Shown here: positions 1 through 64,000 of the stretch, piece after piece
Numbering within the stretch: position 1 is the first letter of the stretch
Layout of the letters: every line of letters starts with the position of its first letter
Assembly (NCBI GenBank): GCA_020348925.1
Contig: CP070758.1
Span: 1,196,469-1,260,468, forward strand
DNA length: 64,000 bases
Direction: 5' to 3'
DNA from: Gemmatimonadota bacterium
GTDB taxonomy: Bacteria; JBHIER01; G020348925
Made by a program: the position numbers and the translations under genes
The notes under the pieces: model-generated
The model's database searches: none
Told to the model about the DNA's origin: nothing
The model's input: the letters and a program-made list of their open reading frames with translations, nothing else

Positions 1-2021
1 TAGGTACCGGGAACCGCGCTGATCTCCTCGGGGAAACCGCTCTCATGACCGCGAACATCGAAAGCGGTTATGTTCAAATGATACGTTCTTCCATTTTGCA
101 GGCCTGAAAGAACACAGCTCGAATCACGTGCGGAGGGAACCACTACAGGCGATTGCCCTTGGGCCGCATCGTTTCCGAGATAGGGAGGTCCAGGGCCATC
201 CGAATCGTAGTATATATGATACCCCAACGTCCTGGGATCCTCACTGGGAGACCAGTTCAAATAGATTTTCTCCTCCTGTCCCTCAGCCCTGAGATCGAAT
301 GGAGGAAGAACACCGACCCCTGCCCAGAAGGTATCGGCCCGCTCTACGCGCGTCGTAAATGAGAGCGAATCCGTTGCCACGACGCTCAAGAAATATTGCT
401 GGAGATTGGACGTCAGCAACCAGCGGTTTCCGAAAAGAGAATCGCCCGGAAGATCATCCTCATGAAATCCATCATCATAGAGACGGAGAGAATCAACCGC
501 TGTCCGCTTGGAGGACACAAAGACCGCCTGCACTTCGGAGATCCCGTCGTGATCGTAACATTCGACGGTCACCATCACCCGGGAGGTGTCCGGAGAGAAC
601 GGCTCAACACTCACGGCGACGTCCCCAATTTTGGGATGAAGTCTCGTCAGCGCGTTCTGAGAGAGGGCGTTCGCCAATCCCGCATTCGCCAACAGATCCT
701 CCGAATCCTCACCCATGACCAGGGCCCACCGGAAGAGGGTTGTATCCTCTGCGTCCAGATCAAAGGGACCGGCGGACATCAGAAAAGCGCAGTCGAGACC
801 AGTGGGAAAATGAGTTCGAACCGTCTCCCACGCATCGAAATGAGGATCAAGCTGCCCGAATGCATCGGGGTGAAAGTAGGCCGCGTGTTCCTGGGGCTCC
901 AAATCAGTCGTATCCCCACTCAGGACGGCATATTGAATTCGCTCCTGTCTCTCAGGAATGACAACACCAGGCCGCTCCTCCCAGTGGAACCAGTGCCAGT
1001 CGGTCAGACCCACATTGCCCGGTGTCATCAGAAACTGAATCCCAGCGTGCACTCTGTAAGCCTGAGCATTGCTTGCAGGCCAGTCCTCACTTCCCCAGCG
1101 GTAATCGTAAATGTACCCAAGATCGAACTCCCGGTTCAATGCCAGCCAATCCGCCCGGTCGTTGATGATACCATCGCGATCATACTCCGGGATATCAGCA
1201 TCGAAGAAGACACCGACGTAAAGTCCCGCGTAGTCATGGCGGCTGCGATTGATAATATCCATCGAGTAGATGATGAAATCCTCATAGGGATGATCAAAAG
1301 CATGAAGAGAAACGTCCAATTGGATATCGAGCGGATAGCCCTGCTCGGTTCGGTCATCGCGGCTCGCATAGGGCCCGTCGGTGATACTGAAGAAGAGGTC
1401 TTCATCGGAGATGAAACGACCCTCTGACACGTGACCGGAGCGAGGATCAACGCCCCAGGGGCCGGGCCACCTTCTTTTTCCATATGCATCCAGCGGCCAA
1501 GATGTCGGAAACGTGCTCGTGGCGACCAAAGAGAGGAAGCCTAAGGGTGCATTGGGCACAACATCTTCGACCAGAGCGTCCCCCGAATGGAGCACCCCCA
1601 GAGAGGTTGGGCGAGGGCCCCAATCGGACTCGTCGGTGCCGCCGTGGAGCTCGGCTTCAGACACCGTCGGACCCATACTCACGAACTCATGCGTCTGCTC
1701 GCTCCAGTATTCTGGCGTCCACGGCCCTACCGGCGCACCGATCCAAACATTGAACCCGGCAATATAGCCGTATCCTTTGTACCATCCCGACGGGAGCTCG
1801 GGAATCGTATAGAAGGACCAACCCCACGGCCCCAACAGTCCGTTGTTGAAAACAGTATGCTTCAACTCACCGACATCAACAAGACCTGCCGCCAAATCAC
1901 TATCATCAATCAGTGAAGATTTTTCCGATGCGAGCTCGGTGTTCTGAAGATCACGTGAGTCAGAGTGAACATAGAAAGAGGAAAGGCAGACGAAACATAG
2001 GAGATATTTTAGAATTTTCAT
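1..2021 (-). CDS. Large secreted protein (3' end outside window) with choice-of-anchor X-like motif and fibronectin type III domain
   Basis: Not in the ORF track. Segments translated by hand from ATG at 2021 (MKILKYLLCFVCLSSFYVHS, signal-peptide-like) share one frame and contain 'LYDDGFHEDDLPGDSLFG' and FN3-like 'LNWSPSEDPRTLGYHIYYD...LSGLQNGRTYHLNITAFDVRGHES'. The middle part was not fully translated. Confidence 0.8.
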   Translation of the reverse strand, partial: MKILKYLLCFVCLSSFYVHSDSRDLQNTELASEKSSLIDDSDLAAGLVDVGELKHTVFNNGLLGPWGWSFYTIPELPSGWYKGYGYIAGFNVWIGAPVGPWTPEYWSEQTHEFVSMGPTVSEAELHGGTDESDWGPRPTSLGVLHSGDALVEDVVPNAPLGFLSLVATSTFPTSWPLDAYGKRRWPGPWGVDPRSGHVSEGRFISDEDLFFSITDGPYASRDDRTEQGYPLDIQLDVSLHAFDHPYEDFIIYSMDIINRSRHDYAGLYVGVFFDADIPEYDRDGIINDRADWLALNREFDLGYIYDYRWGSEDWPASNAQAYRVHAGIQFLMTPGNVGLTDWHWFHWEERPGVVIPERQERIQYAVLSGDTTDLEPQEHAAYFHPDAFGQLDPHFDAWETVRTHFPTGLDCAFLMSAGPFDLDAEDTTLFRWALVMGEDSEDLLANAGLANALSQNALTRLHPKIGDVAVSVEPFSPDTSRVMVTVECYDHDGISEVQAVFVSSKRTAVDSLRLYDDGFHEDDLPGDSLFGNRWLLTSNLQQYFLSVVATDSLSFTTRVERADTFWAGVGVLPPFDLRAEGQEEKIYLNWSPSEDPRTLGYHIYYDSDGPGPPYLGNDAAQGQSPVVVPSARDSSCVLSGLQNGRTYHLNITAFDVRGHESGFPEEISAVPGT

Positions 2022-2064
2022 GAGAATAATATCGGATTCGAACACATCAGAAATTGCGACAGAA

Positions 2065-3018
2065 TCACATACTCTTGAAACGGTGGCGATCCGTCGAAGT
2101 TCCCCTCACCCGGCCAAGAACCACTCTTTCGATGCCGCTCAAATCTTCAATGAGCTCAATCTCCTTGAAGTCACCGGCGTCAATCATACGTTGGCGGACA
2201 AGGGGCGCCTGTCCCCACCCTACTTCCAGAGCGAGGAGCCCGTTCCGTCTCAGAAAGAGCGGTGCCTCGACAATCACTCTTCTGAGCACATCCAGGCCGT
2301 CCTCCCCTCCATAGAGGGCCAGGCGCGGTTCAAAATCCCGTACTTCCGGGGCGAGGTTCTCGATCTCCGAGGTCACAATATACGGGGGATTGCAGACAAC
2401 GGCCTTCACGTTACCTTGAATACCGATCCCCTGCAACGGTTTAAAGAGATCCCCGCAGAGAAAAGAGATGCACTGTGAAAGACCGTACATTTCACAATTC
2501 TCCTCAGCAACGGAAAGTGCCTCTGAAGAGATATCCGTGGCGTATACGTGAGCTGTAGGAAATGTTTTGGCCAGGGCAACGGCGACATTACCACAACCGG
2601 TGCACATATCTATGAAGATGTCCCTATCATCAATCGAGGATACGGTCCGAAGTTTCTTTATCGTCTCCTCGACCAAAATTTCTGTCTCGGGTCGCGGGAT
2701 AAATACACCATCATTGACCGTGAGATCAAAATCGAGAAACTGAGAGGTCCCAGTGATATATTGAAGAGGCGTATGGGCAAGACGCCTCCTCAGAGACTCT
2801 TTGAGTGTCAGGATGTGGTTGTGGGCGAGTCTTCGATCCGGGGCAAGGTGAAGGTCGACGCGCCGACATGAGAGAACCCAGCACAGGAGCTGCTCAGCAT
2901 TGGAGTTAGGATTTTCGAAGTTGTTCTGTGCCAAGTTCCCTGAGATCCATTGCAGGGCATCCCGTACCGTAATCCCATCCTCTTCAAGATGTTGCTGAGT
3001 TCCGGGCCATTGCATCAA
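2065..3018 (-). CDS. prmC: Release factor glutamine methyltransferase PrmC/HemK
   Basis: [28 protein letters not shown]-binding and NPPY motifs; directly downstream of and overlapping the prfA stop. Confidence 0.95.
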
Positions 3019-3575
3019 CTGGCCTTTTTCAAGCGCTCGGCACGATCGGCGACGGCCAGCGCTTCGATGAGTTCATCGAGATCACCATTGATGACTTCAT
3101 CCAGTTTGTGCAGGGTGAGCCCAACACGGTGATCGGTGACTCGGTTTTGAGGAAAATTATATGTCCGTATTTTAGCGCTTCTGTCCCCTGTCCCCACTTG
3201 AGATCTTCGGTCGGCAGCGATTTTCGATTTCTGTTCCCGGCGGGCCCGGTCCAACAGTCGAGCCCGGAGGACCTTCAAGGCTTTGTTTCGATTTTGCAGC
3301 TGCGAACGTTCCTCCTGGCATTGGACGACCAAGCCCGATGGAATATGGGTGATGCGGACGGCTGAATCGGCCGTATTAACGCTCTGCCCGCCCGGTCCGG
3401 AGGAGCGAAAGATATCAACCCGTAAATCCTTCTCGTCAACCTCGACATCGACTTCATCGGCCTCCGGCAGAACGGCTACTGAGGCTGCCGATGTATGAAT
3501 CCTCCCGCTCGATTCTGTGATTGGAACGCGCTGGACCCGATGGACACCGCTTTCGAACTTCAACCAGCTGTATCC
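3015..3575 (-). CDS. prfA: Peptide chain release factor 1, C-terminal part only
   Basis: [14 protein letters not shown], PxT motif (PIT), GGQ motif, [15 protein letters not shown]; homology ends near 3575, ~120 bp before the gap. Confidence 0.92.
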
Positions 3576-3693
3576 TCTCAATCAATTCCAGTTCAAAACG
3601 CTCTTCAAATACCACCATTCTGCCCATCTGCACTACTGTTAAAATATCTAACGCATCATCATGAAACTTTTTCAATACGTCTTCACGATCCGC

Positions 3694-3793
3694 NNNNNNN
3701 NNNNNNNNNNNNNNNNNNNNNNNNNNNNNNNNNNNNNNNNNNNNNNNNNNNNNNNNNNNNNNNNNNNNNNNNNNNNNNNNNNNNNNNNNNNNN
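3694..3793. other. 100-N assembly spacer (others at 33698-33797, 36385-36484, 46046-46145, 49272-49371, 54749-54848)
   Basis: Exactly 100 N each; unrelated or opposite-strand gene fragments on either side of most gaps. Confidence 0.98.
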
Positions 3794-4705
3794 CTTGGGG
3801 GCAGAAGTCGAAGGCAGCGCAAGCCTTTGAAAGCGCCCCGTCCAAGGAGACGACTCACCTCTACAGAGGAGATACACAAAGCGCTTGTCATTGGTACTCG
3901 AGACTATGTTCGAAAAAATGGATTTCAGAAAGTCGTCATCGGTCTCAGCGGGGGAATCGACTCCGCCCTGACAGCTACCATTGCCGTTGACGCCGTGGGG
4001 TGTGGTAACGTCGTGGGCGTGACGATGCCATCCCAATATTCGTCAAAAGGGAGTGTCACCGACTCGGAGGCTCTGGCCAAAAATCTGGGAATTGAACTGA
4101 AACAGATCCCTATCGCAGAGCTTTTTGATGTATTCAAATCTACGCTCAAGAAAGAATTCGCTCTCCTGCCTGAGGATATCACTGAAGAAAACCTCCAAGC
4201 CCGTGTTCGGGGTGTCCTTCTTATGGCCCTCTCCAACAAGTTCGGCTGGCTCGTCCTGGCACCGGGAAACAAGAGCGAGATCAGCGTTGGCTATTGTACC
4301 CTTTATGGCGATATGGTGGGAGGCTTCGCCGTCATCAAGGACGTCCCCAAAACACTCGTGTACAAACTCGCCCGATACAGAAATAGGCTTGCCGGGAGAA
4401 AACTCATTCCCCGAAGGATCATCATCAAGGAACCCTCCGCCGAACTCAAGCCCGACCAGAGGGACGTGGATAGTTTGCCTCCGTATCACATTCTGGATCC
4501 CATCTTAGAGGCTTATGTCGAAGACGATAAAAGCATCCGGGAGATCGCCGACATGGGGTTCGATAAGAAGCTGGTGAGGCATATAATCCGGATGGTGGAT
4601 GCAAACGAATACAAACGCCGCCAGGGACCTCCCGGCATCAAGATCACGCCGCGAGCTTTCGGAAAAGATCGCCGGATCCCCATTACCAACTGGTACACGG
4701 ACTGA
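3794..4705 (+). CDS. nadE: NAD+ synthetase, synthetase domain (5' truncated by gap; probably glutamine-dependent form)
   Basis: [49 protein letters not shown] motifs. Confidence 0.93.
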
Positions 4706-4942
4706 CCCTTCATAGTTTCCCCACACACACTCTCTCTATAGTAGCACTTCTCATCTCCTTAAAGTTCATACATAAAGGAATATTCTTGAACTCCGAAAGA
4801 GGGGAACGGCCTCTGAAACGGAGTCTCATATTACACTTGACAACGACTTTTTTATATATACCTTTTGGCGTCAAAAGTCGTATTTTTGGGCGGAAGTACA
4901 AAATTTAAAACTCATGTATAATGCACACATGAAAATAGAAGC

Positions 4943-5027
4943 TGTCATTCCTGCGAATGCAGGAATCTCCTCGGTTTGCTCAACATACCCTCGATTAAGG
5001 AGACTCCGATATAAAACCGGAATGACA
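4943..5027. repeat. REP/RPE-like palindromic element
   Basis: TGTCATTCC...GGAATGACA outer inverted repeat with inner ATTCCTGC-GAAT-GCAGGAAT hairpin. Confidence 0.7.
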
Positions 5028-5165
5028 TTCAGACTTACGGGGGAAAGCAGAAACCAACGGAGTTCAAAAAACAATAACTTTCATAAGTCACATAAAAGTT
5101 GTAAGTTAAATTATAATCAAATAGATTTTATGAATAATTCAGGAACTATATAAAGGACGCGAAAC

Positions 5166-6395
5166 ATGCCATTTGATCCAAAACAGTTTTACAGAAAAAT
5201 GGAATCACTCTTGGCTGAAATAGATGCAACGGAGGATACGGATCAGCTTCTCGAGACGGTCTTGGACAAACTCGTTCAGACTTTTGGCGAGGAGTTGCTG
5301 ATTCACAACGGCAGGCTCTACATTGGTGAGGGGGATGGATTCGTTCTAACAAAAACGATCACCGAAAACGAAGATAATCTCATCGGTCTGAAAATACCTC
5401 TCTCATATCCTCCCATGCAACTTCTCTTGCAGAACCGGATGTATATCTACGACCAATCCACACCGGGTCTCGACTCACAGTTGGAGGAGCGTTTAGGGGG
5501 CGTGTTCTCCGTAGCGATTTTAGTTGCAGGTCCTGACCATCAGTACATTTTGGCGTTCGGACTGAGGGAAGGATGGAACAGGGAGATTCTGGAGTTTTCC
5601 TTGAACACGATTCGCAATCTCATCAACCACCGCTTCGTGGAAGTGCGGTTCCAGTCGAAGCTCATGGAGGCAAAAGAGATTCAGCAAAGTTTATTGCCCC
5701 CTCCCCAGTATTCTTTTTACGGATTCGATATTTATGCTTCATCGATTCCAGCTGAAGAGGTAGGTGGCGATTTTTACGACTTCATCCCCATTACTGGACA
5801 AAATCTGGGGATCGCCATCGGCGATTCCAGTGGGCACGGACTGACGGCGGCTTTACAGGTGCGCGACGTCGTGACCGGTCTCCGTATGGGTATCGAAAAG
5901 GATTTTAAAGTCACAAGTGTCATTGAACGGTTGAACCGGGTCATCCACAAAAGTAGCCTGTCGACCCGTTTCATCTCTCTCTTCTTCGGCGAGCTGGACG
6001 AGAACGGCGATCTGTTCTATATTAACGCCGGTCATGTACCGCCCATACTCTTTGACACCGGGACAGTTTCAACTCTGACCGTTGGAGGTTTACCCCTCGG
6101 ACCGACCCCCGAGAGCAACTATCGCCGGGGATATGTTCATCTGAATCCCGGATCCATATTGCTTTGCTACACCGATGGAATTGAAGAACGATCAAACGCT
6201 AAGAAGGTTCAGTTTGGTGTGGAACGTATCACGCGCCTCGTCCAGGAGAAGATGGACCTCTCTTCAGAGCTCTTGGTTCAATCCGTCATGGATGAGGCCG
6301 ATATCTTTGGTCAGAAAGCCGAATGGGACGACGATGCCACGGTAATTGCGATTAAGAGAACGGGCCAGGAGGTGTGTTCGGAGGGGATTCTATAG
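5166..6395 (+). CDS. SpoIIE/RsbU-family PP2C phosphatase with N-terminal GAF-like region
   Basis: AKEIQQSLLP, VGGDFYDF, IGDSSGHG, YINAGH, YTDGIEE, DDATVI motifs. Confidence 0.92.
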   Translation: MPFDPKQFYRKMESLLAEIDATEDTDQLLETVLDKLVQTFGEELLIHNGRLYIGEGDGFVLTKTITENEDNLIGLKIPLSYPPMQLLLQNRMYIYDQSTPGLDSQLEERLGGVFSVAILVAGPDHQYILAFGLREGWNREILEFSLNTIRNLINHRFVEVRFQSKLMEAKEIQQSLLPPPQYSFYGFDIYASSIPAEEVGGDFYDFIPITGQNLGIAIGDSSGHGLTAALQVRDVVTGLRMGIEKDFKVTSVIERLNRVIHKSSLSTRFISLFFGELDENGDLFYINAGHVPPILFDTGTVSTLTVGGLPLGPTPESNYRRGYVHLNPGSILLCYTDGIEERSNAKKVQFGVERITRLVQEKMDLSSELLVQSVMDEADIFGQKAEWDDDATVIAIKRTGQEVCSEGIL

Positions 6396-6695
6396 GGCAG
6401 CCCTCGACAATCCAGCCTTTGAATGTGCGCGGTTCATCAGATCCAATTCTTAAAAACCCAAAGTGAAGTTCTCAAAGAAAACATCACTCTCACATGTATT
6501 ACATCAGTGCATATTCCTGGCGAAAATTCGCAATCTGCTCAGATTCAAGGAAATGTACTGAAACAATATCTGACATGCGACTATAAGTGGCTTAGTATAG
6601 AAATGTAAATCAGAATTTATACACAATAGATAATTGAATGTTAGATCCAATTCTCGTATTTCTTTTCTCGCCGTCAACAAACATCAAAATAACGC

Positions 6696-7105
6696 TTGAC
6701 ATATAAAAAAACCGGATCCTTTGCATCTGTCGTGATTGAGCTGGACAATTGGATCCACGAAGCCCAAGACAGCGGTATCCCGGAAGGGCAAAAGGTGGCT
6801 GACACCTTTGTTCGTTGGAAACCAGAGATCCTCAATTTCTTGGTCTATCGCATCAACAATGCTGTCACCGAAGGCAAGATCAACAGGATCAAAACGATCA
6901 GGCATTGGGCTTACAATTACAACAACTTTGAGAACATTTGCCTCAAGATCTTGGAAGCAGAGTAGTCGACTCGTCTGTCAAAGAACAAAGAACTCCTTAC
7001 TACCGCTCTGACGATAAGGGGAGTTAGTACATCTAAAGAAAATCACGACAGGCGAAAAAACAGTACACCAAAACTACATAACTTTCACAACAGATGACAG
7101 AGACC
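6696..7105 (+). mobile_element. ISL3-family transposase 3' remnant with possible right end
   Basis: 'TFVRWKPEILNFLVYRINNAVTEGKINRIKTIRHWAYNYNNFEN' resembles the DDE_Tnp_ISL3 C-terminus; '...CACAACAGATGACAGAGACC' resembles an ISL3 terminal repeat. Confidence 0.75.
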
Positions 7106-7424
7106 TGAAAATTTATTGACAATTCTACATTTAATGTGTAATTTAAATCCTGTAGAAGTCGGTTCAACACCTATGGTGTGAGTGAACAAGGAGGTGACGA
7201 ATGGACCAAATTGTTACTTTCTACCCGCTCACGGAAGTTATAACCTTATTAATCTTTAGCATTATTGTTGATTTCATCGTAAAGCTTTTTGATAATGAGA
7301 TGTTGTAGATAACTGATACTTGTGTTTGAATGCTAAGGTTACTTTAGACGCATCAGAATCGTGGTCGAAGGAAAGATATCCTTTGAACGAATTGAAAACA
7401 TCCCTCAAAGAAAAGAGCAGAAAA

Positions 7425-10172
7425 ATGATGACCCGAAATATCGTTTTGCAGAAAAATTGGGAATATTTGCTTCGATTGATTCCGTTCGTTTTATTTGCCC
7501 TCCAATGTTCCATGCTCTCGACCGCCCACACCCAGCCATTGGACGCGAGGAATATACAGGTCACTTTTGATCCCTCTCATAAAAAACTGACGACGTATAA
7601 GGAGTATTTGGAGAGATCCTCCCCTCCGACTCCATTTCGTGTGGACAAACTCTACGAGACGCTGAAAGAAGGAAAAATGAGCCGCAGTCAACAGACCGGT
7701 AAAGTGTTGGTAATTGTCAATTCCTCTATTCAATCGGGTATTCAGGCATCGTTAGATCTATATGTGATTGATTTGGAAAGGGAGGGTTATGATGTCACAG
7801 TGTGGGCGACCTCGGGTGGAAATCACAATAGTATTAAGAACCACATATTATCAGAGTCTACAAATCTCGTCGGTGTTGTTTTAATCGGTGATGTTCCCGT
7901 CCCGTGGTTTGAAATGTATTACGATTATGACATTGATAATGATTGGGATGGAGAAATTGATGAGGACCCGATTGATGGGGTGGATAACGATGGGGACGGG
8001 GAGATCGATGAAGATCCCCCTTACGATAATGACGGAGATGGCCAATATAACGAGGACCACATCGACGGGATCGACAACGACGGCGATGGCTTGTTTGATG
8101 AAGATACCTATGATGGGGGCTATTCGGAGTTTCCCTGCGACCTGTTTTACATGGATTTGGATGGAACCTGGGACGATAAGGATGCCGACGGTCTTTTAGA
8201 TGGCCATCGCGATAATTCGGCCGACGTTGGACCAGATATATGGCTGGGCCGACTCACTCCTTCGCCGATGACGTTCGGGGGAGCTAATGAGGTCACCCTC
8301 TTGAACAACTATTTTCGGAAAAACCACGACTACAGAATGGGCACGTTGACGGCCAACGAGAGGGCGTTGGTTTACGTGGACGATGATTGGGAGCATTGGG
8401 CAGATGATATTAATGACAATATGAAGTTGGTCTATTCTACAACTGGGCTGGTCAGAGGCAAGGTACAGACCTGCGGGACCGACTACGTTGTCCGACTGAC
8501 GGCGGATTACGAATGGATACACGTTATGGTCCACTCCTCCTGGGAGAACCATCATTTTAAAATCAGAGATGGCTGGGAACTGGTGACGAATACCGATATT
8601 CAGGGAATCGATCCTGTGGCTCTTTTCTACAATCTTTTTGCCTGCTCCAATTGCCGATACGTGGAGGCGGATTATATGGGAGGGTGGTACATTTTTGTCG
8701 AAGAACATGGCCTGGGTGCGGTGGGGAGCACGAAAAGCGGAAGCATGCTATACTTTGAGTCTTTCTATGAACCGCTGGGTCAGGGAGCAAGTATAGGGGA
8801 AGCGTATCAACAATGGTTTGAATTCATCTTATCGTTGTGGGCTGACAACGACTGGCAGCTTTATATGCAAGGCTGGTTTTACGGTATGACGCTGCTCGGT
8901 GATCCGACTTTGACTCTCGAACAAACATTTTTTGACCCTGATATTCATGTATCAGCTACAAGTTATAATTACGGGGATATGCTCGTAGAAACTTCCAGCG
9001 ACTGGGTATTCGATGTCTCCAATGTGGGAGCATCTGACTTGATGATCACGAATATCACTTCCGACCATTCAAACTTTGAGATTACGTCTCCCGGTTTTCC
9101 TCAAACGGTTTCACCTGGGGATGAGATCAGTGTAACTGTCACTTTCACCCCCTCAACCACCGGCATGAAAACAGGCCACCTCAGTATCACCAGCAATGAC
9201 CTCGCTGAACCGACTTTAAATGTAACCGTAGTCGGAAAAGGCGTGGTTCCGGATATCCGCATCAGACCTGAGGCGTTGGACGAGACGGTTGTGGAAGGTG
9301 GGATGATGACGACCGAACTGACGATTACCAATCGGGGCGATTGGGACCTGACCTTTCAGATCACCGAAACGATAGACTGGGTCGAAGTGGATCCGGCTTC
9401 TGGGACGGTTGCCGCTGATGGTAACCAACCTGTTGAGGTAGTCATTGATGCAACGGCTCTGTCCCCCAGTGAGCGCACTGGAAAAGTGACTGTCATTTGT
9501 AATGATCCTGATGAGCCTGAATGTATAGTTCCCATATACCTGAAGGTTGAAGCTGCCCGCGTCATCGTCAGTCTGCCCACGACCAGTATCCTACCCGGAG
9601 AAACCGCTCACATCTCCCTTGGTACGGATAACCTGACGTGGCTTGATGTACCTATCGGTCGTATTGAAATGGAGCTTACCTTTGACGACAGCTTCCTGGA
9701 AGTAGCTGACATAACACCGGGAGAACGCGCCCAGCATATGGGCAATTTTGAATGGAGCCTTCCTGACCCCGGTGTGATATCTTTGGCCATGTACGACGAG
9801 TCGGAGAATGTGATTGAGCCCGGCACAGGTGCGGTGGCGGAAATATCCTTTGTTGTGAGTGAAGAGGCTGCTTACGGTGCCAGTTCTTTGATTACAATTG
9901 TGGAGACAACTCTTACAGATGAAAATGGAGAAATTCTTAGTGTCGAGTCGGTGAACGGTATGATCAGCCTGGGATTGAGGAGCGATGTGAACCTCAACGG
10001 AGGGGTTGACATTGTTGATGCGCTTCTTGCGGTGAACATTGTGCTCCAGATGATGACACCGACCGGTTACGAACAATGGGCCGCTGACTGCAACGGGGAC
10101 GGCGTGGTCAACATTATGGATGTACTGGGTATTGTCAACGTTGTTTTAGGGATCAGCACGTGTGAACCGTGA
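7425..10172 (+). CDS. Secreted C25 (gingipain-like) cysteine peptidase with acidic DxDxDG insert, choice-of-anchor D and BACON-like Ig domains, cohesin-like and C-terminal dockerin-like domains (copy 1)
   Basis: GVVLIGDVP, CDLFYMDLDG, PDIWLGRL, candidate His (VHSS) and Cys (LFACSN), GMTLLGDPTL; terminal 'DVNLNGGVDIVDALLAVNIVL...ADCNGDGVVNIMDVLGIVNVVLG'. ORF is open from 7320; ATG 7425 chosen. Confidence 0.8.
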   Translation: MMTRNIVLQKNWEYLLRLIPFVLFALQCSMLSTAHTQPLDARNIQVTFDPSHKKLTTYKEYLERSSPPTPFRVDKLYETLKEGKMSRSQQTGKVLVIVNSSIQSGIQASLDLYVIDLEREGYDVTVWATSGGNHNSIKNHILSESTNLVGVVLIGDVPVPWFEMYYDYDIDNDWDGEIDEDPIDGVDNDGDGEIDEDPPYDNDGDGQYNEDHIDGIDNDGDGLFDEDTYDGGYSEFPCDLFYMDLDGTWDDKDADGLLDGHRDNSADVGPDIWLGRLTPSPMTFGGANEVTLLNNYFRKNHDYRMGTLTANERALVYVDDDWEHWADDINDNMKLVYSTTGLVRGKVQTCGTDYVVRLTADYEWIHVMVHSSWENHHFKIRDGWELVTNTDIQGIDPVALFYNLFACSNCRYVEADYMGGWYIFVEEHGLGAVGSTKSGSMLYFESFYEPLGQGASIGEAYQQWFEFILSLWADNDWQLYMQGWFYGMTLLGDPTLTLEQTFFDPDIHVSATSYNYGDMLVETSSDWVFDVSNVGASDLMITNITSDHSNFEITSPGFPQTVSPGDEISVTVTFTPSTTGMKTGHLSITSNDLAEPTLNVTVVGKGVVPDIRIRPEALDETVVEGGMMTTELTITNRGDWDLTFQITETIDWVEVDPASGTVAADGNQPVEVVIDATALSPSERTGKVTVICNDPDEPECIVPIYLKVEAARVIVSLPTTSILPGETAHISLGTDNLTWLDVPIGRIEMELTFDDSFLEVADITPGERAQHMGNFEWSLPDPGVISLAMYDESENVIEPGTGAVAEISFVVSEEAAYGASSLITIVETTLTDENGEILSVESVNGMISLGLRSDVNLNGGVDIVDALLAVNIVLQMMTPTGYEQWAADCNGDGVVNIMDVLGIVNVVLGISTCEP

Positions 10173-10619
10173 TTTTTAAGAAAAAAGAATCACAATAAGA
10201 GTGCCGCTCTGGTCTTGATCGACCAGCATATGTATGCTGGTTGCTGGAGTCACAATTGGGCTGTATATCTCGGTACACGTTTCAAAACCTCTTCGACATT
10301 TACTGTTCGATAATCAATTTGAATGTGGATTTTCTGAGACACCCTGGTTGGGACAAATGTCCCTTTCTCTCCCTTCAAACGGGACACCTATTTCTACGAT
10401 CAATATTCGGAGACCGTTTGGCTACGCTACAAAGTATCATGTTTGCTGAGAGAATGCCATAAGGTGTTATGGAAAAAAGACGATTGCTCTTTGAAACGAA
10501 TAGAGTCCCCTCTTTAACTCAAACTTCTTTAAAAAATATAGAAATATTTGGACTAAAGCTGTACAAACTGTTCGTCACTTCGGCTAAATCCTTTCAATTT
10601 TTTGCATTTTAAAAATTGG

Positions 10620-10646
10620 TTGACAATACTACATTTTTGTTATAAT
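10620..10646 (+). promoter_or_regulatory. Sigma70-type promoter with extended -10, upstream of C25 copy 2 (homologous site near 7115-7142 for copy 1)
   Basis: TTGACA, 15-nt spacer, TGt-TATAAT; position conserved in the duplicated upstream region. Confidence 0.55.
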
Positions 10647-10928
10647 TTGGATTCTGTCTAAGTCAACTCAAGACGTACGGTGGGATTGAACAAGGAGGTG
10701 ATGAATAGCCAACCTGCTACTAACAAACAGCTTATAAAATTCACAATGCTGATAATCTTTGACACTCATTTTTTATTTCACAGAAGAGTGTTTTGATAAT
10801 GTGATGTAATAGATGACTGATACCTGTGTTTGAATCCCAAGGTTATTTTCAACGCAGCAAGATCGTGTTCGAAGGAAAGATATCCTTTGAACGAATCGAA
10901 AACATCCCTCAACAAATGGAGCAGAAAA

Positions 10929-13679
10929 ATGATGACCCGAAATATCATTTTGCAGAAAAATTGGGAATATTTGCTTCGATTGATTCCGTTCGTTTTATTT
11001 GCCCTCCTATATTCCATGCTCTCGACCGCCCACACCCAGCCATTGGACGCGAGGAATATACAGGTCACTTTTGATCCCTCTCATAAAAAACTGACGACGT
11101 ACAAGGAGTATTTGGAGAGATCCTCCCCCCCGACTCCGTTTCGTGTGGACAAACTCTACGAGACGCTGAAAGAAGGAAAAATGAGCCGCAGTCAACAGAC
11201 CGGTAAAGTGTTGGTACTTATCAATTCCTCTATCCAATCAGGTATTCAAACATCGGTAGATCTATACGTCATGGATTTGGAAAATGTTGGTTATGAAGTC
11301 ACCGTGTGGGCGACCTCGGGCGGAAATCACAATAGTATTAAGAACCACATCGTGTCAGAGTCTGCAAATCTCGTCGGCGTCGTTTTGATCGGTGATCTCC
11401 CCGTCCCGTGGTTTGAAATGTATTACGATTTCTACATTGATGATGATAGGGATGGAGAAAAAGATGAAGATCCGATTGACGGGACGGATAACGATGGAGA
11501 CGGACAAATCGATGAAGATCCTCCCTACGATAATGACGGAGATGGCCAATTTAACGAGGATCATATCGACGGGATCGACAACGACGGCGATGGTCTGTTT
11601 GACGAGGACACCTATGATGGGAGTTATTCGGAGTTTCCCTGTGACCTCTTTTACATGGATTTGGATGGGACGTGGGACGATAAGGATGCGGATGGTCTTT
11701 TAGATGGCCATCGCGATAATTCGGGCGACATTGAGCCGGAGATATGGGTGGGCCGACTTACTGCCTCGCCGATGACATTGGGAGGAGCGAATGAGGTCAC
11801 CCTCTTGAACAACTATTTTCGGAAAAACCACGATTACAGAATAGGTATATTGAAGACCAACGAAAGGGCTTTGGTTTACGTGGATGATTCTTGGGCGGGA
11901 AGGGCAGACATTTATAACGAGAATTTGCAGTTGGTTTATCCAACAACTGTGCTGGTCAAAGACGAAGTCCAGACCTCAGGGACCGACTACGTTAACCGAC
12001 TGACGGAGAATTACGAGTGGATACATATCATGGTCCACTCTTCGTGGGAAAGCCATGCCTTCAGGGTCGGAGAGGACTGGCAATGGGTGTCGAATGTCGA
12101 TATTGAAGGGATCGATCCTGTGGCTCTTTTCTACAATCTCTATGCGTGCTCGAATTGTCGTTACGTTGAGACTGATTATATGGGAGGTTGGTACATATTT
12201 GTGGAAGAACACGGTATAAATGCGGTGGGGTGTACTAAAACCGGGAGCATGCTCCATTTCGATAAGTTCTATGATTCACTGGGACAGGGAGTAAGTATAG
12301 GGGAGGCGTATCGACAATGGTTTGGATTTGCTTTTCGGATATGGTTAGACGTCGACGACCCAATTGGGATGCAAGCATGGTTTTACGGTATGACGATGCT
12401 CGGTGATCCGGCTTTGGCTCTCGATCAAATATTTTTCGACCCTGACATTTACTTATCAGCCACAAGTTATAATTATGGAGAGGTCCTATTGGGAGGATCC
12501 AGCGAGTGGGCACTTACTATCTCCAATATAGGGGCGACCGATTTAGTAATCACTCAAATCACCTCCGATCATGCCGATTTTGAGGTAACATCTCCAAACT
12601 TGCCTCAAACGCTCCCGCGTGGAGGAGATGAGGTCTTGGTGACTATTACCTTCACCCCATCGACCATAGGAACGAAAACGGGCAATCTTAGAGTCATCAG
12701 CAGCGATCCCGACGAACCTACGTCAACTGTGTCGGTGAAAGGGAAAGGCGTGGCCCCGAATATTCGCATCACCCCTGCAACATTGGACGAGACGATTGTG
12801 GAAGGTGGGGTGATAATTACAGAACTTACTATTGCCAATCGGGGCAACTTAGAGTTGACCTTTCAGCTCACCGAAGGGATAGACTGGCTCGAACTGTATC
12901 CGACTTTTGGGACGGTTGCCTCTGATGGTAACCAACCCGTTGAAGTAACCATTGATGCAACAGATCTGTTCCCTGCTGAGTACACCGGAGAGATAACTAT
13001 TGCTTGTAATGATCCTGATGAGCCTGAGTGTATTGTTCCCATATACCTGAAGGTTGAAGCGGCTCGGGTTATCGTCAGTGTGTCGACAATATGTTGCCTG
13101 CCAGGAGAGACAGCCCAACCATCCTTTGATATGGACAATTCGACGTGGCTGAGTGTGCCCATTTGTCGCCTTGAAGTGGAACTTGATTTTGACAATACCC
13201 TTTTAGAACTAAATGATATCACTCCGGGAGAACGCACCCAGCATATGGGCGTCTTTGAATGGAGCCAGCCGGATCCCCGTACGACATTAATATCGATTTA
13301 CGATGAATCGGGGAATGTGATCGAGCCCGGTTCAGGTTCTGTTGTGGAGATGTCATTTGTTGTGAGTGAGGAGGCTGCATTCGGGATTCAGGCTATGATT
13401 GCGATTTCGAACGTAATTCTGAGAGACGAAAATGAAGGCACTCCTGCTTGTGAGAGTGTGGACGGTATGATCAGCTTGGGGTTGAGGGGTGATGTGAATG
13501 TCAACGGAGGGGTGGACATTGTCGATGCACTTCTTGCGGTGAACATTATGCTCCAGATGATGATACCGACTGATTATGAAAATTGGTCTGCTGACTGCAA
13601 TGGGGATGGTGTAATCAATATTGTGGATGCACTTGGTATTGTGAATGTGGTCTTGGGAATTGGTGAATGTGCGCCGTAA
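10929..13679 (+). CDS. Secreted C25 peptidase-cohesin-dockerin protein (tandem paralog, copy 2)
   Basis: Collinear with 7425-10172 throughout; VHSS, LYACSN and MLGDP motifs; same terminal dockerin. ORF is open from 10830. Confidence 0.8.
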   Translation: MMTRNIILQKNWEYLLRLIPFVLFALLYSMLSTAHTQPLDARNIQVTFDPSHKKLTTYKEYLERSSPPTPFRVDKLYETLKEGKMSRSQQTGKVLVLINSSIQSGIQTSVDLYVMDLENVGYEVTVWATSGGNHNSIKNHIVSESANLVGVVLIGDLPVPWFEMYYDFYIDDDRDGEKDEDPIDGTDNDGDGQIDEDPPYDNDGDGQFNEDHIDGIDNDGDGLFDEDTYDGSYSEFPCDLFYMDLDGTWDDKDADGLLDGHRDNSGDIEPEIWVGRLTASPMTLGGANEVTLLNNYFRKNHDYRIGILKTNERALVYVDDSWAGRADIYNENLQLVYPTTVLVKDEVQTSGTDYVNRLTENYEWIHIMVHSSWESHAFRVGEDWQWVSNVDIEGIDPVALFYNLYACSNCRYVETDYMGGWYIFVEEHGINAVGCTKTGSMLHFDKFYDSLGQGVSIGEAYRQWFGFAFRIWLDVDDPIGMQAWFYGMTMLGDPALALDQIFFDPDIYLSATSYNYGEVLLGGSSEWALTISNIGATDLVITQITSDHADFEVTSPNLPQTLPRGGDEVLVTITFTPSTIGTKTGNLRVISSDPDEPTSTVSVKGKGVAPNIRITPATLDETIVEGGVIITELTIANRGNLELTFQLTEGIDWLELYPTFGTVASDGNQPVEVTIDATDLFPAEYTGEITIACNDPDEPECIVPIYLKVEAARVIVSVSTICCLPGETAQPSFDMDNSTWLSVPICRLEVELDFDNTLLELNDITPGERTQHMGVFEWSQPDPRTTLISIYDESGNVIEPGSGSVVEMSFVVSEEAAFGIQAMIAISNVILRDENEGTPACESVDGMISLGLRGDVNVNGGVDIVDALLAVNIMLQMMIPTDYENWSADCNGDGVINIVDALGIVNVVLGIGECAP

Positions 13680-13921
13680 TTTCTGTGATTCTCGTGAGAA
13701 GCTTGATTATTTGGCACAAATCTAAAGTGATGAATATCTTTGAAAATAATCACTTTCAAGGTAGCATTTCTATCCCAGAGGAATATGCATGTGAGTTGTG
13801 ATGCTCGTGTAAAGTTCATCTCTGGTCAGATACCCGGAGAGATCAGAAAGAGAACTGCCTCCGCCCAAGATACTCAAAGTTTCGATACCGTCCATACTTG
13901 GGCTAAGCAGTATTGAAATAT

Positions 13922-14455
13922 TTAATTCTCCTTTCGATACCACGTATTCGTCATCCAGCAGGAATAGCCCTTCCCGGAAAATCCAAGCTCAAAATTCTCG
14001 ACAAATTCATCGGCGTTCTTAATTTCCAAAGTGTATTTCGCCATTAAACCCGGGGGTGCATTTTCGCTATGCTCCGTAGTAAGAACGAGCCGGCTCCCAT
14101 CACTTGAAAGGCTGTCCAAAACATACTGGTTGACGAATCCCTCGGTATTGAACTGTCGCACGACGAGACTGTTTCTGTTTTGGTCGAAACTGAAGAAAAC
14201 CCAGTCCTCATGCACCTCACCCTCGGGATTCTTCTCCTGCGGCTCGAAGTGCATAACAGTCTTATAATGAAGATACGTTCCCTCCATAATAAACTCACAC
14301 GTTCTTTCTCCCTTGCCGTCACCGGCCTTGCCCGTGCTCTCACCTGTCCAGCTTCCGACAAAATATCTGAGGGGTTCCCAGACGTCTTTTCCACCGTTCT
14401 CCTGTGCAAAGAGAACGAGTGGAATAAACAGAATCAAGAAGACACGTTTCCGCAT
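13922..14455 (-). CDS. Secreted beta-barrel protein (nitrobindin/THAP4-like or DUF1579-like)
   Basis: Signal peptide MRKRVFLILFIPLVLFAQ; 'LRYFVGSWTG' GxW motif; EVHEDW, VRQFNTEGFVNQY. Confidence 0.55.
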   Translation of the reverse strand: MRKRVFLILFIPLVLFAQENGGKDVWEPLRYFVGSWTGESTGKAGDGKGERTCEFIMEGTYLHYKTVMHFEPQEKNPEGEVHEDWVFFSFDQNRNSLVVRQFNTEGFVNQYVLDSLSSDGSRLVLTTEHSENAPPGLMAKYTLEIKNADEFVENFELGFSGKGYSCWMTNTWYRKEN

Positions 14456-14819
14456 TTGTAAATTCTCCTTTCCCTATTCAGAACAACACACTTCATTCAC
14501 ACGGTCTTGAGACAATGTGCATTCGGGCACACTCCTTGCCACTGATTAGGACACAATAAATAATGAATTCACTTTCTCGTATCATCATGAAACTAAGATA
14601 GACACAAATGATTCCAAACACAATGATCAGTTATGATTTTCGTGAACCACACACATCTAAAGAACAGGTTGATATCTTAAAAAAAATAGATACAAAACCT
14701 GATATGGGAAAATGCATCAAAAAGAATGTTCCCCTTTACTAATTACTTCCGAAGGAAATTTCTATGCTATGAACTTATTATCATGGCTAAATATTCGACA
14801 TATTGGCGCACGAATAGTA

Positions 14820-15518
14820 TTACTTCGTGCTCCATTTCCATTGTAGCAAAAATGTTATCGTCTTCGTGATGGAAACCTGATTAGTTTTTACTCCACTCAT
14901 GAACTCCCTTATGTCGTCAACAGTATCTATATCATTCAATTCAGGTAGGAGATAGACTTCATGACATCTCTTTTCCAAAATTTGCAGAGTCTCCTTAAAA
15001 ACAGTACGGGAACCCCAGGGCATATCTTCAAAGACATCAGTTACAAAAGTATTATCGCGAAAGCCAATTAAATAGTAACCACCGTCTTTGGATGGTCCAA
15101 TGACACAATCCTTGTGGTATAGGGCATCAAGCCCAGCTCGTATGATGTCCTCCGTCATGTCCGGACAATCCGTACCTGTGAGGACGACGCGCGTCATCCC
15201 TGATTGAAACGCATCTGTGAAAGCCCGGGCCATGCGCTGGCCAAGATCACCGTTCCCCTGGGAACAGTAGGACACATCTTTTCCCAGCCATTGCTCTATG
15301 AGCTCGGCGTTTCCTCCCTCATAACGTACTTCAACATGAAGAGGGTGATCTTTTTTCGCTGCGAGAACACATGCAAGCGTGTCCTCCGTCATGTACCGCT
15401 GCAGCTCGGCAGCACCTTCTTCTCCGAGAGCAGGGATGAGGCGGGTTTTCGTCTTCCCGGGCTCCGGATACCGTGTCAAGACAATAATACGCTCTCCGAG
15501 ATCGTATTCTCTGGGCAT
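14820..15518 (-). CDS. TIGR04282/DUF2064-family glycosyltransferase (ArsS/rSAM-associated transferase)
   Basis: TRYPEPGKTKTRLIP, QGNGDLGQRM, GTDCP, IGPSKDGGYYLIG, DIDTVDD. Confidence 0.9.
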   Translation of the reverse strand: MPREYDLGERIIVLTRYPEPGKTKTRLIPALGEEGAAELQRYMTEDTLACVLAAKKDHPLHVEVRYEGGNAELIEQWLGKDVSYCSQGNGDLGQRMARAFTDAFQSGMTRVVLTGTDCPDMTEDIIRAGLDALYHKDCVIGPSKDGGYYLIGFRDNTFVTDVFEDMPWGSRTVFKETLQILEKRCHEVYLLPELNDIDTVDDIREFMSGVKTNQVSITKTITFLLQWKWSTK

Positions 15519-15520
15519 CT

Positions 15521-17041
15521 CTATTTTCTTGTCAAGTCGAACCAACGCGAGAATAAACTTTTCACAAAAGGCGTCAGTCTCGTGCGGTTGTACTCATCCC
15601 CCACCTGCTTGATCGCCTCCGCTTGCGTCGGATACGGATGGATAATATTCGCAATGGTCTTCAGGCCAACATCGCCGACAATGGCCACACTGATTTCACC
15701 AATCATCTCCCCGGCATGTCGGGCCACAATGGTCGCCCCGAGGATCTTATCAGTTCCCTTCTTGACGTGAACTTTGACAAAACCCTCCTCTTCCCCGTCG
15801 GTAATGGCCCGGTCCAAATCGCTGAAGGTTTTCTGAAAAGTTTCAATCTCGACACCCTTCTGATGAGCATCCCTCTCGTACATACCGACGTGGGCTATCT
15901 CCGGGTCCGTATAGGTACACCACGGCATGGTCAGAGCGCTGAGCTTTCGGTGTCCGGGAAACATGGCGTTGGCAATGACCAGCCGGGCGGCGGCATCCGC
16001 GGTGTGGGTGAATTTGTATTTCATGCAACAGTCACCGGCGGCGTAGATGCGGTGATTCGTGGTCTGCAGATGGTCGTTCACTTCAATGCCCTTTTTTGCA
16101 TCAAATTTGACCCCCGCTTTTTCAAGATCCATGCCCTCGACGTTGGGCGCCCGGCCAGCACCGATCAGGATCTCATCCACAGGGATAGTCTCTTCCTTCC
16201 CTTTGCAATCAAAGGTAATGACTTTTTCACCATCCTTCTCTTCGACACGCTTCAGTTTCACATTGAGGACGAGGCGAATACCCTCGCGGATGAAGGCGTT
16301 CTGCAAAATGTCGGCCGCATCACTGTCCTCTCTGGGCAGTAGATGCGGATTGCGGTCCATAATGGTGACCTGCGAGCCGAAGCGTTGAAAGGCCTGGGCC
16401 AGCTCACAACCCAGGGGGCCTCCGCCGATGACGGCCAGTCGGGACGGCCTCTCGGTCAGATTAAAGATTGTCTCGTTCGTAAAGTACCCAGCTTCCTTTA
16501 ATCCATCGACCTGAGGGTGAACGGCCCGCGCCCCTGTTGCCAGAACCGCTTTTTTGAATTTGAGTATCTTCCCATCCACGTCGATGGTATCAGTGGAAGC
16601 AAAGACCGCATCTCCGAGAAAGACATCAATGCCAGAATCCTTGAAATGGTCGACCGCATCATGGTGGCTGATCTTTGCCCGCAGACGTCGCATCCGCTCC
16701 ATGACTGCGGAAAAATCCACCTCGACTCCATCAGGGACGCGTATTCCGAATGCCCCCGAACCCCGGACGTCCGCCCAGGCCCGGGAAGAGCGGATAACGC
16801 ACTTCGAGGGAACACAACCGTAATTCAAACAGTCGCCGCCGAAGAGATGACGCTCAACAAGGGCGACTTTGGCCCCCAAGCCTGCTGCGCCGGAAGCGGC
16901 CGTGAGTCCTGCCGAACCAGCGCCGATGACCACAAGGTTATACATGTGAGCGGGTTCGGGATTCACCCAGTCCGCTGGGAAGACATTGGAGACGAGCTCC
17001 TCATTGTAGACATCCATTGGAGAAACTTTTAGGAGATTCAT
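15521..17041 (-). CDS. FAD-dependent pyridine nucleotide-disulfide oxidoreductase (MerA/LpdA-like)
   Basis: GAGSAG, GGDCLNYGCVPSK redox disulfide, GGGPLG, HPYPTQAE; no metal-binding N-domain or C-terminal CC. Start placed after GGAGG. Confidence 0.88.
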   Translation of the reverse strand: MNLLKVSPMDVYNEELVSNVFPADWVNPEPAHMYNLVVIGAGSAGLTAASGAAGLGAKVALVERHLFGGDCLNYGCVPSKCVIRSSRAWADVRGSGAFGIRVPDGVEVDFSAVMERMRRLRAKISHHDAVDHFKDSGIDVFLGDAVFASTDTIDVDGKILKFKKAVLATGARAVHPQVDGLKEAGYFTNETIFNLTERPSRLAVIGGGPLGCELAQAFQRFGSQVTIMDRNPHLLPREDSDAADILQNAFIREGIRLVLNVKLKRVEEKDGEKVITFDCKGKEETIPVDEILIGAGRAPNVEGMDLEKAGVKFDAKKGIEVNDHLQTTNHRIYAAGDCCMKYKFTHTADAAARLVIANAMFPGHRKLSALTMPWCTYTDPEIAHVGMYERDAHQKGVEIETFQKTFSDLDRAITDGEEEGFVKVHVKKGTDKILGATIVARHAGEMIGEISVAIVGDVGLKTIANIIHPYPTQAEAIKQVGDEYNRTRLTPFVKSLFSRWFDLTRK

Positions 17042-17077
17042 CTCACACGTAACCTCCATTTTAAACTCATACGATGG

Positions 17078-17167
17078 CTATTCCATTTGTTCATTGAGTG
17101 ACCAGTCATATTTTGGGTATTTGATCTCATACTCTCCCCCTGAGAATATATCTTCTGTTTTACTTTC
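17078..17167 (-). pseudogene. 3' remnant of a DUF547-like gene
   Basis: Intergenic sequence translates to 'EDIFSGGEYEIKYPKYDWSLNEQME*', resembling the IxYxxYDWxLN C-terminus of DUF547 proteins. Confidence 0.6.
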
Positions 17168-17191
17168 TCATTTTTAGAATCCGTCTTACTC

Positions 17192-18232
17192 TCATTTTTC
17201 ATCTCTCACTTGTCGGAACGGCCAGACCATGGGCACGAGAAACATAACAAGAAGCGCACACATACCGGAGATGAGGAAGCTCAGCCACAGGGGGAAATCC
17301 GCAGTCAACATGTTATGAAGCAGACGCTCAACACCGATAAAGAATCCCATGAGAACGATGACGGCTAAAAACCAGGCCTGAAAACGTATTCGCGCCCCGC
17401 ATCCGGGACATACAAATCGGCCCCATTTGTCCCACCCTACCAGTATAGCAATCGGGCTTATCTTTTGAGAACAGCCAGGACACTCTCCTCTCCTCCGTTC
17501 CTTTGACAGAAGTTCTCCCGAAGGTTCAGGAACGGTCTCACGCTTCCCCTTTGCTCCAACTCCCCTGGCGATGGCTTTATAGATTGCAGGAGCAAACATC
17601 AGAAGAATAAAAATCCCCAGGGCCAAAAAAAACTGTACAGATAGAATGTTGTCCAGAGAGCTTCCGAGCATGGCGTTTATGAATCCTCCGGGCGCCATAC
17701 CGATGAGTGATCCGAATGCATAGTCACGAAACTTCATCTTGGACAGACCGAAACCGTAATTGATGGCATCATACTGGAACAGAGGTACAAGTCTGAGAAA
17801 AAGAATCATGCGAAAGCCGTGCTTCTCCGTCCCCTCGTCAAAGGATTTTATCCGTCCCTTGTGCAGCCAACCGAAGCTCTCGATGAATCTCCGTCCCAGA
17901 TATCGTGCGAGTAAAAAAGAAATGCACGCCCCGAGGGTGGCCCCAATGAGAATATAGACCGTCCCCCACCACTTGCCGTACGCCAGTCCGCCAGCGAGAG
18001 ACATGGCCCCGACAGGGATCACGACGACGATTGCCCGGAGAGAATATATACCGATAAAGACTACAGGACCCCACACGCCAAACCGAATCAGGAAGTTCCG
18101 TAAGTTTTCCGGAGCGAAATCTGAAATGCTCAGACCCGTGTATCGAAATACCAGAACGATTGCGATGATAAAGACGAGCAGCCCACCCAGCTTCAATAGG
18201 CTTGACTTTCCTATCCTTCGGGTCCTACTCAT
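17192..18232 (-). CDS. TVP38/TMEM64 (DedA/VTT) membrane protein with C-terminal Zn-ribbon and two-TM extension
   Basis: GATLGACISFLLARYLGR, LRLVPLFQYDAINY motifs; extra CPGC...CPGC followed by two hydrophobic segments. Confidence 0.88.
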   Translation of the reverse strand: MSRTRRIGKSSLLKLGGLLVFIIAIVLVFRYTGLSISDFAPENLRNFLIRFGVWGPVVFIGIYSLRAIVVVIPVGAMSLAGGLAYGKWWGTVYILIGATLGACISFLLARYLGRRFIESFGWLHKGRIKSFDEGTEKHGFRMILFLRLVPLFQYDAINYGFGLSKMKFRDYAFGSLIGMAPGGFINAMLGSSLDNILSVQFFLALGIFILLMFAPAIYKAIARGVGAKGKRETVPEPSGELLSKERRRGECPGCSQKISPIAILVGWDKWGRFVCPGCGARIRFQAWFLAVIVLMGFFIGVERLLHNMLTADFPLWLSFLISGMCALLVMFLVPMVWPFRQVRDEK

Positions 18233-18269
18233 AGTGCCTCCCTCTTGGATCCTTCAAATCCAGAATATC

Positions 18270-18974
18270 TTAAATTCCCAGTGCGCTCTCTCTGTCTTCG
18301 TGAAAACGATAGAACCGTGCCAATCGATGCGGTGAGATCCCCAGAGCCCATCCGCTTTGAAGCATCCAGCTTCGTACGGAATTTTTCACATACCCTTCCT
18401 CGACCCACCTTCTGGCCGACGTCTGAATTTTGTGAGGTAGAATCACGATATCGCCGAACCGCTTGAGCCGGCGGCTGAAATCCATATCCTCCATGAGAGG
18501 AATCTCTGTGTATCCACCCATCTCATTAAAAACCGGCCGCCGCACGAAAACTCCCATGTCACCATACAGAAGTCCAAGCACCCTGTTCTTATAATTCGAA
18601 AGCGTCTCGGCTATTCTGTAATGAAATCCAATTTGATGTAAACAGTATTGAAAACCTCCTCCGACAATTTTCTGATTCCTCAAGACCCCTCTTATCGCTT
18701 TCAGGGAATCATGATGGGGACGGCAATCCGCATGGAGGAACCACAGTACATCCCCCGACGAAGCGTACGCCCCTGCATTCATCTGCGAACCTCGTCCTCT
18801 CGTTGCTTGAACGACTTGAGCCAAGGGCCTCGCTTTCCTTACAGTATCATCGGAACTTTCGCCGTCAGCGACGATGCGTTCAATCTTCGGATCCAGCTCC
18901 TGCAGGTATCTCAAGAGCGCCGTGATCGTGTCGGATTCATTTAGTGTGGGGATGATGATCGAAATGGAGATCAT
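18270..18974 (-). CDS. TIGR04283-family GT2 glycosyltransferase (ArsS/rSAM-associated transferase)
   Basis: ISIIIPTLNE, GRGSQMNAGA, FLHAD, YGDMG, PLMEDMDF, TSARRW. Confidence 0.9.
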   Translation of the reverse strand: MISISIIIPTLNESDTITALLRYLQELDPKIERIVADGESSDDTVRKARPLAQVVQATRGRGSQMNAGAYASSGDVLWFLHADCRPHHDSLKAIRGVLRNQKIVGGGFQYCLHQIGFHYRIAETLSNYKNRVLGLLYGDMGVFVRRPVFNEMGGYTEIPLMEDMDFSRRLKRFGDIVILPHKIQTSARRWVEEGYVKNSVRSWMLQSGWALGISPHRLARFYRFHEDRESALGI

Positions 18975-18995
18975 GCAAATATTATTAGGGTTTTC

Positions 18996-19787
18996 TCACA
19001 AACGCCTTTTTTTCGTGCGCTCTCTTCCTGAAGATCCCGCCACGTCCCCATCCAACCACCATACGGCCCCTCTCTTGGGGCGGACCATCGCTGCCGGATA
19101 CCGTTTCCTCGACGTTTTCGAATCATTCAGGATTGCCTGGACCGTTTCTCGTTTATGGGCTCCTGTGACAATAAAAAATACACTGCTCGCGTTATTGAGA
19201 ACCGGCAGGGTCATCGTAATACGCCAGCGCGGGGTAATTTCAGGAGGAGCGTAAACAGAGGTAACCAATCGCTCCTTTTCATCAAGAGCCGAATTGTCAG
19301 GAAAAAGTGAGGCCGTATGACCATCCTGCCCGATGCCAAGCAATACGAGGTCGAATCGTGGAAGGAGCTCGCCGGTACGGATTTCCTTTCGTCTGAAGCG
19401 GGGATAGAAAAATGAAAGCAGCCTGCGCTCGTAATCATCGGCGGCCTTGGCGGGTTCGATCTCACCGCGGATGCGATGGATATTATCCTTCGGAAGGGGT
19501 ACATGATCGAGAAGCGTTTCCCGGGCCATGCGATAGTTGCTGTCAGAATGATCGGGCGGAACACAGCGTTCATCGCCCCAGAAGACGTGAACGAACTGCC
19601 AGCCTATCTTCTTCACGAATTCTTCCGAAGCGAGAAGCGAATAGATCTTTCGAGGCGTCGAGCCGCCGGCAAGGGATAGAGCACATCGTCCATGGGTGGC
19701 AATCGCCTTCACTGCCAGCTTCAAGAACTGCTCCGCTACCGCGTGGGCAAGACTATCGAGATCAGGAAATATTTTAACGTTTTTCAT
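18996..19787 (-). CDS. pgl: 6-phosphogluconolactonase
   Basis: LAGGSTP, FWGDERCVPPDHSDSNY, LLGIGQDGHTASLFP, RITMT. Confidence 0.95.
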   Translation of the reverse strand: MKNVKIFPDLDSLAHAVAEQFLKLAVKAIATHGRCALSLAGGSTPRKIYSLLASEEFVKKIGWQFVHVFWGDERCVPPDHSDSNYRMARETLLDHVPLPKDNIHRIRGEIEPAKAADDYERRLLSFFYPRFRRKEIRTGELLPRFDLVLLGIGQDGHTASLFPDNSALDEKERLVTSVYAPPEITPRWRITMTLPVLNNASSVFFIVTGAHKRETVQAILNDSKTSRKRYPAAMVRPKRGAVWWLDGDVAGSSGRERTKKRRL

Positions 19788-21283
19788 ACGTCGATCCCAT
19801 GCTCCCCGTGGACGGACAACCACTTTCGGCCAGTTTTATTAAGGAGGTCTTCGGCCTCAGGGGGGCCCCAACTCCCGGGCTCGTAAATTGCCAGAGGGGG
19901 TGATTTCGAACTTTCCCAAACCTGGACAATCGGGTCTATGAGTTGCCAAGCCAGTTCGATACCGTCGCTGCGCGTGAAGAGAGATGCATCGCCCTTTATT
20001 GCATCCAGGAGCAATCGTTCATAGGCATCCGGAAGAGCATCAGCGCCAAAGGCATCCGCGTAATGAAACTCCATATCAACGGAGCGCGTCTCGGCCAGCG
20101 TATTCGGTGTTTTCACCTCGAAGCAGAGGTGCATGCCCTCATCGGGTTGAATGGACAGGGCCAGAACGTTCGGAGTTATCTCCCGGCCCGGCGGCAGCGG
20201 GAACATGAAGTGCGGCGGACGCTGGAATTGAACGATAATCTCCGACGTCTTGTTGGTCAGCATCTTGCCTGAGCGGAGGTAGAACGGGACACCCTGCCAG
20301 CGCCAGTTGTCAATGAACAATTCAAGGGCCCCGTATGTGGCGGTTTGGGAATGGGGCTCAATCTCCTCGGTCTCGCGGTAACCTCTGTACTGCCCCCGAA
20401 CAGTACACTCTAAAACATCTCCAGACGAGATGTGACGGATCGCGGAGAACATTTTCACCTTCTCATTGCGAATGGCGTCGGCGTTGAAGGAAGCCGGCGA
20501 TTCCATGGCCGTCAGGGCCATGAGCTGCAGTAAATGGTTTTGAAACATGTCCCGCAGCACACCCACCTTGTCGTAATAACCGGCCCGATGGCCGACACCC
20601 ACCGTTTCGGCCACAGTGATCTGAATATTGTCAATATATTTTCTGTTCCAAACAGGCTCAAAGATGGTATTGGCGAACCGGAAGAAGAGGATGTTTTGAG
20701 CGGTCTCCTTACCAAGATAATGATCGATTCGAAAGACCTGATGTTCCTCGAACACGGCATGAACCTGTCCGTTCAATTGACGGGCACTCTCAAAGTCATT
20801 TCCGAAGGGCTTCTCAATGATGATACGAGTCCATCCGGTTCCGCTTTTGTTCAGCTCGGCTTTTCCCAGTTGTTCTATAATTATTGGATACAGCACAGGC
20901 GGAGTTGCCAGGCAGAAGAGTCGATTTCCTCGTGTGCCCGCCTCTTCATCAAGCTGCCGCAATCGCTCTGCAAGGCGGCGATACGTTTCGGGATCGTCGT
21001 AACTGCCGGCCACATAGGTATGTCTCTCCGCCGACCGAGGCCAGAGCTCGCATGTTCCCGGTCGTCTTCGAGCATAAGCCTTCACGCCCTCGAAAAGATT
21101 ATGTCGAAAATCCTGGTCGGACAGATCCGTTCGCGCAACACCCACGATCCTGCTTTGCATGGGCAGCAATCCGTCACAGGCCAACGTATGAAGCGCCGGC
21201 ACAAGCTTCCGCTGCGTCAGATCACCCGATGCGCCGAAGATAATAATAACCGCGGGTTCAGTGGTTAAATGTGTCTGAGACAT
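19784..21283 (-). CDS. zwf: Glucose-6-phosphate 1-dehydrogenase
   Basis: FGASGDL, IEKPFG, RIDHYLGKE, RDMFQNH, RWQGVPFYLRSGK. Confidence 0.97.
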   Translation of the reverse strand: MSQTHLTTEPAVIIIFGASGDLTQRKLVPALHTLACDGLLPMQSRIVGVARTDLSDQDFRHNLFEGVKAYARRRPGTCELWPRSAERHTYVAGSYDDPETYRRLAERLRQLDEEAGTRGNRLFCLATPPVLYPIIIEQLGKAELNKSGTGWTRIIIEKPFGNDFESARQLNGQVHAVFEEHQVFRIDHYLGKETAQNILFFRFANTIFEPVWNRKYIDNIQITVAETVGVGHRAGYYDKVGVLRDMFQNHLLQLMALTAMESPASFNADAIRNEKVKMFSAIRHISSGDVLECTVRGQYRGYRETEEIEPHSQTATYGALELFIDNWRWQGVPFYLRSGKMLTNKTSEIIVQFQRPPHFMFPLPPGREITPNVLALSIQPDEGMHLCFEVKTPNTLAETRSVDMEFHYADAFGADALPDAYERLLLDAIKGDASLFTRSDGIELAWQLIDPIVQVWESSKSPPLAIYEPGSWGPPEAEDLLNKTGRKWLSVHGEHGIDV

Positions 21284-21379
21284 TTCTATTGCTCCGCATC
21301 TATTCAATAAACGAGAGTTACGTTTTTCGTAGTGCGTGTTTCGTACCCCATGTTTCGTGGCATGTCATGTGTCCCAGCA

Positions 21380-22294
21380 TCACTCCTGCCTTCTCACCGT
21401 ATGCCCGCCGAACTGGTTGCGCAGTGCAGCCAACAGTTTCGCGGCGTAGCTTTCATCCTGCCGGCTGACGAAACGCATCATCAGCGCCAGAGTGATTACT
21501 GGTGCCGGCACATCCTCATCTATCGCCTCTGCTATTGTCCACCGGCCTTCGCCGGAATCGTCGACCCAGTCTCTGATCTCGGTCAGGTTTTGATCCTGGG
21601 CCAATGCCTCTGCCGTTAAGTCCAGGAGCCAGGATCTCACGACGCTCCCATAACGCCAAATCTCAGCCACCTGGTGCAGGTCCAGATCGAAATCTTTTTT
21701 TGCTCTCAAGATCTCAAAGCCTTCGGCAAAGGCCTGCATAAGACCATACTCGATACCGTTGTGCACCATTTTCACAAAATGGCCGGCGCCGTTCGAGCCC
21801 ACATGTCCCCAGCCTTTATCCGAACCGGGGGCAAAAGTTTCAAAAACAGACCGTAATCGACCCACCACCACCTTTTCACCCCCCACCATCATACTGTATC
21901 CCTCCGTGAGACCCCATATGCCGCCACTGGTGCCCACATCGACAAAATGGATCTCCTGCGCTCGAACCAGTTCCGCCCGACGCATTGTGTCCTTATAATA
22001 GGAGTTTCCTCCCTCAATGATGGTATCGCCAGGAGATAGAATCTCCAGCAGGGCTTCAATCGTGCTCTCCGTCGCCTCACCAGCCGGTACCATAATCCAG
22101 ATCGTTCGTGGAGCTGCGAGTTTTTCAATCATCTCGTTCAACGTTGTGGCAGCTTCAATGTTCGATTCCTCTTCCGCCAGGATTTCGGCCTTTTCAGCTG
22201 TTCGATTGTGAGCGACAATCCTGTGACCGTTCCTCGCCAATCTCCGGGCGATATTGGCGCCCATTCTGCCCAAACCTACGATTCCGAGTTCCAT
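21380..22294 (-). CDS. gnd: 6-phosphogluconate dehydrogenase, decarboxylating (short YqeC-type)
   Basis: GLGRMG, MVPAG, DVGTSGG, GAGHFVKMVHNGIEYG, DSGEGRWT, RNQFGGH. Confidence 0.95.
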   Translation of the reverse strand: MELGIVGLGRMGANIARRLARNGHRIVAHNRTAEKAEILAEEESNIEAATTLNEMIEKLAAPRTIWIMVPAGEATESTIEALLEILSPGDTIIEGGNSYYKDTMRRAELVRAQEIHFVDVGTSGGIWGLTEGYSMMVGGEKVVVGRLRSVFETFAPGSDKGWGHVGSNGAGHFVKMVHNGIEYGLMQAFAEGFEILRAKKDFDLDLHQVAEIWRYGSVVRSWLLDLTAEALAQDQNLTEIRDWVDDSGEGRWTIAEAIDEDVPAPVITLALMMRFVSRQDESYAAKLLAALRNQFGGHTVRRQE

Positions 22295-22305
22295 TCTTTC
22301 TCTCC

Positions 22306-22965
22306 TCATTGCTCCGCACTGTTCCGGAGCGCAGCGATGTTGTCAGCAACGGACGCTTCCTCGTTGTAAATGCTCGAACCTGCCACCAGGACCGTCGCTC
22401 CGACCTCCACAACCTGTGGTGCGGTTGTGACACCGATCCCGCCGTCGACCGCAATAGGGATATTCAGCTTCCGCTTTTTCAACTGATCATGGAGTTGCCT
22501 GATCTTTCCCAATTGGCTTTCGAGGAACTTCTGTCCCCCCCAACCAGGATTTACCGTCATTATCTGAATGAAATCGGTCATAGCCAGAACTTCTTCCAGC
22601 ACCTCCACAGGCGTGCCTGGATTGATTGAGACGCCCGCTTCAATATTGTGCTCGCGAATCGACTGCAATACCCGATGGAGGTGGGGACATGCTTCTTGAT
22701 GCACAATGAGACGACCGGCACCAGCGTCTACAAATGCACTTACATGGCGCTCAGGTTCAACGATCATGAGGTGTACATCCAACGGTATCTCTACATTCGA
22801 GCGAACCGCCCGCACCACGCCTGCACCAAAAGTGATATTGGGTACAAAACGGCCATCCATGACATCTATTTGGATTGCATCAGCCCCGGCCGCTTCAGCT
22901 TGCCGTGCCTGTTCGCCGAGCCGTCCAAAATCCGCTGAAAGAATTGAAGCTTCAATCTGGATCAT
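22306..22965 (-). CDS. rpe: Ribulose-phosphate 3-epimerase
   Basis: SILSADF, DVMDGRFVPNITFG, DVHLMI, MTVNPGWGGQ, VDGGI. Confidence 0.96.
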   Translation of the reverse strand: MIQIEASILSADFGRLGEQARQAEAAGADAIQIDVMDGRFVPNITFGAGVVRAVRSNVEIPLDVHLMIVEPERHVSAFVDAGAGRLIVHQEACPHLHRVLQSIREHNIEAGVSINPGTPVEVLEEVLAMTDFIQIMTVNPGWGGQKFLESQLGKIRQLHDQLKKRKLNIPIAVDGGIGVTTAPQVVEVGATVLVAGSSIYNEEASVADNIAALRNSAEQ

Positions 22966-23665
22966 TATATTCTCCTCTTCTAAGATGGCGAATTCCGCTA
23001 CGTCCTGCTACAATGACATCCCTCGCCAGGCCCAGAAACAGCCCATGCTCCACAACGCCTGCGCGCTCACTGAGACTCGCTGCCAACCGGGCCGGTCGAT
23101 CGATCGGCCCGAATGTGCAATCAAGGATCAGGTTCCCCTGTTCCGTCTTGAACGGTGTCCCATCATTTTCCTGACGCAAGGCTGGCTTGCCGCCCATCGA
23201 TTTGAGAAATGACAACTGAGTCTCCCAGCCAAAGGGGATGACTTCAAGGGGAACCGGCCTGTGGGTTCCAAGGACCGGTGAAAGTTTGCTCTCATCCACC
23301 ACAATGATCTCACGCAAACTGGCCTGGGCGACAATCTTCTCTCGCACAAGCGCACCCCCTCCGCCCTTGATCAGATTCAGATGGGGATCGACTTCGTCCG
23401 CACCATCGATCGTAACGTCAAGGGCAGGGTGTTCCTCCAGTGTTGTCAATGGAATTCCAAGTCGCTGCGCCTCGGTTTCAACCTGGCGAGAGCACGGCAG
23501 GCCAAGGATATTCCGTAATTGGCCCTCTTTTAACAATTGTGCTATATGTCGGACAGCGAAGGTGGCCGTACTCCCGTGGCCCAGTCCCACAATCATCCCC
23601 GATTTTATGAATCCAACTGCATGCTCGGCAGCTTGGCGCTTGAATTCTGAAGTATCTTCGTTCAA
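22952..23665 (-). CDS. rpiA: Ribose-5-phosphate isomerase A
   Basis: GLGHGST, IDGADEVD, KGGGGALVREKIVA, GVVEHGLF. Confidence 0.96.
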   Translation of the reverse strand: MNEDTSEFKRQAAEHAVGFIKSGMIVGLGHGSTATFAVRHIAQLLKEGQLRNILGLPCSRQVETEAQRLGIPLTTLEEHPALDVTIDGADEVDPHLNLIKGGGGALVREKIVAQASLREIIVVDESKLSPVLGTHRPVPLEVIPFGWETQLSFLKSMGGKPALRQENDGTPFKTEQGNLILDCTFGPIDRPARLAASLSERAGVVEHGLFLGLARDVIVAGRSGIRHLRRGEYNDPD

Positions 23666-23673
23666 CCGACTTG

Positions 23674-25452
23674 CTACCTCCGCAATATCACATTATTAGC
23701 GCATTCACCGAGGGCACCGGTCAACTGTTTCAGCCTGCCTTCTACGTCGTGATCCAGGTGAAAGGTTATGACGCGCCGCCCTCTGTCCAAGAGGGCCTGA
23801 CGGTCCCCCAGAGCTTGAGCCGCTTTGAGCAGACCGAAGGTCATTGACGATTCAGGTGATCCGGCTTTATCGGGGATGGGTACATCGCACTGATCGTCAG
23901 CCGTAAACTGGATGAAGAGACCGTGTCCTCCGTCTCCCTTGTGAAGCTGGCCGGTCGAGTGTAAAAAACGTGGACCAAAGCCAACCGTTGTGGCCAACTT
24001 GTATTTGTCGCGAAGCGCGCGGCGGAATTCCCGAAGCGCCCCATCTGTACCGACAGTAGGCGGGACATACGCTTGCAACGCTACATAGTCCCCGGGTCTC
24101 GACTGACTGAGAAACGTGTTCAGTGCTTCTGTTGTAAGTGGCGCAGACTCACAGGGAGGCCATGCGCCCTTCTTACTGTATTCAGCAACCGTGTCCCTGG
24201 CCAGCACCTTCGAGGCCTCAACATCCGGCTGATCGAAGGGATTGATACCCATAAGCGAACCGGCCACAGCCGTGGCCATCTCCCACAGGAAGAACTGTCC
24301 GCCAAGATCGTAGAGATCATCTAAGTGAATCCGAATGGCGGGATGCCCGCCATCTTCAAGAGCTTTCATCGCCGCATCGTTCGTGTTATCACTACTCAGT
24401 TTCATTGAAACAAAAAGCCGATCACCTCCGTATACCTCCGGAGGACCCAGGGGTTCGTGCACGACCGGAAGGATACCGGTCCTCTCTTTTCCCGTACTCT
24501 CAGCAATGAGTTGTTCCACCCAGTCACCGAAGCCACCGATCTCCTGTGAGATGGCAAAGGTAACTTTATCGCGCCCTGCTTTTGCCAATTCTCCCATGAC
24601 GGTACCGAGCTGCAATCCGCAGTTGTCGCTCTCAAGAGAGGAATCACTGTTCTTGGAGTTACCTGCCATGCTCAGAGCTCGACGGAGCAGGGTCTCTACA
24701 TCCATTCCAATGAGTGCCGCTGGCACGAGCCCGAAATAGGAGAGGGCCGAATAGCGTCCTCCAATATTTGGATCGTTCAAAAAAGTCCTGCGGAAATCAT
24801 ACTCAGCGGCCAGTTCCTCAAGATGCGAGCCGGGATCGGTGATGGCCACAAAGCATTCACCCGCCTCAGCCGGACCGACAACTTCGGCCACCAAGTTGTA
24901 AAAATACTTAAAAAAGGAGAGGGTCTCAACGGTTCCGCCGGATTTCGTCGAGACGATGAATAATGTTCTGGTGAGATCCAACCGCTCAGCATGGGCTTTC
25001 ACGGCTCCGGGGTCCGTACTATCCAATACGGCAAAATCCAGTTGACGCGGCGAACGGCCGTTCGTCTCTCCACCACCGAATGTCTTGCTGAAAACCTCCG
25101 GGGCCAGGCTGGAGCCCCCCATTCCCAAGAGTAAGGTGTGGGTATACCCCGCAGTCCGCACTTCTTCCACAAAAGCTTCCAGGTGGGGGAGATTCTCGAG
25201 CATCATCTCCGCCGTGGTGAGCCAGCCGAGCCTATTCGTAATGTCAGTCGATTCAGGTTTCCACACCGTGTGGTCGTGAGTCCAGATCCGGGTCATCGTC
25301 CGATTCTTCCTCATCTCTGCCAAGGCCGAATCAACCGATTTCTGATATGAGCCAAGACTCTTCGAGAGGCGTTTCCGGTCCGGCTGAAATATTTCCTGTT
25401 TCCCGTCAATTATCATTCGAATTTTCCTTCTCCGGCTCTTCATGCGCTCCAT
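23674..25452 (-). CDS. pgi: Glucose-6-phosphate isomerase (type found as the Pgi half of Tal-Pgi fusions)
   Basis: NRLGWL, GMGGSSL, STKSGGTVET, IGGRYSALS, EQLIAESTGK, NPFDQPDVE, GPRFLHSTGQLHKG. Confidence 0.9.
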   Translation of the reverse strand: MERMKSRRRKIRMIIDGKQEIFQPDRKRLSKSLGSYQKSVDSALAEMRKNRTMTRIWTHDHTVWKPESTDITNRLGWLTTAEMMLENLPHLEAFVEEVRTAGYTHTLLLGMGGSSLAPEVFSKTFGGGETNGRSPRQLDFAVLDSTDPGAVKAHAERLDLTRTLFIVSTKSGGTVETLSFFKYFYNLVAEVVGPAEAGECFVAITDPGSHLEELAAEYDFRRTFLNDPNIGGRYSALSYFGLVPAALIGMDVETLLRRALSMAGNSKNSDSSLESDNCGLQLGTVMGELAKAGRDKVTFAISQEIGGFGDWVEQLIAESTGKERTGILPVVHEPLGPPEVYGGDRLFVSMKLSSDNTNDAAMKALEDGGHPAIRIHLDDLYDLGGQFFLWEMATAVAGSLMGINPFDQPDVEASKVLARDTVAEYSKKGAWPPCESAPLTTEALNTFLSQSRPGDYVALQAYVPPTVGTDGALREFRRALRDKYKLATTVGFGPRFLHSTGQLHKGDGGHGLFIQFTADDQCDVPIPDKAGSPESSMTFGLLKAAQALGDRQALLDRGRRVITFHLDHDVEGRLKQLTGALGECANNVILRR

Positions 25453-26408
25453 TAGTTAACAAGTGCACCACCGCACGAGGAGCCGCAACCGGCCGTACAG
25501 CCGAAGCAGTGAATGCCAGTGACAATCCTTCGTGGTAACAATTCTGGGAGTCTGAAATTCTCGATACGGTCTGGCGCGCCATGGTCCACTGAAAGTCCCA
25601 AGGCCAGATTAAAATCGCAATCGTACAGCGTCCCGTCCCAGCCGACGCTGATCTGATGCCGACACATCAAGCCCTCGAGGGTCTGGGGATTGTACGATTC
25701 CTTGAGCAGCTGCAGATATTCCTCATCCTGCCCCTGCTTCCGCAGGTAGATTTGGAATCGACCGATGGGCATATTCGTGATGGTCAAGAGCCTGGAAAAG
25801 ATGATGCCGTAGCGCCCCTTCAGTTCACGACGGTAATCGGCCTCAAGCCCTACCTGACTGGGTGGAAGAAAAGGGCCGCCGGGATTATAGACGAGATTCA
25901 AAGGCAAATGCTCCTCGGAACCGTAACCCAAGGTGTTCAGACGTCGAATGGCATCGACACTCCTTTCGTACACACCCTCCCCCCGCTGTGCCCTGACGTT
26001 CTCCTCAAGATAACAGGGCATCGAGGCCACAAGTTGGACCCCATTGTCTTTAAAAAACTCAGGTGTAGCCTCCATGCCCTCCTCGAGAAGCACGGTCAAA
26101 TTGGTTCGCACTTGAACAGGGAGATCTTTTGCGCGCAAGATTTCGACGAACCGACGGAAATCAGGATGAAGCTCCGGCGATCCACCTGTCAGATCGACGA
26201 GTTGACATTCGACCCTCTTCACCACATCGAGGATCAATTCCATGGTACTCCATTCCATCATTTCCCCTCGACGCGGAGAGCAGCTCAAATGGCAATGTGC
26301 ACATTCTTGATTGCACATCAAACCGAGATTGACCTGAAGAATATCGATGTCGTCGGCATACAGTCCACCGCTGCTGATATCAGCGATTTTCGTCTCGAAC
26401 TCGTTCAT
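25452..26408 (-). CDS. arsS: Radical SAM protein of the ArsS (arsenosugar biosynthesis, DUF3641) family
   Basis: LQVNLGLMCNQECAHCH (CxxxCxxC), DLTGGSPE, NLVYNP, NMPIGRF, LMCR, YDCDFN, HCFGCTAGCGSSCGG. Confidence 0.9.
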   Translation of the reverse strand: MNEFETKIADISSGGLYADDIDILQVNLGLMCNQECAHCHLSCSPRRGEMMEWSTMELILDVVKRVECQLVDLTGGSPELHPDFRRFVEILRAKDLPVQVRTNLTVLLEEGMEATPEFFKDNGVQLVASMPCYLEENVRAQRGEGVYERSVDAIRRLNTLGYGSEEHLPLNLVYNPGGPFLPPSQVGLEADYRRELKGRYGIIFSRLLTITNMPIGRFQIYLRKQGQDEEYLQLLKESYNPQTLEGLMCRHQISVGWDGTLYDCDFNLALGLSVDHGAPDRIENFRLPELLPRRIVTGIHCFGCTAGCGSSCGGALVN

Positions 26409-26472
26409 AGAAGATCAACTCCTTTCGCTGAGAATAGCAGAGTCGCACACTGGGAAATGTGCACATAGCCTT

Positions 26473-26501
26473 TATATATATTGAAATATTTCCTCTGTCA
26501 A
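26473..26501 (-). promoter_or_regulatory. Sigma70-type promoter upstream of arsS
   Basis: Minus strand TTGACA-17nt-TATATA; spacer contains palindrome GAAATATTTC. Confidence 0.6.
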
Positions 26502-26653
26502 GTATTTTTATTTGCTTCCACTCTTTCAACATCGGCTCAATTGAAAGTCCGTTTTCGATTGGCAGTTGGATTTTAAACGATCTGAAATCGAATGGGTCGT
26601 TGAATTGAAAGAATGACAGATAAAAGTGATATTTTCAGCGTGAACGTTTTCAA

Positions 26654-26938
26654 TTACATTTCACCGGAACCCATGTCACCAGCCGCTTGACTCAAGGCCT
26701 GTTTCATGCGCTCACGAATTTCCGAACTCAGAGGAGTCGCAAAAAACGATTCCACGCTTTCCACGCGATCCTGGAACTGGCGCAGGGCATCTCTCATAAA
26801 TCGAACCTGTTTCTCAAATTGAGGACAGGCCTTGCAGAACAGATAGTGCGTTCTTACAGCCAACCGTTTCCTTAATGGAAGTTTACGATCCAGAGATTCA
26901 GATATTAATTGTGCGACCTGTTCGCAAGTGAGCATCAA
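26654..26938 (-). CDS. Soluble zf-HC2 (ZAS) anti-sigma factor
   Basis: MLTC...HYLFCKAC (HxxxCxxC); overlaps the ECF sigma stop; no TM segment. Confidence 0.88.
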   Translation of the reverse strand: MMLTCEQVAQLISESLDRKLPLRKRLAVRTHYLFCKACPQFEKQVRFMRDALRQFQDRVESVESFFATPLSSEIRERMKQALSQAAGDMGSGEM

Positions 26939-27519
26939 TGATTCCTTTCATTTTTTTTGCCAAACCAGTTCATCTCCAGGCAACGACGCAACCGCATGCG
27001 AGCGCGATAAAGCATAACCCATAAGTTAGTCGTAGAAACACCCAAGACTTTACACACTTCTTTGCTGTCCAGCCCATCCATCTCTCGAAGCGAAAAGGCA
27101 TCGCTCAGACGGGAGGGGAGATCGGATAAACACTTTTCGATAACATCTTGAAACTCCTTTTGCTCCAATATCTTACTTGGATCAGGAGCCCATTCTGAGG
27201 GCATCACTCTCCATTTCCCCCTTTCGTCGAACAGATCCTTCATCGTATCCTCCGGGGTGCCGGGGCTCTCGACGGAACGTTCCCTACTCGCTCTTCGAAT
27301 ATGGTCGACAATCTTGTGCTTGAGAATACCGAAGAGCCAGGTCTTCTCCGAAGATCGGCCCGAGAAACTCTTCCGGGCACGAAGAGCCGCCAGAAAGGTC
27401 TCCTGAACAATATCCTCGGCAAGCCGGGAATCCCTGAGCCGGAGCAGTGCATACCGGAAGAGGTCGTCCCCGTATCGGTCCACCCACTGCTCCGGCTTTG
27501 ACAGTCGAACGTCGTTCAT
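26935..27519 (-). CDS. ECF RNA polymerase sigma factor (TIGR02943-like)
   Basis: AEDIVQETFLAA, FSGRSSEKTWLFGILKHKIVD, NLWVMLYRARMRLRRCLE. Confidence 0.92.
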   Translation of the reverse strand: MNDVRLSKPEQWVDRYGDDLFRYALLRLRDSRLAEDIVQETFLAALRARKSFSGRSSEKTWLFGILKHKIVDHIRRASRERSVESPGTPEDTMKDLFDERGKWRVMPSEWAPDPSKILEQKEFQDVIEKCLSDLPSRLSDAFSLREMDGLDSKEVCKVLGVSTTNLWVMLYRARMRLRRCLEMNWFGKKNERNH

Positions 27520-27693
27520 TAGGGCCTCAAAAGAAATCCGGAAGAATCCTGAGTGTTATTTCCAGAGATTCGCTCCTTAGTCCAAACATTCATAATCTAC
27601 TAAGGAGAGATCTGACACATAAGCTTCAAAAAATCCTATCTTCTTGAAAAAGAAGTTTTCGTCACCATGGGCAATGGCTCCGGGTGTGACCCG

Positions 27694-29745
27694 CTACCCT
27701 TTTCCCATCACTTTTTTGGCGATTAGGACAACACTCTCCTTCGTAATCCCAAACTTTTCGTACAAAACCTTATACGGAGCACTTGCTCCGAAACCGTCCA
27801 TTCCAATGACCGCCCCTTCAAGTCCCACGTAATGCTCCCAACCCAGTTTTATGCCCGCTTCCACGGCCACACGAGCTTTCACCTGTGATGGCAGTACACT
27901 TTCGCGATACTCTACCGGCTGATCATCAAAGAGTTCCCAGCTGGGTATGGAGACAATTCTCACCCTCATCCCTTCTTTACCCAGTATCTTACCTGCCTCC
28001 AGAGCAATATGTACCTCAGAGCCCGTGCCCACCAAGATCAGTTCCGGTGTCCCACTATTCGAATCCCACATCACATAACCGCCACGGTGCAGACTTTCAG
28101 CAGAAGGGTATGTGCTCCGATCGAGGACGGGCAGGTTCTGCCGGGTCAAGATGAGGGCGGTGGGGCCGCTCGTATTGAGCAGGGCCGCCCGCCAGGCCTC
28201 AACAGCCTCGTTGGCGTCGGCAGGGCGGATGACGGTCAGGTTGGGCACGGCGCGTAAGTTCATGACGTGCTCGACGGGCTGGTGCGTGGGTCCGTCCTCC
28301 CCCAAAGCGATGCTGTCGTGGGTGAAGACGTAAATGGCTCGGATGCCCATCAGCGCTGCCAGACGCATGGGCGGACGCATATAATCCGAGAAGGTGAGAA
28401 ACGTACCCGTGAAGGGGATCGCGCCACCGTGCAGGGCCATACCGTTGGCAATGGTTCCCATGGCGTGTTCTCGCACACCGAAGTGGAGGTTCCGTCCACC
28501 GTAGCCCCATTCGTCTCCGACGGCACCCTGTGTGTCCTCAACAGAGAGGTCGGGCGATTGAAAATCGCCGCAGCCCTTGAGCCAGGTGAAACAGGACGGA
28601 TTGAGATCGGCCGAGCCTCCGATCAATTCGGGAACCTTAGAGGCCAAGGCCTGCAGGACGGTCTCGGAGGCTTTGCGGGTTGCCGGTCCCGCCTCCTCGG
28701 GGGAAAAGGACGGTAAATCTTTTTCCCAACCTTGGGGCAATTCTCCCGATTGCATTCTCCGAAACTCCGCCGCCAGGTCAGGATGCGCCGCTTCGTACCG
28801 AGCAAAAGTCTCCTGCCACTCGGACTCCCATTCCTGACCTCGCGAAAGGGCTTGATGGAAGCGCTCTCGCGCTTCCTCCGGAATGTGAAATACAGTTTCC
28901 TTGGGCCAGTCGAGGTTCTCCTTCGTCGCCTGAAGCTCTTCATCGCCCAAGGGCGAGCCATGGGATTTGAACGAACCCTGCATGTGAGGTGCACCGTATG
29001 CGATCTGGCTCCGCACCGCAATGATGGAGGGGCGGGACGTATCGGTGTGTGCCTTCTTCAGCGCGCTTTCGATAGCTTCCAGATCATTACCGTCATCCAC
29101 CCGCTGAACATGCCAGCCGTAAGCCTCAAAGCGCATTCCCACATTCTCGGTAAAGGTAAGACCCGTCGAGCCGGCCAGGGAGACGCGGTTATCGTCGTAC
29201 AGCACGATTAGCTTGCCCAGGCGCAAATGCCCGGCAATGGAACAGGTCTCAGAGGCGACGCCTTCCATGATGTCCCCGTCACTGGCCATAACGTAGGTGC
29301 GATGATCGACGATCGTATAACCGGGACGATTGAACCCGGCGGCAAGATGGGCTTCAGCGATAGCCATGCCTACGGCGTGACTCAATCCCTGGCCCAGGGG
29401 ACCGGTCGTCACCTCAACGCCCGGCGCGTGACCGTACTCCGGATGGCCCGGTGTTTTGCTGCCCCATTGGCGGAAATTCTTCACCTCCTCCATGGAGAGA
29501 TCATATCCCGTCAGGTGCAGTAGTGCATACAGCAACATCGAGGCATGCCCGGCCGAGAGGACGAAGCGATCCCTGTCAGGCCACTGCGGATTGTTGGGAT
29601 TATGCTTCAGAAACCGGTCCCATAGGATGTACGCCGCGGGCGCCGCTCCTAACGGCATGCCCGGATGGCCGGAATTGGCTTTCTGTATGGCATCTGCGGC
29701 TAAAAAACGGATGGTGTCGATGCACAGTTCGTCCAATGATCTCAT
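27694..29745 (-). CDS. tkt: Transketolase
   Basis: [59 protein letters not shown]. Confidence 0.97.
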
Positions 29746-30749
29746 GGTGTTCCCTCCATCACTTTGTTTCTGGCGTGGGTCGCCGCTCCGATGGCCACGG
29801 CGTTACTCACAAAGGACGCCTTGACGATTCGCAAATCCTCGAGGGCCGCCCTCAAAGCCCTTTCTCTCACACCCCTTTCTACAAGTTGAATCAATTCCGG
29901 AATACCGTCAATGATGCCACCTCCCAATACGAGCAGGCACGGATTGATCGCATTCACCAGACCCACCACACCGGCGGCGAGATAGTGTCCCGCCTCCTCA
30001 ATTATACGAATCGCTAAGGGGTCTCGCTCATGATACGCCTCGCCAACGACTTTGGCCGTGATCTCTTCAATGGAACCGGCTTTGCTTAATATTGTCTGAC
30101 CCTGTTTCTCGTCCTGCTGCACCGCCTCTTGAGCCCGCTCGGCAATGGCCCAACCCCCGGCGTAGGCCTCCATGCAGCCGATATTGGGCCCCCGGCACGG
30201 TCGACCGTCGACCGCAACGGTCATGTGCCCGATCTCCCCGGCCGTGTTGCTGCATCCCTCCAGTAAACGCCCGCCACTGACGATCCCACCGCCAACACCC
30301 GTCCCGACGAAAACACAGATGAGATCGTCAATTCCCTTTCCCGCGCCGTGGTACCACTCCGCCACCGTCGCGGCCCGGACGTCGTTTAAGACGAACACCG
30401 GCATATTCAAAGCTCGCTCAAGTTGAGCGCCCAGGGGGACCTCCTGCCAGCGCAGGTTCGGAGCAAAGCGGACCGCCCCTGTGGCTCTCTCGACCTGCCC
30501 GGCCACACCGACGCCCACCGCCCTGGTTTCTTGGGGCACGTTCTTGAGGCACGTTTCGACACACGAAACGACATCCTCAACAACACCCCCGGCCCCCTTC
30601 TCAGGTTTCGTCGGATATCGTTGAGATTCCACGATATTGCCGCGACTATCGACAACGGCCGTTTCCACATTTGTTCCGCCGATATCGACACCCATCGTTA
30701 GAAATTGAGCTTCATTAGGATTCATACATTTTTCTCCGGATAGTCTCAT
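29742..30749 (-). CDS. ROK-family sugar kinase (glucokinase)
   Basis: [39 protein letters not shown]. Confidence 0.9.
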
Positions 30750-30839
30750 TCCTCAAACAGGAAACTGTCTTTACGAGTTCTTCTTTGACTCCTCTCAATC
30801 CGTGCCTGTGCGACACGATTGCATTTTATCCTTCGTTCA

Positions 30840-30868
30840 ATTATAACATATTTCTATCCTCTTGTCAA
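30840..30868 (-). promoter_or_regulatory. Consensus sigma70 promoter for ROK-tkt
   Basis: Minus strand TTGACA-17nt-TATAAT with extended TG. Confidence 0.8.
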
Positions 30869-31097
30869 CGCATTTTTCGTATACCAGGAGAAGAAACGCT
30901 ACCCCACGTACTCGCTCAGAACAGCTTTCCACGATGACTGTTTTCGTGGAAAAAAGTGAATCGATCTCAAGATCTTAAATAAAAAGGCTTGATCTTATCT
31001 CCCCTTTGATGTAATATTATCTCTCTGCATGTGGTATTATGCAGATCGAAATATTTTGTAATGAGCCGAAAATAAAGGTACACAGAGGAAGGTAACT

Positions 31098-33212
31098 ATG
31101 CGTATTCAAAGATTCTTTACGGTTTGCTTGTTATGCACAGCCATCATTTTATCGACCAGAGCATTCGGTGTTGAAACATCGATCTGGGAAGTGCGGACTG
31201 CCAACGATTTCGAAAAAGGGGAACCGGCGGATGTTTCCATCCGGAGCGACGGTCAGGTTTTACTCGCATCGTCCCTCGAGCTCCTCTACGATACCGGGGA
31301 GCTCTATGTGTGGTGCCTGGCGCACGACTCCAAGGGCAATATCTACGCCGGAACGGGCAACAACGGAAGAGTATTTAAAATCAATAAAAACGGTGTGGGG
31401 GCTCTCTTTTTCGATTCCCCTGAGCTGGAGATACTGAGCGTAGTGGTGGATAAGAACGACAATCTCTTTGCCGGAACCGCCCCGGACGGAATTATTTACA
31501 AAATAAGCCCTGAAGGAGAAGCGACGACGTTTTTTGAAACGCGAGAGCAGTATGTGTGGGCCCTTCTCTTCGACAGGCAGGGCAACCTCTATGCCGGAAC
31601 AGGCATTGGTGGGAAAATCTTCAAAATTGCTCCCACTGGCGATAGCGAGCTCGTCTATGATTCGAACGAGACCCATATCATGACATTCGTCCTTGATGAC
31701 AACAACAATCTTTATGCCGGCAGCGAGGGGACCGGTATTATTTACAGAATATCGCCTCACAAGGATGTCTTTGTCCTGTACGATGCCCCCCAGAAGGAGA
31801 TTCATTCACTGACACTGACGCCCGACGGCACTCTCTACGCCGGAGCAACGGAGGCCGTTATCCGAGTGAAAAAGGTCCCCGTTCCCACGGACCGACCGGA
31901 CCAGGGGGGAGAGCGATCGCAGGAGGAATCCGAAGACATCCAGCCGGCGATAGCCAGGGTAGCCCAGGAGAAAAGCGCTGTCTATGAGATCGGCCCCGAG
32001 GGGATCGTAAAGACACACTGGGCCTCTTCGGCCCTTCTGCTCTCCCTCATCGTCAACGATGACGGATCGCTCACAATCGGAACCGGCGATGAGGGAAAGC
32101 TCTACTCAGTCCTCGAAGATGGAACATCCCTCTCCTTCGCCCAAAGCTCGGAATCACAAATTCTCGCCCTCCGCAGGGACAGTCGAGGGGGGACTCTTTT
32201 AGCAACGGGAAACCACGGTAAAATTTTTCGTCTCGCTTCCGATTACGCTCAGGAGGGCACCATCGTTTCGGACGTCTTTGATACCCAGACACTCTCCAAA
32301 TGGGGAAAAATCTCTTGGCAGGCCGATCTTCCCTCAGGAACACGGATCGCTTTCGAAACGCGAAGTGGCAACTCGGAACACCCGGACGACACGTGGAGTG
32401 ACTGGTCGGATGCACACACCAACTCCCAAGGTGAACCCATCTCCAGCCCCTCGGCCCGTTTTATCCAATGGCGGGCCAAGCTGACCACCTCAAATCCCTC
32501 ACACACTCCCCTTCTGAAAGGCGTCTCCGTTGCCTATCTCCAGAGAAACATGCCGCCGGAAATCATGTCGATCACCATCAATGCTTCAGGTCAGAAATCC
32601 GGGAGATCGATCCCACGGATTTCTTCCAAGCCAGAGGAGATCTCAAACAATCGAAAATCGAACAACGGGGCGCGATCCGTAGACTGGAAAGCCCACGATC
32701 CCAATGGCGATAACCTCACGTACACGATCCTTTTCAGGGGTATCGATGAGCACACCTGGAAAGTTCTGAAGGGTGACGAGACATCGATATCGTACACATG
32801 GGACACCGAATCGGTCCCCGACGGCCGGTACATCTTGAAAGTCGTCGCCAGCGACAGTCCGAACAACCCACCCAACACCGCCCTGACCGCCGAGAAAATC
32901 AGTGAACCGTTCACGGTGGACAATACACCGCCCCGCGTTTTGAACGTAAAAGCGACACCGGGGTTGGAAAAAAGTCACCTCATCTCCGCCACAACTGAAG
33001 ATGAAACAAGCATCATCACCAGGGCCGAATATTCCCTGGACGCCGGGGAATGGACGATGATCTTCCCGGAGGACGAGATCTTCGATTCGAAAACCGAGAT
33101 GATCTCCTTCACCACAGAACCGCTCAAGCCCGGCGAGCACACCCTCACCATCAGAGCCACCGACGATGCCGGCAATATCGGCGCGGGGAAAGTTATCTTT
33201 ACCGTGAAATAA
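31098..33212 (+). CDS. Secreted beta-propeller repeat protein with C-terminal Ig/FN3-like domains
   Basis: Signal peptide; repeated 'D..GNLYAGTG..G.I(Y/F)KI' blades; SGNSEHPDDTWSDWS, VDNTPP. Confidence 0.8.
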   Translation: MRIQRFFTVCLLCTAIILSTRAFGVETSIWEVRTANDFEKGEPADVSIRSDGQVLLASSLELLYDTGELYVWCLAHDSKGNIYAGTGNNGRVFKINKNGVGALFFDSPELEILSVVVDKNDNLFAGTAPDGIIYKISPEGEATTFFETREQYVWALLFDRQGNLYAGTGIGGKIFKIAPTGDSELVYDSNETHIMTFVLDDNNNLYAGSEGTGIIYRISPHKDVFVLYDAPQKEIHSLTLTPDGTLYAGATEAVIRVKKVPVPTDRPDQGGERSQEESEDIQPAIARVAQEKSAVYEIGPEGIVKTHWASSALLLSLIVNDDGSLTIGTGDEGKLYSVLEDGTSLSFAQSSESQILALRRDSRGGTLLATGNHGKIFRLASDYAQEGTIVSDVFDTQTLSKWGKISWQADLPSGTRIAFETRSGNSEHPDDTWSDWSDAHTNSQGEPISSPSARFIQWRAKLTTSNPSHTPLLKGVSVAYLQRNMPPEIMSITINASGQKSGRSIPRISSKPEEISNNRKSNNGARSVDWKAHDPNGDNLTYTILFRGIDEHTWKVLKGDETSISYTWDTESVPDGRYILKVVASDSPNNPPNTALTAEKISEPFTVDNTPPRVLNVKATPGLEKSHLISATTEDETSIITRAEYSLDAGEWTMIFPEDEIFDSKTEMISFTTEPLKPGEHTLTIRATDDAGNIGAGKVIFTVK

Positions 33213-33498
33213 TTTCTCATCTCAAGTCAGCATATTTGCACGACTCATTTTCAGTCTGAAGGGTCACCGCCAAACCTGTTTTGAAGACGGCTCATCCTTT
33301 CCACGCCCCCAATGTACCTTGCGGAGTGGACCGTTCTTCAAGACCGAATAAAGCACCGCCACAACGCCGTCTGGCCGAGTAATCCGGAAACACATTGTAG
33401 ACCTTCTCCATTTCTCCTATTGCTTGCGGCATTCAGACAGGAACACACCGTTCTCAACACATCGGATACACCATTCCCTTCAGTCTGTTCTGTAAAAA

Positions 33499-33542
33499 GA
33501 GAAAAGCCGCCTGTGACGATGCAAGCTGAGGCGGCTTTTCTC
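33499..33542. terminator. Bidirectional intrinsic terminator between convergent genes
   Basis: GAGAAAAGCCGCCT...AGGCGGCTTTTCTC inverted repeat. Confidence 0.75.
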
Positions 33543-33604
33543 GTTGAAAGCTGAAAACGAGTATCTCCCCTTATCCTATATATCCTAAAAGTCGATCGCG
33601 GTGC

Positions 33605-33697
33605 CTACAGCGTAACAGTAATTCTTCCCCGTATCGTTCTCCCTTCAGCCGGATACAACATTTTCTGACCGGTCAGGGGATCGATATATCCGAAGGA
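33605..33697 (-). CDS. C-terminal fragment, probably of a TonB-dependent receptor
   Basis: 'SFGYIDPLTGQKMLYPAEGRTIRGRITVTL*' resembles the terminal Y-P-x-x-G-R-T beta strand of TonB-dependent receptors; cut by gap. Confidence 0.5.
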   Translation of the reverse strand, partial: SFGYIDPLTGQKMLYPAEGRTIRGRITVTL

Positions 33698-33797
33698 NNN
33701 NNNNNNNNNNNNNNNNNNNNNNNNNNNNNNNNNNNNNNNNNNNNNNNNNNNNNNNNNNNNNNNNNNNNNNNNNNNNNNNNNNNNNNNNNNNNNNNNN

Positions 33798-34049
33798 CTG
33801 GCTCAGAACTACCCGAACCCGTTCAACCCGGTGACGTCGATCGCCTACAGTCTGCCTCAGGCGGCCAAGGTCAAGGTGTTTGTCTACAACACGTTGGGAC
33901 AGGTTGTGGCCGAGCTGGTGGACGGGGATCAGGAGGCCGGCCATCATGTGGTCACATGGGACGCGGCGGATATGGCCAGCGGTGTCTACTTTTACCGGAT
34001 CGAGGCCAACGACTTCACGGCCACCAGGCGGATGGTATTGATGAAGTAA
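33798..34049 (+). CDS. C-terminal T9SS type A-like sorting domain of a gene truncated by the gap
   Basis: [20 protein letters not shown]...[30 protein letters not shown]. Confidence 0.88.
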
Positions 34050-34641
34050 TGCCAGTTTTGGCGTACTTCAAGAATATAGACGAATCAGGTGGACGAGACT
34101 GAATATGCTACGTAGAGAAGGAGTACATTTGAAAAAGAAGACGTTCGCAAAAGTGAATACGTAGAAAGAGCAAAATTAATAAATATTTGAGAAAAAAATT
34201 GGGAGTAATTTTTTTCATTCAACTTCCAACACTCCCTCGAAATTCGAATAAGTTTTTAAAATAAAGAGCTTAGAGATCGAAAAAGTTCTTGCCAAACAAA
34301 CATATTAGTTATAAATTGCATTTGTGTTTACCAGATCCCAAGGGCACGGCTGTGTATAATTGATATTCTCCGCGTGTCCGTGCTGGTATTCTGAAGGAAG
34401 GAAACGAGTGAGGAGAAAGTAACCCCATATCCACACACTAAAATTGGAGCGACATTCGAGAGGATAGGAATCGTAGGACATTCCCTTTAGGAGAAGTATA
34501 CTCTTCACAGATGAATAGAGACTTTGCAAAAAGGAGGTAAAAAAAGAAGAGCGGTAACGAATTCTCTGTATCTTTCATACGTTTCGTTTTAGGTTCAGGA
34601 TGTTCTATCATCATTCTTCGATTACACAAGGAGGTGCCACT

Positions 34642-36384
34642 ATGGTGAAGAGAGTGTCGTTTCTGGCCACCATACTTTCCTTGGTTTTTGCAGTGGCATT
34701 GATGGCGAAGGCTGAGAAAAAGACTGAATTGTTGCGAATATCGGAGACAAAAAGTGATGCATTGAGGCCCGAGACAATCTCCCATCAGAAACCTGAGGAG
34801 ATTTTGCAGGACGGGTGTGAATGGCTATCGTATTGGTGTGATCCCTATTACTATTGGATGACACCAAATCCGTCTTGGGGTGATTCGGCATATGCCATGC
34901 GCTTCACGGTGGCTGAGCCGAGGTTTTTAATGGGCGCCAATGTCTACATCTACAATCCCGGAGATGGAACCTTCGGCAATGACGATGTGCATATTAGCGT
35001 CTACGACGATGACGGCACGGGATTGCCGGGCGCTCAGCTTGCCCAGGTGATATTGACGGCAGGAACGTATCCTGCATATCCGACACCTGCTTATGCGGAT
35101 TTCTCACCTCTCAATCTGATAGTCAACGGTGATTTTCACATTGCTTTTTCCTCGAGCGGAGAGGTTGGGGTCGATTATGAATCCATAGTATCGGACGATG
35201 GTTCCTGCGGTACACTCCGCTCCACAGACTGGTGGGTTGGGTATTGGGCTCTCATGCTCGACTACTGGGATATCGATGTCAACTTTCTCATTGATGTCTA
35301 TCTGGGTTGCGAGGAGCCTTGTGATGATTGCGGTCCTGGATCTCACTGGATCGATGTGTGTGCCGCTGGGACCGACTTTATGGGATCTGGGGCGTTGGTG
35401 ACCATCGACCTTGATCTGGATCCATTTTGTGAACCTGACGCGATCTTGGAGCTTTCCGGGCCTGTTGTGGTCAACCGCACGGGTCCGCTGGACGACTCAG
35501 TCATCTTTCCTGGCACACGCCCGATTGACGGTCATCTCGATGTGATCGATACGGAAATTATCTCGATGAGCCTGAGCGGCGGTGGGGTCACATTGACGGC
35601 CGGGGCGGGTCATGGCCAGGGCGGTGTGCTGGCGCCTTCCTTGGGCACCGCGGCGGAAATGCCGGCTGACCCTTTTTGGGTGGAGAGCTTTTTCGATGTG
35701 TTCTTCGAGGTGGACCTTGGCGGCGGGATGTATGCCTACAACCACACTCCGTTGCGGGTTAATTCAGAGATTGATTGCGTTCCGCCGGGGGCCGATTTCA
35801 CCTCACCGATAGTCTGTTTGCCCTTGTACAACTCACCGAGCCCTGGTCAGGGTGAAATTGTGGCGCAGATTGTGTGGGTTGACCATTTCACCTTCCCGGA
35901 GCCGCCGGAGGCTTGCTGCTTACCGGATGGCAGTTGCACGGACATCGACCCCGGCGTTTGCGTGACTCTGGGCGGCACGCCGCAGGGGCCTGGAACGGTG
36001 TGTACGGCACCGGAGGGATGTTGTTTTCCTGACGGGTCGTGTTCTGATCTGGATCCGCTGTGTTGCGTAGACCAGGGCGGCAATCCGCAGGGACCTGGGT
36101 CTCAGTGTGGTGGAATGGAAGTCTGCTGCCTGCCTGATGGATCGTGTACAATGGCCGACGCCCTATGTTGTATTAATGAATTGAGCGGCTTTCCGCAGGG
36201 GCCTGGGACTGTGTGTACGGCACCGGAGGGGTGTTGTCTTCCTGACGGGTCGTGTTCTGATCTGGATCCGTTGTGTTGTGTAGACCAGGGCGGCACGCCG
36301 CAGGGGCCTGGAACGGTGTGTACGGTACCGGAGGGGTGTTGTTTTCCTGACGGGTCGTGTTCTGATCTGGATCCGCTGTGTTGC
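34642..36384 (+). CDS. Secreted protein with Cys-rich tandem repeats (3' truncated by gap)
   Basis: AAGGAGGTG SD then MVKRVSFLATILSLVFAVALMAKAE; 'ESFFDVFFEV' domain; ~35-aa CCxPDGSC repeats. Confidence 0.8.
35910..36384 (+). repeat. Coding tandem repeat, ~105-bp unit, at least 4.5 copies
   Basis: Recurrent CCTGACGGGTCGTGTTCTGATCTGGATCCG and CAGGGGCCTGGAACGGTGTGTACGG blocks. Confidence 0.9.
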
Positions 36385-36484
36385 NNNNNNNNNNNNNNNN
36401 NNNNNNNNNNNNNNNNNNNNNNNNNNNNNNNNNNNNNNNNNNNNNNNNNNNNNNNNNNNNNNNNNNNNNNNNNNNNNNNNNNNN

Positions 36485-39400
36485 GACGACCCCGTCTGCG
36501 GTCAGGCCGCCGTCATGGGAGAGGTCACCGTCATCCAGATGCCGACGCCCACTGCGCCACCGGTCACCCTCTGCTCCGGCTACGCACACCAGGACCTCAT
36601 CGACGCCATCCACGACGCCGGCGGCGGCTGCAACATCGGTACTGAAACCATCACCGACAATGGCGACAACACTTACACCGTCACCTGCGACAATCAGGGC
36701 TGCTCCGCCTCGGCCACTGGAACCATCACGGAAATGGAACCTTGTGTGGCGATTGCTCCAGACCTTTCATTCTGCGCTGGGACTGTCACCGTTAATGATG
36801 ACCTCTTCATCGACAACGGCGCTGATTGCTCCGACGGCTGTTCCATGACACTATCCTACACCTTCGACGGCAACACCGCCGGCACCTATACCTACACCGT
36901 CACCTGCGACAACACCGTCTGCCCGCCCGTCTCCGCCAACGGCACCGTCACCGTATATCCCAATCCTGAGGTCTACGCTTCCAGCAACGCCCTCGACTGC
37001 ATCTGGATCGGAGAAACGATCGAGCTGTACGGCGGACCCGACGGGATGATCAGCTACGGTTGGAGAGGTCCGTTGAGCTTCATCAGCAGCGAACAATCGC
37101 CGACCATCAGCAACGCCACCCTGGACATGTCAGGTGATTACATTTTAACTGTTATTGACGCCAACGGGTGCACGGATTCTGATATCACGCCGGTCAAGGT
37201 ATGCGAACCGCCGGACATCGATCCCCCGGACAGTACCAAATTCGGCGCCGTCTGTTACCTCGGTGACGAATCTACAAAATTGGTTCGAGTGTACAACAGG
37301 GGTGGTGATACCCTCAGGTGTAATTGTGCCGAGGTTATTGGTGCAAATGCTGATGATTTTACAATCTCAATCTCCAACGGATCGCCGAAGGTGAACCCGT
37401 CGGACCTGAACACGCAGATCACTATGGTTTGCTGTCCACAGGGTATCTGTTTTAAAGTACCGGCAGGTGATTATGTGGACGTGGAGGTAACATTCAAACC
37501 TACTCCTACCGGCAGCCATAGAGAAGCCTTTTTAGGCCTCACCAGTAATGATCCTGACGAACCGTACAAGGAGGTGTGTCTGACAGGATACGCCTGCTCC
37601 AGCCCCGGCTGCCCGGACATTGTCATCGACCCACCAAGTTGGGATTTTGAAATGACGGAAGCCGGGACCTTTGAGGACAAAACTTTCACCATATCAAACG
37701 TTGGATGCGTCGATTTACACGTCACCAGTATCTCGATTACCGGACCGGACGCAGATCAGTTCTCCATTGTAAGTGGCGAGATCCTATTCGTTTTAGAACC
37801 CGGCGCACCACCACACGAGCTGGTGATACGATTTCAACCGACCTCGACCGGCCTCAAGACGGCCTTCATCACTATCCTCAGCGACGACTGTATCACACCA
37901 ACCTTTTCAGCCTCGATCACGGGAGAATTGAAAGCATGTTTCGCCGCTGCTCCCCAGTTCTTCATCTGTGTCGGCACTCCTGTTGATGATGCCATGTTCA
38001 TTGACAACGGTGCGGGCTGCTCCGGCTGCCCCGCCTGCAGCCTGGTCCTGTCGTACGCCTTTGATGGAACCGTAGCAGGCACATTTCCATACGCGGTCGC
38101 CTGCACAAGCGATGTGTGCGAACCCGACACGGCCATGAGTCTCGTCACGGTGGTCGATTCCTGCATGCTCATCGCCCCTGATTTCTCGATCTGTGTAGGC
38201 ACACCCATCGACGACAACATCTTCATCAGTGCCGGAGCCTCCACAGGCTGTTACACTATTCTCACCTACGACTGTGATACCAGCGCTCCTGGGACCTGCA
38301 CCTACACTGTGACTGATGACAATGGCGTGTGCGAGCCCTGTACTGCCTCCGGTACCGTCACCATCATCGGACTGGGAGCCGCTGCCTTGAGCAATTCGCC
38401 TGTCTGTTTGGGAGATGCCATCCGGCTCTTCGGTGAGCCTGACGGCATGTTCATCTACACCTGGGACGGCCCGAACGCCTTCTTTAGCAGCGAGCAATCT
38501 CCGACAATCACAGGGGCTTCTTTGGACATGTCAGGCGACTACATTCTGACCGCTACAGATACAGCCGGTTGCACAGAGTCCGATACAGTATCGGTGGAAG
38601 TCATTCATGGGGGATGCCCATATATTGTCTTCGACCCCCCTTTCTGGAACTATGGTACACTAAAAAATGGTACATCAGAGGACAAGACCTTTACGATTTC
38701 GAACATTGGCTGCGGAGATCTGCATGTGACATCAACGACCTTAATCGGTCCCAACACCGATCAATTCGCCATCGTAAGCGGCGACGGGTCTTGGAGCCTC
38801 GCGCCTGAAACCGAACATGATGTGATCATCCGATTTCAGCCAACGTCATCTGGTGGAAAGATGGCTTCTTTGAAAATCGAGCGTGACGACTGCGAGAAAG
38901 CTGACACGACCATATTCCTGATGGGAGTGGGCTTTTTCAAAGATCCTGAATTACTTCCTTTTCCTCCTGTCACGGTGAGCGAATGCGATACACTCCATTT
39001 CACTGTGTGCAACGACAGCACCCTTTCTCTGAGTCTCCATTCGGTGACCTATGACTGCGATGCATTCCAGATTCTTCGTCCGGACTTCCCTCAAATCTTA
39101 GATCCTTCTGAATGCGAAACCGTTTACGTCGAATTCTGCCCTGCAGAACAAGGTCACTATTCATGTTTCCTCAATGTGAACGGTGATGGTCCTGGTGAAG
39201 TCATTCATCAGGTCCTCCTGAGCGGTTTGGGTTGCATGGATGAGGGTCTACTGGGTGACGTCAACCGCGATGGGGCAGTTGACGTTGTGGATGTCCTGGT
39301 TGTCGTGAACTATATTTTGGGGCAAGTGAGCTTGGAGAATGCCTGGTGTCAGGCCGACTGCAACCTCGACGGATTCATCGACATTCTGGATGCCCTGGGC

Positions 39401-40192
39401 TTTGTCAATGTGATTCTGGAAATTGGCACCTGCCCGCCGGAGGGAGTATCAAAGGGGATACATACTTCAGCAGTCAACAGTTCAGCCGTGATGGGGGTGT
39501 CAAAAATATCGGTTTCCACGGCACAAACCATCGTGTTGCCCATTTACCTCGAGACCGAGAATCGTACAGCCGGACTCCAGTTCACCCTGTGCTACGACCA
39601 AGATATATTCACACCGGGAGTTCCTCTTGTGACCCGGCGGAGCGCTCACATGACCGTCGCTTCCTCGACCGACGAAGGGAAGCTGGCCGTTGTTCTGTAC
39701 AGCACACAGGGTATGAGTATTCCGGCTGGCGCTGAACCTATCCTCACGGTGCCCCTCAGGTTAAACGACCCTGACAAGAGAGCCGAATCAACCGTCCGCT
39801 TTCAAAAAGTCATTGTTGCTCTGGATTGCGTCACGCAGGTACCTGTGCAGCACAGGGTCTCGACGTTGAGGTTGGGTGACCTGTTCCCCCAGGAATATAC
39901 CCTCTTTCAGAATTACCCCAATCCCTTCAATCCGGAAACGAGTATCGACTATCAGGTGCCTGAAACTGCAAACATTCTGCTGGCCATATTCAACACATTG
40001 GGCCAGCGCGTGCGAACCCTTGTGAACACTCGGCAAGAGCCCGGCACTTACACGTGCCGATGGGATGGGTGCAACGAGTCCGGGGAGCCTGTGTCAAGCG
40101 GAATCTACTTTTATCGTCTCAGGGCAGGTGGAACATCCCGAGACAATCAGGGTGACTTTTCACAAACGAAGAGGATGGTCCTTCTGAGATAG
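36485..40192 (+). CDS. Large Cys-rich multi-Ig surface protein with choice-of-anchor D domains, dockerin, cohesin-like domain and T9SS/FlgD-type CTD (5' truncated)
   Basis: Open from the gap edge; repeated 'YxWxGPxxFxSSEQSPTI...LDMSGDYILT' modules, SNDPDEP, 'GDVNRDGAVDVVD...ADCNLDGFIDILD', QNYPNPFNP...TKRMVLLR. Confidence 0.85.
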   Translation, partial: DDPVCGQAAVMGEVTVIQMPTPTAPPVTLCSGYAHQDLIDAIHDAGGGCNIGTETITDNGDNTYTVTCDNQGCSASATGTITEMEPCVAIAPDLSFCAGTVTVNDDLFIDNGADCSDGCSMTLSYTFDGNTAGTYTYTVTCDNTVCPPVSANGTVTVYPNPEVYASSNALDCIWIGETIELYGGPDGMISYGWRGPLSFISSEQSPTISNATLDMSGDYILTVIDANGCTDSDITPVKVCEPPDIDPPDSTKFGAVCYLGDESTKLVRVYNRGGDTLRCNCAEVIGANADDFTISISNGSPKVNPSDLNTQITMVCCPQGICFKVPAGDYVDVEVTFKPTPTGSHREAFLGLTSNDPDEPYKEVCLTGYACSSPGCPDIVIDPPSWDFEMTEAGTFEDKTFTISNVGCVDLHVTSISITGPDADQFSIVSGEILFVLEPGAPPHELVIRFQPTSTGLKTAFITILSDDCITPTFSASITGELKACFAAAPQFFICVGTPVDDAMFIDNGAGCSGCPACSLVLSYAFDGTVAGTFPYAVACTSDVCEPDTAMSLVTVVDSCMLIAPDFSICVGTPIDDNIFISAGASTGCYTILTYDCDTSAPGTCTYTVTDDNGVCEPCTASGTVTIIGLGAAALSNSPVCLGDAIRLFGEPDGMFIYTWDGPNAFFSSEQSPTITGASLDMSGDYILTATDTAGCTESDTVSVEVIHGGCPYIVFDPPFWNYGTLKNGTSEDKTFTISNIGCGDLHVTSTTLIGPNTDQFAIVSGDGSWSLAPETEHDVIIRFQPTSSGGKMASLKIERDDCEKADTTIFLMGVGFFKDPELLPFPPVTVSECDTLHFTVCNDSTLSLSLHSVTYDCDAFQILRPDFPQILDPSECETVYVEFCPAEQGHYSCFLNVNGDGPGEVIHQVLLSGLGCMDEGLLGDVNRDGAVDVVDVLVVVNYILGQVSLENAWCQADCNLDGFIDILDALGFVNVILEIGTCPPEGVSKGIHTSAVNSSAVMGVSKISVSTAQTIVLPIYLETENRTAGLQFTLCYDQDIFTPGVPLVTRRSAHMTVASSTDEGKLAVVLYSTQGMSIPAGAEPILTVPLRLNDPDKRAESTVRFQKVIVALDCVTQVPVQHRVSTLRLGDLFPQEYTLFQNYPNPFNPETSIDYQVPETANILLAIFNTLGQRVRTLVNTRQEPGTYTCRWDGCNESGEPVSSGIYFYRLRAGGTSRDNQGDFSQTKRMVLLR

Positions 40193-40733
40193 AGCTTTAC
40201 ATGAAACGAAGACGCGGATTTCGATAAACTCGATTCAGTGATCTTGAGGGAATGTCCCTGGGGAAAATTGGCTTCATAGCATGGAGCGACGAAGCAATCT
40301 CTCATATATTGTCCGACAGCCCGGACCTTGCTTCGCCTCCGGATAATCCGTTCGCAAGGACAGCATCACCAATATACTTCTATTAGTGTTCCCAGTCGAT
40401 GGACGGCTTTAAAAACCGCCTGTCTGTCATCGCTTTGAAAAGGCATGGGTCGTCATCGGCTGGGACAACACGAGACTTCAGGACAACTCGAAGATTGATA
40501 GTATCTGAAAGGCAGAGGAATCTCTGACTATAATTCATTGAAAACTCTAAAAAAACCTTGACTTTTTGAGAAAATTGTTATTATTTTGATGAAGTTATAC
40601 CCGATTAAAGGATGGGTGAGGTTTTTTTCAACTCTGAGCATACATGATACAATCTTTTTTACATCGTGCAAGCCACAATGTATTACAATTAAAATAGGGA
40701 TCTCAACGGCAATTCATCCAGGAGGAAGAACTT

Positions 40734-43487
40734 ATGAGGGAACAGAGAATGCTGATATCACTTCTGCTATGTCTCTTTTTGGCGCTGCCATGTATCATTT
40801 CAGCCGACACCACAATGCGGCTGAAACCTGCTGATGGTCAGAATACGCCAGCGGCGCAACAGCGTGTTCGGTCTCAAAACGACATCCTCCCTGAACTGCA
40901 TTTATTCGCGGCAGCAGGATGTGAACGATGCAGCCTCGATGCAAACCACATCTTTATCAAACCTGATACCCTGCATCGAGTCTGCGTTTTCATAGACAAC
41001 ATCTCCTTTGAATTGGACATCGAGACGCTTCACTTCATGCTCACATGGGATGCCGCCATACAATTCACGAATCCGTCCGGTCCCAGCTTGACCTGCACGG
41101 ACTATGACTCGATGGGCTGGGACATAAAATATCACATCTTTCCGGATGGAGGCTCAGGAGAGGACAGCCTTGAGGTCTGGCTCATTATTAGTGGTGATGC
41201 CCTTCAACCGCTGAGTGAGCCGGGCTGTGTTTTAAATATTGACTTCCAGACATATGCGGATCTGACGCCTGGTTCCCAGGATACAATCCACTTCGAGTTT
41301 GCCACCTTCAACGAAGGTGGAGCCATTGCCACCTTCGATTTCTACAAGACGATCAACCGGCCCCCGGTGATCACGTGGCAGGGTCAAGACGCCCCGGATA
41401 CGATCGATGCGATATATTTACAGGAATGTACCTACTACGAATTCCTTGCCGATGCCCACGATTACGACATTGACTGCTACAATCCCGAAGGCGATACGGT
41501 CCTCCTCTGGGCACAGACCGATGATCCATGCCCGTGGTCGGAAGGAGCCACGTTCTGTGGAAGAAGCCCTTCCGGTGGACCGCCCTATGTGATCCCGCCC
41601 TTCATAGGTGCGGGCTATGTCCAAGCCTTGTTCAAATTTCACCCGCCCAAACTGGGCATCTGCGATGATTTTTGGGTGAATTGGATCGCCATGTCCACCC
41701 ATACGACAGGCCAGCCGTTATACGATACACTGTCGATTCACTTCATCGTCGAAGACTGCGCCTACCAATTGGCCTGGATGACACCGCCCCCGCGCTGGGA
41801 CGATCCTGATGAGAATGAGCCGCTCCCTTCGACACCTCCGTACTACGAGGTGTATGCCTGTCAGAATATCGAAGTTCCGGTGGGTCTGCACTTTGACTAC
41901 GACTATCTCCTGGACGATCCCATCTGGTCCGTCTATTTCGAGGTCGATTACGACAACCGGATGGAGATCTTCGAAATCGGAAACGAGGGTCTGATTACTG
42001 AGCACCTCGGTGTTTTTCAGTATAACATCATAGCGGACCATACTCCTGATGAGGGCAAGGTTATTGTCTCCATGGCGTTCAATAATCCGCTTCAGTGGCC
42101 GCCCTGGCCTATGCCTCCTGATCCGCTGAATCCGCCCTTCGGCTTTGTGGTCTGTGATTGGTATAAACTCTTCTACGTCGGTTTCCATATCCCGGACTAC
42201 CTACCGGATTCAACACTCCTGAAATTGACGATACATGAAAATCAGCTCAAGGTGAACGAAGAAGAGTATAAAATGTGCTCAATCCCATTGAGCTATCTGC
42301 ACGTCAGAGATTTTTCGGTGAACGGCTCCGTTAAATACAGTGACACCTGTATTCCCGTCCCCGGTGTGACCATCAGTACAATCGACACCTGTGGTGGAAC
42401 AGCCGGCAGTATCGTCATCACGGACAACACGGGCGCATTTCAGTCAAAATCATGGCCTGGGTGCAGCAATTTCTGCCTCGAGCCTTCGATGGAACCTGTC
42501 AGAGACGTCTGGCGTCAGGTTGTCACCTCCTACGACGCAACGTTGATTCTGAGATCATTATGCGGGATGGTTCCGCTGACCCACAACGATTCTTTGGCGG
42601 CTGACATCACAGGCGACGGAACAATATCGGCTTTTGATGCATCCGTGATGATCAAGTGGTTGGTCACCAGCTATACTGGTTCCGACCTCATACCGACCGA
42701 GAACATCGGCACGTGGATTTTTGAGTCGATCGAGTGCGGCGACTGCGGTCTCGGCCCGTGGGGCCCGGAATGTTTCTGTCTCGAAGAGATCACTCAAAAC
42801 GAGACGGCCTGTTACGAAGCTGTTGTTGTCGGTGATGTCAGTCAAAACTGGCCCGGTCCTTCCTCAGCCAAGGTGGTCGAGAACGGTCTTGATATATCCA
42901 TCTCTGACAATACCATAACGATACGTTTCATCGAACCGGTGAGTGCTGTGGACATGGCGCTTACCTTCGACCATCATCTCTCAGTGGCCGATGTCTCGGC
43001 AGCCGACGGTATCACCGAGTGGATGGCTCGCGCCAACGAACTCAGTCTGGCCGCGGCCAGTGCCAGCGAATTGGGTGAAATCAGGATAACTTTTGAAAAG
43101 AGCGCCCCCGCGGAAATTGAAATCGTGGCTCGGGCCAATGAGAACCTCATTCTGACGACAGCGATGCATGCGGCCCCCCTACCCGCGCACTTCAGCTTGG
43201 CTCAAAACTTTCCCAATCCGTTCAATCCAACAACGACGATCACGTATCAGCTTCCCACAGAGAGCAACGTGACGCTCACGCTGTTCAATACAGTAGGACA
43301 ACACGTCCGAACGTTGGTTCAGGGCATACAAGAACCAGGCTGTCATAAACAACATTGGGACGGTCGTGATGAATCAGGACGAAATGTTCCAACCGGAATT
43401 TACTTCTATCGTCTCACAGCGGCGAGAACATCCCCAGAACATCGGGTCGACTTCTCTCAAACGAAGCGTATGATCTTGATCAAATAA
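40734..43487 (+). CDS. Secreted non-catalytic protein with cohesin-like domains, dockerin-like segment and T9SS/FlgD-type CTD
   Basis: Signal peptide; 'VTSYDATLILR...AADITGDGTISAFDASVM', VGDVSQNW, QNFPNPFNP...TKRMILIK; paralog of 47075-49271. Confidence 0.8.
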   Translation: MREQRMLISLLLCLFLALPCIISADTTMRLKPADGQNTPAAQQRVRSQNDILPELHLFAAAGCERCSLDANHIFIKPDTLHRVCVFIDNISFELDIETLHFMLTWDAAIQFTNPSGPSLTCTDYDSMGWDIKYHIFPDGGSGEDSLEVWLIISGDALQPLSEPGCVLNIDFQTYADLTPGSQDTIHFEFATFNEGGAIATFDFYKTINRPPVITWQGQDAPDTIDAIYLQECTYYEFLADAHDYDIDCYNPEGDTVLLWAQTDDPCPWSEGATFCGRSPSGGPPYVIPPFIGAGYVQALFKFHPPKLGICDDFWVNWIAMSTHTTGQPLYDTLSIHFIVEDCAYQLAWMTPPPRWDDPDENEPLPSTPPYYEVYACQNIEVPVGLHFDYDYLLDDPIWSVYFEVDYDNRMEIFEIGNEGLITEHLGVFQYNIIADHTPDEGKVIVSMAFNNPLQWPPWPMPPDPLNPPFGFVVCDWYKLFYVGFHIPDYLPDSTLLKLTIHENQLKVNEEEYKMCSIPLSYLHVRDFSVNGSVKYSDTCIPVPGVTISTIDTCGGTAGSIVITDNTGAFQSKSWPGCSNFCLEPSMEPVRDVWRQVVTSYDATLILRSLCGMVPLTHNDSLAADITGDGTISAFDASVMIKWLVTSYTGSDLIPTENIGTWIFESIECGDCGLGPWGPECFCLEEITQNETACYEAVVVGDVSQNWPGPSSAKVVENGLDISISDNTITIRFIEPVSAVDMALTFDHHLSVADVSAADGITEWMARANELSLAAASASELGEIRITFEKSAPAEIEIVARANENLILTTAMHAAPLPAHFSLAQNFPNPFNPTTTITYQLPTESNVTLTLFNTVGQHVRTLVQGIQEPGCHKQHWDGRDESGRNVPTGIYFYRLTAARTSPEHRVDFSQTKRMILIK

Positions 43488-43515
43488 CACTCGAGCCCCT
43501 TTACCATCGAGACAC

Positions 43516-43555
43516 AACCGCCGGTTCGCACAATCCGTCCACGGCGGTTTTTTTT
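43516..43555 (+). terminator. Intrinsic terminator
   Basis: AACCGCCG...CGGCGGTT followed by a T-run. Confidence 0.75.
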
Positions 43556-43665
43556 ATGGAAAACTTCGAGCTCCGGTTTCCCTTGACTTTGGTTAAAGAA
43601 ATGGTATATATTACATTCGTATTTCTTTTCGAAGGCACCATCGAAGATTTTTGAGAGGAGGGTCA

Positions 43666-46045
43666 ATGATGAAGGTGAAAACAATATTCCTGTGCCTCTT
43701 TCTGTTCTTGGCCGGAGCGATAGGAAGCCCGGCTCAGGAACCTGACATCGACCTTTCTGCAACGATCCATAACTACGGCACGCTAACTGTTGGTGACTCA
43801 CTGGACTGGGTACTTACCATCTTCAACGTCGGGAATGACACCTTGTTTGTAGACTCAGCACGTGTGGATGGTCCTCAGTTTCACATTGAATCACCCGCAT
43901 TCCCCGACACGGTCACCCCCACACCTCCCAAAGACAGCATCTCGGTCACACTATGGTTTTTCCCCTCAGACACCGGTCTAGTCACCGGAAGCCTCTTTGT
44001 CTTCAGTGACGATCCGGATGAAGAGACATTGACCGTCGTTCTGAGCGGCACCGGCATTTTGCAGGACATCGCCCTGTCCGAGAGTACTCACGATTACGGA
44101 CACATCCGAGTCGGGGACTCCCTCGACTGGCAGTTGACGATCCATAATATCGGTACGGATACGCTGACTGTTGACTCCGCACTCGTCACTCCTTCGCTGT
44201 TTCAAATTTCATCCCCAAGCTTCCCCGATACCGTTCCACCGGTTGATAGCACTTTTCTCATAGTCTGGTTTCTCCCCACGGATACCGGAGCTGTCGTCGG
44301 CAGCCTCCTCGTCTTCAGCGACGATCCGGATGAAGAGACATTGACCGTCGTTCTGAGCGGCACCGGTATTTTGCAGGACATTGCTCCGTCCGACACCGCC
44401 CATGATTTTGGAGACGTCGCACTTGGCGACTCTTTGGATTGGGTGGTGACGCTTTACAACGAGGGCACTGCTGACCTGATCGTGGATTCGGTCCTCTCAG
44501 CCCCGACCGAATTCGGGGTGACGGCTCCCCTGCTCCCCGACACCCTCGTCCCCGAGGACAGTATCCTTGTCACCATCACCTTCTCGCCCTCCTCTCCAGG
44601 AGCTGTGGCCGGAAGTCTGCTGGTCTTCAGCGACGATCCGGACGAGGGGTTATTGACGATAGACCTTCTGGGCAACGGCGTTATTCCGGATATTGCTGTC
44701 TCAGATACATCGCACGACTACGGGGATGTCCCCGCCGGGGACTCACTGGATTGGATATTGACCATCTACAACTGGGGTACGGGGAGTTTGAGCCTCGATT
44801 CCGTGCTGCTTGAACCATCCGAATTTGAGATCATTTGCACTTCATTTCCACAAACCATCCCTGCGGTCGACAGCATCGGAGTCATTATCCGTTTTAAGCC
44901 GACCGATTGGGGTGCGGTAGCAGGGAGTTTGCTCGTGTTCAGCAACGATCCTGATGAAGACACGCTCACCATCTCTCTCGCCGGAAACGGTCTCGCACCT
45001 GATATTGAATCTCCAGTTCTGGTTCACAATTTCGGAGATGTTGAAGTCGGCGATTCGGCGGACTGGACCACACAGATTTCCAATCCGGGGAACTTGGATT
45101 TGGTGTTGGACTCGGTGCTGGCGGTCCCCCCGGATTTCATCATCATCTCGCCTCTTTTTCCTGACAGCATCGCCCCTGCAGACACCCTGGCCATGACAAT
45201 CACCTTTGCACCGTCCGATACAGGAGCTGTCACAGGCAGTCTTCTCGTATTCAGTAACGACCCGGATGAGGGTATATTCACCATCACCCTGGGGGGCAAT
45301 GGCTTGGCTCCCATTATCGCTGTCTCGGAGTCGGATCATGATTTCGGTGATGTTTTCGTGGGTGACTCCCTGGGGTGGGACCTGTGGGTAATCAATATCG
45401 GCACGGCCGATTTGATCCTTGATTCCTTACTGACAACACCGGTGGAATTCGAGGTATCAACCCCACCACTCCCTGATACACTCTCGGTCGGTGACAGCCT
45501 GGCCGCCACCATCACCTTTCTTCCGACGGATACGGGTGCGGTCACTGGAACCCTCCTCGTATACTCCTCAGATCCGTATCAGGGCGTTCTATCCCTCACC
45601 CTCACGGGTCGAGGCGTGGTTTCGGAAATCACGCTCTTTCCCGACTCCCTCGCTGCAACAATTTGGGAGGGAGGTATCATTTCACAGCCCCTCACCATCA
45701 TAAACGAGGGCACCGCCTTGCTTCTCTTTACCACGAGCGATACCGTCTCATGGCTGTCGGAGAATCCGGATTCCGGAGGCGTCGATCCCTCGGACACCAT
45801 CACCGTTGATATCATCTTCGACGCCACCTTATTGACCATCGGGGAGTATGACGATGTTATTCTGGTCACAAGCAACGATCCCGATGAACCGGAGCTCACA
45901 ATTTATGTACACCTCGTCGTGAGAGAAGCTCAGGTCATTGTTGCCATCCCCGACGCTTGGTCACTGCCTGGCGATACGGTGACGATGACTCTAAATATCG
46001 ACAACCAGACCGAAAGGGACGACCCCATCGCCGCCTTTCAGTCGC
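43666..46045 (+). CDS. Secreted protein with six tandem choice-of-anchor D/ASH-like Ig domains, a BACON-like domain and the start of a cohesin-like domain (3' truncated)
   Basis: Six ~103-aa repeats 'DI..S...HD(Y/F)G.V..GDSLDW.LTI.N.G...GSLLVFS(D/N)DPDE'. Confidence 0.88.
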
Positions 46046-46145
46046 NNNNNNNNNNNNNNNNNNNNNNNNNNNNNNNNNNNNNNNNNNNNNNNNNNNNNNN
46101 NNNNNNNNNNNNNNNNNNNNNNNNNNNNNNNNNNNNNNNNNNNNN

Positions 46146-46280
46146 ATAACGTGCAAAATCCCCGTCGCCGTAAAAGAGGCCATTCACCGTGGGTGCCGTC
46201 TGGGCAAAACTCAGCGTGGCGATCACAACTGTCGCACATATTGTGATCATGACAACAAATCCTTTTATCCTTCTTTCCAT
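46146..46280 (-). CDS. N-terminal fragment of a secreted protein (truncated by gap)
   Basis: GGAGG SD; MERRIKGFVVMITICATVVIATLSFAQTAPTVNGLFYGDGD. Confidence 0.6.
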
Positions 46281-46717
46281 GACCATCCTCCCTGTTAAGT
46301 CGTCCCCCATAGAGACAAAATAATGCTTCCAAGACAATCCGCTATTGAATATTGAAGAGTTTGATATGTATATTGGTTCGATTCGTAAGACATGGTATCG
46401 AAGTATTCATATAATAATACTGCCCAATCCCTTAAAGGAGCACATCGAACGTCACTCTTATTCTTTATTGAGATTTTTCTACAAAAAAGTGAATTTCCCT
46501 CTCATCTTCACGTACGCCATGGTTCGATTGAAAAATAGCACTACTTCATACTCATGTCAATTTTTTCTGCGGGTAAATTCAACTCGAACTTTTGGAGATT
46601 TACTGTTCATTCGACAAAAGTAAAAGATAGCGCTTGCTTTTATTTTTACAAGCTTTTTTGTAAATGATATAACCTTTGCATCAAGCGAACGATTTTCAGT
46701 CTAACAAAGGTCTCCTG

Positions 46718-46950
46718 TCAAACCACTCGCTTCAAAATGCGTTGAATATCTTGGTATTCTTCAAACACTGTGCCCTTATTCTGAAGAACATGAAAAATCT
46801 CAGCACTGATATATTTGGTTTTCAGCTGATCGATCATGTCCAACATGCTGGGGCTGGCCTTTTTCGTCTGCCAGAGAAAAACATTTTAGAACTCAGGGGC
46901 TTGCTGAGCAGCCTCGCCCAAGCTCCACAGCATCAACAGCGACGGGTCAA
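46718..46950 (-). pseudogene. Possible IS4/IS701-like transposase 3' remnant
   Basis: 'SLLMLWSL...*NVFLWQTKKASPSMLDMIDQLK' with an internal stop resembles the W..K..PSFxDM tail of DDE transposases. Confidence 0.35.
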
Positions 46951-47074
46951 CGGTACCGAAAGATCACAAAGCAATTGTCGCTAAAAAGCCTTGTATGGCA
47001 TTTCATAAAGCGGATTGAAGTCTTTAACACTTTTTGACTTTTCGGTCCCTCTCTATCGCTCAGGACATGCTGTG

Positions 47075-49271
47075 TTACTTCAACAACACCATCCGCTTTG
47101 TTGACTTGAAGTCGTTCGCCCTGATCCGATAGAAGTAGATGCCACTGGCCATGTCGGACGCATCCCACACAACCTTCTGGAAGCCCGCTTCCTGATTACC
47201 GTCAACAAGCACGTCAACCACCTGGCCCAGCACGTTGTACACCTCGACCCTGACCTTGGCGGCCTCGGGCAGCGCGTACTCGATGCTCGTCAGGGGGTTG
47301 AACGGGTTCGGATAGTTCTGCGACAGACTGTACTCCGTCGGCAGCGGCACCACCTTGACCGTCGAGGTCATGATCGCGCCTTCGTCGGCCCGAGCCGTGA
47401 TCCCAAGCTCTCCATACACCAGCCGCTCGAAGGTGACGGTGACCTCGCCCAGGTTCGTCTCGCTGGCGCCGGCCAGACGGATCGTTCTGCCGTCAGCCGC
47501 CCACTCGACGAGACCGTTGGCCGTCACGTCGGCCACCTTCAGCTCGGCTTCAGAGGCAATCACCATGTCGACGGCGCTGACCTCGCTCAGATCCATCGTC
47601 AGGGTCTTGCCGACCATCCTGGCCTCAAGATCGGAGACCACCGCCTTGGGCGGACCCGGCCAGTTCTGGCTCACATCACCGATGATGACAGCCTCCCAAT
47701 CCTCATCCACATAGTTCTGCTGCAGGTTGGTGTAGCAGACGCACGGAGCACCCCAATAAGCCAAGAGATCTCCGTAATACTCGAAGATCCAGTCGCCGAT
47801 GAAGTGCGACGGAATGAGATCGTTGCCCACGTAGCCGGTCACCACCCACTTCAGGATGACCGAGGCATCGAAGGCCCCGATGGTCCCGTCGCCGGTCACA
47901 TCGGCGGCCAGCGAGTCGTTGTGGCTCAGGGTTATGGCGCCGCACAGCAGGCGCAGGATCATGGTCGCGTCGAAAGAGGTCACGATCTGATCCTGGACCG
48001 TCAGGGTGTTCTCCATCTCAGGCCAGATGCAGAACGAGGCGCAGCCGGGATACGGCTGTACCCCGTAAGCTCCACTCCCATCGGTGACATCCGCCAGCGC
48101 TCCCTCGTAACAGGCATCGCCCTGGAAGATGCTCACACCCGGGACGCCCAGGAAGATATCGCTGTAGTAGACCCAACCGGCGCTCTCGAATTCTTCCACG
48201 TGCAGATAGGACTCCTCTATGGCGCAGGTGCCGTAGAGGCCCTCGTTCACCTTGCAATCCTCCTGCTGGATCGTCAGGATCAGGGTGTTGCACGCCTCGA
48301 GATCCTCAGGAATTTCGAACCCGACGTAAAAGACCTTGTACCACTCACTCACGAGAAACCCGTAGGGCAGCGGATCAGGCGGCATCGGCCACGGCGGCCA
48401 CTGCAGCGGATGATTGAAGGCCAGGGTGACGTAGATCTTGCCCTCGGTCTCCGAGTAGTCGGGCACGATGTTGTACGTCATCGCCCCGATGTTCTCGGTG
48501 ATGAGCCCCTCGTTGCCCACCTCGAAGACCTTCAGCCTGTTGTCGTAATCCACCGCTACCTGCATGGACCAGATGGGCTCAGTCAACCCGTAAGAGTAGT
48601 CGAAGTGGAATCCCACCGGGATCTCGACCCTCTGGCAGGCAAAAACATCCAGGGTGTCGAACGGGGGGTTCGCCCAAGGATCCGTCCACTCCGGAGGCGG
48701 CTCGCACCAGGCGAACTGGTACATGCAGTCCTCCACGATGAAATGGACCGTCAGGGTATCGTACAACGGCTGCCCCGTCTCGAAGGTACTCATGGCGATG
48801 AAGTCGACCCAGAAATCGTCGCAGATTCCGTGCTTGGGCGGGTGCCACTCAAAGAGCGCCTCCACGTAGCCGCACCCTCTCACCGGCCCGACGATATAGG
48901 GCGGCGCAGGCGGACCGTATACGCTGTCGAAGACCGCAAGCTCGATCCACGGACAATCATCGGTGATGGGATCGGACTGGGCCCAGAGGTATATACTGTC
49001 GCCGCACGGATGGTTGCAGTCGATGTCGTAGTCGTGGGCGTCGATCAGAAACTCATAGGTGTGGCTCTCCTGGATGACGAGCGCATCGATGGTGTCCGGC
49101 GCGTCCATGCCGAACCAGGTCACCACAGGCGGACGGTTGATGGTCTTGTAAAAATCGTTCGTCGCCATCGGTCCGCCCTCGTTGAACTCGGCGAACTCGA
49201 AGTGGATCGTGTCCTGCTGGCCCGGCTGTACCCCCGCTTGGGTATGAAAGCCGATCCTCAGAATGCAGGCA
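47075..49271 (-). CDS. Paralog of 40734-43487: cohesin/dockerin-like surface protein with short T9SS-type CTD (5' truncated)
   Basis: Shares DFYKTINRPPV, DAHDYDIDC, PLQWPPWPMPPDPL, HNDSLAAD, GDVSQNWPGP; ends [10 protein letters not shown]...TKRMVLLK. Confidence 0.85.
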
Positions 49272-49371
49272 NNNNNNNNNNNNNNNNNNNNNNNNNNNNN
49301 NNNNNNNNNNNNNNNNNNNNNNNNNNNNNNNNNNNNNNNNNNNNNNNNNNNNNNNNNNNNNNNNNNNNNNN

Positions 49372-49443
49372 AGTGGTGTCTACTTCTACCGCATTGCTGC
49401 CGGCGACTTCACGGCGACCAAGCGCATGGTTCTCATGAAGTAG
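49372..49443 (+). CDS. Last residues of another T9SS-type CTD protein
   Basis: [23 protein letters not shown]. Confidence 0.8.
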   Translation, partial: SGVYFYRIAAGDFTATKRMVLMK

Positions 49444-49562
49444 TTTTTGAGATTCAATAAAAGGGGGGCTGTCCCGGTTCGATCCGGGGTGGCCTTCCGG
49501 CCTGGTTGTGTGAGAGGTATAAGAGCTTGGGGCGGGCCTGAGGGTTCGTTCCAGAGAGAAGA

Positions 49563-49598
49563 GGTCCCTGGAACCTGGAGGTTCCAGGGCCTTTTTTT
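49563..49598 (+). terminator. Intrinsic terminator
   Basis: CCCTGGAACC-TGGA-GGTTCCAGGG stem-loop followed by CTTTTTTT. Confidence 0.8.
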
Positions 49599-49611
49599 GT
49601 CCTCACCCCCC

Positions 49612-49753
49612 TAACGGAAGGGGTCACATCTTTAATCTTTGATTTTGTCTCATTCATAAACTGGATATTTATAAGAAGCCTATAACGGAAGGGGTCACAT
49701 CTTTAATCTTTGATTTTGTCTCATTCATAAACTGGATATTTATAAGAAGCCTA
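49612..49753. repeat. Two exact 71-bp tandem copies containing the RAYT-associated motif in minus orientation
   Basis: TAACGGAAGGGGTCACATCTTTAATCTTTGA...AAGAAGCCTA x2. Confidence 0.92.
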
Positions 49754-49947
49754 CATCTCTGAACTTGATCGGACAAATATCAATGGTTTGTATTTCATAA
49801 CGTCTGGATTTTTATCTATCTTTGTGTCTCTGCGCCCCGTTGATACATCCCGCAGGAATATATATTCAACGGGTAAATTATCCCGCGGGATGTGTCTCTG
49901 TGGCGAATAATCCAGGTTTGGAAGGGAGTCACATTTTTTCTGTAAGA

Positions 49948-50901
49948 TCAAAACGCGGTGGCAATTCTCTGAACTTTTTCATGGAATGGTCTGTCCCTTG
50001 CGGTCTTCGCTGTCATTCTCTTATGTACTAAACTTACGGCAGAAGGACGAAGGCCACAAAAATACTCACCAATCTCTATCAGTCTGCAGCCAGAATAGAT
50101 CCGCGCTAAATAGATGGCCACATCTCGCGCCTCATTGAGCTTTCTTCCCTTCGATAGGAATTCACCATTACAGACGCCATACACACGCTTCACCTCCGTA
50201 AAAATTTTCTCCAAATCGAGCCGTGGCTTCGCTTTTCTCAACTGCGAAATCTCCGGGTCATCGCGTCTATCTTTCAACTTCTTTTGAAACTGTTCGACAA
50301 AACTACTGCTTCCCAATACAGCACCAAACTGCATGTTTCGTAGCGGATTCTCCGCTGCTTCTTCCTCGACGAATTTTCTATATTCCCGGCGCTGCTCCTC
50401 TTTGGTCAGTCCAAACCGTTCCAGCGTCCTGCCCGTCTCGAGCCATGGTGGGCATTTGCTGAGTCCTATATATGTTCGATAGCTCGACCATGGGTCATCA
50501 GCAGGGTATTTCACTGTTTTTGCCCGCACAGGATTCATGTGAATATACCGTGTCAACTCATGTGCGTGTCGGTCTTGCTCGACAAGGATGCTCTTGAACC
50601 GCCCTTGAAACAAATGACCCACTCGATGGTACCTTTGGTTCACGTAGGTTGCATATGATTGATTGATCCACTGCATTGGTCGACTCAACTGTCCATGGGG
50701 TGTTTCAACCTCAAGGTGATAATGATTCTGCATGAGACAGTAGCCGTGAAATACAATTGCCGATCTTTCGTGTGCGTCTCGAAGAAGGCTTAGAAACTTT
50801 TCGTAATCTTCATCGTGAAAGAAAATATTCTGACGTGCTACTCCTCTGGAAGTGATGTGATAAAATGCTCCAGGGTATTCGATACGTAGTTGACGCGCCA
50901 A
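49948..50901 (-). mobile_element. REP-associated tyrosine transposase (RAYT, Y1 HUH) with C-terminal DnaA_C-like HTH
   Basis: MARQLRIEYPGAFYHITSRG, YCLMQNHYHL (HUH), HLFQGRFKS, RYIHMNPVRA, WSSY, ARDVAIYL. Confidence 0.92.
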
Positions 50902-51006
50902 GGAGTAATTCCTCCTCTGCTACATTGGTGTAAAACTATTGTCTTCGGAGTTACAAGATTGTATCAAACCCGCTGTCGGCAATATAACATTTCATACTGG
51001 TCCAAT

Positions 51007-51189
51007 CAAGATCAAAGTTAAAGATGTGAACTTTGTACGGTGGATTTTACCCTGGTTCTGTCAAGATCAAAGATTAAAGATGTGACCCCTACTTATAAGA
51101 TCAAAGATTAAAGATGTGATCCCTACTTATTGGTTCTGTCAAGATCAAAGATTAAAGATGTGACCCCTACTTATGATGACCCCTACTTA
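51007..51189 (+). repeat. Cluster of direct repeats AAGATCAAAGATTAAAGATGTGACCCCTACTTAT upstream of the RAYT
   Basis: Near-perfect copies at ~51063, ~51097 and ~51141, a degenerate copy at ~51008 and a partial copy at ~51177. Confidence 0.9.
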
Positions 51190-51520
51190 GCGGAGCTCGG
51201 CGGGACGAAGCAATCTCATGCCATCGAGAGACGGCCTGACCTTTTGTTGCTGGGTTGGGATGGCTTCGATCTGCACTGCGTTCCGGTTTCGCCATGCCTG
51301 TCGGGGCTCAGATGTGATCCCCTTTGAGACAAAAACCTTGACACATCGGACCTTTTTTGTTTGATTAGACGTATTGCTCTGGCTCGGATTGAAACTGACT
51401 GAAGGATTTCCAGGGTCTTTTCGATGCTGGGTTTTTTTGAGAAGGTGAGGTCTTGAGAATCCGGATTTCTTTGCAGGCGGTAAAGGATGCTGAGAGGGCA
51501 CCAACAGGGATCCCGTCTCA

Positions 51521-53422
51521 TTGTTTGGCAGAAGAAGGAGCGAGACCTTGATCAGGCATTGTTTCTCTTCAGGGCTGGCCGTCATTTTGGTGATGGGTTT
51601 TGGAGTGGGGACGAATTCGGCTCAGCCGCTGGTCACGATAGAATTGAACTTGAACCAGGAGGACGTGCGCATCCTGGGTGGTCGTTCGGGCGATCACTCA
51701 GGCCATGCCGTGGCCAGCGGTGACATCAACGGCGACGGCTACGATGACGTTCTCATCGGGGCGTATGCGGCGTCCCCATCTGGGGGCAGGAGTGGGGGCG
51801 AGACGTACGTCATTTTCGGCTCTGGGGCGCTGCCGGCCACGGTTGATTTCGCCCGGGGCAGAAGCGACGTGTGCATCTTGGGCGATGATGAGGGGGATCT
51901 GTCAGGCTATAGTGTGGCCAGTGGTGACGTCAACGGCGACGGGTACGATGATGTCATCATCGGGGCATGGGCGGCATCCCCACGAGGGGGCAAGAGTGGA
52001 GGCGAGACGTACGTCATTTTCGGCTCGGGGACACTGCCGGATACGATTGACCTGGCCGCTGGTGAGGAGGACGTGCGCGTTCTGGGCGACGATGAATATG
52101 ACGATTCAGGCCAAGCCGTGGCCAGTGGTGACATCAACGGCGATGGGTTCGATGAGATCATTATTGGGGCGTGGGCGGCGGACCCACCCGGCGGCGGGAA
52201 TGCCGGCGAGACGTATATCATCTATGGCTCGGATGGGCTGCCGGATACGGTCGACCTGGCCGGGGGCGAGGAGGACGTGCGCATTCTGGGCGACGATGAC
52301 GGGGACTTGTCGGGCTTCGCCCTGGCCAGCGGTGACATGAATGGCGACGGGTACGATGATGTCATCATCGGGGCTCCGTGGGCAGACCAGCGTGTTGGAC
52401 TGAGCGCCGGTGAGGCGTATATCATCTTCGGTTCAGGGCTGCTGCCTGATACGGTCGACTTGGACAGGGGCGAGGAGGATGTGCGCATCCTGGGCGAGCA
52501 TTGGGGTGATCAGTCGGGCCATGCCGTGGCCAGTGGTGACATCAACGGCGATGGGTACGGTGATGTCGTCATTGGGGCCTGGGCGGCGAATCCACCTGGC
52601 GGTTCCGGTGCCGGTGTGACGTACGTCGTCTACGGTTCGGAGGGCATGCCGGATACGGTTGACCTGGCCGGGGGTGAGGGGGGTATGCGTATTCCGGGTG
52701 GTGATGCCGGGGATGTGTCAGGCTTCGCCCTGGCCAAGGGCGACGTCAACGGCGACGGGTGCGATGACGTCATCATCGGGGCTCCCCAGGCACGGGCACT
52801 GGCCGGCAAGACTTACGTCATGTGTGGCTCCGGGGCACTGCCGGATACGATCGACTTGGCCGGGGGCGAGGAGGATGTCCGTATTCTGGGTGATGATGAG
52901 TATGACCGGTCAGGCAGAGCCGTGGCCAGTGGCGACGTCAATAGCGACGGGTACGATGATGTCATCATCGGGGCGAACGAGGCCGATCCTCCTGGAGGCT
53001 CGAATGCCGGTGAGACGTACATTATATATGGAAGGTCGCTCCTCGTCACCGCTTTTGAGCTGTTGCAGACTTATCCGAATCCATTTCATTCCACCATCAC
53101 CATCCGTTACACTCTGCCGCACACGATACGCATAACGCACCCCCAAAGAGATCCCCCGGAGGGAGCCCGATCCTACGGGGAGGGGGCGGACGCTTTCGGC
53201 GAGGCACAACGGAAGATGTCCTTGCACACGACGCTGAAGATTTATACCATTCACGGGCAGGCCGTGCGGACGTTAGTGGATGAGGTCAAAGAGACGGGAC
53301 ATCACGAGGTGACATGGGATGAGAGGGATCGCTTCGGTAACGAGGTGGAGAACGGTGTCTATCTCTATCGCCTCGCGGTAAACAACTTCACAACCACCAA
53401 GCGCATGGTGTTGATGAGGTGA
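51521..53422 (+). CDS. FG-GAP (integrin-alpha-like) seven-blade propeller protein with T9SS/FlgD-type CTD
   Basis: Seven 'G.AVASGD(I/V)NGDGYDDVIIGA' repeats; signal-like N-terminus (start may be TTG 51548); QTYPNPF...TKRMVLMR. Confidence 0.9.
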   Translation: MFGRRRSETLIRHCFSSGLAVILVMGFGVGTNSAQPLVTIELNLNQEDVRILGGRSGDHSGHAVASGDINGDGYDDVLIGAYAASPSGGRSGGETYVIFGSGALPATVDFARGRSDVCILGDDEGDLSGYSVASGDVNGDGYDDVIIGAWAASPRGGKSGGETYVIFGSGTLPDTIDLAAGEEDVRVLGDDEYDDSGQAVASGDINGDGFDEIIIGAWAADPPGGGNAGETYIIYGSDGLPDTVDLAGGEEDVRILGDDDGDLSGFALASGDMNGDGYDDVIIGAPWADQRVGLSAGEAYIIFGSGLLPDTVDLDRGEEDVRILGEHWGDQSGHAVASGDINGDGYGDVVIGAWAANPPGGSGAGVTYVVYGSEGMPDTVDLAGGEGGMRIPGGDAGDVSGFALAKGDVNGDGCDDVIIGAPQARALAGKTYVMCGSGALPDTIDLAGGEEDVRILGDDEYDRSGRAVASGDVNSDGYDDVIIGANEADPPGGSNAGETYIIYGRSLLVTAFELLQTYPNPFHSTITIRYTLPHTIRITHPQRDPPEGARSYGEGADAFGEAQRKMSLHTTLKIYTIHGQAVRTLVDEVKETGHHEVTWDERDRFGNEVENGVYLYRLAVNNFTTTKRMVLMR

Positions 53423-53478
53423 TGTCTGAGGTTATTGTGAGGAAGACGAGCCCGGTTCGAGCCGGGGCTGCTTTCTTC

Positions 53479-53739
53479 GTCATTGCGAGCCCCGGGATAC
53501 TGCCCGGGGCAGGCTCAGCGAAGCAATCTCAGGCCATCGAGTGATGACCTGGTTTTTATGGTCTCGTGCCGCGGCGCGGGAGTTGTCAGGTTGAGATCGC
53601 TTCGACCTCCGCTTCGCTCCGTCCTCGGGTTGACAGGCATATGGGCCGAGATAGCTTCGCTCTGGACGTCGTTTCGATCCGGGGTTGACAATCATTATGA
53701 GTGAGATTCTTCGCTTCGATTTGCTCCGTTCAGAATGAC
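53479..53739. repeat. Cluster of REP/RPE-like palindromes (related copies at ~40285-40342 and ~51190-51315)
   Basis: GTCATTGCGAG...CGAAGCAATCTC arm, opposed GAGAT(C/A)GCTTCG arms and GAGATTCTTCG...CAGAATGAC. Confidence 0.75.
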
Positions 53740-53909
53740 TCATCTGGTCCATTGAGTTCATAAATCGCTCAGCATAGGCACTTGAAACGGATGCAGAAAA
53801 TAGGGGCACAACGGGAATATTTTTTTAAGTATCTAATATTAATTAGCTAATGCTGATAAAGCCAAAGTATGGAAAAATGAAAATATTTTTGTTTTTCTGC
53901 AAAAAACCC

Positions 53910-53938
53910 TTGACAGAATTGACTTTTTTTATTATTAT
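53910..53938 (+). promoter_or_regulatory. Sigma70-type promoter about 690 nt upstream of the 54626 gene
   Basis: TTGACA-17nt-TATTAT with AT-rich upstream tract. Confidence 0.6.
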
Positions 53939-54625
53939 ACCTTTGCATTATCGTTGGAGCCAACTTGCCAAGACCGGGTAAGTCGGTAAAGGGAGGGCTG
54001 AGGGTTCTTCCCTGAAGCTGAATGGGGTGGCCGAAGAGAGGTCGCATGATAATGAGAGGGCGCGGTTCGTTTAAATTTTCAGTTTGCCCCATAACAGATG
54101 CAGAGATAAGAACAGTTTTACGCATTCCAAAACCCATAGTCATGGAAAGGGCTGTCTGAGATTCATGGGTATGGGCTAAACATACTTGAGCGGGGGATGG
54201 TGGGTGAGCGTTTTGTCAGGATATATTAAAATAATATAATGAAAGGAGGGGGATTCTGCCGCTTTCTTGATAATTCAACCCGTTTTATGATGTGACATGG
54301 GTGGAACATTTCCGTTGAGAATGATTCCGCATGTTTCTCGTGAGTCAGCTTCAAACAATTGAATGAAGGAACACACATACTTTTCATGTTTCAGAGAACA
54401 ATCGAAAGGGGGGATGTATCAAAGGGGCACGAATATATGAGATACCGTGTGAAAGAGAGTACGAGGGAGTATGTTCAATTAAAGAAAAGCCCGTGGGTGA
54501 AGGAGGTGATGACATCACACATATGTCACGGGCGAAGGCATTCAGGCTGTAGTTTTTTGGGCTAAGGGGGGTGTTTTTTGGAGAGAAAAACATCCTGAAC
54601 TGAACTATAGCAGGAGGAAGAATCA

Positions 54626-54748
54626 ATGAGGAAATTAGTCACACTGACATTGACACTTTTTGCTGTTTCGTTTCTTGTGGCGGGCATGGTTTCAGCGGGC
54701 AAGATCGAGGTCTTGAAGCCGACGCTGGAGGCAGATTTGTCGGAAGAT
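54626..54748 (+). CDS. N-terminal fragment of a secreted protein (truncated by gap)
   Basis: AGGAGG SD; MRKLVTLTLTLFAVSFLVAGMVSA signal peptide. Confidence 0.75.
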
Positions 54749-54849
54749 NNNNNNNNNNNNNNNNNNNNNNNNNNNNNNNNNNNNNNNNNNNNNNNNNNNN
54801 NNNNNNNNNNNNNNNNNNNNNNNNNNNNNNNNNNNNNNNNNNNNNNNNA

Positions 54850-55677
54850 ACATGCATTTCCTCGTGTGAGGAACTGGATTGTGACGATGGAAACCCGTGC
54901 ACTGAGGACTCCTGTGATCCTTCATTCATTCAGTGTGTGCACGATACGTTGTCCTCGGGAGTTTCTTGCGATGATGGTGATCCCTGTACTGAGAATGACA
55001 TCTGCCAGAATGGGATCTGTGCAGGGACGCCCAGGGAATGCATCGATAGAGACGGGAACACCTATCAGACGGTAAAGATTGGCGATCAATGTTGGATGGC
55101 CGAAAATCTGAGGGTGACACACTACCGTAACGGCGATCCCATACACAATGTCACCGATAGTACAGCGTGGATCAATCTGACAGGTGGGGCCTACTGCGAG
55201 TATGACAATGATGATGATAACGTGCCTGTGTATGGGCGATTGTACAACTGGTACGCAGTGAGCGACAGCCGCAATATCGCCCCTGAGGGCTGGCATGTTC
55301 CAAGTGATGAAGAGTGGAAGCAACTGGAGATGTACCTTGGGATGAGCCAGTCGGAGGCTGATGATACAAGGTATCGTGGGACAGACCAGGGCGGCAAATT
55401 AAAAGCGACGGGTACAATTGAAGAGGGGACAGGGTTATGGTATGCTCCAAACGTTGGAGCCACAAATGAAAGCGGGTTTTCCGCGGTGCCTGGTGGGGCT
55501 CGCGACGGTGACGATGGGAACTTCATTAATTTTAGTTATCAATCCCCCCTCTGGTCTTCAACAGAAGGCGGGAGTAGCACCGCCTGGAGCCGAGGCTTGA
55601 GTTGCCTCAGTGCACGGGTTTGCCGCAACCACATCATTAAGAAGCATGGTTTTTCCGTGCGTTGTGTGAGGGATTGA
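54850..55677 (+). CDS. Cys-rich CDDGNPCTED repeats plus Fib_succ_major (FISUMP) domain protein (5' truncated)
   Basis: DRDGNTYQTVKIGDQCWMAENL, YGRLYNWYAV, APEGWHVPSDEEW, NESGFSAVPGG, WSSTE, GFSVRCVRD. Confidence 0.92.
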   Translation, partial: TCISSCEELDCDDGNPCTEDSCDPSFIQCVHDTLSSGVSCDDGDPCTENDICQNGICAGTPRECIDRDGNTYQTVKIGDQCWMAENLRVTHYRNGDPIHNVTDSTAWINLTGGAYCEYDNDDDNVPVYGRLYNWYAVSDSRNIAPEGWHVPSDEEWKQLEMYLGMSQSEADDTRYRGTDQGGKLKATGTIEEGTGLWYAPNVGATNESGFSAVPGGARDGDDGNFINFSYQSPLWSSTEGGSSTAWSRGLSCLSARVCRNHIIKKHGFSVRCVRD

Positions 55678-55945
55678 CTATTGGACTATTCTATCCCGCG
55701 AAGCGGGTGGGACACTCTTTACAATGCATTTTCCCATATAAGGTTATGTGTCTATTTTTACGATAAAGATATCGACCTTTTCTCCAGATATGGGTGATTC
55801 AATAATAATCACAACTGATCTTTGTGTTTGGAATCATTATTTTTATCTTATTCTCACGATGATTAGCGAAGATAAATGCATTATTAATTGTGCTGTAATC
55901 GTTTGCAAGGAGTGTCCGCGAGTGACTCATGATTCTTGTGAAAGA

Positions 55946-56269
55946 ATACAGATTCCGGCTGAATACAGTCTTTCACAAAACTATCCGAATCCTTTCAATT
56001 CCACTATCACCATCAACTCTACGCTTCCAGACGCAGGATGCAAAACGCAAGATGCAAGGTAAGAAGTTTCTCTCAAAATTTGCATTAGCCTGGGACAAGA
56101 GGTTCGAGCCCTGGTTATTGATACTCAAAACCCTGATTCTTATGCAGTGACCTGGGATGGGAAGAATGCAATGGGAAATGCTGTGCTGAGTGGTGTCTAT
56201 TTTTATCTCCTTGCAGAGGGTGATTTCAAAGAGACGAAAAGAATGCTGTTACTCAGATCGCAGAAATAG
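55946..56269 (+). pseudogene. Orphan degenerate T9SS/FlgD-type CTD
   Basis: [16 protein letters not shown]...DAR*EVSLKI...SGVYFYLL...TKRMLLLR; in-frame TAA at 56060 where the phosphatase CTD has CAA; no convincing passenger ORF. Confidence 0.8.
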
Positions 56270-56316
56270 GTGTTTCTTCATCTTATTTGAAATTCTGTAA
56301 AAAAATCTAAAAAAAG

Positions 56317-56375
56317 TGAAACTTCTGATTGAAATGGACGTCTATATCTTATAGATATATATCATATTGATATAT
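56317..56375 (+). promoter_or_regulatory. ECF-type promoter and two overlapping TATATC-N5-GATATA operators upstream of the PadR gene
   Basis: TGAAAC-N16-CGTCTA (56317-56344); inverted repeats TATATCT-tat-AGATATA (56343-56359) and ATATATCA-tat-TGATATAT (56357-56375). Confidence 0.65.
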
Positions 56376-56385
56376 GGAGGTTCAA

Positions 56386-56949
56386 ATGGCTCGTATAAAC
56401 AAAACTCAATTTGCCATCCTGGGTTGTCTCAGCATGAAGCCCATGTCGGGATATGATATACAGAATTTCACCAAGGCTTCTATTGGGTACTTCTGGCAAG
56501 AAGGGTTTGGCCAAATCTACCCGGTTCTAAAGCGGCTGCTCGCTGGAGGTCTGGTCTCCCGAAAAACAGAACCACAGGAAGGTAAACCCGATCGCCACGT
56601 TTACAGCCTTACTACCGCTGGCAAGGAAAAGCTTTTGGAATGGCTGACGGAAGAAACAAATCCTCAGCCGGTGCGCAACGAATTTCTGCTCAAAATCTTC
56701 TTCAGCTCGAATGTGGGCCCGTCGAGTATAGGTAAGGCCCTGCAAAAGTACCTTGAACAACAGAAGAGTATCTTGAAGGTATATCAGCAGTTGCAGAAGC
56801 ATCTTAGGGAGCATGAAGCTAACGAGCAGTTTCCATATTGGTTTACCACACTGAAGTTCGGAATCTACCTTACCCGCGCAAGGATGCGGTGGTGCAAAGA
56901 GACACTGGATGTCTTCAGTCAACTTCAGGAGGAAAAAAATAATCTCTAG
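56386..56949 (+). CDS. PadR/AphA-family transcriptional regulator
   Basis: AILGCLSMKPMSGYDI, YFWQEGFGQIYPVL, KPDRHVYSLTTAG, RNEFLLKIFF. Confidence 0.93.
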   Translation: MARINKTQFAILGCLSMKPMSGYDIQNFTKASIGYFWQEGFGQIYPVLKRLLAGGLVSRKTEPQEGKPDRHVYSLTTAGKEKLLEWLTEETNPQPVRNEFLLKIFFSSNVGPSSIGKALQKYLEQQKSILKVYQQLQKHLREHEANEQFPYWFTTLKFGIYLTRARMRWCKETLDVFSQLQEEKNNL

Positions 56950-56980
56950 CAACCAAAAAACTCTCGGCGAAATGGCGAGA

Positions 56981-58669
56981 ATGAAAAACGCAATCCTGAG
57001 AAGTCTGTATGGTCTGATCTTGATGATGGCGCTGCCTAGTGTATCGGCAGGCGACAACTCATCGGCTTCGGATTTCATCAAGACTAGTGCAATGGTATCT
57101 ATGGCCGATGGTACACGATTATCCACGAACGTTTTTTTGCCATCCAGTTCCGGCTCTTATTCCGTAATATTGATTCGATCACCTTATTCGGGCTCGTGGC
57201 TTGACTCCGTGGCCAACAGGTTTACCAAAGAGGATTATGCCGTTGTGATACAATATGTTCGTGGTTTGTACGAATCGGAAGGGCAGTTCTATCCTTTTGT
57301 ATATGAAAAAACCGACGGATTGGCTACCCTGGATTGGATAAACAGGCAGCCTTGGTCAGACGGGCATGTCGGTGTTTGGGGGGTATCTTACCTCTCGTTT
57401 TGCGGTTTTGAAATCGCCTCGACCAGCCACCCATCGCTCAAAGCAATGATCAATATCTCCGGGTGGGCCGATCTCGGCACACATTTAACACGTGGTGGGG
57501 CTTTTCGGTTGATGGATCACCTTCCATGGTTAATCATGAAAACATCCGGCAACGACCGGATTCCTTCAAAAGCGTGGAATGGTATTTTCAAGACTACTCC
57601 CCTATCTCAGTTTCTTGGTGGAGCTGAGGAGCAGGCGCACATCTCGGGTATCCTGGAAGAGCCGTACCCGTTCAATGATATCCGGATTCCAATCCTGCAT
57701 GTCACCGGATGGAACGACTATATCTATCGCAGCACGCTGTTGGCGTATGAATCAATCAACAAGAATGCCACTGCAGGCAACCATCAGAAAATCATCATCG
57801 GCCCGTGGGCGCACAATCAGGTTTTCTCCGCTGACAGTACCACCTATGGCGATGTCGAATTCGGCCACACCTCCAGCATGGGGCTCGATTCTATTCTAAC
57901 ATTGTCCGTGGCCTGGTTTGACCGCTATATCAAAGGTAAGAATAACATGGTTGATTCTAAGCCGCGGGTGAGATTTTTTGTGATGGGTGAAAACCACTGG
58001 CACGATACTCATGAATGGCCTCCGGCAAATACAGTTGCAAAGAAGTGGTATCTCGCCGACACCGTGAAGACTGGTCGGCTGGATGTAAGTCCGCCTGCCT
58101 CCGAGTCAATCTTTTCATTTGAGTTTAATCCCCACAATCCGGTACCCACCATTGGCGGTATTACCGGTTGGTTCCACCCATTCAATCTGGGAGTCAAGGA
58201 CCAGAGTCCGTTGGCCAGTCGCCCGGATATTTTATTCTTCGATTCGGCCCCCTTGTCTGATGATCTTGTCCTGGCGGGGCCAATCAAGGTTGAAATCTAC
58301 GCGTCAACCGACAGTATCGATACGGACTTTACCGCCAAGCTTGTGGAAGTGCGCCCGGATGGTTACGCTCGAATGATTGAGGACGGCATCATTCGCACGC
58401 GGTATCGCAAGGGCCTCAATTCGTCGGTTTTTATAACGCCGAATGAAGTCTATCGCTATCAGGTCAACCTTGGTCAGACGGCGATACGTATTCCCAAGGG
58501 AAATGCATTGCGATTGGAAATTTCCAGCAGCAATTTCCCCAAATTTGACAGGAATCCGAATACCGGAGTGGATCCAATTTCGGCTACGGAATTTCGCACA
58601 GCGAAGCAGAAAGTGTATATGTCTCCAAAGTATCCGTCACATATCGTTTTGACGGTTCTCTCCAAGTGA
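56981..58669 (+). CDS. Secreted CocE/NonD-family (S15) serine hydrolase
   Basis: MADGTRL, RSPY, VRGLYESEG, WGVSY (Ser), TGWND (Asp), GPWAH (His), DTDFTAKL, SSSNFPKFDRNPNTG. Confidence 0.93.
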   Translation: MKNAILRSLYGLILMMALPSVSAGDNSSASDFIKTSAMVSMADGTRLSTNVFLPSSSGSYSVILIRSPYSGSWLDSVANRFTKEDYAVVIQYVRGLYESEGQFYPFVYEKTDGLATLDWINRQPWSDGHVGVWGVSYLSFCGFEIASTSHPSLKAMINISGWADLGTHLTRGGAFRLMDHLPWLIMKTSGNDRIPSKAWNGIFKTTPLSQFLGGAEEQAHISGILEEPYPFNDIRIPILHVTGWNDYIYRSTLLAYESINKNATAGNHQKIIIGPWAHNQVFSADSTTYGDVEFGHTSSMGLDSILTLSVAWFDRYIKGKNNMVDSKPRVRFFVMGENHWHDTHEWPPANTVAKKWYLADTVKTGRLDVSPPASESIFSFEFNPHNPVPTIGGITGWFHPFNLGVKDQSPLASRPDILFFDSAPLSDDLVLAGPIKVEIYASTDSIDTDFTAKLVEVRPDGYARMIEDGIIRTRYRKGLNSSVFITPNEVYRYQVNLGQTAIRIPKGNALRLEISSSNFPKFDRNPNTGVDPISATEFRTAKQKVYMSPKYPSHIVLTVLSK

Positions 58670-58866
58670 AAGCCAGCTTAATCATGTCAAGACTGAGGAG
58701 ATTAAACAGTATAATTCATTTGAAACATTCGATCCTTTTAGAGAGATCGAGAGTGGCCACGGTCATGATTATGGATTGTACGATGTCAGAAACAGTATGT
58801 GGACAGAGTTGATCAAGCCTTGAGTGATTTCTACTTTTTGGCTGGAGGAAAACAGTGAGGAGCAAT

Positions 58867-58926
58867 TTTTATAACCTAACTGTGGGAAATTTCACAGCGA
58901 CCAGAAGAATGGTCCTGATGAAATAG
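58867..58926 (+). pseudogene. Short remnant of a CTD 3' end
   Basis: '[19 protein letters not shown]' with no intact upstream frame. Confidence 0.65.
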
Positions 58927-58962
58927 GATAGGATCATTATTTCTAATCTGGAGGTGAGATCT

Positions 58963-61353
58963 ATGTTCATGAGAAGAAAATCCTTTCTGAGGAGATCGTG
59001 TGTATTGAGTTTTATTGTTACTCTTCTTTTCCATGGCATTATCCATGCCGGAGTCAAGCATGTTATCGTTTTGATTTCCGACGGATGGGGTTACAATCAG
59101 ATTGCGGCCACTCGGTACTGGACCGGAATAGCAAGAGAGTATGAATCCTGGGATGTTGTTTACCCAATGAGTACATACATGTGGTTGGGGAATTATGACA
59201 CGAATCAAGCCTGGAGCGACTTCAACTATGTTCTTTCCCGTTACACGGACTCCGCAGCGGCTGCTACGGCTATGTCGACGGGTGTAAAGACGTATCAAGG
59301 TGCGATCTGTTTCGATTCGAGAATGCAGCCATTGGAGAACCTTATTGAGCGGGCGGAGATGCTTGGTCTGGCAACGGGTGTGATCACCAGTGTGGAATGG
59401 TCTCATGCAACTCCGGCAGGCTTTGTTGCCCATAATCGTTCCCGGAATAACTATGATCAGATTGCCAGGGAAATGGTGTACGAGAGCGCTGTCGATGTGA
59501 TTATGGGAGCAGGTCATCCGATGTATGGGAATGAGGGTGAGCCTGTACCAAGTCCCCAGAGCGGGGGAATCAACTACGGCTATGTCGGAGGTGAAGCGAC
59601 GTGGGATGAACTTGTTGCAGGAACAGCCGGCGGTGATGCCGATGGCGACGGAATCGATGATCCCTGGACCCTGATCCAGACGCGGGAGGAGTTCCAGGCT
59701 CTGGCACACGGTGATACACCGGACCGTGTTCTTGGCACGGCCCAGACACGTTTGACATTGCAGCAGGCACGACCGGGCGGTCCGGGCCGAAACGATCCCC
59801 AGCCTCCGTATACTGAAGCCTTCATCTCGACCGTTCCAACCCTGGAAGAGATGACGAGAGCTGCTTTAAATGTGCTTGATAACGATCCTGACGGTTTTTT
59901 CCTGATGATCGAGGGTGGCGCCGTCGATTGGGCCAACCATGCCAACCAGCTCGGTCGTATGATCGAGGAGCAGGTCGATTTTGACAATGCCTTCGAGGTG
60001 GTGATTGAATGGGTGGAGGCGAACAGTGATTGGGAGGAGACGTTGGTGATAGTCACCGGAGACCACGAATGTGGCTACCTCTGGGGACCAAACTCAGGTT
60101 CGCCAGCAACCTTCAATCCTATCGTAGATAACGGTACCGGCGTTATGCCGGGCTACAGATATTACTCAGGATACCACACAAATTCCCTGATTCCACTGTT
60201 TGCCCAAGGTTTCGGCAGCGAGCGCTTCGAGGCGTATGCGATAAATGATGATATTCAACGAGGCCCTTACATCGATAACACCAATATCGCCCATGTCATC
60301 TTTGGTCTGTACGATGAATCTGCTGTTGTATACACATCGCAATCCTGCGCTGCACCGGGGAGTATCACCACGGTTTTCGTCAATGTTGATAATCAAACCC
60401 GAATAGAAGTTCCAATAGATAGTGTCTCGATTGAATTGGGATTTGATGAGGACCTTTTGACTCCCATCGAGGTCGAGGCAACAGCAAGGACAATCAATTT
60501 CAGTGAATTCGGTTGGGATGTCCCGAATCCTGGTTTATTGACCCTTCGTATTTCCGGGAACAGGATTGAATGTGGGGTCGGACCCGTAGCCGAGGTGCAG
60601 TTCGCTGTGGATGATGAGGCACCTTCTGGTGAAAGTACTCAGCTTTTTTTTCGGGAAGTTGACTTTATGAGTGCTCAGGATGGGGAACTTCTGGTGTTGA
60701 GTGAAGATGGAACGATCTTCTTCGGGGAATTTGGGAGAGGGGATGTCAGCTCCGATTGTGCCGTTGATATTTTGGATGTATTGGGTGTTGTGAATATTAT
60801 CCTGGGAGTGGGAGATCCACCGACTGAGGATCAATTATGGGCTGGGGATTGTAACGGAGATGGGAATGTCGACGTCTTGGATGCTCTCGGTATTGTGAAT
60901 GTTATTCTGGGGAGTGGTCAGTGCGAACCCGGCGCCGGTCGATCCGGGATTACCCCGGAAGTGATTGCGTTCCTGAATTCGCTGAAGCCTTATCTGCCTG
61001 TTGAAGACTTTGTCAGGTTTATGGCTCTGGTCAAGGAAGTACAGATGCCGATCGAGTACAGGCTCAATCAGAATTATCCCAATCCCTTCAATCCCGCTAC
61101 CACCATCCACTACACTCTTCCAGACGCAGGACACAGGACACAAGACGCAGGACAAGAAATTTCACTCAAAATTTACAATATATTGGGACAAGAAGTGAGA
61201 ACACTGGTCAATGGTATTCAGAACCCTGGTTCTTGTGAGGTGTCCTGGGACGGGAGGGATGCGTTGGGCAAGAGTGCACCCAGTGGGGTCTATTTCTATC
61301 GACTTTCAACGGGTGAATTCACAGCAACGAAACGGATGGTATTGATGAAATAG
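58963..61353 (+). CDS. PhoA-type alkaline phosphatase fused to cohesin-like, dockerin and T9SS/FlgD-type CTD
   Basis: ISDGWG, YTDSAAAATA (catalytic Ser), HATPAG, MIEGGAVDWANH, TGDHECG; 'GDVSSDCAVDILD...GDCNGDGNVDVLD'; QNYPNPFNP. Confidence 0.92.
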   Translation: MFMRRKSFLRRSCVLSFIVTLLFHGIIHAGVKHVIVLISDGWGYNQIAATRYWTGIAREYESWDVVYPMSTYMWLGNYDTNQAWSDFNYVLSRYTDSAAAATAMSTGVKTYQGAICFDSRMQPLENLIERAEMLGLATGVITSVEWSHATPAGFVAHNRSRNNYDQIAREMVYESAVDVIMGAGHPMYGNEGEPVPSPQSGGINYGYVGGEATWDELVAGTAGGDADGDGIDDPWTLIQTREEFQALAHGDTPDRVLGTAQTRLTLQQARPGGPGRNDPQPPYTEAFISTVPTLEEMTRAALNVLDNDPDGFFLMIEGGAVDWANHANQLGRMIEEQVDFDNAFEVVIEWVEANSDWEETLVIVTGDHECGYLWGPNSGSPATFNPIVDNGTGVMPGYRYYSGYHTNSLIPLFAQGFGSERFEAYAINDDIQRGPYIDNTNIAHVIFGLYDESAVVYTSQSCAAPGSITTVFVNVDNQTRIEVPIDSVSIELGFDEDLLTPIEVEATARTINFSEFGWDVPNPGLLTLRISGNRIECGVGPVAEVQFAVDDEAPSGESTQLFFREVDFMSAQDGELLVLSEDGTIFFGEFGRGDVSSDCAVDILDVLGVVNIILGVGDPPTEDQLWAGDCNGDGNVDVLDALGIVNVILGSGQCEPGAGRSGITPEVIAFLNSLKPYLPVEDFVRFMALVKEVQMPIEYRLNQNYPNPFNPATTIHYTLPDAGHRTQDAGQEISLKIYNILGQEVRTLVNGIQNPGSCEVSWDGRDALGKSAPSGVYFYRLSTGEFTATKRMVLMK

Positions 61354-61429
61354 ACTTCGATATATTAGGAAGAAATGTCCGGGAGGTTTCTCGAAACTGA
61401 AGTATGAAGGTTCTAATCGAGGAGGTCTC

Positions 61430-63151
61430 ATGAAAAAGCGAGTTTTCCATACAGGCTTGGTAGTTCTACTCATTGGCTTCGCGGTCTCCGTGTCGGCCCA
61501 AATAGTGAGTGCCCAAACAGAAAGAGGGGATGTAAATGGTGATGGAGCAATCAATGTTCTGGACGCTATCCAGACAGTGAATATTGTTCTGGGAACGTCA
61601 CCACCACCGAGTAACGAGGAACTCTGGGCAGCAGATTGCAATGGTGACGGATTGGCGAATGTACTTGACGTTCTGGGTATAGTCAATGTTGTTCTGGAGA
61701 CCAGCACGTGTGTTTCCTCATGTGAGGAGTTGGACTGCGACGACGGGAATCCGTGTACTGAGGATTACTGTGATTCATTACTCGTTCAGTGTCAACATGA
61801 CCCACATGATCCTGGAACACCATGCGATGATGATGATCCTTGTACCGAAAACGATGTGTGCGATAATGGAATCTGTCGGGGGATACCGAAAGACTGCGAA
61901 GAGGGTGACCTGTGCACGGAAGATTTTTGTGAATCGAATACCGGTGAATGCAGACACACTCCGAGAGACTGCAATGACGGCGACCCGTGTACGGATGATT
62001 CCTGTAATCCTTTAACTGGTGGGTGTGAGCACATCAATACCTTCGATCCATGTGAAGAGGGCGATGCCTGTATTGCCATAACGAATGGTTTTTTAATCGA
62101 CGGTACAGGTGCAGGGCCGATAGCAAATGCGATCATTATCATTGAGGGTGAGTATATTAAGTACGTAGGAACAGGATCGAGCTTGGAGATACCTGCCGGG
62201 ACAGAGATAATTGACGTTCAGGGATCGTATATATTGCCGGGATTCATGAATACTCACGTCCATAGAGGATATGTTGAAAATAACCTCAGGGAGTGGGCGA
62301 GATCCGGAGTCACAACAGTGCGCGATGTGGGTAATTCCGTCAATACTCCTGAAGAAGCTTTTACCATACGAGATGCGCTTCTCGAAGACAATAGAAATGC
62401 CCGGCTTGTCGCCGCAGGACCGATTGTAACGACTGTGGGCGGCTATGGAAGTTATCCGGTTACATCACCGGATGATGCCGAAGAAGTAATAAATTGGCTG
62501 ATAGATGTCGGAGCTGATATCATTAAGATTGCCATCGAGGATAATCTCCAGGGTCGGACATGGCCTATGCTCTCTATGGAGGAAATTACGAGGGTCGTTG
62601 ATACCGCACATAGCAGAGGGAAACTGGTCACTGCTCATATAAGCCGATCTCATCAACTTGATATGGCCATTCAAGGCGGAGTGGACGATGTCAATCACAT
62701 GGTTATCAATTACGTGCCTGATGAGCTCATTACGTCTATGATTGAGGATGATATGTATTGGGTACCGACGCTTGAACTCTGGGACGGCGTGAGCCAGATG
62801 TACAACTTGAATTGGGATACCGTAGCGAAGAATAATCTTCGGCGTTTTGTTCAGGCAGGAGGTAAAGTCGCTTTGGGTACTGACTATGATGGATATACAA
62901 CTCCGTTTGATTTGGGTATGCCGATTACCGAAATTCAATTGATGACTGAAGCGGGAATGACACCCATTCAGATCATTGTTGCTGGGACGAAGCATGCTGC
63001 TCATGTTTGTGATCTTGAAGATGAATTGGGAACCATTGGGCCGTGCAAGATTGCCGATATACTTATAGTGAACGGTAATCCTCTTGAGGACCTGGAATAT
63101 CTGTTGGATGTCCGAATAGTAATTCACAATGGGGAGATTATTAGAAATTAG
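61430..63151 (+). CDS. Secreted dockerin, Cys-rich CDDGxPCT repeats and metal-dependent amidohydrolase
   Basis: Signal peptide; GDVNGDGAINVLD...ADCNGDGLANVLD; PGFMNTHVH, GVTTVRDVG, ADIIKI, ALGTD, GNPLEDL. Confidence 0.9.
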   Translation: MKKRVFHTGLVVLLIGFAVSVSAQIVSAQTERGDVNGDGAINVLDAIQTVNIVLGTSPPPSNEELWAADCNGDGLANVLDVLGIVNVVLETSTCVSSCEELDCDDGNPCTEDYCDSLLVQCQHDPHDPGTPCDDDDPCTENDVCDNGICRGIPKDCEEGDLCTEDFCESNTGECRHTPRDCNDGDPCTDDSCNPLTGGCEHINTFDPCEEGDACIAITNGFLIDGTGAGPIANAIIIIEGEYIKYVGTGSSLEIPAGTEIIDVQGSYILPGFMNTHVHRGYVENNLREWARSGVTTVRDVGNSVNTPEEAFTIRDALLEDNRNARLVAAGPIVTTVGGYGSYPVTSPDDAEEVINWLIDVGADIIKIAIEDNLQGRTWPMLSMEEITRVVDTAHSRGKLVTAHISRSHQLDMAIQGGVDDVNHMVINYVPDELITSMIEDDMYWVPTLELWDGVSQMYNLNWDTVAKNNLRRFVQAGGKVALGTDYDGYTTPFDLGMPITEIQLMTEAGMTPIQIIVAGTKHAAHVCDLEDELGTIGPCKIADILIVNGNPLEDLEYLLDVRIVIHNGEIIRN

Positions 63152-63711
63152 AGAATAATACAATTGGTTGGACAATTACGAATGGTTGCGGTTACTTGAA
63201 AATATCCAGAGATATGCCTGTTGTGAGATGCTCTGGGTGCAACTTCGACATCTGGAGAATGGAGATGAATCAGAAAAAAGGTGCTACGATTCTCAATCCC
63301 ACCGTTTTTCTTTTAGCCGGAACGTTGGTTGTTTTGACGATATTCCTGTCTTTGGAAGCAGTGGCCCAGAGTATTCAGTCATCAACCGAGTAACCGAGGG
63401 GGCTTATAGATAAGGAAATTTCCAAAAGAGCGCTGACTTTTATGCGCTTACCATTCAGTCGGTTGTCGATATCCTAACACCCACTATAATGCAGTTTGAA
63501 GCTTTGCGTTTTCTGGTTAAAAGAGAATCTAATTGGGATTACTCCAAAACAGACTGAGGTTGTGAGGAAGTTAAAGAGGAAACGAAATAAGTATGGTGTC
63601 CATCTATTCCACGCTATTACCTGATAGACGGTAATATGGCTGAACTGAGAAGACACCAAGCAGACAGTCCGGTTCTGTGAGGTCCATTAGCGACCAAAGG
63701 AGGCTGAAAAA

Positions 63712-64000
63712 ATGTTTACTCGACACAAACGTATTTTACTGTTATGCGGCGTCCTTCTTCTTGTGGGAGGTTTCATCCAAATCGTTTGGAATTCTGTCTC
63801 AACTCCTGGTGTGCACTCCTCACCCTTTGCCTGCACGAGCTTTGCTGTTTACGCCGAAAGAACACTCTACGGGATGAATTTCGATTATTCCGATGTTGCA
63901 GTTAGATTTACAATTCGTTCAAAAGGAGACCTGAAGGTTTTTCAGATGGAGTTCCAGCAGGAAGATATTTTTCTACCGACCGTTGGCATGAACAGTGAAG
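63712..64000 (+). CDS. Ntn-hydrolase (choloylglycine hydrolase/linear amide C-N hydrolase-like), 3' end outside window
   Basis: Not in the ORF track. AAGGAGG SD, hydrophobic leader, then A|CTSFAVY...YGMNFDY...VGMNSE (N-terminal nucleophile Cys and GMNxxG-type motif). Confidence 0.75.
   Translation, partial: MFTRHKRILLLCGVLLLVGGFIQIVWNSVSTPGVHSSPFACTSFAVYAERTLYGMNFDYSDVAVRFTIRSKGDLKVFQMEFQQEDIFLPTVGMNSE

Follow-up and report, generated by a model that had tools for sequence, protein, structure and literature searches.

The FISUMP protein and the amidohydrolase encoded in the window, the 64,000-nt stretch of DNA analyzed here, probably belong to a small secreted family built on a single N-terminal module, composed of a Sec signal peptide, a type I dockerin and a disulfide-rich stalk of the Dicty_CTDC type, onto which unrelated payloads have been shuffled, the window FISUMP gene being cut by the assembly. 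This reading draws on the module shared by these proteins, the architecture of their paralogs, the list of their payloads, the fold of the FISUMP domain and the absence of parts of a diversity-generating retroelement (DGR), all of which are observed here.

A shared stalk next to the dockerin

The FISUMP protein is a 275-aa open frame (54850-55677, +) that opens with TCISSCEELDCDDGNPCTEDSCD and closes with a stop codon. The amidohydrolase is a 573-aa protein (61430-63151, +) in which TCVSSCEELDCDDGNPCTEDYCD begins at residue 93, straight after the Dockerin_1 match (residues 33-84). The features of the window considered below are as follows.

54626..54748, + strand: 5′ end of an open frame, a signal peptide followed by GKIEVLKPTLEADLSED, running into the N spacer
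54749..54848, no strand: contig spacer, an N run of uniform length (100 N)
54850..55041, + strand: Cys-rich stalk, residues 1-64 of the FISUMP fragment, two Dicty_CTDC-type repeats (PF00526)
55042..55677, + strand: FISUMP (Fib_succ_major) domain, PF09603, C-type-lectin-like fold, with stop codon
58954..61353, + strand: alkaline phosphatase, cohesin, dockerin and T9SS C-terminal sorting domain (PF00245, PF00963, PF00404, PF18962/PF13860)
61430..61516, + strand: signal peptide region of the amidohydrolase, residues 1-29, a hydrophobic N-terminus ending in VSAQ
61517..61705, + strand: type I dockerin, residues 30-92, PF00404
61706..61897, + strand: shared Cys-rich stalk, residues 93-156, BLASTP match to the FISUMP fragment
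61898..62074, + strand: two extra Cys-rich repeats, residues 157 to about 215, absent from the FISUMP protein
62075..63151, + strand: amidohydrolase payload, PF01979 (E 2.3e-22, residues 267-570), with stop codon

The original prediction quoted peptides from the two proteins as closely matching behind the dockerin, and the alignment confirms it: residues 1-64 of the FISUMP fragment and residues 93-156 of the amidohydrolase are identical at 44 of 64 ungapped positions (69%; BLASTP, E 1e-28), with 73.5% identity in their DNA over 166 nt. The stretch matches PF00526 in both proteins (E 8.3e-7 and 29.1 bits against a cut-off of 27 in the FISUMP fragment; three stretches and 59.8 bits in the amidohydrolase), and 10 Cys are invariant across the 15 sequences of the stalk alignment, in which orthologs range in stalk length from two repeats to many. 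The dockerin ahead of it is recognized in the amidohydrolase both by PF00404 (E 1.1e-9, 38.8 bits, cut-off 22.9) and by a hidden Markov model (HMM) built from the genome's own dockerins (E 3.8e-28).

Pfam assigns the stalk to a broad repeat family, so that the match might be no more than any two copies of such a widespread Cys-rich repeat would show, with no shared chassis behind it. As many as 9460 representative proteins match a dockerin-plus-stalk query at E ≤0.001, the top ones being giants with 10-60 tandem repeats. The identity values speak against such an origin, which we regard as highly improbable. The later Cys repeats of the amidohydrolase (from residue 155) are only 31% identical to the FISUMP stalk, and unrelated proteins with this repeat type, which forms arrays of 10-60 units in giant proteins, reach about 38-54%; the dockerin-proximal repeat pair is therefore specifically shared. 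Moreover, the dockerin and the first two repeats occur together in seven ORFs of this genome and in 15 public clusters (≥95% of the module), and a FISUMP paralog of the window gene (cluster P0004) is 63% identical to the amidohydrolase over residues 1-161, their payloads being unrelated. An assignment of the stalk as an ADAM disintegrin/Cys-rich domain was rejected, having a weak Foldseek match only (probability 0.66, rmsd 6.7).

The truncated FISUMP gene and its missing 5′ end

The N run at 54749-54848 had been taken for a gap within the FISUMP gene. The genome record, a single one of 5,038,017 bases, holds 205 N runs that are each exactly 100 long, and this uniform spacer (205 of 205 alike) corrects that view: the run marks a contig boundary, the true size of which is not given by its 100 N, and the gene neighborhood across it is not to be trusted. 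Six such spacers lie inside the window.

The left end of the FISUMP fragment's contig coincides exactly with the dockerin/stalk junction, and the assembly would have split the gene at this point, with loss of a 5′ end made up of signal peptide and dockerin. We attribute the cut to the fact that the module is multi-copy and assembles poorly. A second copy is likewise cut by a gap, within the stalk, at genome position 976200, and public contigs covering the FISUMP stretch come only in pieces of 57-522 nt (four runs compared); several bins are without cover in some runs, a lack that is evidence for neither side. One 172-nt contig of run X5 is identical to 54849-54920 and extends 88 nt past the left end, which implies that the DNA continues there. 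No match to an exact 41-mer taken from the fragment's start was found in the metagenome contig collection.

The same truncation could denote a dead, 5′-truncated remnant, given that the record shows neither a start codon nor upstream sequence. We consider this very unlikely, because all 275 codons are open and the nearly invariant FISUMP residues are kept, because the public contig continues leftwards with no difference in the 72 nt shared, and because another copy of the module also breaks the assembly in this part of the module.

The homologs indicate what the gene has lost. A complete paralog in the same genome (L002:1225-2328, 367 aa) runs from signal peptide through dockerin and the same stalk to FISUMP, its leader ending in FFVSAQ with the dockerin next, and shares 77% of residues with the window fragment along its entire 275 aa (85.5% of nucleotides over 825 nt). 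PF00404 is flagged in its own cluster, P0004. Among the 120 homolog clusters listed, Dockerin_1 is present in 13 of 13 that combine Dicty_CTDC and Fib_succ_major, and seven of the eight other FISUMP ORFs of the genome have an N-terminal dockerin. By these layouts the gene has most likely lost a signal peptide and a dockerin at its 5′ end, in keeping with the original prediction. In 80 metagenome loci, a strict regular expression picked up a dockerin motif ahead of FISUMP in 15, a lower bound on which nothing here is based.

We looked for the missing piece among the genome's own dockerins. Three of 254 dockerin matches (HSPs) are gap-cut at their downstream end, and only one of them starts at residue 1 with a signal peptide:

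genome 3538082-3537837, - strand: orphan signal-peptide-dockerin fragment of 82 codons, at a contig end

In the alignment to the paralogs this fragment ends at nt 246 and that of the window begins at nt 276, leaving 29 nt missing, in frame. Its dockerin is nearest to that of the amidohydrolase (87% nt identity, versus 67% to the FISUMP paralog's), and the fragment may come from a third gene that the assembly lacks.

The open frame at 54626-54748 could be the true FISUMP start if the scaffold order is real, the gap then being short, the signal peptide already in view and the missing piece coming with or without a dockerin. It lies directly upstream on the same strand, is open into the N run and has a good signal-peptide-like N-terminus (signal peptides were assigned by eye throughout). 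That assignment is nonetheless improbable in our estimate: the N run is the uniform spacer found at all 205 boundaries, the reading frame differs from that at 54850 across the 100 N, and aligned module proteins (14 full-length, selected because they carry the module) begin the dockerin some 8-10 residues after the signal peptide. The frame instead reads GKIEVLKPT after its signal peptide, and its best in-genome matches are the N-termini of ORFs of 1336 aa (genome 1913633, E 6.6e-4) and 1160 aa (genome 4879406, E 0.001), both with T9SS-type tails. It is thus probably, judging by these matches, the start of another, large T9SS-secreted protein and not of the FISUMP gene.

Payloads carried by the module

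Regular expression and tblastn searches returned the same set of seven stalk-bearing ORFs in the genome, with FISUMP (two), amidohydrolase (two), beta-helix plus MopE repeats (one) and MopE repeats (one) as payloads and one payload cut by a gap. The dockerin stands directly ahead of the stalk in all six ORFs with an intact front, and PF00404 scores on the other module proteins are comparably clear (E 4.8e-11, 3.5e-10, 6.2e-11, 1.4e-10 and 4.5e-12). No glycoside hydrolase domain was found among the seven proteins, nor a T9SS-type tail among the six ORFs with an intact 3′ end. Coverage of the dockerin and stalk together is at least 95% in 18 of 105 matches, three from this genome and 15 public, which carry FISUMP (12), amidohydrolase (4), a beta-lactamase family domain (1, contributed by public metagenomes) and MopE repeats only (1). 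The C-terminal domains catalogued behind the linker hence comprise FISUMP, amidohydrolase, beta-helix, MopE and beta-lactamase family, and the proposal of interchangeable payloads on a signal-dockerin-Cys stalk is borne out by the seven ORFs here and the 15 public clusters. A shared front end with differing working ends is ordinary domain shuffling, although the docking system around it is unusually large.

The pairing had also been put forward as one with no described case. A full-text literature search indeed found no paper describing a dockerin-FISUMP fusion, but the architecture itself is common, Dockerin_1 occurring in 46 of the 120 listed FISUMP homolog clusters. A search of 30 relatives turned up a single genome of the same family; many dockerins are found there, and its scored matches include no full module-FISUMP match. 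For the amidohydrolase, a scan of genome contigs yielded no close ortholog of the module protein, returning dockerin-only matches (one unclassified MAG) and amidohydrolases at 22-31% identity. The alkaline phosphatase gene lies directly upstream of the amidohydrolase gene, and this pair has a second copy elsewhere in the genome (81% identity over 610 aa).

Structure and diversification of the FISUMP domain

The window FISUMP domain matches the full PF09603 profile (positions 1-187 of 187; E 6.1e-58, 196.6 bits, cut-off 33.9), and its model has a pLDDT of 94.1. In structure the domain comes closest to the DGR variable protein TvpA of Treponema denticola (2y3c_A; rmsd 3.6, 158 residues aligned), at a Z of 8.6 that barely exceeds the typical best Z of 7-8 for models with no clear match; the rest of the VIA-align list consists of FGE-like, Lcl C-terminal and C-type lectin chains. 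The domain is presumed on the basis of this model to be a ligand-binding head. The stalk of the FISUMP fragment is modeled at pLDDT 83-88 and the dockerin plus stalk of the paralog at 82-90 (83-88 for the dockerin, residues 30-95 of P0004); the full-paralog model, built from a 15-row alignment, is usable for dockerin and stalk only, with pLDDT 23-36 over nearly all of the FISUMP part (residues 181-367). The dockerin model superposes on solved type I dockerins with TM scores (target) of 0.7-0.88 and rmsd of 1.0-2.0 over about 60 residues, at a Foldseek probability of 1.00 though with E values of only 5e-3 and weaker. Against the PDB, Foldseek returned nothing at E ≤0.001 for either model, its weaker rows agreeing with the VIA-align list.

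This fold bears on the suggestion that the FISUMP head might be a DGR target, with a C-terminal variable region rewritten by a retroelement. TvpA is joined in the list by the DGR variable proteins Mtd (Z 6.5) and TaqVP (Z 6.1), and one class of DGR variable regions is reported, in the available text of PMC5758913, to overlap DUF1566/Fib_succ_major motifs. The two closest paralogs also differ most in their last third (29 of 75 residues, versus 33 of 200), and their last 25 codons hold 11 differences distributed 8/3/0 over the codon positions. The components and the mutational signature of a DGR are nevertheless lacking. A search of the whole genome (96.3% complete) for RVT_1 gave no match at E ≤0.001, none of the four candidates scored passing, and blastn with the nine FISUMP genes found no template-like repeat outside coding paralogs, all matches lying in other FISUMP genes or stalk copies. 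Differences from A make up 13 of 44 in the last 225 nt of the paralogs, where transitions dominate, and changes from A are 9 of 33 and 13 of 52 in public contigs of runs X1 and X2, so variation is not adenine-specific. We therefore abandon the suggestion of a DGR-diversified binder as extremely unlikely. Diversity of the head would arise instead by gene duplication and ordinary point divergence, mostly in the C-terminal third.

Cohesins, dockerins and secretion

The genome contains 81 cohesin matches, of which 73 exceed the cut-off and several share one open frame, and at least 148 dockerin matches (among 150 scored of 527 candidates). The HMM from its own dockerins hits 295 ORFs, 102 of which have a T9SS-like tail by a crude regular expression. 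A SprA homolog is present (E 1.1e-44), together with one secretin gene. One cohesin lies in the gene upstream of the amidohydrolase (residues 465-574, about 60346-60675), the product of which is a candidate surface anchor. With these numbers, it is plausible that module proteins dock to the genome's cohesins, as the original prediction had envisaged for a binder plugging into a cohesin scaffold.

As a single test pair, we modeled residues 455-592 of this neighbor, its cohesin, together with residues 28-96 of the amidohydrolase, its dockerin, and two Ca. The prediction supports the complex weakly, with a score of 0.35 (best of three controls 0.00). Of 78 solved complexes 51 attain the mark, as do 2 of 108 mismatched pairs; among those attaining it at ≤0.60 are just 5 of the 78, but every one of the 4 mismatches (of 180) that passed. 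The runs agree in no fewer than 95% of contacts and partner pLDDT is at least 88. Calcium was included here, unlike in the calibration set, and since cohesin-dockerin complexes are already solved the pass may reflect likeness only.

Proposed function

The function that we infer for the module proteins, in terms of binding cohesin, surface location, stalk role and ligand, would start with Sec export, after which the stalk would be oxidised into a rigid spacer and the calcium-binding dockerin would plug into one of the genome's many cohesins. Several of these are on proteins with T9SS sorting domains, proteins that are therefore expected to be anchored at the cell surface. The FISUMP head, a C-type-lectin-like binding module predicted from its fold to bind a ligand, would be kept off the scaffold by the stalk, serving as a plug-in targeting or adhesion unit beside plug-in enzymes. 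The module proteins themselves are without a T9SS sorting domain, which counts against this account as far as their crossing of the outer membrane is concerned.

A wider reading, which we offer tentatively and think rather doubtful, is that this sparsely sampled sediment lineage runs a cohesin-dockerin surface display at least the size of the largest cellulosomes, T9SS-anchored and not devoted to cellulases, in which FISUMP heads on disulfide stalks act as targeting modules diversified by paralogy and module recombination in place of DGRs. Under it, the lack of a sorting domain of their own means that module proteins would dock in the periplasm onto sorting-domain cohesin proteins and cross with them.

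FISUMP domains of uncharacterized function abound in Fibrobacter and in many uncultured bacteria. In the present genome, with its wealth of cohesins, a true dockerin bears the domain as its cargo, which argues for a binding head delivered to scaffolds and not for a part of the scaffold. The module illustrates the reuse of a single front end for both binders and enzymes, gives ready experimental access to cohesin and glycan binding, and, with at least 148 dockerins and 81 cohesin matches around it, places a T9SS-bearing uncultured bacterium level with the most elaborate cellulosome producers.

Comparison with known systems

In the usual cellulosomal layout the dockerin is C-terminal and follows a Pro/Thr-type linker. 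The type I dockerin-cohesin pairs of clostridial and ruminococcal cellulosomes (e.g. C. thermocellum, P. cellulosolvens) share with the module the dockerin family PF00404, a dockerin structure on which our model superposes and the presence of many cohesins in the same genome. They differ in that the dockerin here is N-terminal with a Cys-rich stalk next to it, in that the payloads are a lectin-like head, amidohydrolase, beta-helix and MopE repeats and not glycoside hydrolases, and in that the host, having T9SS genes and sorting domains, is presumably diderm. By profile counts the repertoire is as large as the largest cellulosome repertoires described, which in the available text of PMC5590126 comprise 78 cohesins and 212 dockerin ORFs in P. 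cellulosolvens and 180-223 dockerins in R. flavefaciens.

Closer in setting is the Cloacimonadota ‘Ca. Stygibacter’, for which the available text of PMC8542988 describes, in silico, a cellulosome-like system of dockerin-bearing secreted enzymes and a cohesin protein with a T9SS-type C-terminal domain for surface attachment, the dockerins being C-terminal in enzymes resembling chitinases, amylases and peptidases, and the scaffoldin described being a single one of 3755 aa. On that description, both are non-Firmicute systems, known in silico, of dockerin-bearing secreted proteins and T9SS-anchored cohesin proteins, whereas N-terminal dockerin-stalk modules, FISUMP heads and dozens of cohesin proteins set the present genome apart.

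As in Fibrobacter, the FISUMP domain (TIGR02145/PF09603) matches its profile over the full length and is multi-copy, at nine places in the genome. The available text of PMC4704652 gives 17-119 FISUMP copies and no cohesin or dockerin modules for the Fibrobacteres genomes studied, and relates that the domain was at one time proposed as a possible cohesin analogue in organisms without such modules; here, unlike in Fibrobacter, it is cargo on a true dockerin in eight of nine copies, counting the window copy as inferred. An N-terminal lipoprotein signal is said to be frequent in the FISUMP family in the portion of PMC5758913 available. DGR variable proteins (TvpA, Mtd, TaqVP; the Legionella LdtA class) are of the same fold class, and paralog divergence here likewise falls in the C-terminal third, but reverse transcriptase, template repeat and adenine-specific mutation pattern are absent. 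Dicty_CTDC (PF00526) repeat proteins, finally, match the stalk by profile; the repeats, which thousands of large bacterial proteins string together in long arrays, are here only two to four in number, a short spacer fused directly behind a dockerin.

Shared stalk and interchangeable payloads

The original prediction held that two proteins of the window are built on a common cysteine-rich stalk:

54850-55677, + strand, FISUMP fragment, a 275-codon open frame with a terminal stop
61430-63151, + strand, amidohydrolase protein of 573 aa (translation and Pfam)

Pfam analysis places a Dicty_CTDC repeat at residues 10-31 of the FISUMP fragment and a full-length Fib_succ_major domain at residues 75-274 (E 6.1e-58). 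In the amidohydrolase protein, a hydrophobic leader and a Dockerin_1 domain (residues 33-84, E 1.1e-9) are followed by three Dicty_CTDC stretches and by the amidohydrolase domain proper (residues 267-570, E 2.3e-22). Residues 1-64 of the FISUMP fragment align without gaps to residues 93-156 of the amidohydrolase, with 44 of 64 positions identical (BLASTP, E 1e-28; 73.5% DNA identity over 166 nt), as against 31% identity to the Cys repeats further along the amidohydrolase and roughly 38-54% between stalks of this type and foreign repeat-bearing proteins. At the level of sequence comparison this likeness exceeds that of generic repeats, confirming the common stalk. Public contigs from sediment metagenomes differ at window 54921-54925 by a five-base variant that turns DPSFIQ of the stalk into DPLLIQ, the residue pattern found in paralogs; this may reflect strain variation or exchange between copies.

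Listing all proteins that carry this linker, together with their C-terminal domains, as had been proposed, returned seven open reading frames (ORFs) in the genome with several payload types; the same seven were recovered by a motif scan of six-frame ORFs and by tblastn.

Table. Genome ORFs carrying the stalk and their payloads
Window FISUMP fragment: FISUMP
Paralog at genome 555494: FISUMP
Window amidohydrolase: amidohydrolase
Genome 3681601-3683370: amidohydrolase (paralog)
829-aa protein: MopE-type repeats and right-handed beta helix
662-aa protein: N-terminal region, then dockerin and stalk, then MopE-type repeats
Fragment at genome 976200: cut by a spacer

None of the six ORFs of this module (signal peptide, type I dockerin and stalk) that have an intact 3′ end carries a type IX secretion (T9SS)-type tail. 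In public data, 18 of 105 dockerin-plus-stalk matches span at least 95% of the query in a search that took in proteins of 315-1003 residues only; three come from this genome and 15 do not, and their payloads are FISUMP (12), amidohydrolase (4), a beta-lactamase family domain (1) and MopE repeats only (1). The seven genome ORFs and 15 public proteins, with FISUMP, amidohydrolase, beta-lactamase family, MopE and beta-helix payloads, bear out the proposal of one chassis with interchangeable payloads. The number of Cys repeats varies between orthologs from two to many, with a PKD-type insert in some, and ten of the cysteines are conserved in every row of a 15-protein alignment. An exhaustive search of the 128-residue module against 1.84 billion representatives yielded 9460 matches, topped by giant proteins in which 10-60 copies of the repeat stand in tandem, so that the stalk amounts to a short piece of an extracellular repeat that is very common.

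The missing 5′ end of the FISUMP gene

The FISUMP domain occurs at nine places in the genome. The closest copy to the window fragment (L002:1225-2328) is a complete gene of 367 aa, with 77% protein and 85.5% DNA identity over the fragment's whole length, and is laid out as signal peptide, dockerin, the same two-repeat stalk and FISUMP. Six other copies join signal peptide and dockerin directly to FISUMP without a stalk, and one has neither signal peptide nor dockerin; a hidden Markov model (HMM) built from the genome's own dockerins confirmed a dockerin in seven of the eight other copies. Among the best 120 of 7410 public homolog clusters, 46 combine Dockerin_1 with Fib_succ_major, and all 13 that also contain Dicty_CTDC have a dockerin, 12 of them from outside this genome. 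The dockerin end directly precedes the SSCxELDCDD junction in 14 of 14 full-length rows of the 15-protein alignment; since its members were picked for having a dockerin-stalk-FISUMP-type architecture, this shows a fixed dockerin/stalk junction and not its frequency. The complete paralog and the homolog clusters together provide strong indirect evidence that the missing part of the window gene most likely encodes a signal peptide and a dockerin, as originally predicted.

The fragment is cut on its left by a run of exactly 100 N (54749-54848). The genome record is a single piece of 5,038,017 bases with 205 N runs, each exactly 100 long; it therefore strings together 206 contigs, and the uniform run gives no measure of the missing sequence. 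A second module copy (genome 976200) is likewise cut by a spacer, inside its stalk, which fits repeat-induced assembly breaks. Another surface-protein repeat breaks the assembly at 36200-36384: the contig to the left of the 36385 spacer stops within a tandem repeat rich in Cys (GTVCTxPEGCCxPDGSCSDLDPLCC). The open frame at 49948-50901 (- strand), which adjoins a contig spacer, encodes both an IS200-like Y1 transposase domain and a DnaA C-terminal helix-turn-helix. At 51521-53422, a T9SS-tailed protein with FG-GAP repeats lies in DNA with a G+C content of 60-64%, against 38-49% around it.

Left of the spacer lies a further open frame:

54626-54748, signal-peptide-like leader followed by GKIEVLKPTLEADLSED (translation)

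Its leader is unlike those of the module proteins. Within the genome, the frame comes closest to the N-termini of two ORFs, 1336 and 1160 residues long (E 6.6e-4 and 0.001), both ending in T9SS-type tails. It is probably the start of another gene on another contig, the evidence on its identity being weak because the fragment has only 41 residues. The genome holds a family of T9SS-tailed proteins with a signal peptide, the motif G(Q/K/E)IEVL(R/K)P and a conserved region some 250 residues long (...TLxWRT...WFxP...) to which the searches made gave no name (genome 1977184-1979531, 1788733-1790802, 4069918-4071504, 1909674-1913681 and 4879367-4882846); the 54626-54748 frame appears to be a member.

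The first 41 bases of the FISUMP fragment have no exact match in the metagenome contig collection, and four public sediment-metagenome runs yield only short contigs over the fragment. One of these, a 172-nt contig of run X5, is identical to the window over 54849-54920 and carries on for another 88 bases to the left, which shows that the gene does not stop there in nature. Within the genome record, three of 254 dockerin HSPs are cut at their downstream end by an N run, and only one of them aligns from residue 1 with a leader:

3538082-3537837 (genome), - strand, orphan leader-dockerin fragment of 82 codons ending one base from a spacer

Aligned to the paralogs, the orphan reaches as far as nucleotide 246 and the window fragment begins at 276, so that 29 bases would be missing and the join would be in frame. 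The orphan dockerin has 87% DNA identity to that of the amidohydrolase and 67% to that of the FISUMP paralog, and the window stalk is 88% DNA-identical to the paralog's stalk; the join would therefore be a mosaic, which could itself have caused the assembly break. The orphan could equally be part of another, unassembled gene, and we give the join roughly an even chance. Another module-type signal-peptide-dockerin start (L123, genome 978630-978911, - strand) ends in ...GIGEC and is followed by TGA and then by an open frame of 459 aa that has a start of its own; it could be a pseudogene, two genes or a case of read-through.

Fold and diversification of the FISUMP head

A model of the full FISUMP paralog (15-row alignment) has pLDDT 82-90 over dockerin and stalk and a poor head. 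Its dockerin can be overlaid on solved type I dockerins taken from cohesin-dockerin complexes, with TM (target) 0.7-0.88 and an rmsd of 1.0-2.0 across some 60 residues, though with Foldseek E-values of only 5e-3 and weaker. The window fragment was modelled from a 121-row alignment with pLDDT 94.1 and pTM 0.86, and its head was compared in an all-against-representatives structural search.

Table. Structural matches of the FISUMP head
Treponema denticola variable protein of a diversity-generating retroelement (DGR), 2y3c_A: Z 8.6, rmsd 3.6, 158 aligned
PvdO: Z 8.4
FGE paralogue: Z 7.8
Legionella Lcl C-terminal domain: Z 7.3
Bordetella Mtd: Z 6.5
TaqVP: Z 6.1
C-type lectin domains (dozens): Z 4.6-6

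The top Z of 8.6 is slightly above the level that models with no match usually reach, and the match list is uniform in fold; the predicted fold of the head is C-type-lectin/FGE-like. With this fold, and with one class of DGR variable regions described in PMC5758913 as overlapping DUF1566/Fib_succ_major motifs, the proposal of a DGR-diversified binder was reasonable. It did not hold up: RVT_1 has no match in the whole genome (96.3% complete, four candidates scored), and no template repeat was found, all blastn matches of the nine FISUMP genes falling in other FISUMP genes or stalk copies. Nor are the substitutions adenine-specific; changes between the closest paralogs in the last 225 nt are mostly transitions, 13 of 44 starting from A, and the corresponding counts in public contigs are 9 of 33 and 13 of 52. 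The two closest paralogs differ at 29 of 75 residues in the last third vs 33 of 200 elsewhere, and divergence is greatest between window 55450-55650 and genome 556370-556570. Their last 25 codons contain 11 differences, distributed 8/3/0 over the codon positions, and the lack of third-position differences suggests selection on the binding face. Given the missing DGR machinery and the ordinary substitution pattern, the diversity of the head seems to arise from duplication and from ordinary substitution under such selection.

Candidate cohesin partner

Directly upstream of the amidohydrolase lies a possible partner:

58954-61353, protein with alkaline phosphatase, cohesin, dockerin and T9SS sorting domains (Pfam)

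The pair (58954-63151) is duplicated at genome 3681601-3686600 (L016, L121). The upstream genes are 81% identical over 610 residues, the open frame of the second copy beginning only at the equivalent of residue 190; because the duplication is segmental, it is not independent evidence of coupling. Complex prediction for one pair, the neighbour's cohesin (residues 455-592) and the amidohydrolase dockerin (residues 28-96) with two calcium ions, which are unlike the calibration, scored 0.35 against 0.00 for the best of three controls. Of 78 solved complexes 51 reach the mark, as do 2 of 108 mismatched pairs; with a score of 0.60 or below, just 5 of the 78 reach it, together with 4 of 4 passing mismatches (of 180). 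The runs share at least 95% of their contacts and partner pLDDT is at least 88, but cohesin-dockerin complexes have already been solved, so the pass may reflect likeness only. The prediction weakly favours docking of the amidohydrolase dockerin by this cohesin and does not single out a partner among the 81 cohesin matches of the genome.

Under the working scheme we propose, module proteins would be exported by Sec, the stalk would become a stiff spacer on oxidation, presumably a rod with five disulfides, and the N-terminal dockerin would dock in a calcium-dependent manner onto a cohesin of a presumably surface-anchored protein, leaving the payload pointing outward. The FISUMP head would then bind a particle, polymer or cell, and enzyme payloads would provide catalysis.

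Comparison with known cohesin-dockerin systems

Of the 81 cohesin matches, frequently several per open frame, 73 are above the Pfam cut-off. Dockerin matches number at least 148 (148 of 150 scored; 527 candidates), and the HMM of the genome's own dockerins recovers 295 dockerin ORFs, 102 with a T9SS-type tail by a crude regular expression and 22 with the dockerin inside the first 80 residues. The genome also encodes a SprA homolog (E 1.1e-44) and one secretin. The window holds several dockerin proteins with T9SS tails, and the following members of the repertoire:

7320-10172, cohesin-plus-dockerin protein
10830-13679, cohesin-plus-dockerin protein
36515-40192
40734-43487
47075-49168, - strand
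58954-61353

Among 30 relatives searched there is one same-family genome, the remainder being related at domain level only.

A full-text literature search returned no paper describing a dockerin-FISUMP fusion. Fibrobacteres are described in the relevant part of PMC4704652 as having many FISUMP copies and neither cohesin nor dockerin, and an old proposal cited there regards the FISUMP domain as a cohesin analogue. For P. cellulosolvens, called the most elaborate system, PMC5590126 gives 78 cohesins and 212 dockerin ORFs, and for R. flavefaciens 180-223 dockerins; by sequence-based counts, the repertoire of this T9SS-bearing genome is on the scale of the largest cellulosome systems described, or larger. 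The module is a case of domain shuffling inside a cohesin-dockerin system, of a known kind in an unusual form and host. A similar picture, in silico in both cases, is reported in PMC8542988 for Cloacimonadota, where dockerin enzymes accompany a cohesin scaffold with a T9SS sorting domain.
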